IMG/VR virus record: IMGVR_UViG_3300008516_000114
Location: 25,684-89,683 of that record
DNA from: a virus
Length of the DNA stretch: 64,000 nucleotides
Direction: 5' to 3' (one strand)
Below the pieces are notes generated by a model. That model was given only the letters and a program-made list of their open reading frames with translations, searched no databases and had not been told where the DNA came from. Both the position numbers and the translations under genes were made by a program. Below, one piece after another: positions 1 through 64,000 of the stretch (positions within the stretch are counted from its first letter, which is position 1; every line of letters begins with the position of its first letter).

Positions 1-216
1 AATAAGAGGATATGAACACATGCTAACTATTGATAATAAATGGTGGCGTGAAACGGCTATAAAACGGTTAAAGGAATTGAAAAAGTCATTGTTTAGTAGA
101 TTATTAAGAATTAAGAAGAGACAATGACATATAAATATTAATTGAGTGCAATGATTCCATGAAAAACGGTTACTTTTCGTGAAAATTGGTTACTCAAATT
201 ATTGGAGGACAAATAG

Positions 217-957
217 ATGGAAAAAGTATCAATTATAATAGTAACGTACAACCGGTTAGATATGTTGAAAAAATGTCTTGCTGGAATAAGAAAAAATACT
301 AACTATCCTTATGAAATGATATTAATTGATAATGGCAGTGACAGAGAGACTGCTGATTATATCGGATTACAGGGATGGATGGATGATGTTTGGGGAGTAT
401 ACCGATTTGATAATAACGCAGGTTTTGCAAGGGGATTTAGTAAAGGACTTGCAATGACAGATTGTAAGTATAGAATAATACTTAATAGCGATACAGTTCC
501 TTATAAGGGCTGGCTTGACAGATTGGTAAGATTTTTTGATATAAATCCAGATGTGGGAATAGTATTGCCATATACAAATTATGCTTGTAACCCTGAGATA
601 CGTTGTGATGAACAAGTCATATTTGATACTCAAACAAAATTATTAAAAGGCGATGTACCGGCAATATGCTGGATGATATCGAGAAAATGCTATAATGCAG
701 TTTGTAATGTAATTGAAAAATTGGGTGGTGGCAATTGTTTTTTCCACAGTGATTTTGAATATGGTTGGGCAGAAGATATATTGACTTCACAAATAATAAG
801 GAAATTGGGATTTGATAGATATGTAATAGGCAAGAGTTTCATTTATCATTTTGGAATGGCAACGCAAGCAATCCTAAAGGATACAGGTGGTTTCAGAAAA
901 AAAAATATGGTGAAATTGAAAAAATATCTTGAAGAATTAAAGGAATTGAATTTATGA
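217..957 (+). CDS. Glycosyltransferase family 2
   Basis: VSIIIVTYN, ILIDNGS, NAGFARG, ILNSD and AED motifs of GT-A/GT2 enzymes. Confidence 0.93.
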   Translation: MEKVSIIIVTYNRLDMLKKCLAGIRKNTNYPYEMILIDNGSDRETADYIGLQGWMDDVWGVYRFDNNAGFARGFSKGLAMTDCKYRIILNSDTVPYKGWLDRLVRFFDINPDVGIVLPYTNYACNPEIRCDEQVIFDTQTKLLKGDVPAICWMISRKCYNAVCNVIEKLGGGNCFFHSDFEYGWAEDILTSQIIRKLGFDRYVIGKSFIYHFGMATQAILKDTGGFRKKNMVKLKKYLEELKELNL

Positions 958-2153
958 AAGTATTGCACTTTGTAGAAGGCGATAATGCCTGCACATATTA
1001 CCGAACAACACAGCCGTGTGAGTTTATGAAATGCAGTGGTCATATTCATATAATTATACAAATTTATTGCAAATTATCGGAAAAAGATAGAGATAAGATA
1101 TATAAAGTAATTCCCGATATGGACATAATATTTTTCAATAGGTTTTTAGATTGGCAGGATTTAATAGAATTTGCAAATAAAAAGAATGTAATTACAATAT
1201 ATGGCACAGATGATTATTTTGAATTTGGAGATAAAAATCCATTTGGTGCAATTGCAAAGTATAATCATTATGATCTCAGATGCCAGAATGCGGCACAATC
1301 TTGCGATGGAGTGATTGTATCTACAAAGGCTCTACAGGAGATTTTTTATAGATATAATTCAAATACCTATGTTGTACAGAACATGATAGATTATTCAATG
1401 AAGCAATGGCATAAGAAAATAAGAGGAAATGGGAAAGCGAGCAGTAGAGCAGGGGAGAGAATTGTAATAGGATATTATGGAAGCCCGACGCATTATTATG
1501 ATCTTAAAGAGGCAATGCCAGCAATTACACAATTAATGCAGGAGTATCCGAATCTGGAATTTCATTATGGGGTTATACCAACAGAGGGTGTGATTTACGA
1601 TTTGAATAAAGAAAGAGGTCGTTTTAAAAAAGAAGTTAATCCAAATAACTTCATGGCAATTAAATACAGGAATTTGAGTAAGGATATGCCTAACGACAGG
1701 GTTAAGTACTTAACCTACTCATCGATAGATGAATTTGGTAAAGTATATGCAGATTTTGATATTGCTATTGCTCCACTTGCGGATACTGCAATGAATAGAC
1801 ATAAATCGAATCTAAAAGTTATAGAACCCGGTGGATATAATTTACCAGTAGTTTGCTCTGCTATTCGTCCATTCACAGAGACGATAAAACATGGCGTTGA
1901 TGGATTTTTGGTAAACACTCCCGATGAATGGTATGATTATCTCAAGCAATTAATTGAGAGTAAAGAATTGCGTAATACAATAGGAAAAGCATTAGGCGAA
2001 AAAGTTCTATTGAATTATGATATTAGAAATCGCTGGCATGATTGGTTTTATACTATATTGACAATTGCAAGAATATCCGGTAAGCCATTTCGGAATATCA
2101 CGGGCAAGAAATGGAGTAAAGCAAGAATATTACGCAAAAATCTATTCGGTTAG
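954..2153 (+). CDS. Glycosyltransferase, GT-B fold (GT4-like)
   Basis: YGTDDY, VIVST, GYYGSPTH, FDIAIAPL, KSNLKVIE and HGVDGFLV motifs; ATGA overlap with the upstream GT2 gene. Confidence 0.92.
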   Translation: MKVLHFVEGDNACTYYRTTQPCEFMKCSGHIHIIIQIYCKLSEKDRDKIYKVIPDMDIIFFNRFLDWQDLIEFANKKNVITIYGTDDYFEFGDKNPFGAIAKYNHYDLRCQNAAQSCDGVIVSTKALQEIFYRYNSNTYVVQNMIDYSMKQWHKKIRGNGKASSRAGERIVIGYYGSPTHYYDLKEAMPAITQLMQEYPNLEFHYGVIPTEGVIYDLNKERGRFKKEVNPNNFMAIKYRNLSKDMPNDRVKYLTYSSIDEFGKVYADFDIAIAPLADTAMNRHKSNLKVIEPGGYNLPVVCSAIRPFTETIKHGVDGFLVNTPDEWYDYLKQLIESKELRNTIGKALGEKVLLNYDIRNRWHDWFYTILTIARISGKPFRNITGKKWSKARILRKNLFG

Positions 2154-2156
2154 ATT

Positions 2157-2336
2157 ATGGGTTTTCGTAAGAGTAAAGAATTATCAAGGCGCAATAAAGA
2201 TATATTGGAAGAATATATTCGGTATTGCAAGGAAGGGAAATTGCAAGATAAAGAAATTATAAAGAGACTGGCTAAGAAATTTTATCTTGCAGAGAGGACT
2301 ATTGAGAATATTGTGTCATTGAGGAATGATTTGTGA
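2157..2336 (+). CDS. Small Mor-like HTH transcriptional regulator (59 aa; not in ORF track)
   Basis: My translation: MGFRKSKELSRRNKDILEEY...IKRLAKKFYLAERTIENIVSLRNDL. The RN..I....LA.KF.L.ERTI..IV pattern resembles Mor-family C-termini. Confidence 0.7.
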   Translation: MGFRKSKELSRRNKDILEEYIRYCKEGKLQDKEIIKRLAKKFYLAERTIENIVSLRNDL

Positions 2337-2387
2337 ATATTTGAATATGTGAAAATAAAATTATAATATAAAATATCAGATAACTTG

Positions 2388-2413
2388 AAGCCCCGATTAT
2401 ATCGGGTTTTTTT
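2388..2413 (+). terminator. Rho-independent terminator
   Basis: CCCGAT-TAT-ATCGGG hairpin followed by a T run. Confidence 0.8.
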
Positions 2414-2441
2414 ATTTTCAGATACAGAAAATATTGCACAA

Positions 2442-2480
2442 TATATTGTATTTTCCCCTTTAAGGGGAAAGTATATTGTA
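2442..2480. promoter_or_regulatory. Candidate operator upstream of head operon
   Basis: Palindrome TTTCCCCTT-T-AAGGGGAAA (2452-2470) flanked by two TATATTGTA direct repeats 30 bp apart. Confidence 0.5.
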
Positions 2481-2534
2481 TAAAATGTTATATTTTTGTT
2501 TATTATGCGTCAGAATGAGTGAGAAAGGCGAAAT

Positions 2535-4106
2535 ATGGAACAATCGATAACATTCAAAGCAGATATTGCTAATTTCCAATTTATTCAAGAACCACTTAAA
2601 GTTTCTGTTGGAGAAAAGGAGTATGTTTTTGAACCAGACGTTAGTAAATCATTTTTCCATTTTGATTTGCTTTCTTCTTATCCTACTTTTAATTCAAATA
2701 AATTAACATTTACGCTTCCGATATTAGCAAAGGCGTTTGCAACTGCTATGTATAATCCATTGGATATTGAACATATATTGGAAGGCAATCCTGGTATTTT
2801 CGATCCTGAAAAAGATGCTAATCGCATTATCGGGGCAATGATATTATCTTATTTACCAGGCATTGAAAAGTATGGCGACGATGTACCACTAGTACCCGAT
2901 GCTCCTATACCAATGCGGATCGTTGGCGTTGCATGGAAGCGAATTGCGGATGCCCAGGATTTATTGCAGGGAATGGCAAATGGTGTGAAATGGGGTACAT
3001 CAATGGAGGTTATCAGGAATTCCAGTGAGGATATGTATGTCAATCCTGAAACCAATGAATTCTATGAATTGGGCAGTGTACCAGAAGACTTAAAAGACAA
3101 AGTTGTATTGGCTGTTGGTGGTAAAGGCGATAAGGAAAAAACCACTGTTAATTTCTGGGGTGGCGGATTCACATTATCACAAGCAGATAGGACGGCAAAT
3201 ATTCTTTCTTTGAACGCAGCAATGGCAAACAAGGGAGAGATGACAATGAAGATAGATAAATCAAAAACAGACAAATCGAATATAGAAAAATTATTTGCTG
3301 ATACTAATAAAATTATAATAATCACCGATGGTTCTGCAAGTGGTACTATAATGCAAATAGGTGAAGAGCAAGTTGCTTTTGAAAGTCTTTGGTTAAGTTG
3401 CTCTAAAGATAATAGAGACGATAGAGTATATATGGATTTTTCAGTAGTGAAAGAAAAAATCGGTGATTTTGTTGTTTACCAACGATATGAATTGAAGAAA
3501 AAAGAACTCTTTAAAGCGGAAGGAGATGAGGACATGAATATTATACAACAAGCAAAGAAAGAGTTGAAAGAAGAGGGATACAAGAGTGCTTCCGAGATAG
3601 AGAAAGAGATTTCTACGGTTAAGGAAGGATTTAAGGATTTTGTATCTCCTGACAAGCAAAAGGAATTGGTAGATCAGGCAGTTAAGGACAAGGCAGTGGA
3701 GATCGAGAAAGCAGTTAAGGAAAAATACGATATTCTTTTTGCACGTTTAGGTGAAATGGAAAAAGAAGGTATTAAGGTAACGGTTTCGAGAAAAGAAAAG
3801 ATAATTTCTTTTAAAACAGATGAAGCAGGAAATAAAGAATTCAAGGAATATTTGGATTCTATTAAAGCATCAATTGCGGATATGGAAAAAGTATTGAAAG
3901 AGAAGAATGTTGAATTGAACGATAATTTAAAAGCCAAAATATCGGCATTTAATGGAGTTGATGACCTGGAATTTAAGGCATTAATAGATGGTATCAGCAT
4001 GATTGCATCGAAAGCCAGTGGAGACGATAGAGAAACATTCGTTTTTTCTCCTACTGGGGGGGACATTGATAAAAATAAAGACCCTTTTGCCGGAATGCAC
4101 AAATGA
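2535..4106 (+). CDS. Probable prohead protease/scaffold fusion
   Basis: First gene of the head operon; LDIEH and GTSME in the N-terminal half, charged coiled-coil C-terminal half. Confidence 0.7.
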   Translation: MEQSITFKADIANFQFIQEPLKVSVGEKEYVFEPDVSKSFFHFDLLSSYPTFNSNKLTFTLPILAKAFATAMYNPLDIEHILEGNPGIFDPEKDANRIIGAMILSYLPGIEKYGDDVPLVPDAPIPMRIVGVAWKRIADAQDLLQGMANGVKWGTSMEVIRNSSEDMYVNPETNEFYELGSVPEDLKDKVVLAVGGKGDKEKTTVNFWGGGFTLSQADRTANILSLNAAMANKGEMTMKIDKSKTDKSNIEKLFADTNKIIIITDGSASGTIMQIGEEQVAFESLWLSCSKDNRDDRVYMDFSVVKEKIGDFVVYQRYELKKKELFKAEGDEDMNIIQQAKKELKEEGYKSASEIEKEISTVKEGFKDFVSPDKQKELVDQAVKDKAVEIEKAVKEKYDILFARLGEMEKEGIKVTVSRKEKIISFKTDEAGNKEFKEYLDSIKASIADMEKVLKEKNVELNDNLKAKISAFNGVDDLEFKALIDGISMIASKASGDDRETFVFSPTGGDIDKNKDPFAGMHK

Positions 4107-4120
4107 GATAGGAGGTAAAG

Positions 4121-4594
4121 ATGAGTTTTAAAATTTTACATGGAATGGATGAATTGAACATTGGTTATATGACCTGTGATACGGAATTGGCTAAGGGTAT
4201 CGCTGTTGAGGAAGCCGGTGACGGCACAGAGATCGTCCAGGCTTGTGTATGTGGTTCGCCTTTAGGATTTTTGCTTCAGGATGTTACAGAAGATGGAGCT
4301 TCATACCAGGAATTGGAATTACTGCCAGGCTCGGAGATTTATGAAGTTAAGATCGGCGGTAAGGTTGCTATAATCGATGGTGAAGGTGAAATAGTAACAA
4401 GCCAGGTTGTTGAAACGGGTACTGGTAATTTAGGAGCTGCAACTGTTGAAGATCAGCTTTCGATTCTTAATGGTAAATGGCGAGTTGCACAGACAGGCGA
4501 TACGGTTTGTGGTTTTCTGCGAGGTACTGATTATAATAGTGTTTCTGGTGATTATCATATCCGCAGGATTAAAGGTGGATATATAAAGGCATAA
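4121..4594 (+). CDS. Probable capsid decoration/cement protein
   Basis: 157 aa, Gly-rich beta protein between scaffold and capsid genes; strong RBS. Confidence 0.65.
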   Translation: MSFKILHGMDELNIGYMTCDTELAKGIAVEEAGDGTEIVQACVCGSPLGFLLQDVTEDGASYQELELLPGSEIYEVKIGGKVAIIDGEGEIVTSQVVETGTGNLGAATVEDQLSILNGKWRVAQTGDTVCGFLRGTDYNSVSGDYHIRRIKGGYIKA

Positions 4595-4607
4595 AAGGAG
4601 GTTTAAA

Positions 4608-5678
4608 ATGGGACGAATACTTGATAAAAATTTAGAATTAATGAAGCCTGCTATTGCCGCTATGGAAGATAATCAAAAAAAGAGAAATGCGAGCAAATCC
4701 GAGAGGCGAGAGGCATGGAAATCAACATTTCAGAATTATGAATTAGCGGCATCATGGGCGGCACACCGTAAAGAGGTATTTAATCTTACGGTATTACCGG
4801 ATTTAATAGCATCGGAATTGTTTGAAATCATATCGCTTGAAAAAGGTCAGCGTATCGAGATAGATACGACTTACAATGCGGAATACCAGGTCAAGGAAAT
4901 CAACCAGATGGGTGGAATGGTGCATAACTCCTGGGTTATGCCCAATACAGTTAATATGAGAGATGTATATGAGATTGAAACTGAGGAAGTGGCATATCCT
5001 GTCGAGTCAATCATACAGGGTAATATTGATAAATCCGATGAGGTCAACAGGGATGTCAGGTTTGCTTATGAAAATAAGATAGATTTAGATGTCTGGACAT
5101 TGTTTACAAGCATATTTGATACTTTTACCACAAATGCTACTTACAGATTACATTCGAGAGTTGATAGCGGCAACTTACCAACAACCAATATTGTTGATGC
5201 AAGTGCCGAAGGTGGTTTGACAGTAGGTGCAATGAAACAGTTATTGGCACATTGTGAATTAGCCGGTATAACACCAAGGTTAATTTATCTCTCACCACAA
5301 GACAAACCCGATATATGGGATTGGACAACTGTTGTAGCCGGTTATACCGGTACTACTCCAACACCCCAAGATGTGCTTTCATTGGAAAAGCACGCTGAAT
5401 TATGGAAAAGTGGTAAGATTACCAATATGTTTGGCTATCCTGTTATTTTCAAGACATTGAATTTTCTTGCTCCTGGCAAGGTTTATGTTGCTAGTGATAA
5501 ACCTTCGGGTAAATTGTATTTCAAACCTGATTATGAACGGGTGATTTTCTATACTCAAAATGAATGTCGTAAGCTTATGAAATTACCGAGACATGAAGCG
5601 GTAGGTATAGAAGGTGTCATTAAACCGTTGATTGAAGCTCCGCAATATCTTAATTCGGTGAGACTTGATATTGCATAA
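4608..5678 (+). CDS. Major capsid protein (HK97-like fold)
   Basis: 356 aa, canonical position, AAAGGAGG RBS, GKITNMFGYPV motif typical of HK97-fold capsids. Confidence 0.85.
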   Translation: MGRILDKNLELMKPAIAAMEDNQKKRNASKSERREAWKSTFQNYELAASWAAHRKEVFNLTVLPDLIASELFEIISLEKGQRIEIDTTYNAEYQVKEINQMGGMVHNSWVMPNTVNMRDVYEIETEEVAYPVESIIQGNIDKSDEVNRDVRFAYENKIDLDVWTLFTSIFDTFTTNATYRLHSRVDSGNLPTTNIVDASAEGGLTVGAMKQLLAHCELAGITPRLIYLSPQDKPDIWDWTTVVAGYTGTTPTPQDVLSLEKHAELWKSGKITNMFGYPVIFKTLNFLAPGKVYVASDKPSGKLYFKPDYERVIFYTQNECRKLMKLPRHEAVGIEGVIKPLIEAPQYLNSVRLDIA

Positions 5679-5685
5679 AATATTT

Positions 5686-5706
5686 TCAAAGAGGGATTCT
5701 TTGAAC
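5686..5706 (+). terminator. Hairpin after capsid gene (attenuator or stabiliser)
   Basis: TTCAAAGA-GGGAT-TCTTTGAA inverted repeat with a weak U tail. Confidence 0.4.
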
Positions 5707-5729
5707 AACTTCTTTAATAAGGAGGCAAT

Positions 5730-6083
5730 ATGGCTCAATTTATAAAAGTTAAGCCAACGGAATTGTTACATGGTGTTATACGCCTGAGCAAAAAGGTTTT
5801 CATTAACCCGAATAGTGATTGGCGTGAATTACCAATAACTGCTGAAAAGCCTAAAGATGAAAAGAAACTGGCGGAATGGCAGTTGATGATGGATAAGGTA
5901 AATCATTATTGGACAGTTGGGAAGTTACAGGTTAAAGGCAAAATACCACAGAGGAAAAGAGTCAAGGAAACTTTTTATTGTAAGGAAAAGGATGGACATC
6001 TTAATAGCCCTGTGCCTGTATTCAAGGATGGGTTATGTTCCTTTCATTATAATAAAAAGCATCCGGAGATATTTGCGGGTTAA
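5730..6083 (+). CDS. Hypothetical protein with C-terminal Cys/His motif
   Basis: AAGGAGG RBS; C...C-x-x-H near the C-terminus. Confidence 0.7.
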   Translation: MAQFIKVKPTELLHGVIRLSKKVFINPNSDWRELPITAEKPKDEKKLAEWQLMMDKVNHYWTVGKLQVKGKIPQRKRVKETFYCKEKDGHLNSPVPVFKDGLCSFHYNKKHPEIFAG

Positions 6084-6103
6084 TTGTCAATATGGGGTGA
6101 GAT

Positions 6104-6436
6104 ATGAGCAGGACAAAGTTAAAAGACCATTTAACCGGTGGCGATATAGATTTTGGTGATTTGCTGACGAATATGGCTTATATCAGGCAATATCTAAGTG
6201 AGAGTTTTCCACCTATAATCGAAGATATTACACCAAGTGATACTACCGTACTTTCAGATGTATTATGGATACGATGTGGTACTTCGGGCACTTTAAAGAT
6301 AAGGGATTCTGAAGGCAATGATACTACTCATTCAAATGTAAGTGCTGGTGAGAAATTCTTCGGTAGAATAACGAAGGTATATTTAACAGGGACGACTTGC
6401 ACAGGGATAAGAGCGTGGAAGGTTAAGGGTAGCTAA
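6104..6436 (+). CDS. Head spike-base-like protein
   Basis: ITPSD...G..GTL.I....G.......V.AG......TKVY.TGTT pattern recalled from RcGTA Rcc01079-like spike bases. Confidence 0.6.
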   Translation: MSRTKLKDHLTGGDIDFGDLLTNMAYIRQYLSESFPPIIEDITPSDTTVLSDVLWIRCGTSGTLKIRDSEGNDTTHSNVSAGEKFFGRITKVYLTGTTCTGIRAWKVKGS

Positions 6437-6469
6437 TTGTTAATTGTGAATTGTTAATTATTAATTGGA
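6435..6469. repeat. Five-unit AATTNNN heptad array, copy 1
   Basis: AATT starts at 6435, 6442, 6449, 6456, 6463. Confidence 0.85.
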
Positions 6470-6477
6470 GATGAGAG

Positions 6478-6597
6478 ATGCTGACAGTTTTGAAGGATTT
6501 CTTTTTTGATTTAATAAACATTATCAAAGATACATTTTTGGGCGGTATAAATCACAAACTTGAAGAAGAACACCGAAAACTTGATGAAATCGGATAA
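6478..6597 (+). CDS. Small hypothetical protein (39 aa; not in ORF track)
   Basis: GGAG RBS; MLTVLKDFFFDLINIIK...LDEIG fills the gap between neighbours. Confidence 0.5.
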   Translation: MLTVLKDFFFDLINIIKDTFLGGINHKLEEEHRKLDEIG

Positions 6598-6610
6598 GAG
6601 GAATTAAAAT

Positions 6611-7630
6611 ATGTTATCACAAGAAGAAGTAGCCATTGAATATGTAAAATTTATTTATCAAAATGGTGATGACCATAAAATTAAGCGTGGTGATGATGGT
6701 GCTATATCTGGTTTTACAGGTGGACATTTGTTATCTGTTGCGACTGATGGTAAAGGATTTGAGGATTCGGGGATTAAGAAGGATACAAGTGGTGCAACTG
6801 CTGATAAGGTCGTAACGCTGAAATCTTTACATACCGACAATAGAGTAATAACATTACCTGATGCTACGGATACATTGATAGGGAAAAACACAACCGATAT
6901 ATTAACACTCAAAACATTAACTACTCCAGTTATTGCATCATTTTATCGGGATGCAGGTAAGACAAAATTAATGACAGTGCCAAATGTGGCGAGTGATACA
7001 TTGGCTTTACTCGCTGCGGTACAGATATTGACAAATAAGAGATTAAATAGCCCAAAGATTAATGAAGATACGATTTTATCTTCTGCCTCTTCTGCAATCG
7101 ATGATGCAGTGGATAAGAAACACGCAAAACCAGATGCTAATTATGATTTCTCTGCTGGTTCATGGGATTATCCGGACAGTAATCCAGCACCTTTAGATAC
7201 GGATTCCGGTACTAATGGGACTGCAAAACGAATTTTATTTGATGATACCACTGAAGAATTTATTATAGATCAGATTAAACTTCCAGGTGACTTAAATGCT
7301 TTGGGAACAGTAACGTTCGAGACTTATGGCCATGCAGTGACATCGGTAGCGGACAAAAAAGTCCAATTGAAATTTTACCATTGTGCAAAAGCTGCAGGTG
7401 AAAGTTGGGATGCTGCTTTTGCCTCAAAAGTGAGTGGAGATAAAGATTGCGATTCTACACAAGACGAAAAAGGATTAGACCATTTTACCTGGACAGAAAC
7501 GATTGCAAATTTGGGCTGGGCTGCTAACGATTTTGTGAGGATTAAGCTATCAAGAATAGCACCTTCAGAAAACAATCTGAGTGGAGATTATGGTATTTTC
7601 CATTTCAGAGTTAAGATACCGAGAACATAA
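6611..7630 (+). CDS. Probable head fibre/spike protein
   Basis: RVITLPDATDTLIG, LTNKRLNSPKINE fibre motifs followed by a beta-sandwich-like C-terminus. Confidence 0.65.
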   Translation: MLSQEEVAIEYVKFIYQNGDDHKIKRGDDGAISGFTGGHLLSVATDGKGFEDSGIKKDTSGATADKVVTLKSLHTDNRVITLPDATDTLIGKNTTDILTLKTLTTPVIASFYRDAGKTKLMTVPNVASDTLALLAAVQILTNKRLNSPKINEDTILSSASSAIDDAVDKKHAKPDANYDFSAGSWDYPDSNPAPLDTDSGTNGTAKRILFDDTTEEFIIDQIKLPGDLNALGTVTFETYGHAVTSVADKKVQLKFYHCAKAAGESWDAAFASKVSGDKDCDSTQDEKGLDHFTWTETIANLGWAANDFVRIKLSRIAPSENNLSGDYGIFHFRVKIPRT

Positions 7631-7644
7631 AGAGGAGTATTATT

Positions 7645-8316
7645 ATGGCGTTGGAGCTTGATGGGTTAGGTGTTATTAATATTGGAGAACCTATAGTATT
7701 AGACCAAGATTTTTCGGCAATTACATTATCTTGTTGGATTAAACACTCTACAGGAGATGTATCTCCTACTGATTATATTTTAGGCAAGGGATCTATGTGG
7801 TATTTAATGTTTAATAATCCAACAATATGTAAGTTCAGACACTTAAATCTGGGAATTGCAAATACTTCGGTTACTGTACCTGCTATTGGAACTTCTTGGC
7901 ATTTTATTGTTGCTACTTACAATGGAAGTAGAACAAATATTTATTTAAATGGAGTGGATTATGATGGTAATACTGGATTATCTGGAGGTCTGGGAACTAA
8001 TGATGTGAATGTCGGAATAGGTAGTTATTTTGGTGATACTCCTTTTTGGAAAGGCTCCATCGACGAAGTCCGTATCTACAACCGCGCCTTGAGTGAAGCA
8101 GAAATTAAGATTCTTTATAATTCAAGAGGGCAAAATATAATAACCAAAGGTTTAGTAGGTTATTGGAGAATGAACGAAAAACCTGATGGAACAGCAGCAA
8201 GTGGAGCTAATTCCATTATAGATTTAAGCGGATATGGAAATCATGGAACACCAGAAGGCGGACCAATTTATCGGGCAACACCCAATAAGATATATATTCC
8301 GAGAGTGATAGCATAA
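7645..8316 (+). CDS. LamG/concanavalin A-like lectin domain protein
   Basis: ITLSCWIK, WHFIVATYNG, IYLNG, GSIDEVRIYNRALS, GLVGYWRMNE. Confidence 0.92.
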   Translation: MALELDGLGVINIGEPIVLDQDFSAITLSCWIKHSTGDVSPTDYILGKGSMWYLMFNNPTICKFRHLNLGIANTSVTVPAIGTSWHFIVATYNGSRTNIYLNGVDYDGNTGLSGGLGTNDVNVGIGSYFGDTPFWKGSIDEVRIYNRALSEAEIKILYNSRGQNIITKGLVGYWRMNEKPDGTAASGANSIIDLSGYGNHGTPEGGPIYRATPNKIYIPRVIA

Positions 8317-8328
8317 GGATAAATAGTC

Positions 8329-8649
8329 ATGTCAACAGTAATCAATAAAGATAAATTAGAAATAAGAAGGAGTGTTCATACTCCAGATTATTCTGGTAAA
8401 GATGATTGGCTTATAAATCCTAAACTTCCGGATTGTTCCAAGAAGTACTGGAAAGTTGCCGGGGCTAATGTAACAGAAATGACCAGTGAAGAAAAGTCAG
8501 TTAAAGATGCCGAATTAACTACACAACAACAGGAATTATTAGAAGAACAACAGGAACAAGAAGTTCGCCTTAAAAAGGTAAGGGGAAAATTCCAATTATT
8601 GGGATTTACAGAGGAAGATATAGAATTATTTAGAGTATTATTTTCATAG
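8329..8649 (+). CDS. Hypothetical fibre-associated protein
   Basis: WLINP...KYWKV...EM..EEK pattern directly after the LamG gene. Confidence 0.6.
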   Translation: MSTVINKDKLEIRRSVHTPDYSGKDDWLINPKLPDCSKKYWKVAGANVTEMTSEEKSVKDAELTTQQQELLEEQQEQEVRLKKVRGKFQLLGFTEEDIELFRVLFS

Positions 8650-8680
8650 TTGAGCGATTATCGATAGGGTTGGTAAAATA

Positions 8681-8893
8681 ATGAATAACAAAGATTTAAT
8701 TACACAATTGAAAGCATTTGAAGATAATTTACCAGTTTATTTCTGTAAGAAAGAGGAAATGTGTTTTTCAAATGTAGTTGAATCTGAAGAAGAATTGGAT
8801 ATGTTGACAGTTGATAGAATAGAATTAATGGAAGATAAAATAATATTAACCAATGTCAATGGAGTTGGGGAGTTAGAGAGTTTAGGAGTTTAG
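8681..8893 (+). CDS. Hypothetical protein
   Basis: 70-aa acidic ORF in operon orientation. Confidence 0.55.
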   Translation: MNNKDLITQLKAFEDNLPVYFCKKEEMCFSNVVESEEELDMLTVDRIELMEDKIILTNVNGVGELESLGV

Positions 8894-8908
8894 GAGTTTA
8901 GGAGTTTA
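8861..8908 (+). repeat. 8-bp tandem repeat (GGAGTTTA-like) upstream of holin-like gene
   Basis: ggagttgg ggagttag agagttta ggagttta ggagttta ggagttta. Confidence 0.8.
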
Positions 8909-8909
8909 T

Positions 8910-9191
8910 ATGGATGGTAAAGAATTTTTGAATTTAAATGCTGATGATTTAGTAAAAACGGGAAGCACAAAAATAGTATTGAAATTCGTTATTGTAGGAC
9001 AACAAAGTTTATTCAAAGAATTCAATGATATTGAAGAAAAATTATTAGATCCCGATAAAGGTATTTATGCAAGAATTAAATCAAATACAGATGCACGTAA
9101 ATTATTTCAGCGAATCTTTATCGGCTGGGGTGCTATTATGACGGGGTTAATAACCGCCATGCTTTTTAAAATACTTAGCAAAGGAATATAA
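8910..9191 (+). CDS. Holin-like membrane protein
   Basis: C-terminal hydrophobic helix, upstream of endolysin. Confidence 0.5.
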   Translation: MDGKEFLNLNADDLVKTGSTKIVLKFVIVGQQSLFKEFNDIEEKLLDPDKGIYARIKSNTDARKLFQRIFIGWGAIMTGLITAMLFKILSKGI

Positions 9192-9207
9192 TCACAAAGG
9201 AGGCAAT

Positions 9208-9471
9208 ATGTCTGAATGGTTTAGCTTACAGAATATTTTAATGATAGTAGCTTTGATTTTATCAGTTGTATTTGGGCTGGTATCATTGAAGTACAGAATA
9301 CTTATCGTGAAGTTGCGTGATATTGTTAAGAAATACCGTGACTCGATCAGCGAGCAATCGGAAGGTGGCAAGAGTTTAACAGCCAAAGAGAAACAAGAGA
9401 TAATGAAATTGATCGTACTGTTTTTTCAGGAATTGGGAATGCTATTGCTTAAAAAAAAGTCAAAAAGTTGA
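9208..9471 (+). CDS. Holin-like membrane protein
   Basis: N-terminal transmembrane helix and basic C-terminus, adjacent to endolysin. Confidence 0.6.
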   Translation: MSEWFSLQNILMIVALILSVVFGLVSLKYRILIVKLRDIVKKYRDSISEQSEGGKSLTAKEKQEIMKLIVLFFQELGMLLLKKKSKS

Positions 9472-9478
9472 GGATTTT

Positions 9479-9835
9479 ATGGTTAGTCTTAAAAATTTTA
9501 AGGAATCTGACTTCTACTGTCCGTGTTGCGGAAAAGAGATAATGAATGATAGGTTTTTGATACAATTGCAAAAAGCAAGGTCTATTGCCAATGTTCCATT
9601 TGTTATTAATTCAGGATATAGATGTAAAAAACACAACAAAGAAGTTAGAGGGAAACCAACATCTTCGCATTTAAAAGGATTAGCGGTAGATATTATGGTT
9701 AAAAATTCCTGGATGCGCTATAAGATTTTGGAATCATTTATATCTGCGGAATTTAAAAGAATAGGTATTGGAAAAGGATTTATTCACGTTGACGCTGATA
9801 CCGATAAACCACAAGAAACAATCTGGTTATATTAA
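9479..9835 (+). CDS. Peptidase M15A family endolysin
   Basis: CPCCG, INSGYRC..HN, SSHLKGLAVD, FIHVD zinc-peptidase motifs. Confidence 0.93.
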   Translation: MVSLKNFKESDFYCPCCGKEIMNDRFLIQLQKARSIANVPFVINSGYRCKKHNKEVRGKPTSSHLKGLAVDIMVKNSWMRYKILESFISAEFKRIGIGKGFIHVDADTDKPQETIWLY

Positions 9836-9836
9836 A

Positions 9837-10289
9837 ATGAGTAGCATTACTGATTATAGCGACTTATATACTTTTGTCCGCCACGCAGCGGGCGATTTCG
9901 GTACATATAAAGACGGCAGTCGTGTCGGTGATTATAAATACCAGGATGATGTGATAGATAATGCTATTACTTACAATTTACTGAAGATGTCGAGTTATTC
10001 TAAGGTATCAGGTGCTGACCAGATTACACCGATAATGACAGATGATAATGATATAGGATATTTAATTAATCTCATAGCACTAAAACTTGTTATAGCAGAT
10101 TTATTGACAGCATATAAAACGAGAAACATGGCGGTAACGAAAGATTTGAAATATTTAATTGCGAATATATTACATGATCTCCAAACATTCAGTAATGTAA
10201 AAGGTTTAGTTCATGAAAAGGATGGAGCGCTGGAGATGCTATACGATCTACCAGATAGAATCAGTGATTTCGTTTCAGCGAATACATAA
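9837..10289 (+). CDS. Probable head-tail adaptor protein
   Basis: Helical protein at the start of the neck/tail block; ATG at 9837 preferred over the ORF-track start 9768. Confidence 0.5.
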   Translation: MSSITDYSDLYTFVRHAAGDFGTYKDGSRVGDYKYQDDVIDNAITYNLLKMSSYSKVSGADQITPIMTDDNDIGYLINLIALKLVIADLLTAYKTRNMAVTKDLKYLIANILHDLQTFSNVKGLVHEKDGALEMLYDLPDRISDFVSANT

Positions 10290-10306
10290 GAGAGGAGTAA
10301 TAAATA

Positions 10307-10690
10307 ATGAAGTTAAAATTTATATGTACGGATAAAGTGAAAAGAGAAGGGATAAGGATTTCTTATGGTGATAAGAGTTATAAAGAAGGCGATATCCTGA
10401 TAATTGATAGGGAAAAAGAGCAGGAATTTAGTTCAAGTTATATCAGGGGATATTTCAGATATATTGGGATTATACAACCTGATAAAAAAGTACTAGTAAC
10501 CAAGAAATCAGAAATAAAAACTAAGAAAAAAGAAAAATTAAAGACTAGGAAAAAAGAAACAAGAATTAAGAAAGATAAAAAGGCTTTGGGTATTCCTAAA
10601 GGATTTAAAAGGGATATCATAATTAATGAGAAGCCGGATATAAAGATTTATAATATTGAAAAGGAGGTTGAAGATGACAAGAACAACTAA
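10307..10690 (+). CDS. Lys-rich hypothetical protein
   Basis: GAGGAG RBS; YKEGDILII followed by a Lys-rich low-complexity tract. Confidence 0.65.
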   Translation: MKLKFICTDKVKREGIRISYGDKSYKEGDILIIDREKEQEFSSSYIRGYFRYIGIIQPDKKVLVTKKSEIKTKKKEKLKTRKKETRIKKDKKALGIPKGFKRDIIINEKPDIKIYNIEKEVEDDKNN

Positions 10691-11429
10691 CGTGAAAAAC
10701 CTTGAGGAAGGCCACTTATACGGATTAGTGGCGAATGCAAATGAACACAAATTTGGTGTGGTGCAGATTTTAAAAGTAACCGGAGCAGACGCAGTTACAG
10801 TTACAAATGGTGATGAATATTCGGATTTTCCAGCTATTTGTGGTGATGTGTATGGCTATGTAAGAACCATAACACCAATCACTGGTGGTGAAGATGAAAC
10901 CGATATTGTTGTTACTGTAGATGGTAACACGGCAACTATTCCTGCTGGTACACCTTCGGGGCGTGGTTTCGCATTAGCGGATGCAACTGATTTAACAGCA
11001 ACCCCAACTATCACAGGTGGTGTAGCCGGTGATATTCTTGAGATTGTATATGTACCTCAATTTGCAACATCAGATGAAATTGATTATGTAACTGATTTCG
11101 GAAGGACTTATCCCGATAAATATCGTGGTATCTATTACAGAGGCGAATTAAAGCATAGGAAGAGGATATGGAATGTTGAAAGCACATTATCATTTACCGC
11201 TTCATTCCTGAGTTTTGAACAAGTTATGCATCAATTTGCTAACCTGGAACACACATTACTTTTTGAAAGAAAAGATGATGGTGGTGCTACTGTATCCGAA
11301 AAGGAATATTACGGTAAATGTTTTGCAAAAGAACCTGATTTAACCGGTTCAGGTGGAGATACCGATACTACCAGTGCAACAGCAGTTAGATATGAAAGAT
11401 GGATGACGGTTGAGGACACACCTGCATAA
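10674..11429 (+). CDS. Probable major tail (tube) protein
   Basis: AAGGAGG RBS before ATG 10674; Thr/Gly-rich; upstream of chaperone and tape measure genes. Confidence 0.65.
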   Translation: MTRTTNVKNLEEGHLYGLVANANEHKFGVVQILKVTGADAVTVTNGDEYSDFPAICGDVYGYVRTITPITGGEDETDIVVTVDGNTATIPAGTPSGRGFALADATDLTATPTITGGVAGDILEIVYVPQFATSDEIDYVTDFGRTYPDKYRGIYYRGELKHRKRIWNVESTLSFTASFLSFEQVMHQFANLEHTLLFERKDDGGATVSEKEYYGKCFAKEPDLTGSGGDTDTTSATAVRYERWMTVEDTPA

Positions 11430-11455
11430 TGGACATATAAAATGCGAGGTGTACT

Positions 11456-11878
11456 TTGGGTAGAGTCGTTTTCGATCACGATAACGCATTGGTGAAGATA
11501 TATAAGCAGGACTCCGATGGGAGTAAGGGGGATGTGCAATCCGATGACTGGCTTTATGTACAGGGTATAAAATTAGTTGAGACACCGAAAATTAAAGCCA
11601 TCCCCCGTTTGTTTGCCAGTAGAAACAGGGTAGAAACGATAGGCTATGAACGGTTACTGACTATTGAAAAATTCCATTATTATAAAGTTAATGATTGGTC
11701 ACTTGCTAAAGATGTTGACCAGGATTATTGGATCGAGATTGTATTTACCGGAGATAATATAAATTATACAGAAACATATACCTGTAAATATTGCCGATAT
11801 AATGGACAATCATTAAATACAAGAGAAGACCCTGCTAACGATTTCAGTAAAGGTTGGATAGTAGGGACAATTACGTAA
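11456..11878 (+). CDS. Tail-tube-like structural protein
   Basis: TTG start with GAGGTG RBS; 140-aa beta protein in the tail block. Confidence 0.5.
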   Translation: MGRVVFDHDNALVKIYKQDSDGSKGDVQSDDWLYVQGIKLVETPKIKAIPRLFASRNRVETIGYERLLTIEKFHYYKVNDWSLAKDVDQDYWIEIVFTGDNINYTETYTCKYCRYNGQSLNTREDPANDFSKGWIVGTIT

Positions 11879-11893
11879 AAGAAGGAGAAATGT

Positions 11894-12397
11894 ATGAAAC
11901 CTGAAAATTATAAGTCAAAAAAAGATGGTACAATCATCCATGTTGAATCTCTGGAGATTATTCCAGAGAGGGAGAGTGAGATAGTTTCTATCAAACATAG
12001 GAATGTGATTTGGGAATGGAAAGTCTGGAATTTAACAGGCTTAGAATTTCAGCAATTGCAAAGGGATAAAGATAAACGGAGAAATAAATTAGATGCCGAG
12101 AAACCTAAACCGCCAACAAGATTAGAAAAGAATAAAGATATTCCGGTATTAGATGATAAAAAATATCTAAAAGATATGGCTGAATTTAGTGATAAGGAAT
12201 TGGAATTAGGTATATGGTATGAATACAGAATCCTGGAAATGGGTCTTTTTGAATGTAATAAATGGACAACCGAAGGTGAAACAGAAAAGTCAAGAATAGA
12301 ATACATGCAAAAAAAGGTCGGTGCTTTCTGGCTGAAATTGATAGGTAGAATATTAGCTATTAGTATTGTAACCGATGGTGATATCCAAAGTTTTTAG
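11894..12397 (+). CDS. Tail assembly chaperone (lambda gpG analogue)
   Basis: Position; ends AGT TTT TAG with the next ORF open in the -1 frame. Confidence 0.75.
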   Translation: MKPENYKSKKDGTIIHVESLEIIPERESEIVSIKHRNVIWEWKVWNLTGLEFQQLQRDKDKRRNKLDAEKPKPPTRLEKNKDIPVLDDKKYLKDMAEFSDKELELGIWYEYRILEMGLFECNKWTTEGETEKSRIEYMQKKVGAFWLKLIGRILAISIVTDGDIQSF

Positions 12398-12399
12398 AT

Positions 12400-12612
12400 A
12401 TGCTCCTGCCTGAAAAGGTAAAAAAGTATAAGCCTAAAAAAAAGAAAGGCGAAAAGCAGGTGAATATAGGAATTAAATACAGAGAAATGAGAACAGCGGA
12501 AAGTTTCGGGAAACTACCACATGAATTTTATAACGCTCCTAAATGGAGTCAGGTACTTGCTATCGCTTTCTTTGAGGCAAAACAGAAAATCGAATCCTAT
12601 TTGAGTGATTAA
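12400..12612 (+). CDS. Tail chaperone frameshift extension (gpT analogue)
   Basis: No RBS before ATG 12400; reachable by a -1 slip at TTTT 12391-12394; FGKLPHEFY motif. Confidence 0.7.
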   Translation: MLLPEKVKKYKPKKKKGEKQVNIGIKYREMRTAESFGKLPHEFYNAPKWSQVLAIAFFEAKQKIESYLSD

Positions 12613-12615
12613 GAG

Positions 12616-13335
12616 ATGCAGTATTTATCGGATTGGGAAGTAAGGAATATAAGAATGGGAATAGGGGATATGATATATTCCGGTGAGGCACAGATAATAC
12701 GTTTAGAATGGTTTGGCACGGATACCAGTGAGGGCAATGTCTATGTAGCACGCTCAGGCGGGAGCATTGATGTTTTAACAACGGGATACAATAAATATTT
12801 CAGAGATACACCACAGACTATTAGCGATGGATCGTGGTATCTATATACGGAGGATAATATTTCCGCATATATTCATATAGTAGATGAATTCGATACAAGA
12901 CAATTTGATAATCAGAAAATAGTTATTGGCGATACGCTTATTTATATGAAGACGAGTTTGAATTTATATAAACGTGATAAACTCCGGGTAGTGCATTTAC
13001 TTGATACTGAAAAGGTAACAGGCACAGGCACGGGCAGCGGGTCTAACTGGTTAGACGAATCTGCTTCATGGGATACAAATAAGTATAAAGGATTCTGGTT
13101 AGTATTTTCAGATAGGCGTTTTTTGATAATAGCGAATACAGGAACACAATTAACGGTAAATCTTGATGGTTATACATTACCAGCATCGGGAAGTTATACT
13201 ATACAACCTTGTATCGAATATTCCACAAAGATAATTAATCCTGATCTGGCTGATGGATTAAGTGTACCGTTTGGTGATGAAATACCTTTTCAGGTTTTGG
13301 TTTGTGAGAGGGTGGAGCAGAGTGGAGTGCGATGA
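12616..13335 (+). CDS. Probable neck/head-closure protein with inserted beta domain
   Basis: IGDTLIYM-like segment plus a WDTNKYKG...IIANTGTQLTV module. Confidence 0.45.
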   Translation: MQYLSDWEVRNIRMGIGDMIYSGEAQIIRLEWFGTDTSEGNVYVARSGGSIDVLTTGYNKYFRDTPQTISDGSWYLYTEDNISAYIHIVDEFDTRQFDNQKIVIGDTLIYMKTSLNLYKRDKLRVVHLLDTEKVTGTGTGSGSNWLDESASWDTNKYKGFWLVFSDRRFLIIANTGTQLTVNLDGYTLPASGSYTIQPCIEYSTKIINPDLADGLSVPFGDEIPFQVLVCERVEQSGVR

Positions 13336-13338
13336 TGA

Positions 13339-13373
13339 AATTTTTAATTTTTAATTGTTAATTATTAATTGGT
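13339..13373. repeat. Five-unit AATTNNN heptad array, copy 2
   Basis: AATT at 13339, 13346, 13353, 13360, 13367. Confidence 0.85.
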
Positions 13374-13379
13374 GGAAAG

Positions 13380-13862
13380 ATGGGAATAACAACAACATTG
13401 AGTATTGCGAATCTTGATTACACAATGAATATGATTTTGGTCGAATGGCTTTCGGATAGTAATTGCTTTGGGGATCCAGAATCCGAATTGAGAATTGGTA
13501 ATGTTGTTATTGGCATTATTGAATATACAGGTGCATTAAATCGTCCTGAAATAAATGTTGAAATTATTCCGATAGGAATTAGATCAACAGGAGCGGGAGA
13601 ATGTGGTGAAAGAAAGGAATTCCGTACCTATAATGCGCATATAAGGATTATAACCGCAAAAGGTAGTTTTAAATATGCTGGTGATATAGGTTCAATACAG
13701 TTAGGTGACATATTGATGGAATATTATAGAAATGCAACAGCCGGTAAAGTGGCATTAGCACAGGCGGGATTGAGGAAAAATAGATTGAATGGTGGGTTTC
13801 CGTCAAATGATGGGAATTATATTTATAACGACTTTTATCTCACCTTTGAGGTTTTAGTATGA
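13380..13862 (+). CDS. Probable tail terminator/completion protein
   Basis: 160 aa, ends in a beta strand (FYLTFEVLV); position in the tail block. Confidence 0.5.
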   Translation: MGITTTLSIANLDYTMNMILVEWLSDSNCFGDPESELRIGNVVIGIIEYTGALNRPEINVEIIPIGIRSTGAGECGERKEFRTYNAHIRIITAKGSFKYAGDIGSIQLGDILMEYYRNATAGKVALAQAGLRKNRLNGGFPSNDGNYIYNDFYLTFEVLV

Positions 13863-14332
13863 TTGCTTATGAAGATAATGTAGCACAGGTAATGGTTTCA
13901 TTAACCAAAAAGCAATCGGCATTGCTTGATTGGAATAAATTCTTGAAAAAAAGAAAAAATGAATATAAAGGAAATGCCAAAAATATTGTTTTGATTGATA
14001 TCTATTCCTATCCCGAAAATCCTAAATATAAGAGAAGTATGGATACATTGAATAGTGTCGATACGGATATACCAGAGAAAAACACTTTAAGAGTATTCCT
14101 TAACCCGGCATTAGCAACAAGGAATAAGAGATTTCCAGGATTACAGAGTTATGCTTACCTGATGGGTAAAGCAGAGGCGGGATTTAGATATTATCCAGCA
14201 TTTGTCAGGCGTGGCATATTCTTTAAGAAACGTGGTGAGCCGAGAGATTTTTTGGTATCATGGCATGATAGAATTGGGAAAGTATTTAAGGAAGATGTGA
14301 ATAAAGAGATTAAAAAGGCATTAAAGAAATAA
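13859..14332 (+). CDS. Probable neck/tail-completion protein (HK97 gp10-like)
   Basis: Basic; Y.AFV..G......PRDFL pattern. Confidence 0.5.
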   Translation: MIAYEDNVAQVMVSLTKKQSALLDWNKFLKKRKNEYKGNAKNIVLIDIYSYPENPKYKRSMDTLNSVDTDIPEKNTLRVFLNPALATRNKRFPGLQSYAYLMGKAEAGFRYYPAFVRRGIFFKKRGEPRDFLVSWHDRIGKVFKEDVNKEIKKALKK

Positions 14333-17300
14333 TGGAAAATACTGATATTATACAATTATTGCTGAAAGTAAATGCTACAGAAGCCAAAAAAATTGATAAA
14401 ATCACGGGCTATCTGGCTAAACAAAAAGCAATGTTGAAATTATTATCAAAAGAGAGGGATAAAGCATTTCAACCCAAAGCTATAAATCAATATTCTAAGG
14501 CAATTGGGCATACAAAAAACAATATTGAAAAGCTTACTACTGAAGTTGAAAAATCAACAAAGGGATTCTTAGGACTTGGACAAACACTTGGTTATACTGC
14601 TAAAAAAGTTGCTATGTGGACTATATCTACGGGTATGATTTATGGAACTTTAAGAGCTTTAAAATCGGGTATTGCCACTATTTCTATGGTAGATAGCAAA
14701 ATGGTGGATTTACAGAAAGTATTTATCGGCACATCCGGCGAATTAAAAATGCTTAAAGCCGATATAATGGATGAATCTATTGCAATGGGATCGCTTATTG
14801 ATACCACTATGGATGCTGCAATTGAATTAGGTAGAATGGGCAAGACAAGAACAGAGATAAGCACATTAATGAGAACTTCATTGCTTGCTCAGAATATAGC
14901 AGAGATAGAAGCTTCCGATGCCACGAAATATTTAAACGCAGCAATATTGCAATTCAATAAAATAGCCGATGATTCTATCACTATTTTAGATCAATGGAAT
15001 CAGCTCAGCAATCAGATGCCAGTAAGAACGATAGATTTTGCACAAGCGGTATCAGCAACGGGCTCTGTTATGCAGCAGGCGGGTGCTGAAATAGAGGATT
15101 TGAATGCTTATGTTGCAACACTATCAGCTTCAATGGCAAAAAGTGGGCGTGAGATAGGGCAGGCATTGAAAACAATTACCAGTTATGCTTATCGTCCGGC
15201 AACAAGGGTAAAAATTAAAGATATTCTGGATATCGATGTTAAGGATATAAGAGGCAATTTGATAGATATAGATGAATTGCTTTTAAGAGTGGCGTCAAGC
15301 TGGGATACATTGAGAGAATCAGAACAGGAAGAGCTGGCGCAGAGCATTGCAGGAGTAAGAAGAAAAGCATTCTTTTTGAGTTTAATGGAGAATTTTGATC
15401 TTGTATTAGAAGCACATGCCAAACAATGGGATGCAGCAGGTTCAGCATATCAGGAAAATGAAATTAGATTATCTTCATTAAAAACGAAAGTAGAACAATT
15501 ACAGGCAGCATTACAAAAATTATCAGTACAGGGTGGGGATACGGGATTACTTGGATTAATGAAAAAAACAATAGATAATTCAAGAATATTAGTAGAAAAT
15601 TTTGAAGATATGAATGGTACTTTGCAAATTTTAGCAACTGTTGGTATTCCAATAACTTTGACTGGAATAGCATTATTGATGAAAAAGATAACTTTTTTAA
15701 ATGCTATTATGAGTGTTACAATGGGAAAACTTACTATTTGGATTGCTGTTATTGGCGGAACTCTTTATGGATTAAACAAATTATCGAAAGCACTTGCTGG
15801 CAATGCTGCTAAATTGCGTGAACAAAGGAGAGAAATAGAAAAAAGTATAGATAAAATAAGAATCCAAAAACAAGAACAGAAGGCATTAATAGATCAATAT
15901 GAATTATACAAACAGGCTTTTGATGTTTATGATGAATTAAGGAAAAAGGGAGAAGATACTACCGAAGCAGAGAAGAATCTTAAAAAGGTTTTGGAAGAAA
16001 TAAATAAATTAAATCCTGAATTGGTAGAATCTACAGATAGTTATACTAAATCATTGAAAAGATTTGAGGGATGGGTTAATAAAGCAAGAAAAGCAATAGA
16101 AGAATTGACAAGAACAGAACTGGAAAGACGTGAAGAAAGTATTTTAGCAGGTTTTGAATTTAGAACTGACGATTTAAGAAGATCATTTAATTTAGCAATG
16201 GCCGAATTTTCTGGAGAATGGGAAGATTTCCCTGGATTATTCAAATGGATTCCTGATTTTGCTAAGTGGGCACAACCAATATTAGGTTCACTTGGATTAG
16301 GCGATGAATTTATGGTTCTCACAGAAAATGAAATGACAAAGTTCTTTGGAAGATTACAAAAAACATATCAAGAAGATTTAAAAGCATTACCAGGAGATAC
16401 AATTGATTTATTAAAAGAGAAATATGGGAAATATGATAAAGTTATTACAGAATTAACTAGGAAAAGAACAGATTTACATATAGCATCAAAAGGACAATTA
16501 ACTGATGAAATCAAAGCAGTTGATACTGTTTTAAATTTATTACAAGAACAAAAAAGTGATTTAAAAGATTTAATAAATATACGTAAAAGAGTTGCGGATA
16601 TAGGTAAACCCAAACCATCAGAGCTTAAAAAGCCTGAAGATTGGGTATCATCAGAAGATAGAGAAGCATTAATGAAATTGGAGGAATCACATGCTCTTGC
16701 TATGGCAAAATTGCGTGACAAAGAACTTGAATACTGGAGAGAAAGATTAAGAACTCATAAATATGATGGTATTGTAGAAGAACAGGAAATAAAAAATAGA
16801 ATTGAATATTTAGTCGTACAAAAGAAAATAAAAGACGAAACAGATACAAAGAGAGAAAAAGAGAAGGAAGCACTAAAGATACTAAGAGAGCAGAAAAAAA
16901 TATTAAATGAGCAAAAACGGATATATGAGAGAATAAACGAAGAAGTACGCAAAGCACAATTGCAAATCGATACTGCAATGAAATTACAATCAAGATTTGC
17001 AGGATATGACCTTACCAGGTCTGGTGCTTATGCTTTATTAGATATGCCTGATTATGGGGCTGGATTAAGAAGAGCAAAAGCAAAGAAAGAAGCAGCCTAT
17101 AAAGGAATAGGAGAAGTAAGCGGGGGCTTGATAGAACCAAGAACAATAACTTCATTAAAAGATATTAAATTAACCTCAGAATGGGCAAAAGCGAATCTTT
17201 TTGATGAAGATTATAAAGAATTGGGCAGATATTTAGGGGATTTATCAGATTCATTTGCCGATATAGAAGAAGAGCAAAAAAAATATGATATAGCAATACA

Positions 17301-18279
17301 AGAAGGATTAGAAACTGAAAAATTAAGAAAACAATTAATAGCCGATGAGGCAAAATATTTTTCCGATGAACAATTAATTCAAGAACAAATTAAATATTAT
17401 AATGAACTTATATTAGAAGATAAAACAAAAATTAAGGAAATTGAAGATTCAAATTTAAGTACAGAAGAAAAAGTATTAATCATTGAATCGCTTAGATTAG
17501 ATATTGGAGCAAAAAATCTTGGAATATTAAAATTACAAAACGAACAGGATAGGATAGCAATACAGCAAAAAAGGCGAATTCATGCACAGATTGTTAATAC
17601 TTTAAACCAGGTAATAAGAGATTGGTCGGCAGGTAGAAGGGGTGCAGAAGTAGGAGCAGATTTTGCCGAAGGTATGGGTGAAGCCATAGGATTAAAATTA
17701 GCAACCGAATTAGGTAAATCTATTGCTGGTGAAGGTGCAAGTTTAATAGGTAATCTTATAGGAAATACAATTTTACCAAGTATTGGGGGAACTCTCGGTT
17801 CATTAATATTTGGTGAAATTGGAAAACTAATCGGCTGGGAGCGTGAAGAGCCTAAATCGAGAGTAGAGGAAGCATTAGAAGAAAACACAAGGGCATTAAG
17901 AGAGAACACACAGACATTTCAGGATTTTCAAGAGCGATTTATTAATGCACCAATAGGATTTGTGTTACCACCTGCCGCAAGGGGTAGTTTACCCAGGTTT
18001 CAGAACGAGGGTGTAGTAAAGAGAACCGGTGGGGCTATAGTACACAAAGACGAAGTAATATTAAGAGCGAGCAACCTTGAGAGAATATTGAGCAAGCGTG
18101 GCGAGCAGACCATTTCTTCATCGCAGGTAAATAGTACGGCAATGACATTCCAGTTTGGGAATATAAATATCAATAATCCAAGCAGCAATCTTGATATAAA
18201 GAGGGGACTTGAATCTGGCATGAATGAAATATTTAATGGCGGTATGCTCAGATATGCGAACGTATCATCGGAATATTAA
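14332..18279 (+). CDS. Tail tape measure protein
   Basis: 1315 aa helical; TP901-like core (ELGRMG, IGQALKTI, LAQSIAG); C-terminal PRFQNEGVV...VHKDEVIL. Confidence 0.95.
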   Translation: MENTDIIQLLLKVNATEAKKIDKITGYLAKQKAMLKLLSKERDKAFQPKAINQYSKAIGHTKNNIEKLTTEVEKSTKGFLGLGQTLGYTAKKVAMWTISTGMIYGTLRALKSGIATISMVDSKMVDLQKVFIGTSGELKMLKADIMDESIAMGSLIDTTMDAAIELGRMGKTRTEISTLMRTSLLAQNIAEIEASDATKYLNAAILQFNKIADDSITILDQWNQLSNQMPVRTIDFAQAVSATGSVMQQAGAEIEDLNAYVATLSASMAKSGREIGQALKTITSYAYRPATRVKIKDILDIDVKDIRGNLIDIDELLLRVASSWDTLRESEQEELAQSIAGVRRKAFFLSLMENFDLVLEAHAKQWDAAGSAYQENEIRLSSLKTKVEQLQAALQKLSVQGGDTGLLGLMKKTIDNSRILVENFEDMNGTLQILATVGIPITLTGIALLMKKITFLNAIMSVTMGKLTIWIAVIGGTLYGLNKLSKALAGNAAKLREQRREIEKSIDKIRIQKQEQKALIDQYELYKQAFDVYDELRKKGEDTTEAEKNLKKVLEEINKLNPELVESTDSYTKSLKRFEGWVNKARKAIEELTRTELERREESILAGFEFRTDDLRRSFNLAMAEFSGEWEDFPGLFKWIPDFAKWAQPILGSLGLGDEFMVLTENEMTKFFGRLQKTYQEDLKALPGDTIDLLKEKYGKYDKVITELTRKRTDLHIASKGQLTDEIKAVDTVLNLLQEQKSDLKDLINIRKRVADIGKPKPSELKKPEDWVSSEDREALMKLEESHALAMAKLRDKELEYWRERLRTHKYDGIVEEQEIKNRIEYLVVQKKIKDETDTKREKEKEALKILREQKKILNEQKRIYERINEEVRKAQLQIDTAMKLQSRFAGYDLTRSGAYALLDMPDYGAGLRRAKAKKEAAYKGIGEVSGGLIEPRTITSLKDIKLTSEWAKANLFDEDYKELGRYLGDLSDSFADIEEEQKKYDIAIQEGLETEKLRKQLIADEAKYFSDEQLIQEQIKYYNELILEDKTKIKEIEDSNLSTEEKVLIIESLRLDIGAKNLGILKLQNEQDRIAIQQKRRIHAQIVNTLNQVIRDWSAGRRGAEVGADFAEGMGEAIGLKLATELGKSIAGEGASLIGNLIGNTILPSIGGTLGSLIFGEIGKLIGWEREEPKSRVEEALEENTRALRENTQTFQDFQERFINAPIGFVLPPAARGSLPRFQNEGVVKRTGGAIVHKDEVILRASNLERILSKRGEQTISSSQVNSTAMTFQFGNININNPSSNLDIKRGLESGMNEIFNGGMLRYANVSSEY

Positions 18280-18293
18280 AAGAGGAGATATGT

Positions 18294-19436
18294 ATGAATG
18301 ATATAATACCTAAGAACATTGAAGAGTATTTTAAAGAAAATCCCGGGGTAGGGCGAATAAGACTGGGGAATGAATTTAATATACCACAACAGGAGGCGAG
18401 GTTTTATTGTAGTATTTTTAAGGGTACTTATAATAAAGATAGTGATTTTGATTGTAGAAATACAAATATTAAAAAAGAACAATTAATTAAAATTTTAAAA
18501 TCTGAAAAATATTCTGTTGAAGATTTAAGCAATAGATTAAAAATAATCCCTGCGGAAACAAGGGAATTGCTACAACAATTAAAAGATGAAAAATATAATC
18601 TTCATATACATGATGGTAAATATGAATTATCTAAAGAGTTAAAATCCTCTTATAAAAGAAGTTTGAATATATCACATTGGCAGAATAATAAGATTAAATT
18701 TGGATTCGTTGCCGATACGCATTTAGGAAGTAAATATGAACGTTTAGATGCATTGAATCTAACATACGATATTTTTCAAGATGAAGGTATTGAATTGGTG
18801 TATCATGGAGGTAATTTTATTGATGGTGAATCCCGATTTAATAAATATGAAATTCACATTATTGGTATGACACCACAGGTAGAATATTTTATTAACAATT
18901 ACCCTAAACGTGAAAATATCATTACAAAATTCATCTCTGGTGACGATCATGAAGGCTGGTATGTACAGCGTGAGCGTATAAACATTGGCGAATATGTTCA
19001 ATTAAAAGCAGAACAAGCAAATAGAGATGATCTTGAATATATAGGACATGTTGAAGTTGATATTGAATTAGAAGGAATAGAAGGCAATTCTTGGATTCGA
19101 CTAATGCATGGTGGCGGTGGTTCAGCTTATGCTTTATCATATACACCACAAAAAATCGTTGAGTCATATTCGGGAGGAGAAAAGCCAAGAGTTTTACTGC
19201 TCGGACATTATCACAAATTAGATTATTGCTACCCAAGAGAAGTACATGTAATACAAATGGGAAGTTTCCAAGACCAAACTATCTGGTCACGAAAGAAAAA
19301 AATACAATCTCATATAGGTGGCGGAATTCTTGAAATGAATCAAGCACCCGATGGAACAATAAATAGAGTAAAGGTAGAATTTATCACCTTTTTCGATAAA
19401 GGATTTTATAAAGGCAAAGACAAATATTGGAAATAG
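18294..19436 (+). CDS. Calcineurin-like metallophosphoesterase with N-terminal HTH
   Basis: ADTHLGS, HGGNFIDG, SGDDHE, MHG and GHYH motifs. Confidence 0.88.
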   Translation: MNDIIPKNIEEYFKENPGVGRIRLGNEFNIPQQEARFYCSIFKGTYNKDSDFDCRNTNIKKEQLIKILKSEKYSVEDLSNRLKIIPAETRELLQQLKDEKYNLHIHDGKYELSKELKSSYKRSLNISHWQNNKIKFGFVADTHLGSKYERLDALNLTYDIFQDEGIELVYHGGNFIDGESRFNKYEIHIIGMTPQVEYFINNYPKRENIITKFISGDDHEGWYVQRERINIGEYVQLKAEQANRDDLEYIGHVEVDIELEGIEGNSWIRLMHGGGGSAYALSYTPQKIVESYSGGEKPRVLLLGHYHKLDYCYPREVHVIQMGSFQDQTIWSRKKKIQSHIGGGILEMNQAPDGTINRVKVEFITFFDKGFYKGKDKYWK

Positions 19437-19437
19437 A

Positions 19438-20196
19438 ATGAAATTATATCAAAATAAAGATTGGCTAAAAGAACAATATTTAGATAAGAAATTATCTACG
19501 ACACAAATTGCAAAATCATGTGATTGTAGTAGTGGAACTATTTGTAATGGGCTAAAAAAATATAATATCCCAGCTCGTTCTACGCCAGAAGGTAATCATT
19601 TATCAAAAAGAAATCATTGCGATTTATCTGAAGAAGCAAAACAGTGGATAGATGGAGAGCTTATGGGCGATGGGTGTTTACTTTCTTATTCAAAATATTC
19701 TGCTAATTTTAATTATTGTTCAAAATACGAGGAGTATATTAATTATATTTTAGATACACTCAATTCTTTTAATATAAAACAAGCTGGTAAAATAAATAAA
19801 TATTATCATAAAAAAAGATGCTATTATAGTTATCATTATGCGTCTTTATGTTATCCCGAACTTTTATCAATTAGAAAATATTGGTATCCTAATGGGCATA
19901 AGATTATTCCAAAAGATTTAAAATTAACTCCATTAATTTTAAGGCAAGAATATATTGGTGATGGTAATTTATCTCATCCAAAATATGGAAGACCATATAT
20001 TAGATTAGCAACTCATGGTTTTTCAACTGAAGGTGTAGAATGGCTTGTAAATAAATTAAATAAATTAAATTTTAAATCGACAAGACGTCCAAGTGATAAT
20101 CAAATTCATATTTCAGCACACTCCACTAAAGATTTTCTTGATTATATTGGTGAGTGTCCCATTCAATGCTATCAATACAAGTGGAATTATAATTAA
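19438..20196 (+). CDS. Free-standing LAGLIDADG homing endonuclease with N-terminal HTH
   Basis: IDGELMGDGCL and RQEYIGDGNL; WYPNGHKIIP; LATHGFS. Confidence 0.9.
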   Translation: MKLYQNKDWLKEQYLDKKLSTTQIAKSCDCSSGTICNGLKKYNIPARSTPEGNHLSKRNHCDLSEEAKQWIDGELMGDGCLLSYSKYSANFNYCSKYEEYINYILDTLNSFNIKQAGKINKYYHKKRCYYSYHYASLCYPELLSIRKYWYPNGHKIIPKDLKLTPLILRQEYIGDGNLSHPKYGRPYIRLATHGFSTEGVEWLVNKLNKLNFKSTRRPSDNQIHISAHSTKDFLDYIGECPIQCYQYKWNYN

Positions 20197-20207
20197 GGAG
20201 TTATAGA

Positions 20208-20843
20208 ATGAGTCGTTACATAAGAATTGCTGATGATGAAGTAATGGAAACAAATCTTTTCGACTTTACGGAGTATCCCAGCAATATTACAATTGAAGAT
20301 AATGATAACCCGACTGTATTAAATGCACTTGATGGCGAGGGAGTTTTACAATACAATTTTGTAGATGTAAGAGAATTTGAAATAATCTTTGAATCCCTGA
20401 AGAGATCAACACACGATAAGGGCGCAGGCACACTAATAAATGAATTAAAGGATAGGAAATTCAAGATTACCGGTAATAATTATTATTTGCGATACACGCC
20501 GGAAGTTAGCGATATAATCAATGATGTAACAGATGATGTAATTTCTGTTGACACGGGGGGTATGGTTACAAATGCTTATCAATATATGGATCTGGTTTGT
20601 GATGATGATAATGGCGACTTACAGGCATTTTTTATTACATCTAATGATGCAGATAGTTTTACCGTGGAATTAGATGGTAGGGTACCGGATACAGGAGCAT
20701 GTTATGTTATTGACAGAGCACACAATCCGCTGAAAATATCTACACCTATCAAGATGCGTATCAATGATATTGAAGAGAAATTAGTACCAAATACGGAAGA
20801 GGCGTTTTTTGATGTGGTTGTTAAATGTCAAAAGGTAGTGTAA
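20208..20843 (+). CDS. Probable distal tail protein
   Basis: First structural-looking gene after the tape measure; AAGGAG RBS. Confidence 0.55.
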   Translation: MSRYIRIADDEVMETNLFDFTEYPSNITIEDNDNPTVLNALDGEGVLQYNFVDVREFEIIFESLKRSTHDKGAGTLINELKDRKFKITGNNYYLRYTPEVSDIINDVTDDVISVDTGGMVTNAYQYMDLVCDDDNGDLQAFFITSNDADSFTVELDGRVPDTGACYVIDRAHNPLKISTPIKMRINDIEEKLVPNTEEAFFDVVVKCQKVV

Positions 20844-21194
20844 TAACTCCTTGCACTTTTTACTAAGTTGGAGGTGATATGAAAGTAGAAGTAATAAATA
20901 GAGATGGTATAATCAGTAATATATTGCCGAAAAATGAACTATCACTGCAATAATTGGTAATATATTACTGATTAACACGATGAATGGAGGTTAATCAGCA
21001 ACAAATGTTTTATAACATCGAATTCTCAGTAGCAACGAGTAATCAGATTGAAGCAGCCACTCTGCAAGCGCCCGGTTTTGTTTTGGGTCGTGATTGCGGG
21101 TTAACTGGAGGATGTCCTAAATGTAGCCCCCTTCCTCCCTATAATGAGAAAGAGAGAGACATTTCTATTTTTATAATTGATAGAAAGAAAGAAA

Positions 21195-21419
21195 ATGAAG
21201 GCAATTTTAATATTCAAATTACCGGAAGATAAGTTTGATTTTGAATGTGCTTGTAAAGGTGCTGAATATCTATTTGCGTTAAAAGATATTAGAGAATATT
21301 TACGTGAAGAATTGAAATGGGGCGAACATAAAGACGGGGAATTTGAAATGCTTGAAAAGATGGAAAAAGAATTTTTTAATATTATTGAGGAAAGGAATAT
21401 CAATCTTGATATCGAATAA
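21195..21419 (+). CDS. Hypothetical phage protein
   Basis: MKAILIFKLPED..DF pattern typical of small phage proteins. Confidence 0.7.
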   Translation: MKAILIFKLPEDKFDFECACKGAEYLFALKDIREYLREELKWGEHKDGEFEMLEKMEKEFFNIIEERNINLDIE

Positions 21420-21423
21420 TAAT

Positions 21424-21496
21424 TGCGGGGTGGAGGAGATGGTTTCCTTGTGGGTTTCATACACCCAAGACGGTGGTTCGAGTCCATCCCCCGCGA
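21424..21496 (+). tRNA. tRNA-Met(CAT), initiator-like
   Basis: GCGGGG/CCCCGC acceptor, TGGGT-TTCATAC-ACCCA anticodon arm, GGTGG-TTCGAGT-CCATC T arm; no encoded CCA. Confidence 0.85.
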
Positions 21497-21567
21497 GAAA
21501 CAAGGACTGGAAATAATAGAGGATTTTAATTTACATAATAAAGAAATAATTAAAAAAGGAGTTAATT

Positions 21568-21813
21568 ATGAAAAATCGAGCTGATAAAGGTAAATTAAGA
21601 ATTATAAGTGATGGATCTTCAGAGGGTACTTATATTTATGATGATAACGGAAAAGAAATGCTTTATATGACTAATATTCAAATAAATATGAGTTTTGATA
21701 AAGATGAAGTAAGTACCGTTATTGAAGTAATCAATGTTGAATCTGATATTCAAATAGATATTGATAAAGTCCAGATAAAACAAAAGAAAATAAAAGATGA
21801 ATCCAGTAAATAG
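21568..21813 (+). CDS. Hypothetical protein
   Basis: AAGGAG RBS; LRIISDGSSEGT motif. Confidence 0.7.
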   Translation: MKNRADKGKLRIISDGSSEGTYIYDDNGKEMLYMTNIQINMSFDKDEVSTVIEVINVESDIQIDIDKVQIKQKKIKDESSK

Positions 21814-24800
21814 TACACATGAAGCATTAATAAACGCAAAGAATCAGTTGCCGATTAGTCGTGTAACTATCTTTGACACTTGCAAAACAGTTCCGAGTAA
21901 GGGGTTCAATGTTTATTTCTATACATTACCCGATAGTGATAATACAACTCTTGATGCCATTCTTAATGATTCAGATCCTTTTTGGTATGCTATGGAAGAT
22001 GTTATACTGCAGTTAGGCAGTAGTGATATTATTGAATATTCAACAGCGTTAGCATTTGATTGGGGTGTAGGTGGATCACCATCACCTGTCAGCCAGGCAC
22101 ATCTGTTTGGTATAAAGTGGACAGGTTATTTTTATGCAAGATATACAGGAGTATATAGATTTTATATTGATTCATCTTATTTTGCAAGACTGAGAATAAA
22201 ATTCAATGGTTCTTATCTTACATTCAAAGATCCCGATGATGACTCGGAAGTTGATTCATGGGATGCCGATTTGGATAATACAGATGAACTATATGCAGAC
22301 ACAGCATCATTAACAGCAGGTGATTGGTATGCGATACAGATAGAATTTGCAGTTGGCAGGAGAGAAGAATGTACCGATCCGACTTATCTCTGTGTGAAAT
22401 ATAAAGAGCCTACAAGTGTAACAACAGGGTATGATCTCTGGGGTGATAGTGGCGGTGATATTGTTGCCGATTATCCTTCAGATAGTGATAAAAAAGTATT
22501 ATCTGCTGGTGTAGTAAATACTGCAGGTAGTTTTTTATCAGGCGATGAAATTACCGATATAGTTAAATCGGTATCAGGTGGAAAATCAAGAGGGGAGAGT
22601 GCTCAATATCAATTCGATGTTGCAGTAGCAGTTTCAACATGGCTAACAGATCCAGGTGGTGTTTCGGCGGAGGATACTGAGATCAATGTAGGTTCTACCG
22701 AGGGATTGCCCGATAAGGGTAAATTGATTATAGGAAGTGGAACGACAACCATTACATATACAAACAAAGATGCCACAACTTTTAAGGGTATTCCTGCTAC
22801 CGGAGATGGCAGTATAGGTGGTAGTTATGTACAATATACAAGAATTACACTACATACGGGTAAATATTCATTTAATCCATATACAAAAGATTTCGGTATT
22901 ATAAAGCCTTATAGGCTCGTAAAGATAGAATTAGGACATAGAAGTCCGAGTACGGAAACAAACTATTACAGTAATGTTGTCTGGGGTCATATATTCCCGA
23001 ATCCACAGTTACAGCGAAGTAAAAACGAGGATATTCTTACTATTTATATGCAGGACTTCAATAATATGCTGGGCAGTATTCAGCAGAACTATCCGGATAA
23101 TGCTTCATACTCAGGTGCAAGCTATTATAATAAATTAACATCCGGCGAACCCGATGGGCAGGAACGACCTGTAGCTTATGATCGCTGGAAATGTGAATAT
23201 GCAGTCAGAGATATATATATCAAGGCTAATATCGATCCCATTTTGACATACCAGAGAAAGCGTTTACAAGTAACCGGAGATTACGCTCCCGATTATGGGG
23301 GATATCTTATAGATGCTGATTTCCAATTGAATTATCAGCCGAACTATGGGAATCCCGGCAGTGTAGATAATCCCGATGATAAATATTTATGGTTTTTTGG
23401 ATATGGCAAGAAATTAATAGAAATGCTTGCCTCTTTTGCAAAGACATTCGGACGTAGAATAGGATTTGATAATAATGGATTTGCTAAATTTTCAAGTGTT
23501 GGACTTCCTACAAGCAAGATGGATGTTGGAGATGCTGCGGAATCAGGTACATGGTCGGAAGAAACAGTAGATTTCGATACACTCGAAGGTCATTACAAAT
23601 CGTCAACTGAACTTAATGCTTATCTGTCTTTTACGGCAACCGGAAGTGAGTTTATATTACTGGTTGGCAGGCATTCGACTTTCGGTGGAATAAAACTTGA
23701 GGTAGATGGTGGTGTAGTAACAGTGATTTATATAGATGGAAAATATGTTATTAGTGATTTAGGTGTATATGATCTGGATTATGCAGGAAGAACATCAGAT
23801 AATCCCTGGTTCTATTATGAGGGTGTTGATAGTACAGGCAATAATCCATCTGAAATACGAATAAAGACTAAATATGATTATGGTGTGCATACTGTGAAAG
23901 CTACAGTTCAAAGCGATGCGAATGTTTTCATTGACGGACTTTTATGTTATGATAATACTCTCGATTATCCAGTTAGAGATATTGAAACCGATAGAGTTAA
24001 AGATAATTTAAACACAAAATTCGATATTGAGAATACACGCAATGAAATGATTGTAGTCGGTGCATTACAGGGCTTATTTCAGAATAGCGAAGGACAGATA
24101 GTCAATCCTAATAATCCGATATATTTGCATTTATTCTCCAAAACCAGTGATGTTTATTCGATTTATGATTCGAGTAATATTGATTATGTAGGTAGAAAAT
24201 TACCCTTTGAAATATATGATCCCAAGATCAATTCGCAGGAATGGGCAGATTATATCAGTACACAAAATGTCATTAAGTACCGGTCAGCGGTTTTTCAACC
24301 ATCGGTTACTATCGATGGCGATATGAGATTAGAACCTGGTGATTGTATTACTGTTAAGGATTTAAAGACCAAGACAACAACAGATAGCGATAATCTCTGG
24401 GTCGAGCAGGTCAGACATGATTCTACAATAGATAAAGATGGTAAGATTCAATTCATTACAGGTATCGAGACAGTACCGAGAAAGCCGGTAAAGAGTTTTG
24501 AACGCCGTCCTGCACTCGATCTATCCGATTGGCATGATGAACCGATTATAAATATTGAATTGAGAAGTCAGGGTAAGCGAATAAGTGGTAATGATGTAAC
24601 TATCGATGTAGTAGGGGGAACTATTACCATAGATAATGATCCTGATTGGGACACCAATATGTGGGCAGGGTATTTATTTGTGGTATTTGGGACAGTTACA
24701 AAATCAGGGAATATATACCCGGTTTTAATTGACAGCATAGCATCTAATACAAGTGATACTATTACATTATCGAATATAACAATAACAGATTATACATTTG

Positions 24801-26575
24801 GCGAGGATTTAACATGGTGTATTAGTTTCGATCCATTTGATACAGACCAGAAGGGCTCTCCACTTGAGATACATTACGACCAATTAATTACGGGTATAGT
24901 AGAAATTTATATTGTAGATGAAGAAGATAGATATGTAGCTCTTGTTAATCCTTCAACAAGCAATGAGATTGTTGAATGGGGTTCAGGAAAAGTTGCTTAT
25001 TGGTCGGGCGTTTTTGAAAAAGGAGAGGATAATACTAATTACTATGTTAATGACGAATTATTTCTGTCGGATGGAATATTAAAACGTCCACTTTCCGTTA
25101 TGTTTCAAATAACAGATATTGATACAGATAATTTATATAAGATTAAAAGTAAAATAATAGATGAGCAATATGCTGGAATAGTACCACCCGATGCCAATGT
25201 TTACACAGCATTGCAGGAATCGGATTATAAAAAAAATGATATTTATTCAGCAGCGATTTTTCCATATATAATCAATTCCCCGCCGATTCTGTATTTAGAA
25301 GACGAGGATGAATCATTGATTATTAATTCAGGTAGAATAGTAAATCATTCTATTGAATCAAAATGGGTTGAAATAGACAACGATATTAATTGGGTTGAAG
25401 ATGAAAGCCCTGATGATTGGGTGGGAAAAACAATATTCTTTTCGATAAATAGAAAGCCTGATGGTATTTATAAACATGCATATAATTATTTTAAAATAGA
25501 TTCTACATCTGATCAAGGTGATGGTATAATCCGGATAACAATAGATGCTCCCTATACACAAGAAGGTCTTTATGAAGGCAGTTGGACTATGGGTAAAAAA
25601 ACGGATTTTTATTATGCTATTTTTGCTGATGAACCATTTTCTAAATTTGATAGTAATGACAATAGTTTTAATGGGTTAAGTTTACACATAGTTCAAGCAA
25701 ATATTTATGTTGACGGCGATTTCCAGTATAAAAAAGTTGGAGATGACATTAAAGTTACAAATAATTTCAAAATAATTTATAACGATATCGAATATTCTTT
25801 CAGTGCGGATGATATTATAAATTTCTGTTGTTTTTCAAATTGGGAATATGATGCAGATGCAAATTTTAGAATAATTTTCTGGAATAAGTACAATCCGACA
25901 AAACTTTATTATACTTATTTTGCTGATAGTTACACTGATGTTGAACATTATAATTTAATTTTTTCCAAATTATTTAATCCAAGAAATGGTCTGTATCCAA
26001 TTTATGCCGGAATGGTAGATGGAGATTTCATTAGGGAAAACTTATTAGATTTTCCTATAGAGAAATTAGAAGAGGCAGGTATTTATTGTAATATAGAACG
26101 CAGAGATTTTTCAATTTTTGATGGCGAAGTACATGAATGGGATAAAGCAGATGATAGTGATATACCAATTGAAAATTTCCCCAAGTCAAGTAATATTAAA
26201 AATATCTATGTCAACCCGGAAAATAATAGAAATGCGTTCCGTGATCTACCCTATGAAACTGATAAAGATACGGAATATATGGGGAGATTATTTGTTTTTG
26301 ATGCTGATTTCAGAGATAGGGCTGGTAGATATGCAATTAATAATAGTAAACATACAGGTTATAAAAATTGGTTGGGTGTTGCATTAACACACCATAGGGC
26401 ATCTTTGTTTGACAAAGTATTTAAAACAGAAAATATTAAAATAGATTCATTACCTGTTGTATGGCATCCTTTAACAAATGATGGCACGAAATTAATTTCA
26501 ACACATAGTGGTTCAATTAGCAGCCCAAATTTATGGGGTATACAAGACATATTAGTAAAATTATTTAAAAAGTGA
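21797..26575 (+). CDS. Large tail tip/hub protein with PA14 domain
   Basis: FGIKWTGYFYARYTGVYRFYI...LTAGDWYAIQIEF (PA14); RNEMIVVG and GDMRLEPGDCITV (tail hub motifs). Confidence 0.85.
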   Translation: MNPVNSTHEALINAKNQLPISRVTIFDTCKTVPSKGFNVYFYTLPDSDNTTLDAILNDSDPFWYAMEDVILQLGSSDIIEYSTALAFDWGVGGSPSPVSQAHLFGIKWTGYFYARYTGVYRFYIDSSYFARLRIKFNGSYLTFKDPDDDSEVDSWDADLDNTDELYADTASLTAGDWYAIQIEFAVGRREECTDPTYLCVKYKEPTSVTTGYDLWGDSGGDIVADYPSDSDKKVLSAGVVNTAGSFLSGDEITDIVKSVSGGKSRGESAQYQFDVAVAVSTWLTDPGGVSAEDTEINVGSTEGLPDKGKLIIGSGTTTITYTNKDATTFKGIPATGDGSIGGSYVQYTRITLHTGKYSFNPYTKDFGIIKPYRLVKIELGHRSPSTETNYYSNVVWGHIFPNPQLQRSKNEDILTIYMQDFNNMLGSIQQNYPDNASYSGASYYNKLTSGEPDGQERPVAYDRWKCEYAVRDIYIKANIDPILTYQRKRLQVTGDYAPDYGGYLIDADFQLNYQPNYGNPGSVDNPDDKYLWFFGYGKKLIEMLASFAKTFGRRIGFDNNGFAKFSSVGLPTSKMDVGDAAESGTWSEETVDFDTLEGHYKSSTELNAYLSFTATGSEFILLVGRHSTFGGIKLEVDGGVVTVIYIDGKYVISDLGVYDLDYAGRTSDNPWFYYEGVDSTGNNPSEIRIKTKYDYGVHTVKATVQSDANVFIDGLLCYDNTLDYPVRDIETDRVKDNLNTKFDIENTRNEMIVVGALQGLFQNSEGQIVNPNNPIYLHLFSKTSDVYSIYDSSNIDYVGRKLPFEIYDPKINSQEWADYISTQNVIKYRSAVFQPSVTIDGDMRLEPGDCITVKDLKTKTTTDSDNLWVEQVRHDSTIDKDGKIQFITGIETVPRKPVKSFERRPALDLSDWHDEPIINIELRSQGKRISGNDVTIDVVGGTITIDNDPDWDTNMWAGYLFVVFGTVTKSGNIYPVLIDSIASNTSDTITLSNITITDYTFGEDLTWCISFDPFDTDQKGSPLEIHYDQLITGIVEIYIVDEEDRYVALVNPSTSNEIVEWGSGKVAYWSGVFEKGEDNTNYYVNDELFLSDGILKRPLSVMFQITDIDTDNLYKIKSKIIDEQYAGIVPPDANVYTALQESDYKKNDIYSAAIFPYIINSPPILYLEDEDESLIINSGRIVNHSIESKWVEIDNDINWVEDESPDDWVGKTIFFSINRKPDGIYKHAYNYFKIDSTSDQGDGIIRITIDAPYTQEGLYEGSWTMGKKTDFYYAIFADEPFSKFDSNDNSFNGLSLHIVQANIYVDGDFQYKKVGDDIKVTNNFKIIYNDIEYSFSADDIINFCCFSNWEYDADANFRIIFWNKYNPTKLYYTYFADSYTDVEHYNLIFSKLFNPRNGLYPIYAGMVDGDFIRENLLDFPIEKLEEAGIYCNIERRDFSIFDGEVHEWDKADDSDIPIENFPKSSNIKNIYVNPENNRNAFRDLPYETDKDTEYMGRLFVFDADFRDRAGRYAINNSKHTGYKNWLGVALTHHRASLFDKVFKTENIKIDSLPVVWHPLTNDGTKLISTHSGSISSPNLWGIQDILVKLFKK

Positions 26576-26590
26576 ACGGAGAATTAAAAG

Positions 26591-27796
26591 ATGAGACCAC
26601 AACAAGAGACAATAGAAAAGCGAATAGATGAGAAACAGCGCCCTGAAGAACATATAAAAGAATATGGTTCAAAAGGATTGTTCATAAAATCCGAGAAATA
26701 TTCTAAAGAGCCACTGGAGGATATAAAATTCAATTGTCGATTTTACAATGAAGAAAAAACAGCATACAGCGGTAACTCTACTATAATAATAGACTCCGTA
26801 CTTACCTGTGCCGGTGCTTCTAATTATGATTCTGATTCAGATGGAGTCTGGACAACAGTTTATACAAGTGCAGGGGCATCATGGGTGATAGATCAATGGG
26901 CTGGTTATTATTTAAAAACATCTGGTTTATATTTTTATATTAAATCAAATACTGCTACCGCATTAACAATAAGGGCAGTACCTGGTATTGAACCGATAGA
27001 TGGTGATTTTGAAATTGTGCCATTTATTGCTCATTCAATGTATGGGGCGGAACTGAATCCTGATACGACACAGGAAACGGTATTTCAAATCGTAAATAAT
27101 ACCGATACAACAATAACCGTAGCACCGAACAATGATTCTTTTCTTACAGATGTAGCTGTTGCTACCGACCCATTTACAGTTAAGGGTTATTATGCACCGT
27201 GTTTAGCAGATTTTACCGATACAGATGAAGGGCAAGATGCCGGTGTTATTCAGTCTAAGATAGTTAATGCCCCATTTGGTAAATTAAATGATAAGAATAT
27301 GGGGCAATACTTCATTGGTGTCTACTCGGTTAGACTTATGACATTTAGAAGCAAAACCGTTCGATTAAAATTAGATGTTCCCGATAGTTTGAGAATAGTG
27401 GAATACGAATCGGATAGAGAGGCAGTGCTTGTAAATTCAAGATTCGGACAGAATAAAGTACAGTTCATAAGTTTATATTTTATGGCTAATGTATGGAAAC
27501 GATTAGATATATTCTATTACACAAAAGATGGTGATTACGGATTCACTATAACAGGAGCAGATAAACCGATAGGTGATTATATAGATGCCTGGAGCGATGT
27601 AACGCCGGAAGTACCTCAATGGGTTAGTGGATATCCCGAAGGACAATTAAGACAGATAGAATTGAGATGGATCAACACAGGATTATTAGGGCAAGGGGGC
27701 GGTACACAGATATTCCGTTCTGATGATGATGGTGCAACATATTCTTTCAAGGCATTTGTTCCGTGGGATCATAATACATATTTTGATTCCAGTTAA
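26591..27796 (+). CDS. Tail protein ending in the N-terminal part of an FN3 domain
   Basis: C-terminus PEVP...IELRW...TQIFRSDDDGATYS...TYFDSS then stop. Confidence 0.8.
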   Translation: MRPQQETIEKRIDEKQRPEEHIKEYGSKGLFIKSEKYSKEPLEDIKFNCRFYNEEKTAYSGNSTIIIDSVLTCAGASNYDSDSDGVWTTVYTSAGASWVIDQWAGYYLKTSGLYFYIKSNTATALTIRAVPGIEPIDGDFEIVPFIAHSMYGAELNPDTTQETVFQIVNNTDTTITVAPNNDSFLTDVAVATDPFTVKGYYAPCLADFTDTDEGQDAGVIQSKIVNAPFGKLNDKNMGQYFIGVYSVRLMTFRSKTVRLKLDVPDSLRIVEYESDREAVLVNSRFGQNKVQFISLYFMANVWKRLDIFYYTKDGDYGFTITGADKPIGDYIDAWSDVTPEVPQWVSGYPEGQLRQIELRWINTGLLGQGGGTQIFRSDDDGATYSFKAFVPWDHNTYFDSS

Positions 27797-27869
27797 AAGA
27801 TATTTGATAACTTAAATAAATTTAGAAATGTCGATAACTTAATGAGAAAAAAAACGAAAGGAGAAAACA

Positions 27870-28019
27870 ATGGAAATTATGATAGGTTCTATATCAAATA
27901 TAGATAATCGTGGAACTCCTTTTACCGAACAGTGGGTTGGTGATGTTGAAAGATTATTATTAGAAATTGGAGATTTTACACTGTTAGAAAACGATGATAA
28001 AATATTAACGGAGGATTAA
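27870..28019 (+). CDS. Small virion-associated protein (49 aa; not in ORF track)
   Basis: AAGGAG RBS; ends RLLLEIGDFTLLENDDKILTED (LLLExGD-type motif). Confidence 0.7.
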   Translation: MEIMIGSISNIDNRGTPFTEQWVGDVERLLLEIGDFTLLENDDKILTED

Positions 28020-28022
28020 ATA

Positions 28023-28226
28023 ATGGCCGATACAAAAATAAGTGAGTTACCCGCAAAAACAGAATTAGAAGCAACTGATCATTTTGTAGTTGCAGAAGGA
28101 ACAACAAGCAATAAGAAGGTATCTTTAGCGACGATGAGAAATGAAATAGGTAGTGGTTCGGTTCACATTTCACAGGCCGAACCAGACAACCCTGTGACGG
28201 GCATGATTTGGGTTGATTTACCATAA
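28023..28226 (+). CDS. Fibre N-terminal anchor protein
   Basis: MADTKISELP start typical of phage fibres; ends ISQAEPDNPVTGMIWVDLP. Confidence 0.8.
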   Translation: MADTKISELPAKTELEATDHFVVAEGTTSNKKVSLATMRNEIGSGSVHISQAEPDNPVTGMIWVDLP

Positions 28227-28245
28227 TATAAAAAAAGGAGCAATA

Positions 28246-29499
28246 ATGATTTCAATATTCACACCACATTTTGAAGGTACAAATCCATATATCAATGAGA
28301 CTTATCGTTCATTGTTAGCACAAACTTATTTGGATTGGGAATGGGTTATTTTGGTTAATAACGGTGGTATTGTACCAAAGTCAATTACTAAAGATAAAAA
28401 AGTACATATTTTTACATATCCAGATGATAAGCCTTCAAATATTGGGGCATTGAAAAAAACAGTTTGTGGTCATTGTAAAGGTGATATTTTATTAGAACTT
28501 GATGCTGATGATCTTCTTACACCAGATGCTTTGAAAACTATTGAGGAGGCATTTCAGGATCAGAATATTGAATTTGTATACTCTAATTCTGCCCAGTTTG
28601 AACATGGGACATGGAAGAGTAGTGGTTATTCGGAATACTGGGGCTGGAAATCACGACAATTCTATTGGCATGGTCACATTCTTCAAGAAATGATTGCCTT
28701 TCCACCTACCGCACATTCTATTCGTGGAATATGGTGGGCTCCAAATCATGTTCGAGCCTGGCGTACTGAAACTTATCATAGTATTGGTGGGCATGATCCT
28801 AAATTACTTGTAGCAGATGACCATGATCTAATTTGCCGAACTTATCTTAGTGCAAAAATGAAACATATTGACCGTTGTTTATATTTATATCGGGTTCATC
28901 CTGGTAATAGTGTTAAACGTTTTAACCCAGAAATTCAAGCGGGTTCTTGGAAAAATTATGAGAAATATATTTTTCGTATGGTAGAATACTGGGCTCGTGA
29001 AAATGATTTGAAGTTGATTGATTTAGGGAGTTCACACGGTAAACCGGAGGGTTATTTAGGATTAGATTGTGAGTCTAATGCAGATTTAGTATGTGACCTT
29101 GAAAAAGGCATTCCAATGTCAGATAATTCTTGTGGAATTGTACGAGCCCATGATATACTTGAACATTTATCTCCAATTCCTATTATGAATGAGATTTATC
29201 GGGTATTAGCTCCGGGTGGATGGCTTTTTGTATCAGTACCATCTACTGACGGGCGAGGGGCTTTTCAAGACCCAACACATATTTCCTTTTGGAATCCTAA
29301 TTCTTTTTGGTATTACACCAATCCGCAATATCAGAAATATGTTCCATCGATCAAGGCTCATTTTCAAGTATCAAGAATAGTGAATTGGTTTCCATCTAAT
29401 TTCCATAAACAAAATAATATTTCTTATGTTGATGCTCAATTAATTGCTATAAAAGATGGCTTTCAAGCACCAGGAGAATGTCTATGGCAGAAACTTTAA
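28246..29499 (+). CDS. GT2 glycosyltransferase fused to class I SAM methyltransferase
   Basis: ISIFTP, SLLAQTY..WEWVIL, ELDADD, ADDHDL; then [35 protein letters not shown] before ATG 28246. Confidence 0.92.
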
Positions 29500-30899
29500 A
29501 AATCCGTAACGAAAATAATGATGGTTGGTATGAATTTGGATACCAGGGTAACCAGGGATATCAAGGATTGACAGGTGCTCAAGGTAATCAAGGATTAACT
29601 GGTAGTCAAGGTGATCAAGGGGTAACTGGTTCACAAGGCTCTCAAGGGCAAACTGGTTCTCAGGGCTCTCAAGGCTCTCAAGGTAATCAAGGATATCAGG
29701 GAGATCAGGGTTCTACAGGAGCAACTGGAGCACAGGGAGATCAAGGACAAACAGGAGCCCAAGGTAGTACAGGCTCACAAGGTAATCAAGGATATCAGGG
29801 TGATCAAGGGAGTGCAGGAGCAACTGGATCACAAGGAGCTCAGGGTCAAACTGGGGCTCAAGGAGAAGTTGGTGCTCAAGGTAGTGTAGGGGCTCAAGGA
29901 GATCAAGGAAATCAAGGGGCAATTGGGGCAGCAGGTATTGAATGGCAAGGTGTCTGGAATGGAGGGACTGAATATTTTGTTGATGACGCTGTTTCGGAAA
30001 GTGGAACTTCTTATATATGTATTCTAGGACATACAAATCACCAACCTCCAAATGCAACATATTGGCAAGTCTTATCTTTAGAGGGTGCTCAGGGAAGTGT
30101 AGGGGCTCAGGGAAGTGTAGGAGCTCAAGGTAATCAAGGAGCTGTTGGAGCACAAGGTGTTACAGGTTCCCAAGGTTCGCAAGGAGCAACTGGAGATGTT
30201 GGAGCTCAAGGACCAACCGGTAACCAAGGCAACCAAGGAGAAACAGGTGTTCAAGGGGCTACAGGCTCACAAGGAAGTCAAGGAGCTACAGGAGATGTTG
30301 GAGCTCAAGGTCCAACTGGAAATCAGGGTAATCAAGGAGAAACAGGAGCTCAGGGTGCTACAGGCTCACAGGGTTCACAAGGAGTGCAAGGCGCACAGGG
30401 ATTATTGGGTGATGTTTTGGCTCATGCCGTAACTCTTGAAGGAGATGGGGCTTTTACAGGTGGAATGTTTAGAACAGCAGCGACAGGGCAAAGGATCATT
30501 ATGACTGGAAATAGTTTAAAATTTTATAATTCATCAAACGAACTTATGGAAATATGGGGATTAACCTCTCAATCCCCTTGGAACACAAAAGGATTTTATT
30601 TTAATCAACCAATTATAGCTGTTTCTGATATGTATTGCAATATACTTCATACAGGTATTATATCAGAAAAAGCAGGTACATCTGATGGAGTTACGATAGA
30701 TGGGGTGTTGCTTAAAGATAATTTTATTGCAGAGGCTGCCATACCTTCCTCTATTGCTCGTGATACTGAGTTGGTTGAAACGTCGAATGGCTCTGACCAA
30801 AACGAGGAACCATCTGGTGGGAAAAATGGAGATATGTTTTATCGTTTTAATGGAGAAGTTTATTTGAAGATAGCGGGTACTTGGCGACAAGTTGCATAA
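29478..30899 (+). CDS. Collagen-like fibre protein with central carbohydrate-binding-like module
   Basis: Two long G-X-Y tracts ([12 protein letters not shown]) flanking [11 protein letters not shown]...DAVS..GTSYIC...PPNATYWQV. Confidence 0.92.
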
Positions 30900-30926
30900 T
30901 CTAATTATAAAAGAGGATAAATAAAA

Positions 30927-33900
30927 TTGATAGCAGAAAAAACTTACTATTATAAGCTAAGACATAAAAACGCCCGTGGTGATCTATCAGATTATTCTTC
31001 AGTGGAAAATGCAGCATCACTAGCTGAAGCGAGTGATAATAATACATTATCAATTAAATGTCAATGCGGTGATAGAAAATTAAATATTAACACAGCTTAT
31101 TATAAAATTGGAGATTCTTTGATAATAGACGTTACATCTCAATTGCCATTAACAGCAGAACCCGTTGTAACAATAGATAATTATAATATAGGTGTGGCGG
31201 ATAGTAGCACAACAGATTATCTAAGCAATATATATTTACCTCTTCCTATAGCAGATTTTCAAAGGAGTAGTACAGCACAATCAGTAAATAATCCAGCAAA
31301 AACAGTAACGCTTGATGTGGGGGCATCTGCTGTCAATGATTTTTATAAAGATATGGTACTGGTAATGGATAATGAGCAACACAGAATTACTGCTTACAAT
31401 GGAGACACAAAAGTTGCAACAGTAGAGGGTTCTCCAGCGTGGGGTGCAGGTACTTATCAGATTTATTTATATCACCAAGGCACGGTGATATTAAAAGCAA
31501 CAGCAACAGTAAAGCAGGGTGGTACTTCGATACAGACAGAAGTTGATATCATGCTTGATTTTATTGCACCAACAGTAACAGGAACGCCTATTATCATAGA
31601 TACAAAAAATAACGACCAAATACCAGAAAATGTACCCTATGCTTATAAAGCTGAGATGATATGGATATTTATTACCGATGATGTTTCAGATACAAGTGGC
31701 GATTCCAGCGAAGCAGCGGGGTTGAATAAAGTTTATTTACAGAATGCTTTTGTAGGATTAAGTACATCTACACCAGGCGATACTCTTGTGGATAGTGTAT
31801 TGGCTAATATTTTTGACGATGATTATTGGAACGATTATTATTTAACTGATTCCGGGGGTATGGTATATCAAATATTAAATTATATTGGTGCAACAGGAAC
31901 ATTTGAATTAGATGATACTTGTGATGATGGTGTTTATTATGTAACAAAATATGATCCAACCGATACCGCTCATTATAGCGATTGGAAAAATTACGATGTT
32001 CAAAATTACCAAGTATTTAATTGGAATCTTACTATAGAGATGCCATATAATAAGGATGAGATTCCCGATACCGGGCAACCAGGAAATGGCGGTAGTGTAG
32101 GCGGAGAAGATGCGTATCTTGATACAGACCATAAATATAAAGTGGTAGCAAGATTCACCGATAATGCTGAGAATTTTTCTAATATCTGTTCAGATGATAT
32201 TTATCTAGATAAGACACCACCATCATCACCAACAGAATTTACAGCCAAGGGAATGTTAGAATCTATTTTATTAACATGGCAAAATCCAGCCGATCTTGAT
32301 TTAGATAAGATCAATATTTATATGAGGGATCGTGAAGGTATATGTTCTGGAGGCATACCAACGAATTATGATAAAACTATTTATATACCCAATGCTATTC
32401 CAGATAAATATATGGAATATACAATTTATTTTCAAGAACCCGACCCACAGCATAAATACTTTATATTAACAGCAATGGATAAAGCGGGTAATGAGAGTAT
32501 TTGTTCAAGTGAAGAAGATGCAATATCATTTGGCCATTGGGGCAAGATATTCAGGAACTGGCTGGATAATTCATCTTTCGAGAGAACTGTGCCTAGCGAT
32601 GCTAATTTACCAGTTAGTCTTCTTAAATCAGGCTCTCCGACAGTAGAAACTTCATCTCAATATGGTAGTAATAGCATTTTAGTTGATCAGAATGATTATT
32701 ACTACTATGATTATATGTGGTTACCTGCAAGTCCCGATACATATTTCTTCACTTTTAGTGTTTATGCAAGATATGATACAAATTGTCAAGCTAAAATAGA
32801 GATAAAGTTTTATGATTCAAATGGAGACCAAACAGGTTCTACTATTACTTTATTAACAGGAAATGAATTAGGGGATTCTTTAACTGATACCTTTGTACGC
32901 TATCATGCACATTTCGGCGTTGAGGGCAATACCATACCATCTGATACTACATCTGCAAAGATTTATTTCAAATCTGATAGCGATACGAATAAAGCTTATT
33001 ATGATGCCGTCCAATGGGAACAAGTTACTGCTATTGATTCAGATCCCACAGATTATGTAGAAGGCAGGGTAATATCCGGCGATAGAATGATGGCTCATTT
33101 TATACGTGGTGATCATATAGAATTTGATACGATGATTGGTAATCATTTCAAAGCGGTTTCGATTCAAACAAGCAAATTAGAAATAGCCAGCGGTGAAAAT
33201 CTTGTGCCTAATTCAGCATTTGAATCAGATTTTGCATACTGGACATACGATGCTGATTTCAGTTTGAGTGATACTCGTATAGTCTATGGAAAACAATGTG
33301 CCAAATTAGTATTAGCAAGCGCTGAGGGTTATTTAAAATCCGATTATTGTCCTATTAAGCAAGATGCTGATTATTGCATAAGTTTCTATTATTATCTTGA
33401 TGCTTTGGGTGATGATCTATATTTCAAATTAGAGCAATATGATAAAGCCCATGTTATAGGTACGACTACTACAATGAAATCCTCCAATTTTACAGAGGAT
33501 GCTTGGACAAGATTTGAATATCAAATGACTGTTTTTGATGCTGATGCTGCTTATGTGAAAATTTATATTTTATGTGAGGAAGATGGATTAGCCACCACTG
33601 GTTATTTTGATGCTTTCCAGATAGAGCAAATCGCATCAGCTACGCAGGGTGCAAGTGATTATAAAGGGAAAACCAGGATAGTTGGCGAGGAAATTACAGC
33701 GGGTAAGATTCAATCAGCCGATGAAAAGACTTATTTTGATCTGGATAATTCTGTAATTGTTCTCGATCATCCAACAGCAGATGTTAAAACTGTATTAAAA
33801 TCTGATTATCTTGCAAAGACTTTTGACGGAACTAATTATCATAAATATCCAGTTGTTATAGTAGCAACCACAACAGCAGAGGCAGATGGTAGCTTGGAGT

Positions 33901-34157
33901 ATTCTTTATGGTGGAATGCCGGAGCGACTGATGTTTTCAATTTAGGTAGTCGAGCAGAATATATGAATTTATACATAGTATCAGTTTTGGAGAAGGAGAC
34001 GGGTTGGGATGTATATCAAAATTATAAAGCACTTGCCAATGATATTAAAATGCATCAGAGTGTAGAATTAGATGGAGTAGCAATTACTGCAGCAGCTGGT
34101 ACTTTCACTAACAATGCTGATATTAGAATAGTGTTTTTAAGTTCTATAACATGGTAA
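30927..34157 (+). CDS. Large tail/host-specificity protein (FN3 and carbohydrate-binding-like domains)
   Basis: TTG start with AGAGGA RBS; DKTPPSSP...LTWQNP...AMDKAGNES FN3; two NxxxNSxFE...YxDAxQxE beta-sandwich repeats. Confidence 0.88.
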   Translation: MIAEKTYYYKLRHKNARGDLSDYSSVENAASLAEASDNNTLSIKCQCGDRKLNINTAYYKIGDSLIIDVTSQLPLTAEPVVTIDNYNIGVADSSTTDYLSNIYLPLPIADFQRSSTAQSVNNPAKTVTLDVGASAVNDFYKDMVLVMDNEQHRITAYNGDTKVATVEGSPAWGAGTYQIYLYHQGTVILKATATVKQGGTSIQTEVDIMLDFIAPTVTGTPIIIDTKNNDQIPENVPYAYKAEMIWIFITDDVSDTSGDSSEAAGLNKVYLQNAFVGLSTSTPGDTLVDSVLANIFDDDYWNDYYLTDSGGMVYQILNYIGATGTFELDDTCDDGVYYVTKYDPTDTAHYSDWKNYDVQNYQVFNWNLTIEMPYNKDEIPDTGQPGNGGSVGGEDAYLDTDHKYKVVARFTDNAENFSNICSDDIYLDKTPPSSPTEFTAKGMLESILLTWQNPADLDLDKINIYMRDREGICSGGIPTNYDKTIYIPNAIPDKYMEYTIYFQEPDPQHKYFILTAMDKAGNESICSSEEDAISFGHWGKIFRNWLDNSSFERTVPSDANLPVSLLKSGSPTVETSSQYGSNSILVDQNDYYYYDYMWLPASPDTYFFTFSVYARYDTNCQAKIEIKFYDSNGDQTGSTITLLTGNELGDSLTDTFVRYHAHFGVEGNTIPSDTTSAKIYFKSDSDTNKAYYDAVQWEQVTAIDSDPTDYVEGRVISGDRMMAHFIRGDHIEFDTMIGNHFKAVSIQTSKLEIASGENLVPNSAFESDFAYWTYDADFSLSDTRIVYGKQCAKLVLASAEGYLKSDYCPIKQDADYCISFYYYLDALGDDLYFKLEQYDKAHVIGTTTTMKSSNFTEDAWTRFEYQMTVFDADAAYVKIYILCEEDGLATTGYFDAFQIEQIASATQGASDYKGKTRIVGEEITAGKIQSADEKTYFDLDNSVIVLDHPTADVKTVLKSDYLAKTFDGTNYHKYPVVIVATTTAEADGSLEYSLWWNAGATDVFNLGSRAEYMNLYIVSVLEKETGWDVYQNYKALANDIKMHQSVELDGVAITAAAGTFTNNADIRIVFLSSITW

Positions 34158-34231
34158 TAATAAAAAAGTTTTTATAAGAAACAATTTTGTAAGAAAAGGG
34201 AAAGTATAAGAAACAACAAAAGGAGGTTACT

Positions 34232-34471
34232 ATGAAAGATGAGAAGTTTTTATTTAAGATTAAGTATCAAGACAAACATGAATATATCATTTATGAGAAT
34301 GGAGATTCTAAGGGGTTTCCTGCCGGGGGAACTACAATAAATAATATTCCAATAGTAACATATAAAATGGCGCTTTTACTTTTACCAGATATTGTTAAGT
34401 ATCTTTGCGAAAAATTAATTAATAATCTAAAAAAGGATCATTCAGTTCAGGAACATAAAATTGGAAAATAG
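34232..34471 (+). CDS. Hypothetical protein
   Basis: AAGGAGGT RBS. Confidence 0.6.
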   Translation: MKDEKFLFKIKYQDKHEYIIYENGDSKGFPAGGTTINNIPIVTYKMALLLLPDIVKYLCEKLINNLKKDHSVQEHKIGK

Positions 34472-34751
34472 CATTTTTATTTGGTTGGTTACACTTTATG
34501 GCATTATACTTATCTAATATATCTTTTAATAGTTTTTTACCCGATTCAGGAAAATATACCGTGAATGGCTCAATGTCAATATTATTGTTTTGTGATGATT
34601 TTAAAGTGCTTCTATACATTGCTATTCCATTTTTGCCTGAAAATCTATCATCAATCATTGAAACCCAATCTCTAATATTTTGGGCTTCTTCATTAAAAAC
34701 GACAATATTTGGAAATTTAATCTTATACCATTTCATTCTTAAATGTTTCAT
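34419..34751 (-). CDS. Hypothetical protein (moron)
   Basis: 110-aa ORF with VYFP...KYNA..C..P pattern. Confidence 0.55.
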   Translation of the reverse strand: MKHLRMKWYKIKFPNIVVFNEEAQNIRDWVSMIDDRFSGKNGIAMYRSTLKSSQNNNIDIEPFTVYFPESGKKLLKDILDKYNAIKCNQPNKNAIFQFYVPELNDPFLDY

Positions 34752-34815
34752 TATATTTTTGTATCAACATAATGTTAATTTAATATAAAAAATGAAATAA
34801 TAAAGGAGAAAAGAC

Positions 34816-35058
34816 ATGGATAACAATTATGTAAGTAAAGAAGTTGATAGGATAATAACTAATTTAAGAAAACAGGAGTATGAATTAAGGGGAGACCTGC
34901 AGCTTGTTCTGGATATGCGGCAAGTAATCGAGTCTGTTGTTCAGACGAGTAACCAGAATGTTGAATTAATGCAGAGAAAAGAAAAAGAACTTTCTGTTCT
35001 TAAAAATGAGTTAAAGAAGAAGGAAGAGGTTGAAAATGCCTCAAAGAGGTCTCTATGA
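34816..35058 (+). CDS. Coiled-coil hypothetical protein
   Basis: AAGGAG RBS. Confidence 0.7.
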   Translation: MDNNYVSKEVDRIITNLRKQEYELRGDLQLVLDMRQVIESVVQTSNQNVELMQRKEKELSVLKNELKKKEEVENASKRSL

Positions 35059-35243
35059 GAAAAAACAAGAAAGAGGAAAAGCCAAGTAGCTGTTCATCAA
35101 ATAAAAAAGAAAGAGAATTTGTTATTGTTTATAAGACGGATGATGGCGAATATGAGGAAAAATGGGATCACAAATCAGTAGCATTTTCAGAAGATATTTT
35201 TGAATGTGTGGAAATGTCAAGCTTCAGCGGGGTTGAGTTTTGA
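35055..35243 (+). CDS. Hypothetical protein
   Basis: ATGA overlap with the preceding ORF; GAGG RBS. Confidence 0.45.
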   Translation: MRKNKKEEKPSSCSSNKKEREFVIVYKTDDGEYEEKWDHKSVAFSEDIFECVEMSSFSGVEF

Positions 35244-35528
35244 TATATCTAATTGTTTTTCGGTTTCTTTTATTTCACCGTATTTCTGTTCATATTTATT
35301 TATATTATCCATTAAAACGCTATAAATTCTTTTTATATGAGAAGGACTGGTTATAATCCTAGTGTTAATAGTGCCTCTATTACCAATTAACATACCAAAA
35401 TCCATAACAAATTCTTCTTTGGTATGTGAAATTCCCATAATATTTGAATATATACCACGTAATATTTTTGGGTCTATACTAATTTGGGGTTTCTCTACAA
35501 ATTGCTTTTGTGGTCTTTTTTTTGACAT
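35217..35528 (-). CDS. DUF3467-family protein
   Basis: GIYSN...SHTKEEFVMDFG...RIITSPSHIKR...NINKYEQKYGEI. Confidence 0.85.
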   Translation of the reverse strand: MSKKRPQKQFVEKPQISIDPKILRGIYSNIMGISHTKEEFVMDFGMLIGNRGTINTRIITSPSHIKRIYSVLMDNINKYEQKYGEIKETEKQLDISKLNPAEA

Positions 35529-35587
35529 ATTTTTTCCTTATATTTTTAGAAATACCTAGATGGGAATATGGGCGTGCTGTTCATGTA

Positions 35588-35968
35588 TTAATCATACATC
35601 CAATTTTTTTCGGGATTTAATCCATATCCAATTAAAATAACATTTGAAATAGTTGCATTACCATATTGATAGCTAGCATCAAATTTAGAAGAATAGGATT
35701 TATTGGATAAAATTTCACAATTTTTATTTCCAAAACGCCTGCCCCTAATAATATTACCTGAATAATATACTTTGATATCAATGTAAAAATTTGTAATTGT
35801 TATTTCGCCAGTATTAAAGACAGAATAATAAACATATTTAGAACCTTGGTTCCAAGAAATATTAACATCAGCTTTTGCTTCTTTTTCCTCTTCAGATTTA
35901 GTTGGATTTGATCCACAAGAGAACATAATCAAAAATGACAAAGCAAATATTATAATTATCTTTTTCAT
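35588..35968 (-). CDS. Lipoprotein (possible superinfection-exclusion moron)
   Basis: Signal peptide with lipobox MFSC; AGGAGG RBS; own promoter. Confidence 0.8.
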   Translation of the reverse strand: MKKIIIIFALSFLIMFSCGSNPTKSEEEKEAKADVNISWNQGSKYVYYSVFNTGEITITNFYIDIKVYYSGNIIRGRRFGNKNCEILSNKSYSSKFDASYQYGNATISNVILIGYGLNPEKNWMYD

Positions 35969-35998
35969 AACAACCTCCTGTTAAATATATCAAGGTAG

Positions 35999-36027
35999 AT
36001 AGTATTTAATTTTATTTAGAAAGTCAA
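35999..36027 (-). promoter_or_regulatory. Sigma70-type promoter for lipoprotein gene
   Basis: TTGACT-17 nt-TACTAT on the minus strand. Confidence 0.65.
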
Positions 36028-36035
36028 GTGATTAG

Positions 36036-36131
36036 TTCCCATGCCCGGTTTCGAGCCGTACTACCATTTCAATAGCTACTCATTAATATTTTAGTTTTTA
36101 ATAGTCTCAATGAAATGTAGTGACATGGGAA
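36036..36131 (-). ncRNA. Candidate structured RNA (three-way junction with T-arm-like hairpin)
   Basis: TTCCCATGTC/GGCATGGGAA closing stem, ACTACATTTCA/TGAAATGGTAGT arm, CGG-CTCGAAA-CCG hairpin. Confidence 0.5.
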
Positions 36132-36136
36132 GATAT

Positions 36137-36709
36137 TTAATGCCGGCGACCCTCCTCTTTTTGCTGTAACTTCCTCTTATAACTTTCCAATTCCGCTTTT
36201 AATTTGAAATTGTACTGCCAGATCAATTCATCTTTACCGGTCACTGTCCATCTAATCAGGTTACCCTCAACGATTTTAGCCAATCCATGATTAAGACACC
36301 GGTGGCGTAAAAACCTTTTTTTACTATCATGGACCTTATAGATAATATTAGACTGGTCGTCAATGAACTTGAGGAATTCTTTTGTACTGATCAAAAGTGT
36401 TTTTGCTACCTGTGAATTACTATAAAGCAACTCATCGCCAAATCTTGATCTGAATTTCTCCAGGTAATCCAAATCCTTAACAAAAATCTCTGTTACTTCT
36501 GTTTCTGAGTCCTCCTTCTCTTTTTCCAGATGAATTTCTGTTTTTCCCGTTTCTTCCATTCCTTCAGGTTCTTCCGGATTCAACTGCTCTTGAATTTGTT
36601 CCGTTAATTCACTGTTGCCGTTAATCGTAACCGTGCAATTGTTGAGATGAAAAATTGACGGAACTCCCTGATTCTTGCTTAATACGGCTTGATACTTTTT
36701 GTTGCCCAT
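36137..36709 (-). CDS. Phage antirepressor (KilA-C/ANT-like domain)
   Basis: SQVAKTL.IS...F.KF......IIYK.....G......RWTVTGK C-terminal pattern; directly downstream of a c4-like RNA. Confidence 0.75.
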   Translation of the reverse strand: MGNKKYQAVLSKNQGVPSIFHLNNCTVTINGNSELTEQIQEQLNPEEPEGMEETGKTEIHLEKEKEDSETEVTEIFVKDLDYLEKFRSRFGDELLYSNSQVAKTLLISTKEFLKFIDDQSNIIYKVHDSKKRFLRHRCLNHGLAKIVEGNLIRWTVTGKDELIWQYNFKLKAELESYKRKLQQKEEGRRH

Positions 36710-36731
36710 AATAAGCCCTTTCTTTAAAATT

Positions 36732-36808
36732 AAAGGACTTCCCTGAATCGCAACCCGCAGTATCGGCGGTGTGGTGCTTTCGCAACCACAAATCCAAGAA
36801 AGCCCTTT
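36732..36808 (-). ncRNA. c4-type antisense RNA
   Basis: 17-bp closing stem, GTGGT(T)GC-GAAA-GCACCAC hairpin, CCGC-CGATACT-GCGG hairpin and single-stranded GTTGC; complementary sites on both sides. Confidence 0.8.
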
Positions 36809-36888
36809 ACAGTTTTCCTAAGATTCCAATCTACAAAAAACAAATGGCTGTTTACTGTTAGCCTTCAGGATACTAAATTGCATCAAGA

Positions 36889-36918
36889 ATTTACAACAGT
36901 TCAGGTCAGAAAGTCAAG
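36889..36918 (-). promoter_or_regulatory. Promoter of c4-antirepressor operon
   Basis: TTGACT-18 nt-TAAATT on the minus strand, just upstream of the first target site. Confidence 0.65.
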
Positions 36919-36938
36919 GTTTTTCTTTGGTTAAGTGG

Positions 36939-37796
36939 TTATTTTTTGGGGTGTTTGTCTTCAAAAATCTCTAATTTCATTTCAGGATTAGCTATAATTA
37001 TCTTAGGTATATTCCCCGACAAATCTTTAACACTTCCATTGTCTTCTATTTTCTTGATTATCACTTGTTCTGAATAAGGAATTACTACTGATGAGTTTTC
37101 CCGAGCCACTACTGATGAGTTTCCCCAAGCCACTACTGATGAGTTTCCCCAAGCCACTACTGATGAGTTTCCCCGAGCCACTACTGATGAGTTTCCCCAA
37201 GCCACTACTGATGAGTTTCCCCAAGCCACTACTGATGAGTTTCCCCGAGCCACTACTGATGAGTTTTCCCAAGCCACTACTGACGAGTTTTCCCAAGCCA
37301 CTACTGATGAGTTTTCCCAAGCCACTACTGATGAGTTTTCCCGAGCCACTACTGACGAGTTTTCCCAAGCCACTACTGACGAGTTTTCCCAAGCCACTAC
37401 TGACGAGTTTCCCCGAGCCTTTACTGACGAGTTTTCCCAAGCCACTACTGACGAGTTTTTAATGAAAAACCGTCCCTTACCTAATTTCTTCCAAGACTTG
37501 TCATTTATAACAAATCTCTCATCCATGAGACTTTGAAGGGCTTTTCTCATTTCTTTTTCTGCCTGTTTTTCATTAAACCATTTGGGAATAATATCTTGGT
37601 CAACTCGCAGATCCCATTTGGAAAGGTTTTGGTCAAATATATTACCATTAGGTGGCAATAGTTCTACTCTGATGAATTTTGGTTTCATTGTCGTATCATC
37701 AAGCCCATTTTTCTTTATTAATTTCTCATGTGAATCATAATCTAAATCATAAAGAATTTTTTTCTCTGTGATAATCCCACTAAAAAATTGACACAT
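36939..37796 (-). CDS. Octapeptide-repeat (beta-solenoid-like) protein
   Basis: MCQFFSG...SHE...RVEL.P...DQD..P.WF N-domain followed by 16 NSSV-type units; AAGGAG RBS. Confidence 0.88.
   Translation of the reverse strand: MCQFFSGIITEKKILYDLDYDSHEKLIKKNGLDDTTMKPKFIRVELLPPNGNIFDQNLSKWDLRVDQDIIPKWFNEKQAEKEMRKALQSLMDERFVINDKSWKKLGKGRFFIKNSSVVAWENSSVKARGNSSVVAWENSSVVAWENSSVVARENSSVVAWENSSVVAWENSSVVAWENSSVVARGNSSVVAWGNSSVVAWGNSSVVARGNSSVVAWGNSSVVAWGNSSVVARENSSVVIPYSEQVIIKKIEDNGSVKDLSGNIPKIIIANPEMKLEIFEDKHPKK
37083..37459 (-). repeat. 24-bp coding tandem repeat, about 16 units
   Basis: AACTC(A/G)TCAGTAGTGGCT(T/C)GGG(A/G)A repeated head-to-tail. Confidence 0.97.
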
Positions 37797-37940
37797 AACT
37801 TTCTCCTTTTTTTCATTGTTATATTATTTTCTTCTATATAGTTAGCATAGATATATTGCGATAACTCATAATAAGTAATGAGTAACTGAATTAATTTAGA
37901 GGGTTGTTTCATTAACTTCTTAAAACGGAGGATTTTTGCT

Positions 37941-38126
37941 ATGGAAAAGATAGAATTGGCAATTGGGTTAATCGACAAACTCAAGGGCGATCTTCATAAT
38001 GAGATGGTGATTGAGGTTTCAAGTTGCAGGGACTATGACACAAACGATAGTTTCTTGGAGTCTTATTATGCAGACAGAGTAATTCTTGATAGAAGTATGC
38101 AAATTATCAGGGATTATTTCGCTTAA
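37941..38126 (+). CDS. Hypothetical protein, lone plus-strand gene
   Basis: GGAGG RBS; followed by two hairpins. Confidence 0.55.
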   Translation: MEKIELAIGLIDKLKGDLHNEMVIEVSSCRDYDTNDSFLESYYADRVILDRSMQIIRDYFA

Positions 38127-38152
38127 TTACAGAAAAATGTAATTAAGTTAGC

Positions 38153-38204
38153 ATATATGAGGGGTATTGTCTTTTTAATTTTCAATTCAACACCCCTCAT
38201 ATAT
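38153..38204. terminator. 13-bp inverted repeat between convergent genes
   Basis: ATATATGAGGGGT ... ACCCCTCATATAT. Confidence 0.5.
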
Positions 38205-38221
38205 TCACATTTCGTTCTTTT

Positions 38222-38515
38222 TTAATGAACTCCTATTTCTGTATGGTCAAAAATTCCCTTAGGGCCAAATGATAAATAGGGTTCTTTGTTTTTATGCTTA
38301 TCACAAAGGAAAATTTCAAAAGAACCCATCATTGACCATTTAAAGAAGTGTGTTTTTCTCTTACAAACAAAACATTCACCCAAATTTATTGAAAAAATCC
38401 TGTTGTCATTTTTATCTTTTCTAAGTAATTCAATAAGAGAATTCTCTTCTTTAGTTAATTCGCTCATCTTTCTACGAAGAGATTTAATACTTCTAATAAT
38501 TCCTTGTTGAGTCAT
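38222..38515 (-). CDS. Zinc-finger protein (CxxC...CxxH)
   Basis: CFVC...IFLCDKH; AAGGAG RBS before ATG 38515. Confidence 0.75.
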   Translation of the reverse strand: MTQQGIIRSIKSLRRKMSELTKEENSLIELLRKDKNDNRIFSINLGECFVCKRKTHFFKWSMMGSFEIFLCDKHKNKEPYLSFGPKGIFDHTEIGVH

Positions 38516-38541
38516 TATTTCTCCTTTCAAATAATCATTTT

Positions 38542-38820
38542 TCACGTCAAATATTCTTTAATATCATAATATTTGTGTTTATCACAAAGAAAGATTTTCT
38601 TCTCTGGGACTGGAAAGATTTTAAATGTAAAAATTTTGCAGAAATGCGTTTTTATACCACAAATAGCACATAAACCAGATTTATTTGAGAACATTCTATT
38701 GTCGTTGCTATCGTTATTTTTCAATTGTTTAATCAGGTTTTTTCTTTCTTCTTCTGATTTTAGAACATTTTCCTCTAGAACAATAATCTTATCTTCAAGT
38801 TCTTTTGGTGATAATTGCAT
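38542..38820 (-). CDS. Zinc-finger protein, paralog of the preceding feature
   Basis: CAIC...IFLCDKH. Confidence 0.75.
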   Translation of the reverse strand: MQLSPKELEDKIIVLEENVLKSEEERKNLIKQLKNNDSNDNRMFSNKSGLCAICGIKTHFCKIFTFKIFPVPEKKIFLCDKHKYYDIKEYLT

Positions 38821-38823
38821 TTT

Positions 38824-39282
38824 TTACCTCTTTTGTTTTTTATTAAATTCATTATATTCTTCTTCATCTTTTCTAAGTTCTTCCTGCTTTTTTATATACC
38901 ATTCATCAAAATGCTCATTAAAATAATTTTCGCCAAATTTTGCTAATTCCCAGAATAATTCAAAAGATATATATATATCATGCTTATTATTATCAATAAA
39001 ATATAGAAAATATCCTTTAATAAAGGGTTCTTTATTAGAACTATATTTACTAAAATCATCAGTATAAATATAAATATAGTCCACATATTCATTAACAACG
39101 ATACATGGATAACTTTTGGGCTTTTCTAATTTAGCCCAACATTTTAAACCATATTCAAGTTCATCATAGCCTTCATCCTCATTATAAAATTTTGAAAGAA
39201 ATAATTGTTTCCACATTTCTTCAGATGTCAATAAAATTTTGATCTTATCTTTAATCATTTTATATCTCTTTATTTTTATCAA
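38824..39282 (-). CDS. Hypothetical protein
   Basis: 152-aa ORF with KPKSYPCIVV motif. Confidence 0.7.
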   Translation of the reverse strand: MIKIKRYKMIKDKIKILLTSEEMWKQLFLSKFYNEDEGYDELEYGLKCWAKLEKPKSYPCIVVNEYVDYIYIYTDDFSKYSSNKEPFIKGYFLYFIDNNKHDIYISFELFWELAKFGENYFNEHFDEWYIKKQEELRKDEEEYNEFNKKQKR

Positions 39283-39571
39283 TTATTTTTGAACCACATT
39301 TGGGACAAACAAAATCAAGATCTTTATCTTTCCATGGAATGGTGAATTCATGCTCACATTCAGAACATAAGATATAATAATCATCATGTTTTCTAAATGG
39401 ACGTGTGATTTTATATAGAAAAAGTTTAATTTTGAATTTCCAATCTGAAAGTTTAATCTTTCTATTAAGTTTTCTAAGTAATTCAATAAGAGAATCTTCC
39501 TCTTCTTTGTCTAATTCTGTCTTCTTTTCATAAATAGATTTAATCTTCTCAATAATTTCTGATTGATTCAT
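39260..39571 (-). CDS. Zinc-ribbon protein
   Basis: CSEC...CPKCGS; AAGGAG RBS before ATG 39571. Confidence 0.75.
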   Translation of the reverse strand: MNQSEIIEKIKSIYEKKTELDKEEEDSLIELLRKLNRKIKLSDWKFKIKLFLYKITRPFRKHDDYYILCSECEHEFTIPWKDKDLDFVCPKCGSKIIDKNKEI

Positions 39572-40098
39572 TTTTATTTCTCCTTTTAAATTGTGTATCA
39601 ATAAACTTAATACTAAGTGCCCATTTATAAATAAAATAAGGGACTCTAATCCAGCACTCATAAAGCCAAAAAGATATATAATATTTAGATAACGATTTCA
39701 TAATTCTTCTTTTCAAATATTCAAGTTTTACTCTCGTAAGTTTTATTTATTAGGTATTACAAAACATTTAATTAAATATCCCCAAGGTGCATAATGATAT
39801 GGTGTTCCTTTTGGAATAATACCAGCTATTGTATTCTCTGTTCCCATATATTCAGTCAAAATATAGCCCTTTTTATTTTTGCTTCTTATTATTGTCCCTG
39901 ATACACATTGTTCTTTCTCATTCTCTGAATAAATCATAAAGCATGAAATATTTTCTGCTGCTATTTTATCGTGGCGATTATCTTCAAAAGGAGAAACAAA
40001 AGAAGTTTATTGGTATATAGACCTGATAATAATAAGAGCTATAGCGATTAAAATACAAATAATAATTAATATTAACATTTTAATATCCTTTCTATCTT

Positions 40099-40401
40099 TC
40101 ATTTTTCACTTAATATTGGTGATTTAATATCTTTATATTTATTTTTGATTCTATTTAATTCCTTTTCAGATATTGTTAGAAGGGATTTTTTAATACTGAT
40201 AAATGCACTGAAATATAGTTTAACAAAATGATAAACTGAATAATCTCCATCCTCAATTTTTTCTCTTAATGTTTTATTTGGATTATCAATTGTTTCAATT
40301 CTTAATTGTTTAAGAATATCTTCAATATCTTTTTGTGTAATTAAACACTTATCTAATAATTCGATAGAATCAATATTTTTTTGTTTTTTCATTTTTAACA
40401 C
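40099..40401 (-). CDS. Hypothetical protein
   Basis: Translationally coupled in the leftward operon. Confidence 0.6.
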   Translation of the reverse strand: MLKMKKQKNIDSIELLDKCLITQKDIEDILKQLRIETIDNPNKTLREKIEDGDYSVYHFVKLYFSAFISIKKSLLTISEKELNRIKNKYKDIKSPILSEK

Positions 40402-40808
40402 TCCATCTTAACATTTAAAATAACATGCTCAGGGAAAGGGATTGTATCCTGTTTATTTTCCCAGACACTTTTAGTTACAAAATATTCACCATTAAGGATT
40501 ATATAATTATCTTTCCAATTTTGATAATCTTCTTGTCTGAAGCCAGCGACTATTATTGCCTTGCGTCTAAACGATTCGCTATTACCGGTAATGTGAACGG
40601 TGATACGCTGAGGGGTTAAGTCCTTTATATCAGCAAGTTCGTAACCGCATTTAGCACAGATATAGATTTCTCTTGAAACATGAAACGTGAGACGTGAATT
40701 ATCATCAGAATTTTTTAGATTTCCAATAGAGATTGTACCTAATGGGATTTTCTGGAATAGGTCGGAATTGCATTGAGGGCAGAGAATAGGAGATTGTTTA
40801 TTAGCCAT
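40395..40808 (-). CDS. Zinc-ribbon protein
   Basis: CPQC...CAKCG. Confidence 0.75.
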   Translation of the reverse strand: MANKQSPILCPQCNSDLFQKIPLGTISIGNLKNSDDNSRLTFHVSREIYICAKCGYELADIKDLTPQRITVHITGNSESFRRKAIIVAGFRQEDYQNWKDNYIILNGEYFVTKSVWENKQDTIPFPEHVILNVKMEC

Positions 40809-41025
40809 TTTTAATTTCTTTTTCTATAATTTCAAATGTTTGGGGATATAAAACCTTATATCCTAATTTCTCTATTAATACCAACAATAGTTGGCGGGTA
40901 TCCTCACCTCTATCATAATTTAATTTTGTAATATTACTTCTCTTTTGTCCAGGCTGATCAAAGGGATTAAATATTATTTCTTCTAAGGTTTTAATTCTTT
41001 TTTCTAATAATTTTATGCTTTTCAT
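40801..41025 (-). CDS. Hypothetical protein
   Basis: AAGGAG RBS; coupled to neighbours. Confidence 0.65.
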   Translation of the reverse strand: MKSIKLLEKRIKTLEEIIFNPFDQPGQKRSNITKLNYDRGEDTRQLLLVLIEKLGYKVLYPQTFEIIEKEIKNG

Positions 41026-41473
41026 TGTATCTCCTTTTATTCCACTTTTTTTTGTATGTTGTGCGAACTTCCATTATTTCATTTTCTAAATCAAAGAATG
41101 TTTGCTCATTTTTTATAAATCCACTGAGGTGTGCTAATTTTCCAGATATAATTGTTTGATAGCCACATCTAGGGCAAGGAAAACTGAGGTCTCTATTTTT
41201 CCACGGAACAGTAAAATCATATTCACATTTAGAGCAGACAACATAATAATCGTCATGTTTCTTGAATGGTCTTGTAATTCTATATAAAAAACATTTGATT
41301 TTGAATTTTCGGTCTCTTTGCTTCCTGTTTTTATACATTTTTTTGAATTTTCTCCAGTCTGATTTATTCATTACTATTTTGGCTCTCTGCATATTTTGTT
41401 TTGAGTGTTTATCAAGAAACTTCATGGTTTCCTTTAAGGTTTTTGGATGATTGCTTTCTATTAATTCCTTCAT
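40991..41473 (-). CDS. Zinc-ribbon protein, paralog of 39260-39571
   Basis: CSKC...CPRCG with shared ITRPF.KHDDYY. Confidence 0.75.
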   Translation of the reverse strand: MKELIESNHPKTLKETMKFLDKHSKQNMQRAKIVMNKSDWRKFKKMYKNRKQRDRKFKIKCFLYRITRPFKKHDDYYVVCSKCEYDFTVPWKNRDLSFPCPRCGYQTIISGKLAHLSGFIKNEQTFFDLENEIMEVRTTYKKKWNKRRYNEKHKIIRKKN

Positions 41474-42048
41474 ATTTTCTCTAATTGATTGATTTTATAT
41501 TTATTAAAAATACGTTTGATTTTAAGAAGATTTTTTGATCTGGGCTTCATTCCATATTCCCACCCTCTATAGGTATTACGAGAAACACCAATTATTTTTG
41601 CTGCTTTACTCTGTGATAATTTGAATTTAAAACGCCAATATAATAAAGTATTAGCGATAGGGTCTTCTTGATTGTTCATAACAAATAAAAACCTTTTATC
41701 ACGAGAGTAACCTTTAGAAGATATTTTTTTGATATTTTTATTAGCAGTTGTAGGTGGGAACATGAGATAAAAATACCGCTTATGCTTGAATTGAAAATGC
41801 CGGATTAAATTATGTCCAATAAGATAATCCCTTGCTGATTCTACTTCCTTAACATTTGTGTTAAGAAACTTGCATAGTTCATTATCGGGATAGAGTACAA
41901 TATTTGTTCTCCAAAGGTCTTTATAGCTTATATGATAGTTAATTTTGTTGAGGCGTAACATTAGGGTAAGGTACAATTTCAATGGCATTACTGGAATAGT
42001 AGCAAGGTGTTTGATCAATATATCACCATTAAGGACACAGGGGTTCAT
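41470..42048 (-). CDS. DNA-binding protein with C-terminal XRE HTH
   Basis: LSQSKAAKIIGVSRNTYRGWEYG..P; the N-terminal half looks winged-helix-like. Confidence 0.8.
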   Translation of the reverse strand: MNPCVLNGDILIKHLATIPVMPLKLYLTLMLRLNKINYHISYKDLWRTNIVLYPDNELCKFLNTNVKEVESARDYLIGHNLIRHFQFKHKRYFYLMFPPTTANKNIKKISSKGYSRDKRFLFVMNNQEDPIANTLLYWRFKFKLSQSKAAKIIGVSRNTYRGWEYGMKPRSKNLLKIKRIFNKYKINQLEKI

Positions 42049-42069
42049 TGTTCATTTTCCATTAATATG

Positions 42070-42309
42070 TTAGGCAGTTAAATATCTTTCTTTTACTGCT
42101 TCTACAATTTTCCCTCCAAATATTGATATAAGCATTTTACGAATATTACTGGCTTTTGTATCATCAAATTTTCCAGAAAATATCATCCATTGTAAAACTC
42201 TAAATGCTAAATCAACTTCATCATCCTGCCTAATCTCCTGCTTCACCTGACGGTCAGAGCTGTTTGATGATTTGAATTTCTTTTGATTTTTCAATTTTAC
42301 AATATCCAT
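42070..42309 (-). CDS. Hypothetical protein
   Basis: AAGGGG RBS; 79 aa. Confidence 0.65.
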   Translation of the reverse strand: MDIVKLKNQKKFKSSNSSDRQVKQEIRQDDEVDLAFRVLQWMIFSGKFDDTKASNIRKMLISIFGGKIVEAVKERYLTA

Positions 42310-42321
42310 TATTTCCCCTTT

Positions 42322-42531
42322 CTAACTCACTCGCAGGTGAGCTAAGTCCGTTAGGTTATCAATAATAGAACAACTTACAATTCCAATACCCCACTGTAAG
42401 AAGCAAGCATCTATAAATAATTGAGCATCTTCCAATGTATTATGTTCTGAAATACTTGTTTTTCTACAATATTTAGATTCATAAACTGTTTTTACATATA
42501 TTGTTTCTTTAGCACTTTTGAGTGTTTCCAT
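42322..42531 (-). CDS. Hypothetical protein
   Basis: AGGAG RBS; 69 aa. Confidence 0.65.
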   Translation of the reverse strand: METLKSAKETIYVKTVYESKYCRKTSISEHNTLEDAQLFIDACFLQWGIGIVSCSIIDNLTDLAHLRVS

Positions 42532-42549
42532 TTTTATTCTCCTATTCTT

Positions 42550-43494
42550 TTAATGTTCTAAATAACACTTTTGATATTTTTCTTGAATTTTATCTTCATC
42601 CGGGTGATCATAATATACTTGTAATGTATAAGGGTGAGCACCAACTAACTGAGAAACTTCTTTAATAGAAAATCTTCTACCGCCTCTTTCATCGAGTAAT
42701 TGCATAAGACTTGAAATTTTATAATGTCTGAATATATGCGGATACAGGGGAAAGGAAATTCCTGCTTGCTCTCCTAATTTTTTTATGTATCCAAGAGCAC
42801 CTCTTTTTGTTATATTGAAAATCTTTTCAGGTGGCCTTGAATATACATATATATAATAAGCCTTTAGTTGCTGCAAGGAATTTGCTTTAGATTCACGTAA
42901 CGGAAATGCCCGAAACCCATTATTATCCTGTTCTGCAGTCTTTTTGCCATGAATAAGGATATATTTCTCGTGAATATCGGTATATTTCAGGCTTATTAAT
43001 TCGGATATTCTTGCCCCTGTTTCAATAAGGAATTCAATAAGTGTATGCCGTTCTAATTGAATATATAATTTATTTAGATTTGTAGGTAGTGGCTCATTTT
43101 CAATATAATCTTTTATAATCCGGATATGTTTATCTTTAAGATAGTATTTTATTTGATTCTTTTCTTCCTTGGTTTTCCGCAAATTACCCTTAAAGATCAC
43201 TGGTTCGGAGATCAATTTTTTATCTTCGGCAAAATTATAAAAATGCTTTATACCGCTTTTAATATATCCCTGTCGTGTATTTTTCTTAACGTTTTTATCA
43301 TAGAGATATCTAAAGAAATTTTGAATATCTAAGGATTTTGCATTTAAGAGAACGTCTTCTTTTAGTTTACGTCTGCTGCCATTAAGATATTTAATGAATT
43401 TTTTCACCCCGATAACATACCTCACAGCAGATGATGGAGCTACACCCAAATCATAAAGTAAGTAATTTTCATAGCGTTTAATTAATGTGAGCAT
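42550..43494 (-). CDS. Tyrosine recombinase (XerC/D-like)
   Basis: ETGARISEL, HGK, PHIFRH and C-terminal Tyr; SAM-like N-domain; no arm-binding domain. Confidence 0.93.
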   Translation of the reverse strand: MLTLIKRYENYLLYDLGVAPSSAVRYVIGVKKFIKYLNGSRRKLKEDVLLNAKSLDIQNFFRYLYDKNVKKNTRQGYIKSGIKHFYNFAEDKKLISEPVIFKGNLRKTKEEKNQIKYYLKDKHIRIIKDYIENEPLPTNLNKLYIQLERHTLIEFLIETGARISELISLKYTDIHEKYILIHGKKTAEQDNNGFRAFPLRESKANSLQQLKAYYIYVYSRPPEKIFNITKRGALGYIKKLGEQAGISFPLYPHIFRHYKISSLMQLLDERGGRRFSIKEVSQLVGAHPYTLQVYYDHPDEDKIQEKYQKCYLEH

Positions 43495-44469
43495 ATCAAT
43501 TCCTTCTCACCATAGCCTTGTTTGATCTTGCGGTCAATCATTTCTAAAAGTTGCAGATAATATTGGATGTCTGCGGATTCGTTTCTATTAATTTTATCAG
43601 GATTAGTAAAAAAATCTTTTGTTAGCCAGTTCATTGTTTTATTATCAAGATAGTTAAGTGCGGATAGATATTTTCCAATATCATTGAGAAATATCCTATC
43701 CAGTGTTTGTGCATTTTCGTCAATCCAAGAGCCGTCTTGTAGAAGTTTATAATCCTGACGGCTATTCAATACAAATTCATCATGTTGTTTGCATGTTTCA
43801 ATAAGTTTATGTATATCATCTGCAATTTGTTTAAGAGTTTTCATCAATTAATATTCTTTTGCATTGTATACATTGTTTTCTTTTACCCTTTTTTATAACT
43901 TTAGTCATCCCATTATGTGTAAAGTTCGTACTACCATCCCAATTATAATGCCAATATTCCTTGACATAAACTGTAACCCAATAACCATCAATATCCCCAC
44001 AATATGGGCATTTAATATTCTTTTTAAGTGTTTTTGGCATTTAGTTCCTTTTCTATTTTGCTCTTATCTTTAGGCGTTAACCTTTTAACAAATTCCTCTG
44101 CTGTAATTCCGCTATTTCTAATAAGCCAACTTACTTTTTCAAGACATTCTTCAATAACATTTATATTTTCTTCCATTTTTCTCCAGTATATATATTATGT
44201 AACTCAAAAATCTTATCGATATTCTCGTTAAGAGAATTCTTGGCAGTTTGTACAGATTCAAATTCACCTTTTAAAATAATCCATTTCCATTTACAATTAG
44301 GATTACCGTCTTCATTAATATCTTTTTTTATAACTTTTAATCTGATTTTATGCGGATTCTTATCTTCTATACATCCACATTCAAATTTATTAAATTTTAT
44401 ATCATGGTGGTCAGTAAAAAATGATCTATATCTTCCTGTTGCTTTTGTTGTTTTAAATGTAAATTTCAT
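43482..44469 (-). CDS. Cluster of small hypothetical genes (43482-43847, 43831-44040 zinc finger, 44161-44469)
   Basis: Closely packed ORFs; CPYC...CIQC in the middle one. Confidence 0.65.
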
Positions 44470-44488
44470 ATCAATTTTTTTCTAAAAT

Positions 44489-44618
44489 CACTGTGAGGCT
44501 TGGCAGGATTTTTACCTACTGGCTTTTTTGCTTGGGACATCTCAATCTCCTCATAACCCACAGTCAACCTATAAACTGCATGCAATGCGTTTCGCAGAAC
44601 ACCACAAGCCTCACAATG
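44489..44618 (-). ncRNA. tRNA-like structured element, copy B
   Basis: CATTGTGAGGCTTG/CAAGCCTCACAGTG 14-bp stem plus GTAGG-TAAAAAT-CCTGC arm; homologous to 54733-54819. Confidence 0.65.
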
Positions 44619-44776
44619 TCAAATAACTATCATAATTTACTCTTATTTCTCTTGTATTACAAGGGTAGTTAACCCCCTACATCCTGCCCTTGAGACAGGT
44701 TCGTTCCAGCTTGTAGAATATGAAACGAAGGATGATTTCGCTGGCATTTTGGGGATCAGTAATAAGTTACATAGGC

Positions 44777-45844
44777 TCAATTTTCATCTTCCGACAATCT
44801 TACTGGCATCAAAAGATTTATGCTTTTAATCTCATTGTCAGATGTCTCCTCAAAGACTTGTGCCGATATTGGATTACTGAATTTCCATACAACGATATCC
44901 GAGTTCATGCTTTTCAATAGTTCCGTAAAATACTTAATATTCATACCCACTGGTTTTCTTGAACTATCGCCTTGTTTTGAAATCTCTGAATTCCAGCTTA
45001 TATCGGTTTCAGGATCATAAGTTGATACTTTGATCCTACCATGAGATATATTAAATATTCCCTTCTCTGTAACATCAGGAAACAAAGCAGCATCTTTAAG
45101 TAATTTCAACATTTCCTTTCTATTAAACTGAACTTTTTTCTCTGTATGTTCAGGTATTACAGATTTGAAATCAACGGAAGGCTCATCAATTAAGCGAATA
45201 TATAATTGGATATTATTTTTCAGGCTGAATCTAAGATAATGTTTATTATCTCCGCTTACTTTAACAATCTCATCAGCAAATTGTTTGATAATCCAAATTG
45301 ATTTTTGATGTATAATGCCAGAAAATTCCTTGTCAACTTCACAACTACCCAAATCCGGATAATATTTCATCATTGAGCCATTAACCGCACAGGATTCTAA
45401 TTGACTGTTCTGAGAAACAAATACACCTGTTAATGCAGGTCGCAGTTCATTATTTGAACAGAAGGGCAATTGGTTATTTAGATATTCAAAAACTTTTTTA
45501 TTCCAATTACCGACAAAATTAAACCTGGTTTTGGGTAATGAGGGAAAGTCTTCGACATCTCTATTTGTGAATTTCAATTGCCGGCTATCGTAATTGATAG
45601 TGGTTTTATCTTTTCTGGTTTTAATCTCAAATGTCTTAGGTTTGGATCTGAGGACATTCTTGAGTATTGTAATTGGTATAATACAATTCAGATTAGTATC
45701 AATTGGTATAACGGCATAGTTCTCAATATCAGTGACAATCATTTTGCCGTTTCTCAAACATATATTCTTGAGAATTAGCAGTGGGTTCTTTTTATTAATT
45801 ACCTTCTCTGCTATTGGCAAAAATTGGTTAAGTTGTTCTAACAT
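44777..45844 (-). CDS. dnaN: DNA polymerase III beta sliding clamp homologue
   Basis: ILKNICL, DFPSLP, RPALTGVFV, RLIDE...DFKSVIP, GMNIKYF, LLMPVRL. Confidence 0.92.
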   Translation of the reverse strand: MLEQLNQFLPIAEKVINKKNPLLILKNICLRNGKMIVTDIENYAVIPIDTNLNCIIPITILKNVLRSKPKTFEIKTRKDKTTINYDSRQLKFTNRDVEDFPSLPKTRFNFVGNWNKKVFEYLNNQLPFCSNNELRPALTGVFVSQNSQLESCAVNGSMMKYYPDLGSCEVDKEFSGIIHQKSIWIIKQFADEIVKVSGDNKHYLRFSLKNNIQLYIRLIDEPSVDFKSVIPEHTEKKVQFNRKEMLKLLKDAALFPDVTEKGIFNISHGRIKVSTYDPETDISWNSEISKQGDSSRKPVGMNIKYFTELLKSMNSDIVVWKFSNPISAQVFEETSDNEIKSINLLMPVRLSEDEN

Positions 45845-45960
45845 GGTTTCTCCTTCATTATTTATTTTGCGTTATGCACATTTGCGTAATTTCTCTTAAT
45901 TTGTTTTTCATTATATATTGAGTTTCAGCGTTTGCTGAAAGTGCCGTTATAGTGAAAGTT

Positions 45961-48689
45961 TTATTTAATATTAAACATATCCATTAAATTATCAACCGCT
46001 TTATCACCAGCTTTTTCGCCAAATATATCTTTTGCAGTTTTAAGTGATTGTTCTTGTAGCTGTTTTGCAAGTTCAAGAATGCTGTTACATTGTTTGCAAT
46101 ATATTACAGCACCCTTTTCGATTCTGCCTTTCTCTATTTCACCGAGATACTTATTGCATTTTTTACATCTTAATTCTTTCATGTTCCTTTTTCTTTATAG
46201 CATTTCTAAAAATCTCCATTTCTTCATAATCGGAGATTATACCCTGTTTATGGTTATGCAAAGCCTCTGCGAGTTTTGCTTGAAATCTTAGTTCAAGATT
46301 ATCTGAAAATGAAATATAGCCCTTACCAATAGCGTAATCTTCCAGTTGTTCTATAGATAATAGTTTCATAATAATATTTGTCCGCCGTTTTCTAATGTTC
46401 GGTTATACCAGACAAATGTTCGGTTATACCGAACAAATCCAGATTAAAACATAAATACCAAAATAGATGGCTGTTAATGCTATTATACTATAAGAGATTT
46501 TGTCGAATTTAGTCATAGTGATTCTCTAAAATCTTGGAAAGCCCAGTTGACCCACTGTTCATACATTTCTTTATATAGTGGATTGGATAAACTTCTATCA
46601 CTGGGCATTGTTCTGCCGTGTTCTAAATGCCATTGTTCTGCGTGATCCGCAAGAGTTATTTCAGACATAGCATCTCCTTTTGGGTAATAATCTACCCGAT
46701 TAGATTGTTGTCTAAGAAATCACATTATAGTAGTTATATGCTACTATATCGTATATTTTAAGTCTATTATGTTCGGGAAATCACAATATATTGTTATATT
46801 GCGTGTTTTGAACTTGATAGGAAAATTGAGTTGTTATTGAATCTTTTGCTCTCATACCATTTTTTCCATTGTTTATATAATTCATCAAAAAACAATTCTA
46901 TTAGTTCATCATAACTCAATTTATTAATATCTTTTAATTTCATCTCATTCTCACTTTTCAATTTGAGCCTAGCGGGGAAACGATCCCCGCTTGACTCCAA
47001 CGGCTCCCCTCATCAGGGGCAGGATTGCCTGTCCTGCCCGATCCCCAGCAATTATTGGAGATAATGCAGTCTTGCGTCAACAACTCCGTCGTGTAACTGC
47101 ACTCTAAATACTGTTAATCCGTTTGCGTCTGCGGAATTAGTGTGCGAAGGAATTTCAATACAACGTCCTATTTCATCAATACCGACAAGGCATACTGTTG
47201 TACTTACAAATCCAATTGAAGACATCATCCGGTAATTGCTGGGGACATGACGTTTTTGGTAATACTTTTCTGCAATTTCTTTCTTGTCAATTACGTTCAT
47301 CTCATCCTCCTTTGCCCCGAAGGGCGGTTATTTTAAATTTTTCCTACACACGAGCAATTGTCCACATTGATGAAAATTTACAAATGGCAGATCAGACTCG
47401 CTATGAGTATATACGAAATCTTCTCCGCATTTCGGACACCGAAAATGAAGATAACTTTCAGGATCATAAAATTCAATGCGACCGCGTCCTAATAATTCTG
47501 CAGAAAGTATTTCTACTTCCTTCAGCGGCACGTTTCTGGACTGTTCCAAAAACATCTCCAATTGAGGTATAACCCAATCTGGAACACTCCCCAGAACGTC
47601 TGTTTTTCTTCCCATATATTGGAGAAAATCACCAAGTCTTACAACTTTTTTTTCTCCATTCTGAGTCATTTCTTCACGAATCATCACATCCTCCTAAATT
47701 CTAAATGAAGAATTGCTTTGCATTTCCATCAATTTTCCCAACTGGATAATCTAATTGCCCATTCCATTTTTTCATTATGACCAAACTTTCGTCTTCAATG
47801 TGGTCATAGTTCACAACTCCGTAATCACGGAAATAGCGATACGGAATACCAACTTTTTTCAGTAATTTCTTCACTTTCACTTCGTTTTCTGGGTTGACTT
47901 GTTTGAATTTCATCTCATCCTCCTTTTATAAACGAAAATATATTAATTTCCCGATTAAATCACAAGTTCATTGAGCCTGGCATGACCCGCTTAGGCGTTC
48001 AGGCTGTTTACCATTTTGTTGATGTCAACAAAATGCTCTATTCAAATTTCTACATATACATTATCTCTGACTTTGCGTATTTTTTCAAAAATATCTTTCA
48101 TTATCTCTTCTCGCAAGTAATGTATTTATGATCGTTTTTAAATTCTTTGAAGATAACTTTCCCACATTTCAAACATTTAACGCGTTTTTTGCTAATAGTC
48201 TTGAATTGTTGTTTGCTCATTTCTCAATTCTCCTGTTTGTTTATTTTGAAAGGATGATATTCGTCCCAGTAGTAATTATGGATTGTGTTCAGTGTTCCGT
48301 AACAGTGTCCCCGATGTATCACGCCATAGGCTTTGATCCCAAATATATTACCTTCTGAATCAATCATTAATTTGCCAGAACCGCCAACATCAATTTTAGT
48401 GTACTTTTTGCCCTGTTTTACGCTTGTTTTGCAATTATCAATATTTGCTTGACAAGCTAGGTTTTTTCGTTTCAGTGTTTCAATTTGCTGATCCTCAATT
48501 AGCTTTGCTAATTCTAATATTTTTTTGTTCATTTTATTCAAGTGTCAAATTGTATAGTTGTTCTGCAAGGTTGTGTAGGTCGGCTTTAATGTCTTCCGGT
48601 TTCTGAGAGCAGTTGACATCTCTTATATGACCTGACAGAATTCTTAGGCATTCAATTTCTTTTTTACCAAGATTTTCTTTTGTTTTCAT
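45961..48689 (-). CDS. Array of small leftward early genes (45961-46182 zinc finger, 46163-46369, 47052-47300, 47328-47687 zinc finger, 47701-47913, 48224-48541 and several under 60 aa)
   Basis: Most have a strong GGAGG-type RBS; products not recognised. Confidence 0.7.
46394..46435. repeat. Tandem 16-bp direct repeat with palindrome
   Basis: AATGTTCGGTTATACC at 46394 and 46415; the second copy extends into TGTTCGGT-TAT-ACCGAACA. Confidence 0.8.
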
Positions 48690-48805
48690 TTCATCCTCAA
48701 GATTATTTAGTGTTCTGTTCTATGAATTTCTACAAGTTATTTTAGGTGACTGTTCACAAGCTTTTTTCGTTCTCTGTTCTGCTCTACAAAGAAAAATCGC
48801 AGGTT

Positions 48806-48879
48806 TGAAATTTACTAGAGTGGAAAATTTTTCAAGTGAAATCTACTACGAAGAAAAAATTTATTTTGAAATTTACTAC
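48806..48879. repeat. Three phased TGAAAT(T/C)TACTA boxes
   Basis: Starts at 48806, 48837, 48867 in a long AT-rich intergenic region. Confidence 0.75.
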
Positions 48880-49295
48880 TAAAAAACGAATAATATTATA
48901 ATATTTAAGCAAATCAAATAACGTGCCAAAAACCTTTATTTCTTAAAAATGAGTATCATTCTTTCTTCACTTAGAGAACATTCATATTTATACAATTCCC
49001 AAGCAATCGGGAAACCAAATAATTTTTTCCAAATTTCAAAAGATAGATTCCCAATTATCGAATATAATCCAGCAATATTATACATATTTTCACCTTCGTT
49101 TTATTTCAAATTCTCGATAGAGAATTTACGGTAATTAAATCAAAAAGTCAAGTTTTAAATCCTTGATAAACCAATATTTTATATAATTTTTCAGGAATCT
49201 CTATTTAATTTTACCCTACACTTATATATCACACTTGACCCCTCGAAAATTCACACTTATTTTTTATATTTTCAACATTTTACGTAAGATTTTAC

Positions 49296-49326
49296 TTGAC
49301 TTTTTGAATAGAAGTGTTGTAAATTC
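49296..49326 (+). promoter_or_regulatory. Sigma70-type promoter for sigma-like gene
   Basis: TTGACT ... TGTTG-TAAATT; same -35 and extended -10 as the c4 promoter. Confidence 0.6.
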
Positions 49327-49367
49327 ACGTAGTGAATATGAGAAAAAACAACAAAATGGAGGCTAAA

Positions 49368-49955
49368 ATGAAGGCGACAAGAAAAGTATTGTATGACTTT
49401 GTAAGAAAGTCTGTAGGTGATCCAAAGTATTTAGATGGACTTTTGAAAAAACAAGAGGATCACTACTTTGAAACCGCAGTAATACCAATCCTGCATTGGT
49501 ATAGCATGAGGATCACAAAAAAAGATCTGTGGTGCGATGACGTGCAGCAAGCTGGTATGATTGACTATATCACATCCTGGAAACTACAGTATAGCATCAG
49601 CCAAGCCCTCGTACATGCGTACAAGCGCATGTTGTCTTATTACTATCGTACTTGCAGACCTTTGTTATGTCGCAAGACAATTGATATAGTCCAGGAATGC
49701 TGGAACAGAGAGAGCGAATCATTCTTCGATGTCTTCCCAGTAGTCAATGACCTCAATGATGAGGTTGAGTACTTGAATCTTCTATTTGAATTAATGTCAA
49801 GACTTCAAAAAAAAGATACCGATACAGTCTTGTTATTAATCACTGGATATAAGAAAACTGAAATTGCAAAGCATCTCAATATTTGCAAGTCCGAAGTCTC
49901 CCGAAGAGTATACCGAATCAAAAGAGCTGCAAGGTTGATACAAGCAACTCCGTAA
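49368..49955 (+). CDS. Sigma-70-family sigma factor-like protein
   Basis: DDVQQAGMI (region 2-like) and GYKKTEIAKHLNICKSEVSRRVYRIK (region 4 HTH); GGAGG RBS before ATG 49368. Confidence 0.78.
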   Translation: MKATRKVLYDFVRKSVGDPKYLDGLLKKQEDHYFETAVIPILHWYSMRITKKDLWCDDVQQAGMIDYITSWKLQYSISQALVHAYKRMLSYYYRTCRPLLCRKTIDIVQECWNRESESFFDVFPVVNDLNDEVEYLNLLFELMSRLQKKDTDTVLLLITGYKKTEIAKHLNICKSEVSRRVYRIKRAARLIQATP

Positions 49956-49978
49956 ACCAATCAGAAAATAGCCACATC

Positions 49979-50008
49979 AAAGCCAGGTACAATCAACCTG
50001 GCTTTTCT
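49979..50008 (+). terminator. Rho-independent terminator
   Basis: AAAGCCAGGT-ACAATCA-ACCTGGCTTT followed by T-rich sequence. Confidence 0.8.
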
Positions 50009-50239
50009 TATATCTTATATCAAGTCAATCAATATCATCGCTTAGAAGTGATATGAGAGAAGGTTATTTATCGGCAAATTGAATTTACATAGTGTATATA
50101 CGAATACATCCCACAAAATCAAATAGTGCCTTATTTTCTTAAGTCTAATTTTTCACGTCCAGACAAGTGCGATTTGGTAAGTGACGAAACACTTTGATAT
50201 TTAGTAGAGCACTTTAATTATTTCAGCCTTATATTTTAG

Positions 50240-50269
50240 AGTAATACCGGTAATACCAGTAATACCAGT
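50240..50269. repeat. 9-bp tandem repeat x3
   Basis: GTAATACCG GTAATACCA GTAATACCA. Confidence 0.8.
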
Positions 50270-50776
50270 TTAATCGGAATTTATCATCTCTTGTTCAAAC
50301 CGTACGTTAAAACGTACATTATTTTATAGTGCCAAAAAATAGCCTTCTTTAATTATTATAATTAAGGAAGTTGCATTTAATCATATAATTAATAATAGTT
50401 TAGGTGGGGCAGTATTGCATAACAGAAGCCCAGCCCCTGAAAAATGGGTCAGGTACTCAATACGGCAATTTGTTTGATTTTTTTTGTATATAGGTTAATA
50501 TTCCGTTAGTAATTTTTTGCAATGCTTATCCAATAGTGATAAGTTACGCAACAGATTCCTTAACACAGTATTTATTTATTGCCTGTTTTTACTGTTATTC
50601 CAATAAATACTCTTGATCATTGCTGAATTACAACATATAAATAGGATTGTATGCATCATATTACTGTTATAAGAGGAAAATTTTATAAACAACTTTATAT
50701 TTGCAATTTACTACATTTTGTGTAGCTTTGTGCAAATGGAATGAAAAAGGGTAAGCCAAATAGAGGTTTTCTAAAT

Positions 50777-50847
50777 GTCTTCATAATTTAATGGCAGAAT
50801 ACCAGATTCCCAATCTGGAGATGGGGGTTCGATTCCCATTGAGGACT
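50777..50847 (+). tRNA. tRNA-Gly(CCC), slightly degenerate
   Basis: GTCTTCA/TGAGGAC acceptor, CCAGA-TTCCCAA-TCTGG anticodon arm, GGTTCGATTCC T loop, U discriminator; one T-stem mismatch, no CCA. Confidence 0.8.
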
Positions 50848-50984
50848 CGGTTTGTATTGCATAGAATTAATATCAGTTGGCAAAGCAGTTGATATAATTT
50901 CCACGCAGATATTGTTAATCATTGACTATATAGTATCAATAAACAATATTAAAAATATAGTTATCAACAATTATTGTATAGAAA

Positions 50985-52466
50985 TTACTTAATGTCTATT
51001 TTGATTGGTGATTTCTCAAAGATATAATAGATTAAAATATAATCATTAAAATAATCAATATGCTTAATCAGACAATGAACAAGATTAAACTTCTTTTGAA
51101 ATTCATAATCATCAAATTGTTGTATTCTATTCTTAATAACATCAAAACTAATTAGGGGAGAATCTAATCTTTCCTTTTCAACAATAATATCAACTTCCAT
51201 TCTATTAATTAATTCAGATAACTTAATCAAACGATCCTTAATAGAATTCAGATTAATCCCATTCTCTATAGCGCTAATTAAATTAGACTGTTTTTCTTTG
51301 AATCCTGATAACTGCTGATAAAGAACTGATAAATTATCGTTTATCCTTTCACTATTGGAATATTTATTATAAGCCTTCTCAAGTTTAGTGATATCGAAAT
51401 AATTAGATTTCAGATCGGCAAGGATATTAGTTTCTATTATATCATAGGATATACCCTTGAATTCTGAACATATCTTATTCTTCCTACCACGGCAGAATAT
51501 ACCTAAATAATCGTGTTTGCGTTCAAATGATGAATTTTTATAATGATATATTCCTTTAGGTGAAATATTAAGATATATTTTATGATGGCAGAAGCCACAG
51601 AAAAGGATTGACATAAAAAGGTTTTCGTATTTCGGTTTTGAATTATTATGATAGACATAAATTTTCTTTTGTTTTGAGGCTTTAAGATTTTTCAAATAGA
51701 TATTATATGGAATAATAGGCTGAATATTCTTTGCTTGAATTATTACTTTTTGCGAATTAAACATTTTGCCAGAATAGATAAGGCGCTGTCTAAGACGTAT
51801 TAACGAACCTATAAGATACCTTTTACCTGTTTTAGACAAAATCTTCTTTTCGACGAGATGAAGGAATAAGCGATAATTAGTCAAGTGATATTGATTGAGT
51901 ATATATTTAACTATGGGTGCACGTATAGGGTCTTTGACAAGTTTCTTCTGATTTCTGTCCCATAAGAAACCGTCAGGTGGATTAGGGGCAGCGGATAGAT
52001 ATATGCCAGAATCTCTGGCAATTTTAAAGGAGCGTAGTTGCTCCTTTTTGCGTTTCTTTTTCTCATCTTCAGCACCATAAAATTTAACTATGGATAATAT
52101 AAGATCGCCTAAATGAAGTGGATTAACTCTCTCGTCAGGGGTGGCAATACCAATATTATGCTCACGCAGGATTGAGAGAAGCCATAGACCAAGATTAACT
52201 GAACGCAAAGAGCGATCAATCTCCCTCACTATCATCCAGCCGTTATCATAATATCCAGTTCCGACTTTTTCAATAGCATTCTGGAATATATATCTTACAT
52301 TTTGTTTTGAAGTTGAAGCAATGCCTTCGTCGAAAATATCCGATTTGTTAAAGTGCCAGTCTTGAGATTTGGCAAAAGCAGGTAGGTCTCTACGCTGTGC
52401 TTCAAGCGAATATCCCACCGATTGCGATTTTGTAGACACACGGATTATAATGAAGCAATTAGTCAT
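50985..52466 (-). CDS. Large serine recombinase (integrase)
   Basis: IRVST..Q catalytic motif, EIDR..R, recombinase domain, CGFC zinc ribbon, coiled coil. Confidence 0.93.
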   Translation of the reverse strand: MTNCFIIIRVSTKSQSVGYSLEAQRRDLPAFAKSQDWHFNKSDIFDEGIASTSKQNVRYIFQNAIEKVGTGYYDNGWMIVREIDRSLRSVNLGLWLLSILREHNIGIATPDERVNPLHLGDLILSIVKFYGAEDEKKKRKKEQLRSFKIARDSGIYLSAAPNPPDGFLWDRNQKKLVKDPIRAPIVKYILNQYHLTNYRLFLHLVEKKILSKTGKRYLIGSLIRLRQRLIYSGKMFNSQKVIIQAKNIQPIIPYNIYLKNLKASKQKKIYVYHNNSKPKYENLFMSILFCGFCHHKIYLNISPKGIYHYKNSSFERKHDYLGIFCRGRKNKICSEFKGISYDIIETNILADLKSNYFDITKLEKAYNKYSNSERINDNLSVLYQQLSGFKEKQSNLISAIENGINLNSIKDRLIKLSELINRMEVDIIVEKERLDSPLISFDVIKNRIQQFDDYEFQKKFNLVHCLIKHIDYFNDYILIYYIFEKSPIKIDIK

Positions 52467-53046
52467 CAGCTAAGGATTGGCGGTAAAGAATTAACAGTCC
52501 CTTATATATATCTATTGTTGGGGGAAATTCAATAGGAAATTTGATATCGGAAAGTATATCAATTTCATACTTACTTGGTTTGTATATAAGTCGCACTTCT
52601 ATATCATATAGAAAATCTTTGAAAACATTATCTGATGAATATTCTAATGATGGCTCTTTTAATCCCTCTATCGTATCTGTTTTTTTTGTATAGCCCAAAA
52701 GTTTTTCAAAATCAATACCATATTTATCTTTTATATCTATAGTAATTAATTCTTTGCCTTTCAATGGAATATGTAGACCTCCGATTTCATCAAGAACCTT
52801 CCATACAATATAGTTGTATTTTTCCGGTTTAGGAGGCAAGGATTCTCTAGTTGCTTTGCCTATCCAATTATTGATGGTTTCCCGACTTTCATCTAGTATT
52901 CTCGCTTTGTGGGCAAGATTAATTGAAGTATCATTTCTAAATCTTTGTATGACTGTAAAAAGATATTCAAGATTTTCTTTAAAGAATTGTCTTTTATCTT
53001 GATATTCTTTAGTGCCTTTTATTCTCGGTTTCATATTTTTTTTCAC
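52459..53046 (-). CDS. Probable immunity repressor
   Basis: ARILDESRETINNW HTH-like segment; co-transcribed with the integrase and divergent from the early operon. Confidence 0.55.
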   Translation of the reverse strand: MKKNMKPRIKGTKEYQDKRQFFKENLEYLFTVIQRFRNDTSINLAHKARILDESRETINNWIGKATRESLPPKPEKYNYIVWKVLDEIGGLHIPLKGKELITIDIKDKYGIDFEKLLGYTKKTDTIEGLKEPSLEYSSDNVFKDFLYDIEVRLIYKPSKYEIDILSDIKFPIEFPPTIDIYKGLLILYRQSLADD

Positions 53047-53281
53047 CTCCCTTTAATTATTTTCTTGCATTATTTCACACTATTTCGTAATTTCTCTCGG
53101 TATGTGTAAGAAAAGTAAATTATCACTAATAAATACTCCCACAAATGTCTGAGAGAAAAATCAATCCACAGGCTTTTCATATTGTATTGAATTTCTTGTT
53201 GGAAAACATGACTCCACATAAAAAGAATCTACAACATATAACAAAAAAAATCAACAAAAAAAGAATAAATAATAAACAATA

Positions 53282-53593
53282 ATGGTTGTAAAATTCACGT
53301 TTATACCCGATAAAAAGCAAATAAAGGAACAATCAAATACCTATAATATCAACAAAATAATTTATGGGGAGATTAAGATGTTAAATAATGAGGAAAAAGA
53401 AAAGTTCTTCAGGGATTGGTCAAATATTTCAAGGAGAATAAGATTATTGGATGGTAATCTGGCAGGATTAGTCTGCCGCTGTCATCTTTATAGTGGTGAA
53501 GAATTAGAACCTTTTATTTCGGACATCAAAGATGAACTAAAAGAGATATCAACATTGATTGAGAATCATTTCGATACGGCATTAGAAGATTAA
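53282..53593 (+). CDS. Hypothetical protein (start may be ATG 53378)
   Basis: GGGGAG RBS before the internal Met. Confidence 0.6.
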   Translation: MVVKFTFIPDKKQIKEQSNTYNINKIIYGEIKMLNNEEKEKFFRDWSNISRRIRLLDGNLAGLVCRCHLYSGEELEPFISDIKDELKEISTLIENHFDTALED

Positions 53594-53594
53594 T

Positions 53595-53861
53595 ATGCTA
53601 CATATACCAACAGCAAAGAAGCGTTTAATCAAAGCGATTGACAGCTATCTCCAGTATGCCGATAAAATAAAGGAGATAGGAAGCAATCGTTATACGGTAA
53701 ATAATGGGGCGGATACTTACGTTGTGGATATGAATTTATTTAACTGTACCTGTATAGACAATCAACGCCGTGGTTCTGAAACACCATGCAAACATATCAT
53801 TATGGTATTTCTGTATAGATACTTTATGATGAAGCAGGAGTTAGAAGAATTGCCGATATGA
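53595..53861 (+). CDS. SWIM zinc-finger protein
   Basis: CTCID...CKHI. Confidence 0.88.
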   Translation: MLHIPTAKKRLIKAIDSYLQYADKIKEIGSNRYTVNNGADTYVVDMNLFNCTCIDNQRRGSETPCKHIIMVFLYRYFMMKQELEELPI

Positions 53862-55142
53862 TTGATGATATATCACTTTACAATGAACTTAAAAATGAAA
53901 ATAGGAGATAAAATGAAAGTATTTTGTTTAGATTTAATAAAAGACAGGGTTCAAAATATAGTTAATGATTTATCTAATCCAAAATGTTTTGATCAAAATT
54001 CCGAAACTGTCCAGCAAGATATTAAAGCACTTAATTCCATATTGAAGAAGGGAAGAATTCCAGACTGGAGTGGTAGACTATCTAATATTGAAGAACTTTA
54101 CCAAGAAAAGATTCATTTAGAGTTTGAGATAAATAAATTGCTGGCGGATTTTTTAAAGAAATTGCCGACGCAGTGTGATTTAAAAACACGAATTATCCAA
54201 TTTACAGATCGTCATGGTAAAGTATTAAAACTTAATGTTGAATTAATTTACAAATAAAGAATGGAAGAGAAGATAATGGAAGATTTATGTGAACAATGTT
54301 ATTATCGAGAAAAAAGCAGGCAGGCTTGCGAAGAAGCTCTAAAAATTAATCCAAGTGATGATGGAATAGTCTGTGATCCTGCTCCCAGAGCAGAATGCAA
54401 AGAACACAAATTATACGGCAAAGAAATAAAAAATAAGATTGTTTGTGAAGATTTTAGATTATTAAAAGGATCAGAAAAATTTGAATATTTAATGAAAGTA
54501 GGACTCCCAAGAAAAGCAATGTGGGTAATGAGCAGTTTTTAATGAGAATGAAATGAAAAAGAAGACATTAGAAGATATTTTAGAACCTCTAAAAGAATGT
54601 GATTTTCAATTATTAGAGGATATATCAAAGAATTTAATGGGATAAGGTGGCGAAAATATGGAGGTCGGAATAATGCTTCATAGAGCCATAATATATTTGA
54701 TTAACGAGGATTTAAAAAAGCAGGATTTTTAACATTGTGAGGCTTGTGGCTTTCTATTATAATGGCTAAAAGATGCGATTGCAGGTTATGCAGGTTCAAA
54801 TCCTGTCAAGCCTCACAGTAATTTATTAAAAGGAGAAATAAAATGTTAAGCAAAAAAATGATTAGGCATGAAATGATTGGAGAAATCGAAAGGCTAGAGG
54901 CCCAAATTCAAAAATTAAACGACCAAGTATTTGGTAGGTTTGATGTTCCGGCTTTTTTTAAAGATTATCAAACGAAAAAACAAAAGGGATCAAGAATAGA
55001 CCAATCTATTGAAGCAATTAATAAGAATACTAAAAAATTCAATGTCCTAATGGATAAACTTAATTATGAGTTTATTGAAGAGAATGATTGCCCTGTTTTT
55101 AAAGTAAAAGTAAAACCTTCAACAAAAGACAAGGAGAAATAA
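53862..55142 (+). CDS. Small hypothetical genes (53862-54257, 54261-54542 Cys-rich, 54843-55142)
   Basis: Co-oriented ORFs with RBSs. Confidence 0.65.
54733..54819 (+). ncRNA. tRNA-like structured element, copy A
   Basis: 13-bp ATTGTGAGGCTTG/CAAGCCTCACAGT stem plus canonical T arm GCAGG-TTCAAAT-CCTGT; no normal anticodon arm. Confidence 0.7.
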
Positions 55143-55143
55143 A

Positions 55144-56175
55144 ATGGCAGAAGATTTATTTGAAGATAGTAGGTACGCTGAAGATTATAAAAAATCAAAG
55201 GAACCACCAAATCCAGTTGAAAAACCAAAAGCAGACATAAAGACAACAGAGAAAATCAAACAAGAAAAATCTCAACCCCCAAAAGAATTAAAACCAGTAA
55301 AAAAAGAATTGGTAAAAGTTGAAGATTCGGGATTGCCATCTGAGATAAAACTTGCTAATGGTGATATTATTACACTTCGGCATAAAACATTTAAACTAAC
55401 AGAAGAAAGAAAACAATTATATCATGTACAAGATGATTATCGTATAACAGCAGATGGGTACTACTATGTAAATAAATTTGCAAATATTAATATATTAACG
55501 CCCCCAATAATAATTGTTGATGGTGTAGAACAGCCCAATCCTTATCCACTTAGAGATAAAAAAAACGGTTGTTTAATAATGATTACAGTCAAAAAAATCG
55601 CATTTGGTAGAGCACCAACAGGTAATTTAGTAGCAATAGATCAGACTTTATTTTTTTCACCACGATCTTATCTTAAACAGAGATTAATTCATCTTTGTAG
55701 AAAATTTCCTGCTTTAGCAGAAATGAGAACAAAATTATCATTATCCGTTGATGAAGAAAAGAATTGTCATTTTGAAGAAATTATTACTGGTTTGGGTGTA
55801 TTAATCAAAAATATTAGCCATGGAGAATTTTTAAAAGAATTAGATGCTTTTGAAAATAATCAGATATTTGGTGATCGCAAGGCAACAACAATATGTGAAC
55901 GCAATTGCCTTCGGAAACATCCGGCGATAGGGGTATCTAATGTGCAACTTATCGGAAGTGGTCATAATGCTTATGCACAGGTAACAAGTTATGCTTTCGG
56001 TGAGACAGAGAAAAGCCGTGATAAAATCAGCCATCTATCACAAATGATAGAAAAAGGTAAAATCGAAGAACTGCAAGATATAGAAGTTATAAAATCAGTA
56101 GATACAGTAGATACAGCAGAAAAGGTCGAAGAAGCAGAGGTTATCCCTACAGAAGAAAACAAAAAAGATAATTAA
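55144..56175 (+). CDS. Hypothetical protein, possible DNA annealing/recombination protein
   Basis: 343 aa; ITADGY and RKATTICERNCLRK resemble annealase-type cores; early-region position. Confidence 0.4.
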   Translation: MAEDLFEDSRYAEDYKKSKEPPNPVEKPKADIKTTEKIKQEKSQPPKELKPVKKELVKVEDSGLPSEIKLANGDIITLRHKTFKLTEERKQLYHVQDDYRITADGYYYVNKFANINILTPPIIIVDGVEQPNPYPLRDKKNGCLIMITVKKIAFGRAPTGNLVAIDQTLFFSPRSYLKQRLIHLCRKFPALAEMRTKLSLSVDEEKNCHFEEIITGLGVLIKNISHGEFLKELDAFENNQIFGDRKATTICERNCLRKHPAIGVSNVQLIGSGHNAYAQVTSYAFGETEKSRDKISHLSQMIEKGKIEELQDIEVIKSVDTVDTAEKVEEAEVIPTEENKKDN

Positions 56176-56176
56176 T

Positions 56177-57472
56177 ATGGATATAGTAAGACGGGGTGGC
56201 AAAACAGGCAGGAAAGTCGGCAGGAATATAAAGAAACCAGCAAAGATGAGGTATCTCGCAGAACGCAGATGGATAACCAATAAGGCAATAAAGATTTTTA
56301 AGTATATGAAAAAACACCCTAAATGGAAACCAGAAGGACTCGATCCTTTGGTTAATAAAGAAATCAATGAGTTAAGAAAGAAGTATAAAAAATGAAATGG
56401 ACTTTTATTGACAATAGTGACTTTATTGAAGCACAATTTTCAAAGAGAGAAAAAGGTTATTGGATTGTCTGGTTGCCTGGAAGTGGAGAACCTCAAAGGA
56501 AACATGAATCTTGTATCGAGGCACGAAATGAGGCGAAACGATTAGCAGAAAGCAATCCTGGAAAGCAATTTATTGTCCTTCATACCGATTCTGCTTATTC
56601 AATCTCAAAACAAGAAGCAATATTTTATCATTAAGGGGTTTGTAATGAAATTATATGAAGCAACAAACGGAATCGAGGGCTGCTCGTATATGAGGGTATA
56701 TGTCTGGGCAGAGAATGGAAAACAAGCAATTGATATGGCAAATGCTGAATTTAAAAAGTGGAAAATAGATAAAGTGAGTAATATAAAAGAATTGTTTGAC
56801 AGTGATACAAAACCTTTTTGCTCGAAACCAAGTGATGAAGGCTTTGAACTTTAGAAACGGAGAATCCAATGGGTATGTTATATATCGACGGCAAGGAACT
56901 TGAATATATACCTAATCCTCATTGCACTCAATGTTGGGGCAAAAAAGGATACATAAGACAAATTAATCCCGCAAGCAAGGATGTAACACTTAAACCATGC
57001 GGCTGCGTGAAATTGCGAATTAAGAGAACCAATGCTTCGCCTACGGCCACGCAGGGCAGGAAGGATAAAGATGGAAAATGAAAAAAAGTCCTGCAATTTA
57101 GAATTAGCAATTAAACTTAAAGATTTGGGATTTAAACAAGATGCTCAATTCGGATGGTATGATGCTCAAATTGCGAAAGTCATAAAATCTAAAAAAGAAG
57201 TATCAAGGAGAGAATTTGAAAGCGGTCAAGTAGAATATGTTTTGATAGCAGATGCTCCTACTGTAGCCGAACTCGGAGAGAGATTACCCAAAGATTTTTG
57301 CTCAATGAAGACAGCTTTTAAAGATAAAAAAAGAAGATGGATGTGTGGATCACCTTTATTTTATGCTGATGATCATTATGGTGTAATAAATTTTGTAAAA
57401 TATCAGTATGCAAAAACCGAAGCAGATGCAAGGGCAAAGGTTATTATTGCTGATTTGGAAGATAAGAAATGA
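56177..57472 (+). CDS. Cluster of small hypothetical genes (56177-56395, 56392-56634, 56645-56854, 56869-57081, 57071-57472)
   Basis: Coupled ORFs; EAKRLAESNPG, C..CWG...KPCGC and APTVAELGERLP motifs typical of phage early proteins. Confidence 0.7.
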
Positions 57473-59094
57473 CTGAGCCTTATTATCAGCACAAAGGGAT
57501 AACGATATATAATGGTGATTGCTTGGAGATATTACCAGAATTGACTGATAATAGTATTGATATGCTACTGACCGATCCACCTTATGGCTATTCATTTATG
57601 GGTAAAGATTGGGACAAAGCAGTATCAGGTGTAGAAATATGGAAGGAATGTTTAAGAGTATTAAAGCCAGGTGCTTTTTGTTTTGTAATGTCTGCACCGA
57701 GACAAGATGTTTTAAGCAGAATAATTGTCAATTTAGGAGATGCAGGATTCAGAACTGATTTTACAAGTATCTATTGGGCTTATGCCAGCGGATTTCCAAA
57801 GGCGATGTCAATTTCAAAAGCTGTTGACAAGAGGGGTGGCAAATATCTCGGATGGTTTATTGATTATATCCTTGAGATTGCAAAACAAAAAGGAATTAGC
57901 AGAAAAGAGTTAACAAATTTATTCCTAAGTAAAAATGGTAAACCTACTGGATGGCTTTGGAATAAACAATATACTCAAGCAATAACGGTTGAGCAATATA
58001 ATAAGATTAAAAATTATCTTGACTTACCATTTGAGAATATAGAAGAAGCCGAAAGAGAGATTATTGGTAGAAAACAAACTGGTGATCCCGTTAATTGGTT
58101 CGCTAATCAAGATACTAAACCCAGAGATGGCTTAGTAGATATAACTGCTTCAGCTACCCCCCAAGCCAAAGCACTTGATGGTTCGTATGCTGGATTTCAA
58201 CCCAAGCCTGCAGTGGAAGTTATAATTGTCTGTATAAAGCCCTTATCTGAAAAGACTTATGTTGACCAAGCTTTGAAGAATAGAAAGGGAATAACATGGC
58301 TGGACGATTGTATAATACCGTATGAAAGTAAGGTGGATAAAGAAACAGCAAGACCTGGTGGTAAAATAACGACAGCAATGGGAAGTTTTGTTAGTAGAAG
58401 TGGCGGGAAAATAGTAGAAAGAGAAAATAGAACTTATCAACCAAAAGGTCGCTTCCCAGCCAATCTATTAGTAAGTGATGATGTTCTAAATGATGGAACG
58501 AATCACATTTCTGGTAAAATGGATTGTGTTGCAAAAAACGATTTTGATAAAAGTATATGCTATGGAAAATATAATCCACATCCTGCAGTAACTCAAAAAT
58601 CAGAAGGCTCATTTAGTAGATTTTTTGACCTTGATGCTTGGGATAAAAGAGAAAGAGATAACTTTCCATTTATAATTGTACCAAAAGCATCCAAGAGTGA
58701 GAAGAATAGGGGGCTGATTGGTGAGGTTAATCCGATACCGTATTCGGAGTATCGAGAAAACTTTGATACCACAAAAAGTTATGTTTCGGAATATCCAGAT
58801 GGTAAACCAAGACCAATGAACAAAAGTATAAACAATCATCCAACTTGTAAGCCTATTAAACTTATGCGTTATTTAATTACACTCGCAAGCCGAAAGGGTG
58901 ATTTAATCCTTGACCCATTTATGGGGAGTGGAACGACAGGTATTGCTTGTAAATCAACAAATAGAAAATTCATCGGAATAGAAATAGAAAACTCAGAGGA
59001 AAATAAATATTGCGAAATGGCAAAATTAAGAATAATTGCTATGCAAAGTTTATCACAAGAAGAATTATTTAAAATAAAAAGGAGTATTTTATGA
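57469..59094 (+). CDS. Amino (N6A/N4C) DNA methyltransferase, beta class
   Basis: TDPPY near the N-terminus; HPTCKP and DPFMGSGTTG near the C-terminus. Confidence 0.95.
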   Translation: MTEPYYQHKGITIYNGDCLEILPELTDNSIDMLLTDPPYGYSFMGKDWDKAVSGVEIWKECLRVLKPGAFCFVMSAPRQDVLSRIIVNLGDAGFRTDFTSIYWAYASGFPKAMSISKAVDKRGGKYLGWFIDYILEIAKQKGISRKELTNLFLSKNGKPTGWLWNKQYTQAITVEQYNKIKNYLDLPFENIEEAEREIIGRKQTGDPVNWFANQDTKPRDGLVDITASATPQAKALDGSYAGFQPKPAVEVIIVCIKPLSEKTYVDQALKNRKGITWLDDCIIPYESKVDKETARPGGKITTAMGSFVSRSGGKIVERENRTYQPKGRFPANLLVSDDVLNDGTNHISGKMDCVAKNDFDKSICYGKYNPHPAVTQKSEGSFSRFFDLDAWDKRERDNFPFIIVPKASKSEKNRGLIGEVNPIPYSEYRENFDTTKSYVSEYPDGKPRPMNKSINNHPTCKPIKLMRYLITLASRKGDLILDPFMGSGTTGIACKSTNRKFIGIEIENSEENKYCEMAKLRIIAMQSLSQEELFKIKRSIL

Positions 59095-61133
59095 TTAAGC
59101 GAATTTATATGAAGAACATAAGGAATGTTGAGGGTGAATTATGGGAAGATTTAACAGGATTAGATATTTATAATGGTGAATTAGGATCGGGGAAATCTAC
59201 CCGGTTAGATTCCATATACCTGACTATACTCGGATACATACCTAATATGGGAAAGGACTGTGCAACGTCATTTTTAAACAGCAACAGTAATACAGAGATG
59301 GCGGTAGGTATAGTAAAAGATTGTATTTCATATATAAGAACCTTTGAGAAATCTGAAGATAATCGTATAAGTCAAAAGATATCTATTGGTGCTGATGAAC
59401 ACAAATTATCCGAAGGTAATGAATTAATCTCAAAAGAGTTTGGTGAGGATATTTTTGTATTCAATCTGAAAGAGTTTCTGGATTTATCCGATGATAAGAA
59501 AAAGGAATTTATTTTTAATTTAGGCACAAAAGGTATGGGAGAAAAAGATATTTATAGAGAATTTGTAGATAAATACTGTCGTAGAATAACCAATGAAGGT
59601 GAAGTCGATGGATTACTGAAATTCAAGTACCAGGTAAAATCCTTTAGTGATCTTACAAAAGAGCAGACAAAGGAAGCCACTACTATATTATTCAATACAC
59701 TGGATGATGAAAAGAAAATGATATGTAATGAAACCCTTGCAAAATTCGTTAAAATATATCTCAAATGTGCACACGATACTCAAGGATTACTGAATGAAGC
59801 CCTTGCATATTTTAGTAATGATAAGAAGATACAAATGCGAATAAAGAGAGATGCAGAGGCAGCTAATCGTGAATACCAAAGAATGAAAACTATGCTCGAT
59901 GTTGATTCGAGTTTGGTGGAAATCGAAAAGGAAGTCAAGCAGACACAGGATTCTATTACTGAAGTCAAGATCAAGATTGCTAATAATGATAAAAATAAAG
60001 AAATAATAGAACATCACCAGCAGCAAACAAGCCGAATAATGAAAATTCTTGCTACTTTGGCAGAGGATAATATCAAAGAATGGCGTGAGGAATTAACGAA
60101 TGTTGATAAGAATATAGAAGATATTACTGACAAAAAGGAAAAACTGGAGTTGTCCATAGATGACTATAAGAAAATAGAAACAGAAATTGAATCTTACCAA
60201 ATCGCTATTAAGAAGGCAAAGAATGTCTCAAAAAATAAGGTTTGTGTAATATCGGATCAACTACCATGCACTACCGACTTGAAGCCAGCATTAGAGAATT
60301 TAGCTGATTTGATTGAAGAGAGAAATAGGGAATTAGATAAAATCGAGAGTAATATAAATGATATCAAAGATTCACTTAAAGAGAATTATCCCAATATTAA
60401 ATTCCCCTTAAAGCCTTATTTGAATGAGATTTCCAAATGGCGAAATGAACTAAACGAGAAGATTTCTATGCATACAAAACAGGTTGAACTTTACACGCAG
60501 GAAAAGAAGGATTTAGATAAAATCAATCTGAGCACATTCAATGTTGTAGATGATATGGTATATCAAAAGCAATTAGATGGTTTGTTGCAACACCAGGCAG
60601 TATTAAATGATAAGCAAAAGGAAACACAGGCGTTGAAAGAGAAAATGATCTCTATTCAATCAGCTTCATTATCGAAGTTAATGGCACAACAGAGAGTAGA
60701 TTTTGATAAGAAGGCTATTGATTCTATTAAGGAAATTATCAATGATATGCTTTCGCAATCCATCGAACCAATTAAAGAGATTGTGAATAAACTACTCAGT
60801 GGCATAAAAAAGGATTTTGTTTTCGATATGTATCTCGATGAAAAGGATCACCTGTTATTTGGTTGGCAGAGAGAGAAAGGATTTTCGCCCTTCAATAGTT
60901 TATCCGGAGGTGAAACGATTTTATTCTCTATTGCATTGATAGCGGCATTGATTATCAAGCGTGAGCCGAAATTGAAGATATTATGTATCAAAGCAGCAGA
61001 GGTTAGTATTTTATATTTCAAGTTAATGCTTGCCGGTTTGAAAGCGATGAAATCTAATCTTGATAATATACTTGTGGAATATCCGCATGAGTTACCAGAG
61101 AATATCGAGGGATGGAATATTATAAGACTTTAG
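59091..61133 (+). CDS. SMC/Rad50-like coiled-coil ATPase
   Basis: Walker A GELGSGKS, long coiled coil with central Cys pair, LSGGE signature. Confidence 0.88.
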   Translation: MIKRIYMKNIRNVEGELWEDLTGLDIYNGELGSGKSTRLDSIYLTILGYIPNMGKDCATSFLNSNSNTEMAVGIVKDCISYIRTFEKSEDNRISQKISIGADEHKLSEGNELISKEFGEDIFVFNLKEFLDLSDDKKKEFIFNLGTKGMGEKDIYREFVDKYCRRITNEGEVDGLLKFKYQVKSFSDLTKEQTKEATTILFNTLDDEKKMICNETLAKFVKIYLKCAHDTQGLLNEALAYFSNDKKIQMRIKRDAEAANREYQRMKTMLDVDSSLVEIEKEVKQTQDSITEVKIKIANNDKNKEIIEHHQQQTSRIMKILATLAEDNIKEWREELTNVDKNIEDITDKKEKLELSIDDYKKIETEIESYQIAIKKAKNVSKNKVCVISDQLPCTTDLKPALENLADLIEERNRELDKIESNINDIKDSLKENYPNIKFPLKPYLNEISKWRNELNEKISMHTKQVELYTQEKKDLDKINLSTFNVVDDMVYQKQLDGLLQHQAVLNDKQKETQALKEKMISIQSASLSKLMAQQRVDFDKKAIDSIKEIINDMLSQSIEPIKEIVNKLLSGIKKDFVFDMYLDEKDHLLFGWQREKGFSPFNSLSGGETILFSIALIAALIIKREPKLKILCIKAAEVSILYFKLMLAGLKAMKSNLDNILVEYPHELPENIEGWNIIRL

Positions 61134-61168
61134 AATTGTTAATTATGAATTATTAATTTTTAATTGAA
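61134..61168. repeat. Five-unit AATTNNN heptad array, copy 3
   Basis: AATT at 61134, 61141, 61148, 61155, 61162. Confidence 0.85.
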
Positions 61169-61179
61169 AGGAAATTGAA

Positions 61180-61392
61180 ATGAAAAAAGATATATGTGGA
61201 TTTGGTAAAGATGTGTGGGAATGGGTAAAAGAACAAGGTGGAGACATATTTGAACACGAAGATAGTGAAGTAATTATGGAAATTGCCGAAAAGCACGGAT
61301 TGGCTAAACGAGTAATTTATGATCCAGAAAAACATGGAGACATTTCTATGGCTGATCCTGGTGAGGAGATTTGGTGGTTTGGTGATGACTAA
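61180..61392 (+). CDS. Hypothetical protein
   Basis: YDPEKHG...PGEEIWW motif; AAAGGA RBS. Confidence 0.7.
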   Translation: MKKDICGFGKDVWEWVKEQGGDIFEHEDSEVIMEIAEKHGLAKRVIYDPEKHGDISMADPGEEIWWFGDD

Positions 61393-61429
61393 TCGTATAC
61401 AAGCTGAGGCAAATCAAGAGGGTGGTTAA

Positions 61430-61837
61430 ATGAGATTCAAATTCACAATACCTGGAATATTATTTGGGAAGAAAGTAAATCCTGTACCATATACTCGTAC
61501 TACTCAACGGCAGATGTGGGTAGATAAGAATTATAAACGGTATCAATGTTGGAAAGGGGTTGTAAGTGGTGCGTTTCTGGCTTTCTTGAAAGAAAATAAT
61601 ATAGATAATAAACCCTATTTAAAGAATTGGTTGCAATTCAAAAAACCAATTAACCCTATTAAAAAATTCCGTATGGACATTATGATTTACTTTAAAGATA
61701 AAAAACACGCCGATAGCGATAATGTATATAAGGGAATTTCGGATTCTTTATTCATAAACGATAAATATATATCAGGTTCTATGGATTTTGATTACGACAA
61801 AGAGAATCCGAGAGTAGAGGTAGAGATAGAGATATGA
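61430..61837 (+). CDS. rusA: RusA-family Holliday junction resolvase
   Basis: DSDNVYKGISDSL..ND and NPRVEVEI. Confidence 0.88.
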   Translation: MRFKFTIPGILFGKKVNPVPYTRTTQRQMWVDKNYKRYQCWKGVVSGAFLAFLKENNIDNKPYLKNWLQFKKPINPIKKFRMDIMIYFKDKKHADSDNVYKGISDSLFINDKYISGSMDFDYDKENPRVEVEIEI

Positions 61838-61870
61838 TTGCCAATTGTTAATTTTTAATTATTAATTAAA
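61836..61870. repeat. Five-unit AATTNNN heptad array, copy 4
   Basis: GATT at 61836, then AATT at 61843, 61850, 61857, 61864. Confidence 0.8.
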
Positions 61871-61891
61871 AGACTAAGAGGTGAAGAAATA

Positions 61892-62326
61892 ATGAAACAA
61901 AAAATCATAAAATTAAATGAACGGCAATTAGAAATTGTTGCTGAAGCACTTGAATTTTATTCAAGATTTATGGCAGGACAAGTTGATGCTTTCCCATCTT
62001 CATTGGAAAATTATATGTGGAATGAAAAAAATATAAGCAGTTTCGATGAAATTATTCAAGATGCTTGTATGACATTGAAAAAATATATCTGGGGACTGGA
62101 ACGCAATATGATAAATAAAGGCATAGGATGGGGTAAAATACCTGAAATACAGATTGCTTACGAGATGTATAAATTGATGTACAAGCATTTCAGAGATGAA
62201 TATAAAAAGAAACATCCAGATGATACAAGCTGGACGGTAGATGATTCCGAACCACTTAAATCTAGTAAAGAAACTTTTATTACAGTGGAAGATGATAATG
62301 AAAAACAAGGAATCAAGAAATGTTAG
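61892..62326 (+). CDS. Hypothetical protein
   Basis: ALEFYSRFMAGQ motif; GAGGTG RBS. Confidence 0.7.
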   Translation: MKQKIIKLNERQLEIVAEALEFYSRFMAGQVDAFPSSLENYMWNEKNISSFDEIIQDACMTLKKYIWGLERNMINKGIGWGKIPEIQIAYEMYKLMYKHFRDEYKKKHPDDTSWTVDDSEPLKSSKETFITVEDDNEKQGIKKC

Positions 62327-62838
62327 GATCAAAAAGACATAACGAATTGACAAATAGAACACGTGGCTGGTTTAGATCTAGAGCCACACATCGTGGGATT
62401 CGTTGGGGGTCGGAAATATATTTGACATCTGAATATGTTGCAGATGCAATTGCACTTGGGTCATTCCAGTGGCGTTATATGACAGATTACTGCAAGAATT
62501 CTGGCAAAATCATCCGGACAAATCTAACCGAATTCCATAAAGAAGACTTTGAGAAAGATTTAGTGGATGGTTATTGGTTATGTGTTTTTGAATCAAAAAT
62601 AAGCAGGTCAGATTTCCTACAAACATTCAAAAAAAATGCTGGTAATAGATTGATACCAAAAGCAAATATGCACTGGTTGGTAACTCCAAAAACTTTAATA
62701 AAAGTGGATGAATTGCCGAAATTCTGGGGCTTATTAGAAATGTCTGGTCGAGGATTGTGCGAAGTACGCAAACCACAGATTTGTGACATATCAGATGAAT
62801 ATAGAAATGAGATTGCACATAATATGTTATGGAAATAG
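62320..62838 (+). CDS. PD-(D/E)xK nuclease-like protein (MmcB-like)
   Basis: ADAIA...FESKISRSDF...ELPKFWGLL. Confidence 0.75.
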   Translation: MLGSKRHNELTNRTRGWFRSRATHRGIRWGSEIYLTSEYVADAIALGSFQWRYMTDYCKNSGKIIRTNLTEFHKEDFEKDLVDGYWLCVFESKISRSDFLQTFKKNAGNRLIPKANMHWLVTPKTLIKVDELPKFWGLLEMSGRGLCEVRKPQICDISDEYRNEIAHNMLWK

Positions 62839-62845
62839 GGATAAA

Positions 62846-63118
62846 ATGGAAAATATTATCGAAGAAATAAAAGAAGAACGTAAAAGGCAGGATAGAATAT
62901 GGGGTGAACAGAACCACCATCCTGAAAGATGGCTTCGTATTTTAATGGAAGAAGTAGGTGAAGCAAGCGAAGCAAGTCTTGAAGCATACCCAGTTAAAGA
63001 ACAAATAAGGGATAGATTGTTTTGGTTGAAAAAATATCGAACGGAATTAACACACGTTGCTGCTGTTGCTATAGCAGCTATTGAATGTTTTGATAGAGAA
63101 GATAACAATGACAAATAA
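62846..63118 (+). CDS. MazG-like NTP pyrophosphohydrolase
   Basis: RQD..WGEQ, LMEEVGE, EL..VAAVA. Confidence 0.85.
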   Translation: MENIIEEIKEERKRQDRIWGEQNHHPERWLRILMEEVGEASEASLEAYPVKEQIRDRLFWLKKYRTELTHVAAVAIAAIECFDREDNNDK

Positions 63119-63443
63119 ATATCAATTCAGAGAACTTCTGGAACATGCCAAACAGGTTATTGGTAATTTAGATAACGGTGAAGATTATTTGGATTTCATA
63201 AGGTCGTTACCATGTATGATTTTGGGTGGTCGTTCCGATCCGCACCATGTAAAAAGCAGGGGTGCCGGTGGGAGTGATTTTTTGTGTATTCCGTTAAGCC
63301 GAAAATATCACACGGAGATAGAGGTTATTGGAATCGGAAGGTTTGAGAAAAAACATGGGATTGATATTACAAAAACAATTAAAACATTACATAAGATTTA
63401 TAAGGAGCAGAAAGATAAAGGAGAATTATGGAAATCGGGCTAA
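63108..63443 (+). CDS. HNH-like protein (DUF968-like)
   Basis: YLDFIRSLPC, DPHHV, IPLSRKYH. Confidence 0.75.
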   Translation: MTNKYQFRELLEHAKQVIGNLDNGEDYLDFIRSLPCMILGGRSDPHHVKSRGAGGSDFLCIPLSRKYHTEIEVIGIGRFEKKHGIDITKTIKTLHKIYKEQKDKGELWKSG

Positions 63444-64000
63444 TAGATGTAGATTCTAAAATTACAAATTTAGCTCTTATGAAATTATCTGCTTGGCATA
63501 AACAGCAAGGAGATAGAGTAGAATTTTATTTTCAATTTAGCCATAATAAATATGATAAAATTTATGCAAGTAAAATATTTACTGATACTCCAGATTATCA
63601 ATATTGTTATAATGATATTATTAAAGGTGGTTCTGGATATGATCTAACTACCAATCTTCCTTTGGAAATTGAGAATATTTACCCCGATTATTCATTATAT
63701 AACTGTAATTATGCGATGGGATTTACGACAAGGGGCTGTATTAGAAATTGCCCTTTTTGTATAGTACCAAAAAAAGAGGGTAAAATAAAAATAGTTGCAG
63801 ATATTTATTATTTCTGGAATGGACAAGATAAAATAATGTTATTAGATAATAATATTTTAGCATTACCAGAACACTTTGAAAAGATTTGCAAGCAATTGAT
63901 AAAGGAAAAAATAAAAGTAGATTTTAATCAAGGTTTAGATATTCGCTTAATAGATGATGATAAAGCAAAATTACTTTCAAAGATAAAGATATGGAAACAA
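63428..64000 (+). CDS. Radical SAM protein (truncated by window end; not in ORF track)
   Basis: MEIGLIDVDSK..NLALMKLSAWHK...TTRGCIRNCPFC (CxxxCxxC). Confidence 0.92.
   Translation, partial: MEIGLIDVDSKITNLALMKLSAWHKQQGDRVEFYFQFSHNKYDKIYASKIFTDTPDYQYCYNDIIKGGSGYDLTTNLPLEIENIYPDYSLYNCNYAMGFTTRGCIRNCPFCIVPKKEGKIKIVADIYYFWNGQDKIMLLDNNILALPEHFEKICKQLIKEKIKVDFNQGLDIRLIDDDKAKLLSKIKIWKQ

Follow-up and report, generated by a model that had tools for sequence, protein, structure and literature searches.

In Aeromonas phage Aeh1, nrdA is split by the homing endonuclease mobE and NrdA works as two separately translated polypeptides (PMC3045599, Crona et al. 2011), held in a non-covalent assembly that is set apart there from RNA splicing, protein splicing and DNA rearrangement (PMC3045599). 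Fractured genes of another type are described as carrying split inteins together with a free-standing endonuclease, and the intein fragments ligate the halves (Dassa et al. 2009, PMC2677866). Mitochondrial cox2 is reported as a case of insertional fission into complementary genes (PMC5374615), and the bypass gap of T4 gene 60 is given as 50 nt (bioRxiv 10.1101/2022.08.31.505936). Here, we describe a split tail gene in a 64,000-nt stretch of DNA (the window) from an uncultured phage sampled in marine sediment. Like nrdA of Aeh1 as presented in that account, it is a phage gene that is whole in relatives and that inserted DNA has divided into two ORFs, and like cox2 as reported, it is divided by insertion into two complementary genes. 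It differs from the Aeh1 case described in that the cargo is 3.1 kb long and comprises four genes for structure or modification, none of them a recognisable endonuclease, while the target is a putative virion protein instead of an enzyme and is cut inside a beta-sandwich of about 90 aa. It also differs from the reported cox2 case, which concerns another genome type and a membrane enzyme, in that a single small domain is split by functional cargo genes.

The two parts of the gene, termed the N-half and the C-half, lie where the preliminary description had placed them, and the first ends and the second begins inside one fibronectin type III (FN3) domain (table 1). The N-half protein terminates in ...FVPWDHNTYFDSS, followed by TAA at 27794–27796, and the C-half protein reads (L/M)IAEKTYYYKLRHKNARGDLSDYSS from the TTG at 30927. 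An in-frame TAA at 30918, 5′ of this TTG, excludes translation from farther upstream in the C-half frame, and the TTG start is agreed by two gene callers (JGI/IMG and Logan records). The AGAGGA lies 9 nt 5′ of the TTG; Shine-Dalgarno-like cores precede 18 of the 36 long ORFs of the window, compared with 13% of random 19-nt windows. In this AT-rich genome, each half is a long open frame and an intact ORF that has translation signals of its own, as expected of genes in pieces: a stop at 27794 for the upstream fragment, and AGAGGA plus TTG at 30912–30929 for the downstream one. Beyond FN3 strands F–G, the C-half contains Ig-like domains, a CBM-like domain (CBM_4_9, Pfam 5.1e-4, below the cut-off) and a variable C-terminal tip. 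A putative second FN3-like domain was spotted by eye in its sequence. In the 1592-aa neighbour, the Pfam matches to PA14 and GLEYA are likewise below the cut-off.

Table 1. Features of the split tail gene, its upstream neighbour and the inserted cassette (window coordinates).
Feature	Coordinates	Strand	Details
Upstream neighbour tail protein	21797..26575	+	1592 aa; weak PA14/GLEYA-like domain; synteny anchor
N-half of split tail gene	26591..27796	+	ATG start, 401 aa; conserved beta-rich N-terminal module and FN3 strands A–E
FN3 strands A, B, C, C′, E	27593..27793	+	3′ end of N-half, residues 335–401; from alignment A3 and homologue strand map
TAA stop	27794..27796	+	directly at the break
Inserted cassette including flanking spacers	27797..30926	+	3130 nt; four ORFs, all co-oriented with the tail operon
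orf49, small ORF, no assigned function	27870..28019	+	49 aa
orf67, small ORF, no assigned function	28023..28226	+	67 aa
GT2 glycosyltransferase-methyltransferase fusion	28246..29499	+	417 aa; Pfam Glycos_transf_2 8.2e-11, Methyltransf_11 8.1e-7
Collagen-like tail fibre	29484..30899	+	471 aa from ATG 29484; Pfam Collagen 1.9e-39, PHROG 5073 'tail fiber protein' 7.3e-89
AGAGGA, Shine-Dalgarno-like	30912..30917	+	5′ of C-half start
C-half of split tail gene	30927..34157	+	1076 aa, TTG start
FN3 strands F–G (tyrosine-corner hairpin)	30927..31001	+	C-half residues 1–25; from alignment A3 and homologue model

Uninterrupted forms of the gene are found among its closest homologues, all collinear over the break. 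A search with the N-half returned 55 proteins at E<=0.001, headed by P0002 (1814 aa, 59% identity, with query residues 5–400 on residues 5–393) and P0003 (1785 aa, 47% identity). BLASTP places the N-half on residues 1–393 of P0002 and the C-half from residue 397 onward. Synteny is seen at the related locus L003, where a 1596-aa ORF (3100–7890), the positional counterpart of the 1592-aa tail protein of the window, is followed by one uninterrupted 2484-aa ORF that lacks the cassette. The homologues found whole and collinear across the break are P0002, P0003, P0004, P0018, P0020, P0030 and L003. In alignment A3, which includes seven uninterrupted homologues, the N-half ends at column 80 and the C-half begins at column 81, with a gap of 0 and an overlap of 0, bearing out the earlier claim that no residue was lost or duplicated. 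The Leu that serves as the TTG start of the C-half is Leu in six of these seven proteins. The break is exact to the codon, and the abutting ends go far beyond a chance motif match.

The fold of the divided domain was modelled with AlphaFold2 on the sequence of an uninterrupted homologue (L003:8880-9191). The model (pLDDT 92.6, pTM 0.83) has seven strands, five before the break (9–17, 19–25, 35–41, 49–55 and 60–64) and two after it (71–79 and 92–95). A Foldseek search of the PDB yielded at least 458 matches at E<=0.001. FN3 domains head them, at query-normalised TM scores of 0.75–0.81; the top matches include 1x5z, 4n68 and titin Fn3. Both the strand count and the matches to solved structures are those of the FN3 fold, a seven-strand beta-sandwich of A, B, E and C, C′, F, G, and the assignment to a single FN3 domain made in the preliminary description is upheld. 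Pfam fn3 finds no match in either half (E<=0.1) or in five uninterrupted homologues (E<=1); because this sequence model misses the domain, its FN3 identity is assigned by fold, from structure prediction and Foldseek. On the model, the break lies in the E–F loop, with strands A–E upstream and F–G downstream.

The gap is occupied by a cassette of four genes that includes a fibre gene, as had been noted. The longest ORF of the collagen-like fibre begins at 29478, and the second ATG (29484) is favoured because AGGAG is present at 29472–29476. Related viral loci for the GT2-methyltransferase fusion number 18, and collagen-like ORFs lie within 8 kb in eight of them. An accessory, glycosylated collagen-like fibre is the probable contribution of the cassette. 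Neither small ORF has a family match in Pfam, PHROGs or NCBIfam; for orf67 no longer homologue and no phage tblastn match was found. The GC content of the cassette is similar to that of its flanks, the collagen repeats excepted. Searches of the four ORFs against Pfam, PHROGs and NCBIfam recognised no nuclease, recombinase or transposase; the insert thus shows no homing endonuclease or other mobility gene, and the only families found are GT2, methyltransferase and collagen/tail fibre.

Two further proteins, P0063 and P0064, were compared with the window as two separate proteins, at the protein level. P0063 (968 aa) begins MIAGKTYYYRLRH..., at the same residue as the C-half of the window. P0064 (424 aa, 70% identical to the N-half over its full coverage) tracks FN3 to ...WDHNMYID and then diverges, its frame continuing past the break into a novel tail of about 25 aa where the window has TAA. 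By this comparison, a diverged relative about 70% identical appears to carry the break at the same place, and the halves therefore probably reassemble as proteins. The A–E piece (residues 335–401) is 86% identical to P0064, as against 67% for N-half residues 1–334, and the F–G hairpin is 76% identical to P0063, as against 50% for the whole C-half and 35–53% for the next 80 residues. Identity between the C-half and P0063 is 70–90% over residues 201–720 and about 20% beyond 720. When the A–E piece is compared with the fused protein of L003, identity is 52%, not above the whole-protein 57–59%. The tail of P0064 would be insertion-derived, like the tails described for Aeh1 NrdA; the halves in the window have no extra tails, and so the glue proposed here is the split domain itself.

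The reading that we favour, at a probability of roughly 60%, is that of an old insertional gene in pieces whose halves re-form the FN3 domain by fragment complementation, in line with the beta-strand complementation proposed in the preliminary description. The ancestor would have been one gene, coding for a long tail or receptor-binding protein made up of a conserved N-terminal module serving as anchor, an FN3 hinge and a distal part that is long and variable, and the four-gene cargo cassette would have cut it in the E–F loop of FN3. The halves would be translated separately from the late operon, after which the five-strand A–E C-terminus of the 401-aa protein and the F–G N-terminal hairpin of the 1076-aa protein would come together as a non-covalent FN3 sandwich.

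It is also possible, though doubtful, that the gene was split by insertion and the FN3 is not rebuilt, with the N-half acting alone as baseplate or anchor, the C-half being an independent fibre attached otherwise and the FN3 remnants being vestigial. The N-half might work alone, because other relatives have stand-alone N-modules of 461–474 aa, which break off early in this FN3 domain; one of them, P0005, is present on 10 contigs, the longest of 37,746 nt. The N-terminal module of the family is also paired with many different C-terminal extensions, and in the AlphaFold2 model of the N-half, residues 44–335 are mostly at pLDDT >90 and the partial FN3 is less confident (61, 72, 57, 82, 83, 81 and 69 in ten-residue blocks over 341–401). 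Vestigial status is, however, hard to reconcile with the conservation of the two remnants, which are among the best-conserved segments of the split lineages, or with the retention in both halves of all the fold-defining residues visible in alignment A3. General protein chemistry would moreover lead one to expect that a five-strand FN3 fragment with its core exposed is unstable or aggregation-prone unless completed.

An unlikely explanation is that the split arose more than once, through a homing-like process in which a mobile cassette inserts site-specifically into one and the same FN3 loop, in which case the common break point would say little about long-term function. The break residue is the same in the two lineages and the left junctions differ, with an immediate TAA in the window and the novel tail in P0064, and the post-stop sequence of the window has no significant similarity to that tail (a score as high came from 944 of 2000 shuffles). 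In an ungapped register, however, the TAA stands opposite a Ser of P0064 and is followed by a common K-x-F-D, as a single event plus a point change could produce. In line with repeated insertion, other relatives end or start elsewhere in this domain, with the C-terminus of P0005, P0007 and P0016 lying after strand B and the N-terminus of P0051 at strand B. Repeated mobility is at odds with the gene content of the cassette, and with the junctions, where no direct or inverted repeats, terminal repeats or target duplication rise above chance.

The arrangement itself is real DNA and not an assembly artefact. In X1, a single 13,468-nt contig covers 26600–32600 with 0 differences; record 7 of X2 covers 27128–32074, and X3 and X4 each have contigs over the left junction (26600–29882) and the right (29853 onward) at a depth of about 200. 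Per-run contigs bridge both junctions with 0 differences in all four runs, which come from two samples and were assembled separately; these runs are not independent of the record, since they belong to one study and may be its source. A joint that skips the cassette (27796–30927) is not listed among the contigs of any of the four runs, although contigs can hide rare excised forms.

This last result weighs against a rejoining of the halves, be it by DNA excision or rearrangement of the 3.1-kb cassette, RNA splicing, translational bypass or protein trans-splicing, which we consider very improbable even though the join would be exactly in frame. The repeats TAAAAGA (27794 and 30908) and TTGATA (27804 and 30927), to which the preliminary description had drawn attention when it raised rejoining at the DNA or RNA level, do occur near both junctions, but at chance level: the + strand of the window has 32 copies of the first and 79 of the second, and some 7-mer is common to 12% of random pairs of 40-nt windows. 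An excisable or invertible element is thus indicated neither by repeats above chance nor by a recombinase or a joint contig in the four runs, from which rare forms could escape. An Rfam scan of 26000–32000 at E<=1 gave no group I or group II intron at the borders of the insert, its sole match being RF02924, sub-threshold (20.5 bits against a gathering cut-off of 36.7) and within the collagen repeats. Unlike the fractured genes with split inteins as described, the break has 0 extra residues relative to the seven homologues that could serve as intein halves, and searches turned up neither an intein nor an endonuclease family. Programmed bypass of the T4 gene 60 type would have to cross 3130 nt holding four ORFs with ribosome-binding sites in place of 50 nt, and P0064 has a frame that continues into the insert. 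Least credible is that the split reflects faulty assembly or a gene that died recently in a defective genome. The record was assembled from a metagenome, CheckV estimates its completeness at 68% and every run holding the DNA is from one study, but the bridged junctions (two runs at about 200x), the long open frames and a diverged relative with the same break and intact halves of 424 and 968 aa all speak against it.

Completion of a beta-sandwich by a second polypeptide has parallels outside phages. In the donor-strand complementation of chaperone-usher pili, an incomplete Ig-like sandwich is completed by one or more strands of another polypeptide, giving very stable non-covalent extracellular links; pilins lack one strand by design and require a chaperone, whereas the FN3 domain described here would be a canonical one secondarily split 5+2 by gene insertion, with no homology to the pilus system. 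For FN3 itself, Dutta, Batori, Koide and Koide reportedly found in 2005 that the human fibronectin domain, when cut in a loop, reassembles non-covalently from its two fragments, and for this fold, such engineered complementation makes the proposed mechanism plausible on physical grounds. That system was built in the laboratory, while the pair in the window would be natural and evolutionarily maintained, joining two large virion proteins, and the rebuilt FN3 would re-attach the distal host-binding part to the part that anchors it in the virion.

The two tail ORFs that flank the fibre cassette are parts of one ancestral gene, cut exactly between two codons in the E-F loop of an FN3 domain by 3.1 kb of co-oriented cargo. 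Both parts, N-half upstream and C-half downstream, are still open and bear translation signals, and a diverged relative breaks at the same place. The single ancestral gene proposed in the preliminary description is borne out by uninterrupted homologues that are collinear over the break. An exhaustive HMMER search with the 401-aa N-half as query finds 55 homologous proteins at E≤0.001, of which the closest, P0002 (1814 aa, 59% identity), carries query residues 5-400 on its residues 5-393; long homologues from the same search include P0003 (1785 aa, 47% identity to N-half) and P0004, P0015, P0018 and P0020 (1640-1911 aa). By BLASTP, N-half falls on residues 1-393 of P0002 and C-half on the same protein from residue 397 on. 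A search of metagenome contigs with alignment A2 recovers a single locus, L003, where synteny is kept: immediately after a 1596-aa ORF comes a single uninterrupted ORF of 2484 aa, P0002-like with an internal duplication. This ORF (L003:7887-15341; 2484 aa against 1814 aa in P0002) owes its extra length to a direct duplication of >600 aa, which could be genuine or an assembly effect.

Features of the split tail gene, its insert and the preceding gene
Feature	Position	Strand	Details
1592-aa protein	21797-26575	+	first of late tail-like gene row
N-half, 401 aa	26591-27796	+	ends ...FVPWDHNTYFDSS then TAA (27794-27796)
Cassette gap, 3130 nt	27797-30926	+	four ORFs
orf49	27870-28019	+	family matches: none
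orf67	28023-28226	+	family matches: none
GT2 glycosyltransferase-methyltransferase fusion (GT/MT)	28246-29499	+	Pfam 8.2e-11 and 8.1e-7
Collagen-like tail fibre	29484-30899	+	Pfam Collagen 1.9e-39; PHROG 5073 'tail fiber protein' 7.3e-89
C-half, 1076 aa	30927-34157	+	TTG start at 30927; reads (L/M)IAEKTYYYKLRHKNARGDLSDYSS

The join can be placed to the codon. In alignment A3, which includes seven uninterrupted homologues, the window pieces adjoin at columns 80/81 with no gap and no overlap, so that nothing has been lost or duplicated, and the residue at the TTG start of C-half is Leu in six of the seven. At the DNA level (the slash marking the break), L003 reads ...GAC GCC GGG/CTT GAC GGG..., and the window ...GAT TCC AGT/TAA...cassette.../TTG ATA GCA. 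Zero loci were found in IMG/VR scans with N-half, C-half, P0002, P0003, P0005, P0063 or alignment A5, the GT/MT query alone giving loci; GTDB genome contigs gave zero matches to A2 and P0063, and INPHARED phages, by tblastn, zero matches to N-half or orf67. Fragments of P0002-type proteins (P0059 and P0065) are filed at NCBI under Candidatus Marinimicrobia / Neomarinimicrobiota MAGs, a label that either hints at the host of this phage group or reflects a binning artefact.

The Pfam fn3 model matches neither half, nor any of five uninterrupted homologues; it is blind to this domain, and the fold was therefore tested by structure prediction. AlphaFold2 models the uninterrupted L003 domain (input A3) with a pLDDT of 92.6 and a pTM of 0.83, placing strands at 9-17, 19-25, 35-41, 49-55 and 60-64 before the break and at 71-79 and 92-95 after it. 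Foldseek finds at least 458 PDB matches to this model at E≤0.001, the best of which are FN3 domains (e.g. 1x5z, 4n68 and titin Fn3; query-normalised TM 0.75-0.81). Since five modelled strands precede the break and two follow it, the break lies in the E-F loop: in the model, strands A-E close N-half, and the F-G hairpin with the tyrosine corner begins C-half. The alignment and the predicted structure thus confirm that one FN3 domain is divided between the two ORFs. When N-half is modelled alone, its N-module (residues 44-335) is confident, and ten-residue blocks over the partial FN3 (341-401) have pLDDT values of 57-83. The N-module fold has no convincing whole-chain match in PDB by Foldseek, the matches being weak, partial and PA14/Flo/Epa-like.

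The split gene lies in a source record of 89,683 bp that bears direct terminal repeats. An in-frame TAA at 30918 leaves no start for C-half further upstream, and two independent gene callers place its start at the TTG. The AGAGGA ribosome-binding site and the Leu start codon ascribed to C-half hold good, the former lying 9 nt 5′ of the TTG; SD-like cores precede 18 of the 36 long ORFs in the window, against 13% of random 19-nt windows. Promoter and terminator scans return signals at the shuffle (chance) level. The 73-nt spacer after the N-half stop contains two exact copies of GATAACTTAA (27806-27815 and 27833-27842), 27 nt apart, with no enrichment of this sequence in the window (13 found versus 11.2 expected). 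In the N-half frame the copies read DNL, and two DNL also occur in the tail of P0064, a relative of N-half; the similarity between this tail and the post-stop sequence of the window, which have K-x-F-D and the DNL repeats in common, is not significant.

A second lineage has the same break. Its two members, P0063 and P0064, possibly from one phage, come from a 90%-clustered protein collection and are known as proteins alone, on separately listed contigs. P0063, found with C-half as query, is a 968-aa protein from a 4327-nt contig. It starts, with MIAGKTYYYRLRHRTNRGDLSDFSS, precisely at the residue where C-half does, and shares 73% identity with C-half across 564 central residues and 60% across the first 107. 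P0064, found with N-half and 70% identical to it at full coverage (424 aa; contig of 4793 nt), tracks the FN3 domain up to ...FVPWDHNMYID and then enters an unrelated tail, about 25 residues long. Contig truncation would not be expected to produce a start codon precisely at the break together with an exit from the domain at the same loop. The split has lasted across about 30% protein divergence, and the orphan FN3 pieces are among the best-conserved segments between the two lineages: strands A-E are 86% identical between the window and P0064 (67% for residues 1-334), and the F-G hairpin is 76% identical between the window and P0063 (50% over C-half as a whole and 35-53% over the 80 residues that follow the hairpin). 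When the comparison is with the fused homologue at L003, conservation of the A-E piece (52%) does not exceed that of the rest (57-59%). C-half residues of about 721-1076 (33087-34157) are only about 20% identical to P0063, and a distal, host-binding tip that has been exchanged would fit this divergence across the final 350 or so residues. Relative to P0063, the window also carries about 70-80 additional residues near the start of C-half (residues about 104-183; 31236-31475); both features look like exchange of modules in the distal portion of the protein.

Our preferred reading, to which we give a probability of roughly 60%, is that both halves are made and that their five and two strands re-form the FN3 domain, which would link the 1076-aa variable distal part with the 401-aa conserved anchor module. 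The main rival, that the halves work without rebuilding the domain, draws on the stand-alone N-modules of other relatives; the conservation of the orphan FN3 pieces speaks against it, and we consider it unlikely. As an origin for the split, repeated site-specific insertion in place of one old event is less likely again; the cassette ORFs have no match to nuclease, recombinase or transposase families, and the flanks of the insert lack notable direct or inverted repeats.

Rejoining of the halves at the level of DNA, RNA or protein is very improbable. The TAAAAGA and TTGATA repeats at the junctions, which had been offered as a sign of it, occur at chance frequency. An Rfam search of 26000-32000 (E≤1) finds no intron and one sub-threshold match, to the skipping-rope RNA RF02924 (30246-30324; 20.5 bits, gathering score 36.7, E 0.37), which lies inside the collagen repeats and is most likely due to chance. 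Split-intein halves are not indicated, there being no extra residues at the break in A3. The runs that contain the window are marine-sediment metagenomes, with no RNA run among those listed. Logan per-run contigs carry the split region in four runs (X1-X4) from two samples of one study, possibly the source of the record: in X1 a single 13,468-nt contig spans 26600-32600 with 0 differences, record 7 of X2 covers 27128-32074, and contigs of X3 and X4 cover 26600-29882 and from 29853 on, at a depth of about 200. The joints listed for these four runs all lie within the collagen repeats, and none skips the cassette or joins 27793 to 30927 as had been envisaged, though contigs can hide rare variants; a 256-nt contig touching 27946-27966 and 29407-29425 was discounted as a joint because its contacts of 21 and 19 letters are too short. 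An artefact or a dead gene is scarcely credible, with both junctions bridged by contigs of all four runs.

The cargo itself matches the earlier description of a four-gene cassette with a fibre, its four ORFs including a collagen-like tail fibre. Its GC content resembles that of the flanks except in the Gly-codon-rich repeats. Relatives of the GT/MT protein occur at 18 IMG/VR loci, full-length ones at 38-48% identity, and at 8 of these loci (L004, L006-L011 and L017) collagen-like ORFs lie no more than 8 kb away on the same strand; enzyme and fibres therefore tend to travel together in phages, perhaps as a pair in which the enzyme modifies the fibre. By inference, the cassette enzyme would glycosylate the fibre. 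In L012/L013 the GT/MT homologue matches in two pieces (8001-9011 and 10089-10274, about 1.08 kb between), as it does in L017 (8001-8696 and 9150-9653, about 0.45 kb between), and insertion, an intron or domain shuffling inside the gene could account for this. The C-terminus of orf67 (28023-28226) reads ...AEPDNPVTGMIWVDLP, and the GT/MT-adjacent collagen fibres of L005-L007 begin with a PNSPTDG...W...W motif directly before the repeats. From this resemblance the window fibre might itself be split by the GT/MT gene. We have not adopted such a nested split of orf67 and the collagen fibre, because the likeness is at motif level (PDNPVTG against the PNSPTDG type, a 7-11-residue local match) and a longer homologue of orf67 was not found. 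About 22 kb before the window in the same genome (G000:C1), a UvrD-like helicase appears as two ORFs 742 nt apart (L023:1283-2155 and L023:2898-3710), the first with a complete PF00580 (8.2e-58) and the second with the end of UvrD_C (3.5e-32). Two small ORFs of 82 and 86 aa, the latter Cys-rich, occupy the gap, and the helicase may be another gene in pieces carried by the same phage.

In phages, a few replication enzymes are known whose genes have been split by inserted DNA, and there the usual remedy is an intein, an intron or added interaction tails. Donor-strand complementation in pili offers a functional analogy for a split FN3 domain, and FN3 fragment complementation has reportedly been engineered by Dutta et al. 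in 2005. The closest precedent is Aeh1 NrdA, a phage gene uninterrupted in relatives and cut by mobE, whose two polypeptides assemble non-covalently (PMC3045599). Unlike that case, the insert here has no recognisable endonuclease, the product of the split gene is a virion protein and the cut falls within one small domain. The window also has no added tails, unlike Aeh1 NrdA, so the split domain itself would be the glue. The 'fractured genes' rely on split inteins (PMC2677866), whereas the window shows no sign of these. No natural split FN3 domain or strand complementation in a phage tail was found in the literature searched (main texts, few subscription papers).

More tentatively, and at rather less than even odds, the FN3 hinge of this tail-protein family would be a natural plug-and-socket that holds both proteins by fragment complementation after fission, and perhaps a recurrent fission point. 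The socket would be the five strands on the conserved virion-anchor module, and the plug the two strands on the distal receptor-binding module. Fission at this hinge may recur, given that there are other relatives which stop past strand B or begin at it; it would allow phages to take in accessory fibre cassettes and to exchange distal modules. The N-module homologues P0005, P0007 and P0016 (474, 461 and 362 aa) all end about 10 residues past the FN3 B strand (...IILRF.P...), P0005 being on 10 contigs, the longest of 37,746 nt, and P0051 begins with M at the B strand; these ends and this start may be further break points in the same domain.

The split is of the insertional genes-in-pieces type and is known in kind; it is noteworthy for the cut through a single FN3 domain, the functional cargo and the persistence over such divergence. 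Here the cut passes through the core of a virion-protein beta-sandwich of roughly 90 residues, and the cargo that makes it consists of functional structural genes and not of a selfish nuclease. For annotation, the warning is that two adjacent "hypothetical tail proteins" can be a single protein in pieces. The plug-and-socket, if true, would be the first split-FN3 coupler to have arisen by natural evolution, and would provide an orthogonal protein-ligation pair ready for use. If the halves re-form FN3, engineers would gain from nature a split-FN3 pair that could be used much as split inteins or tag/catcher systems are, and one small domain can be a self-complementing joint between large structural proteins, which suggests a route to separable, exchangeable tail modules and would bear on host-range evolution.
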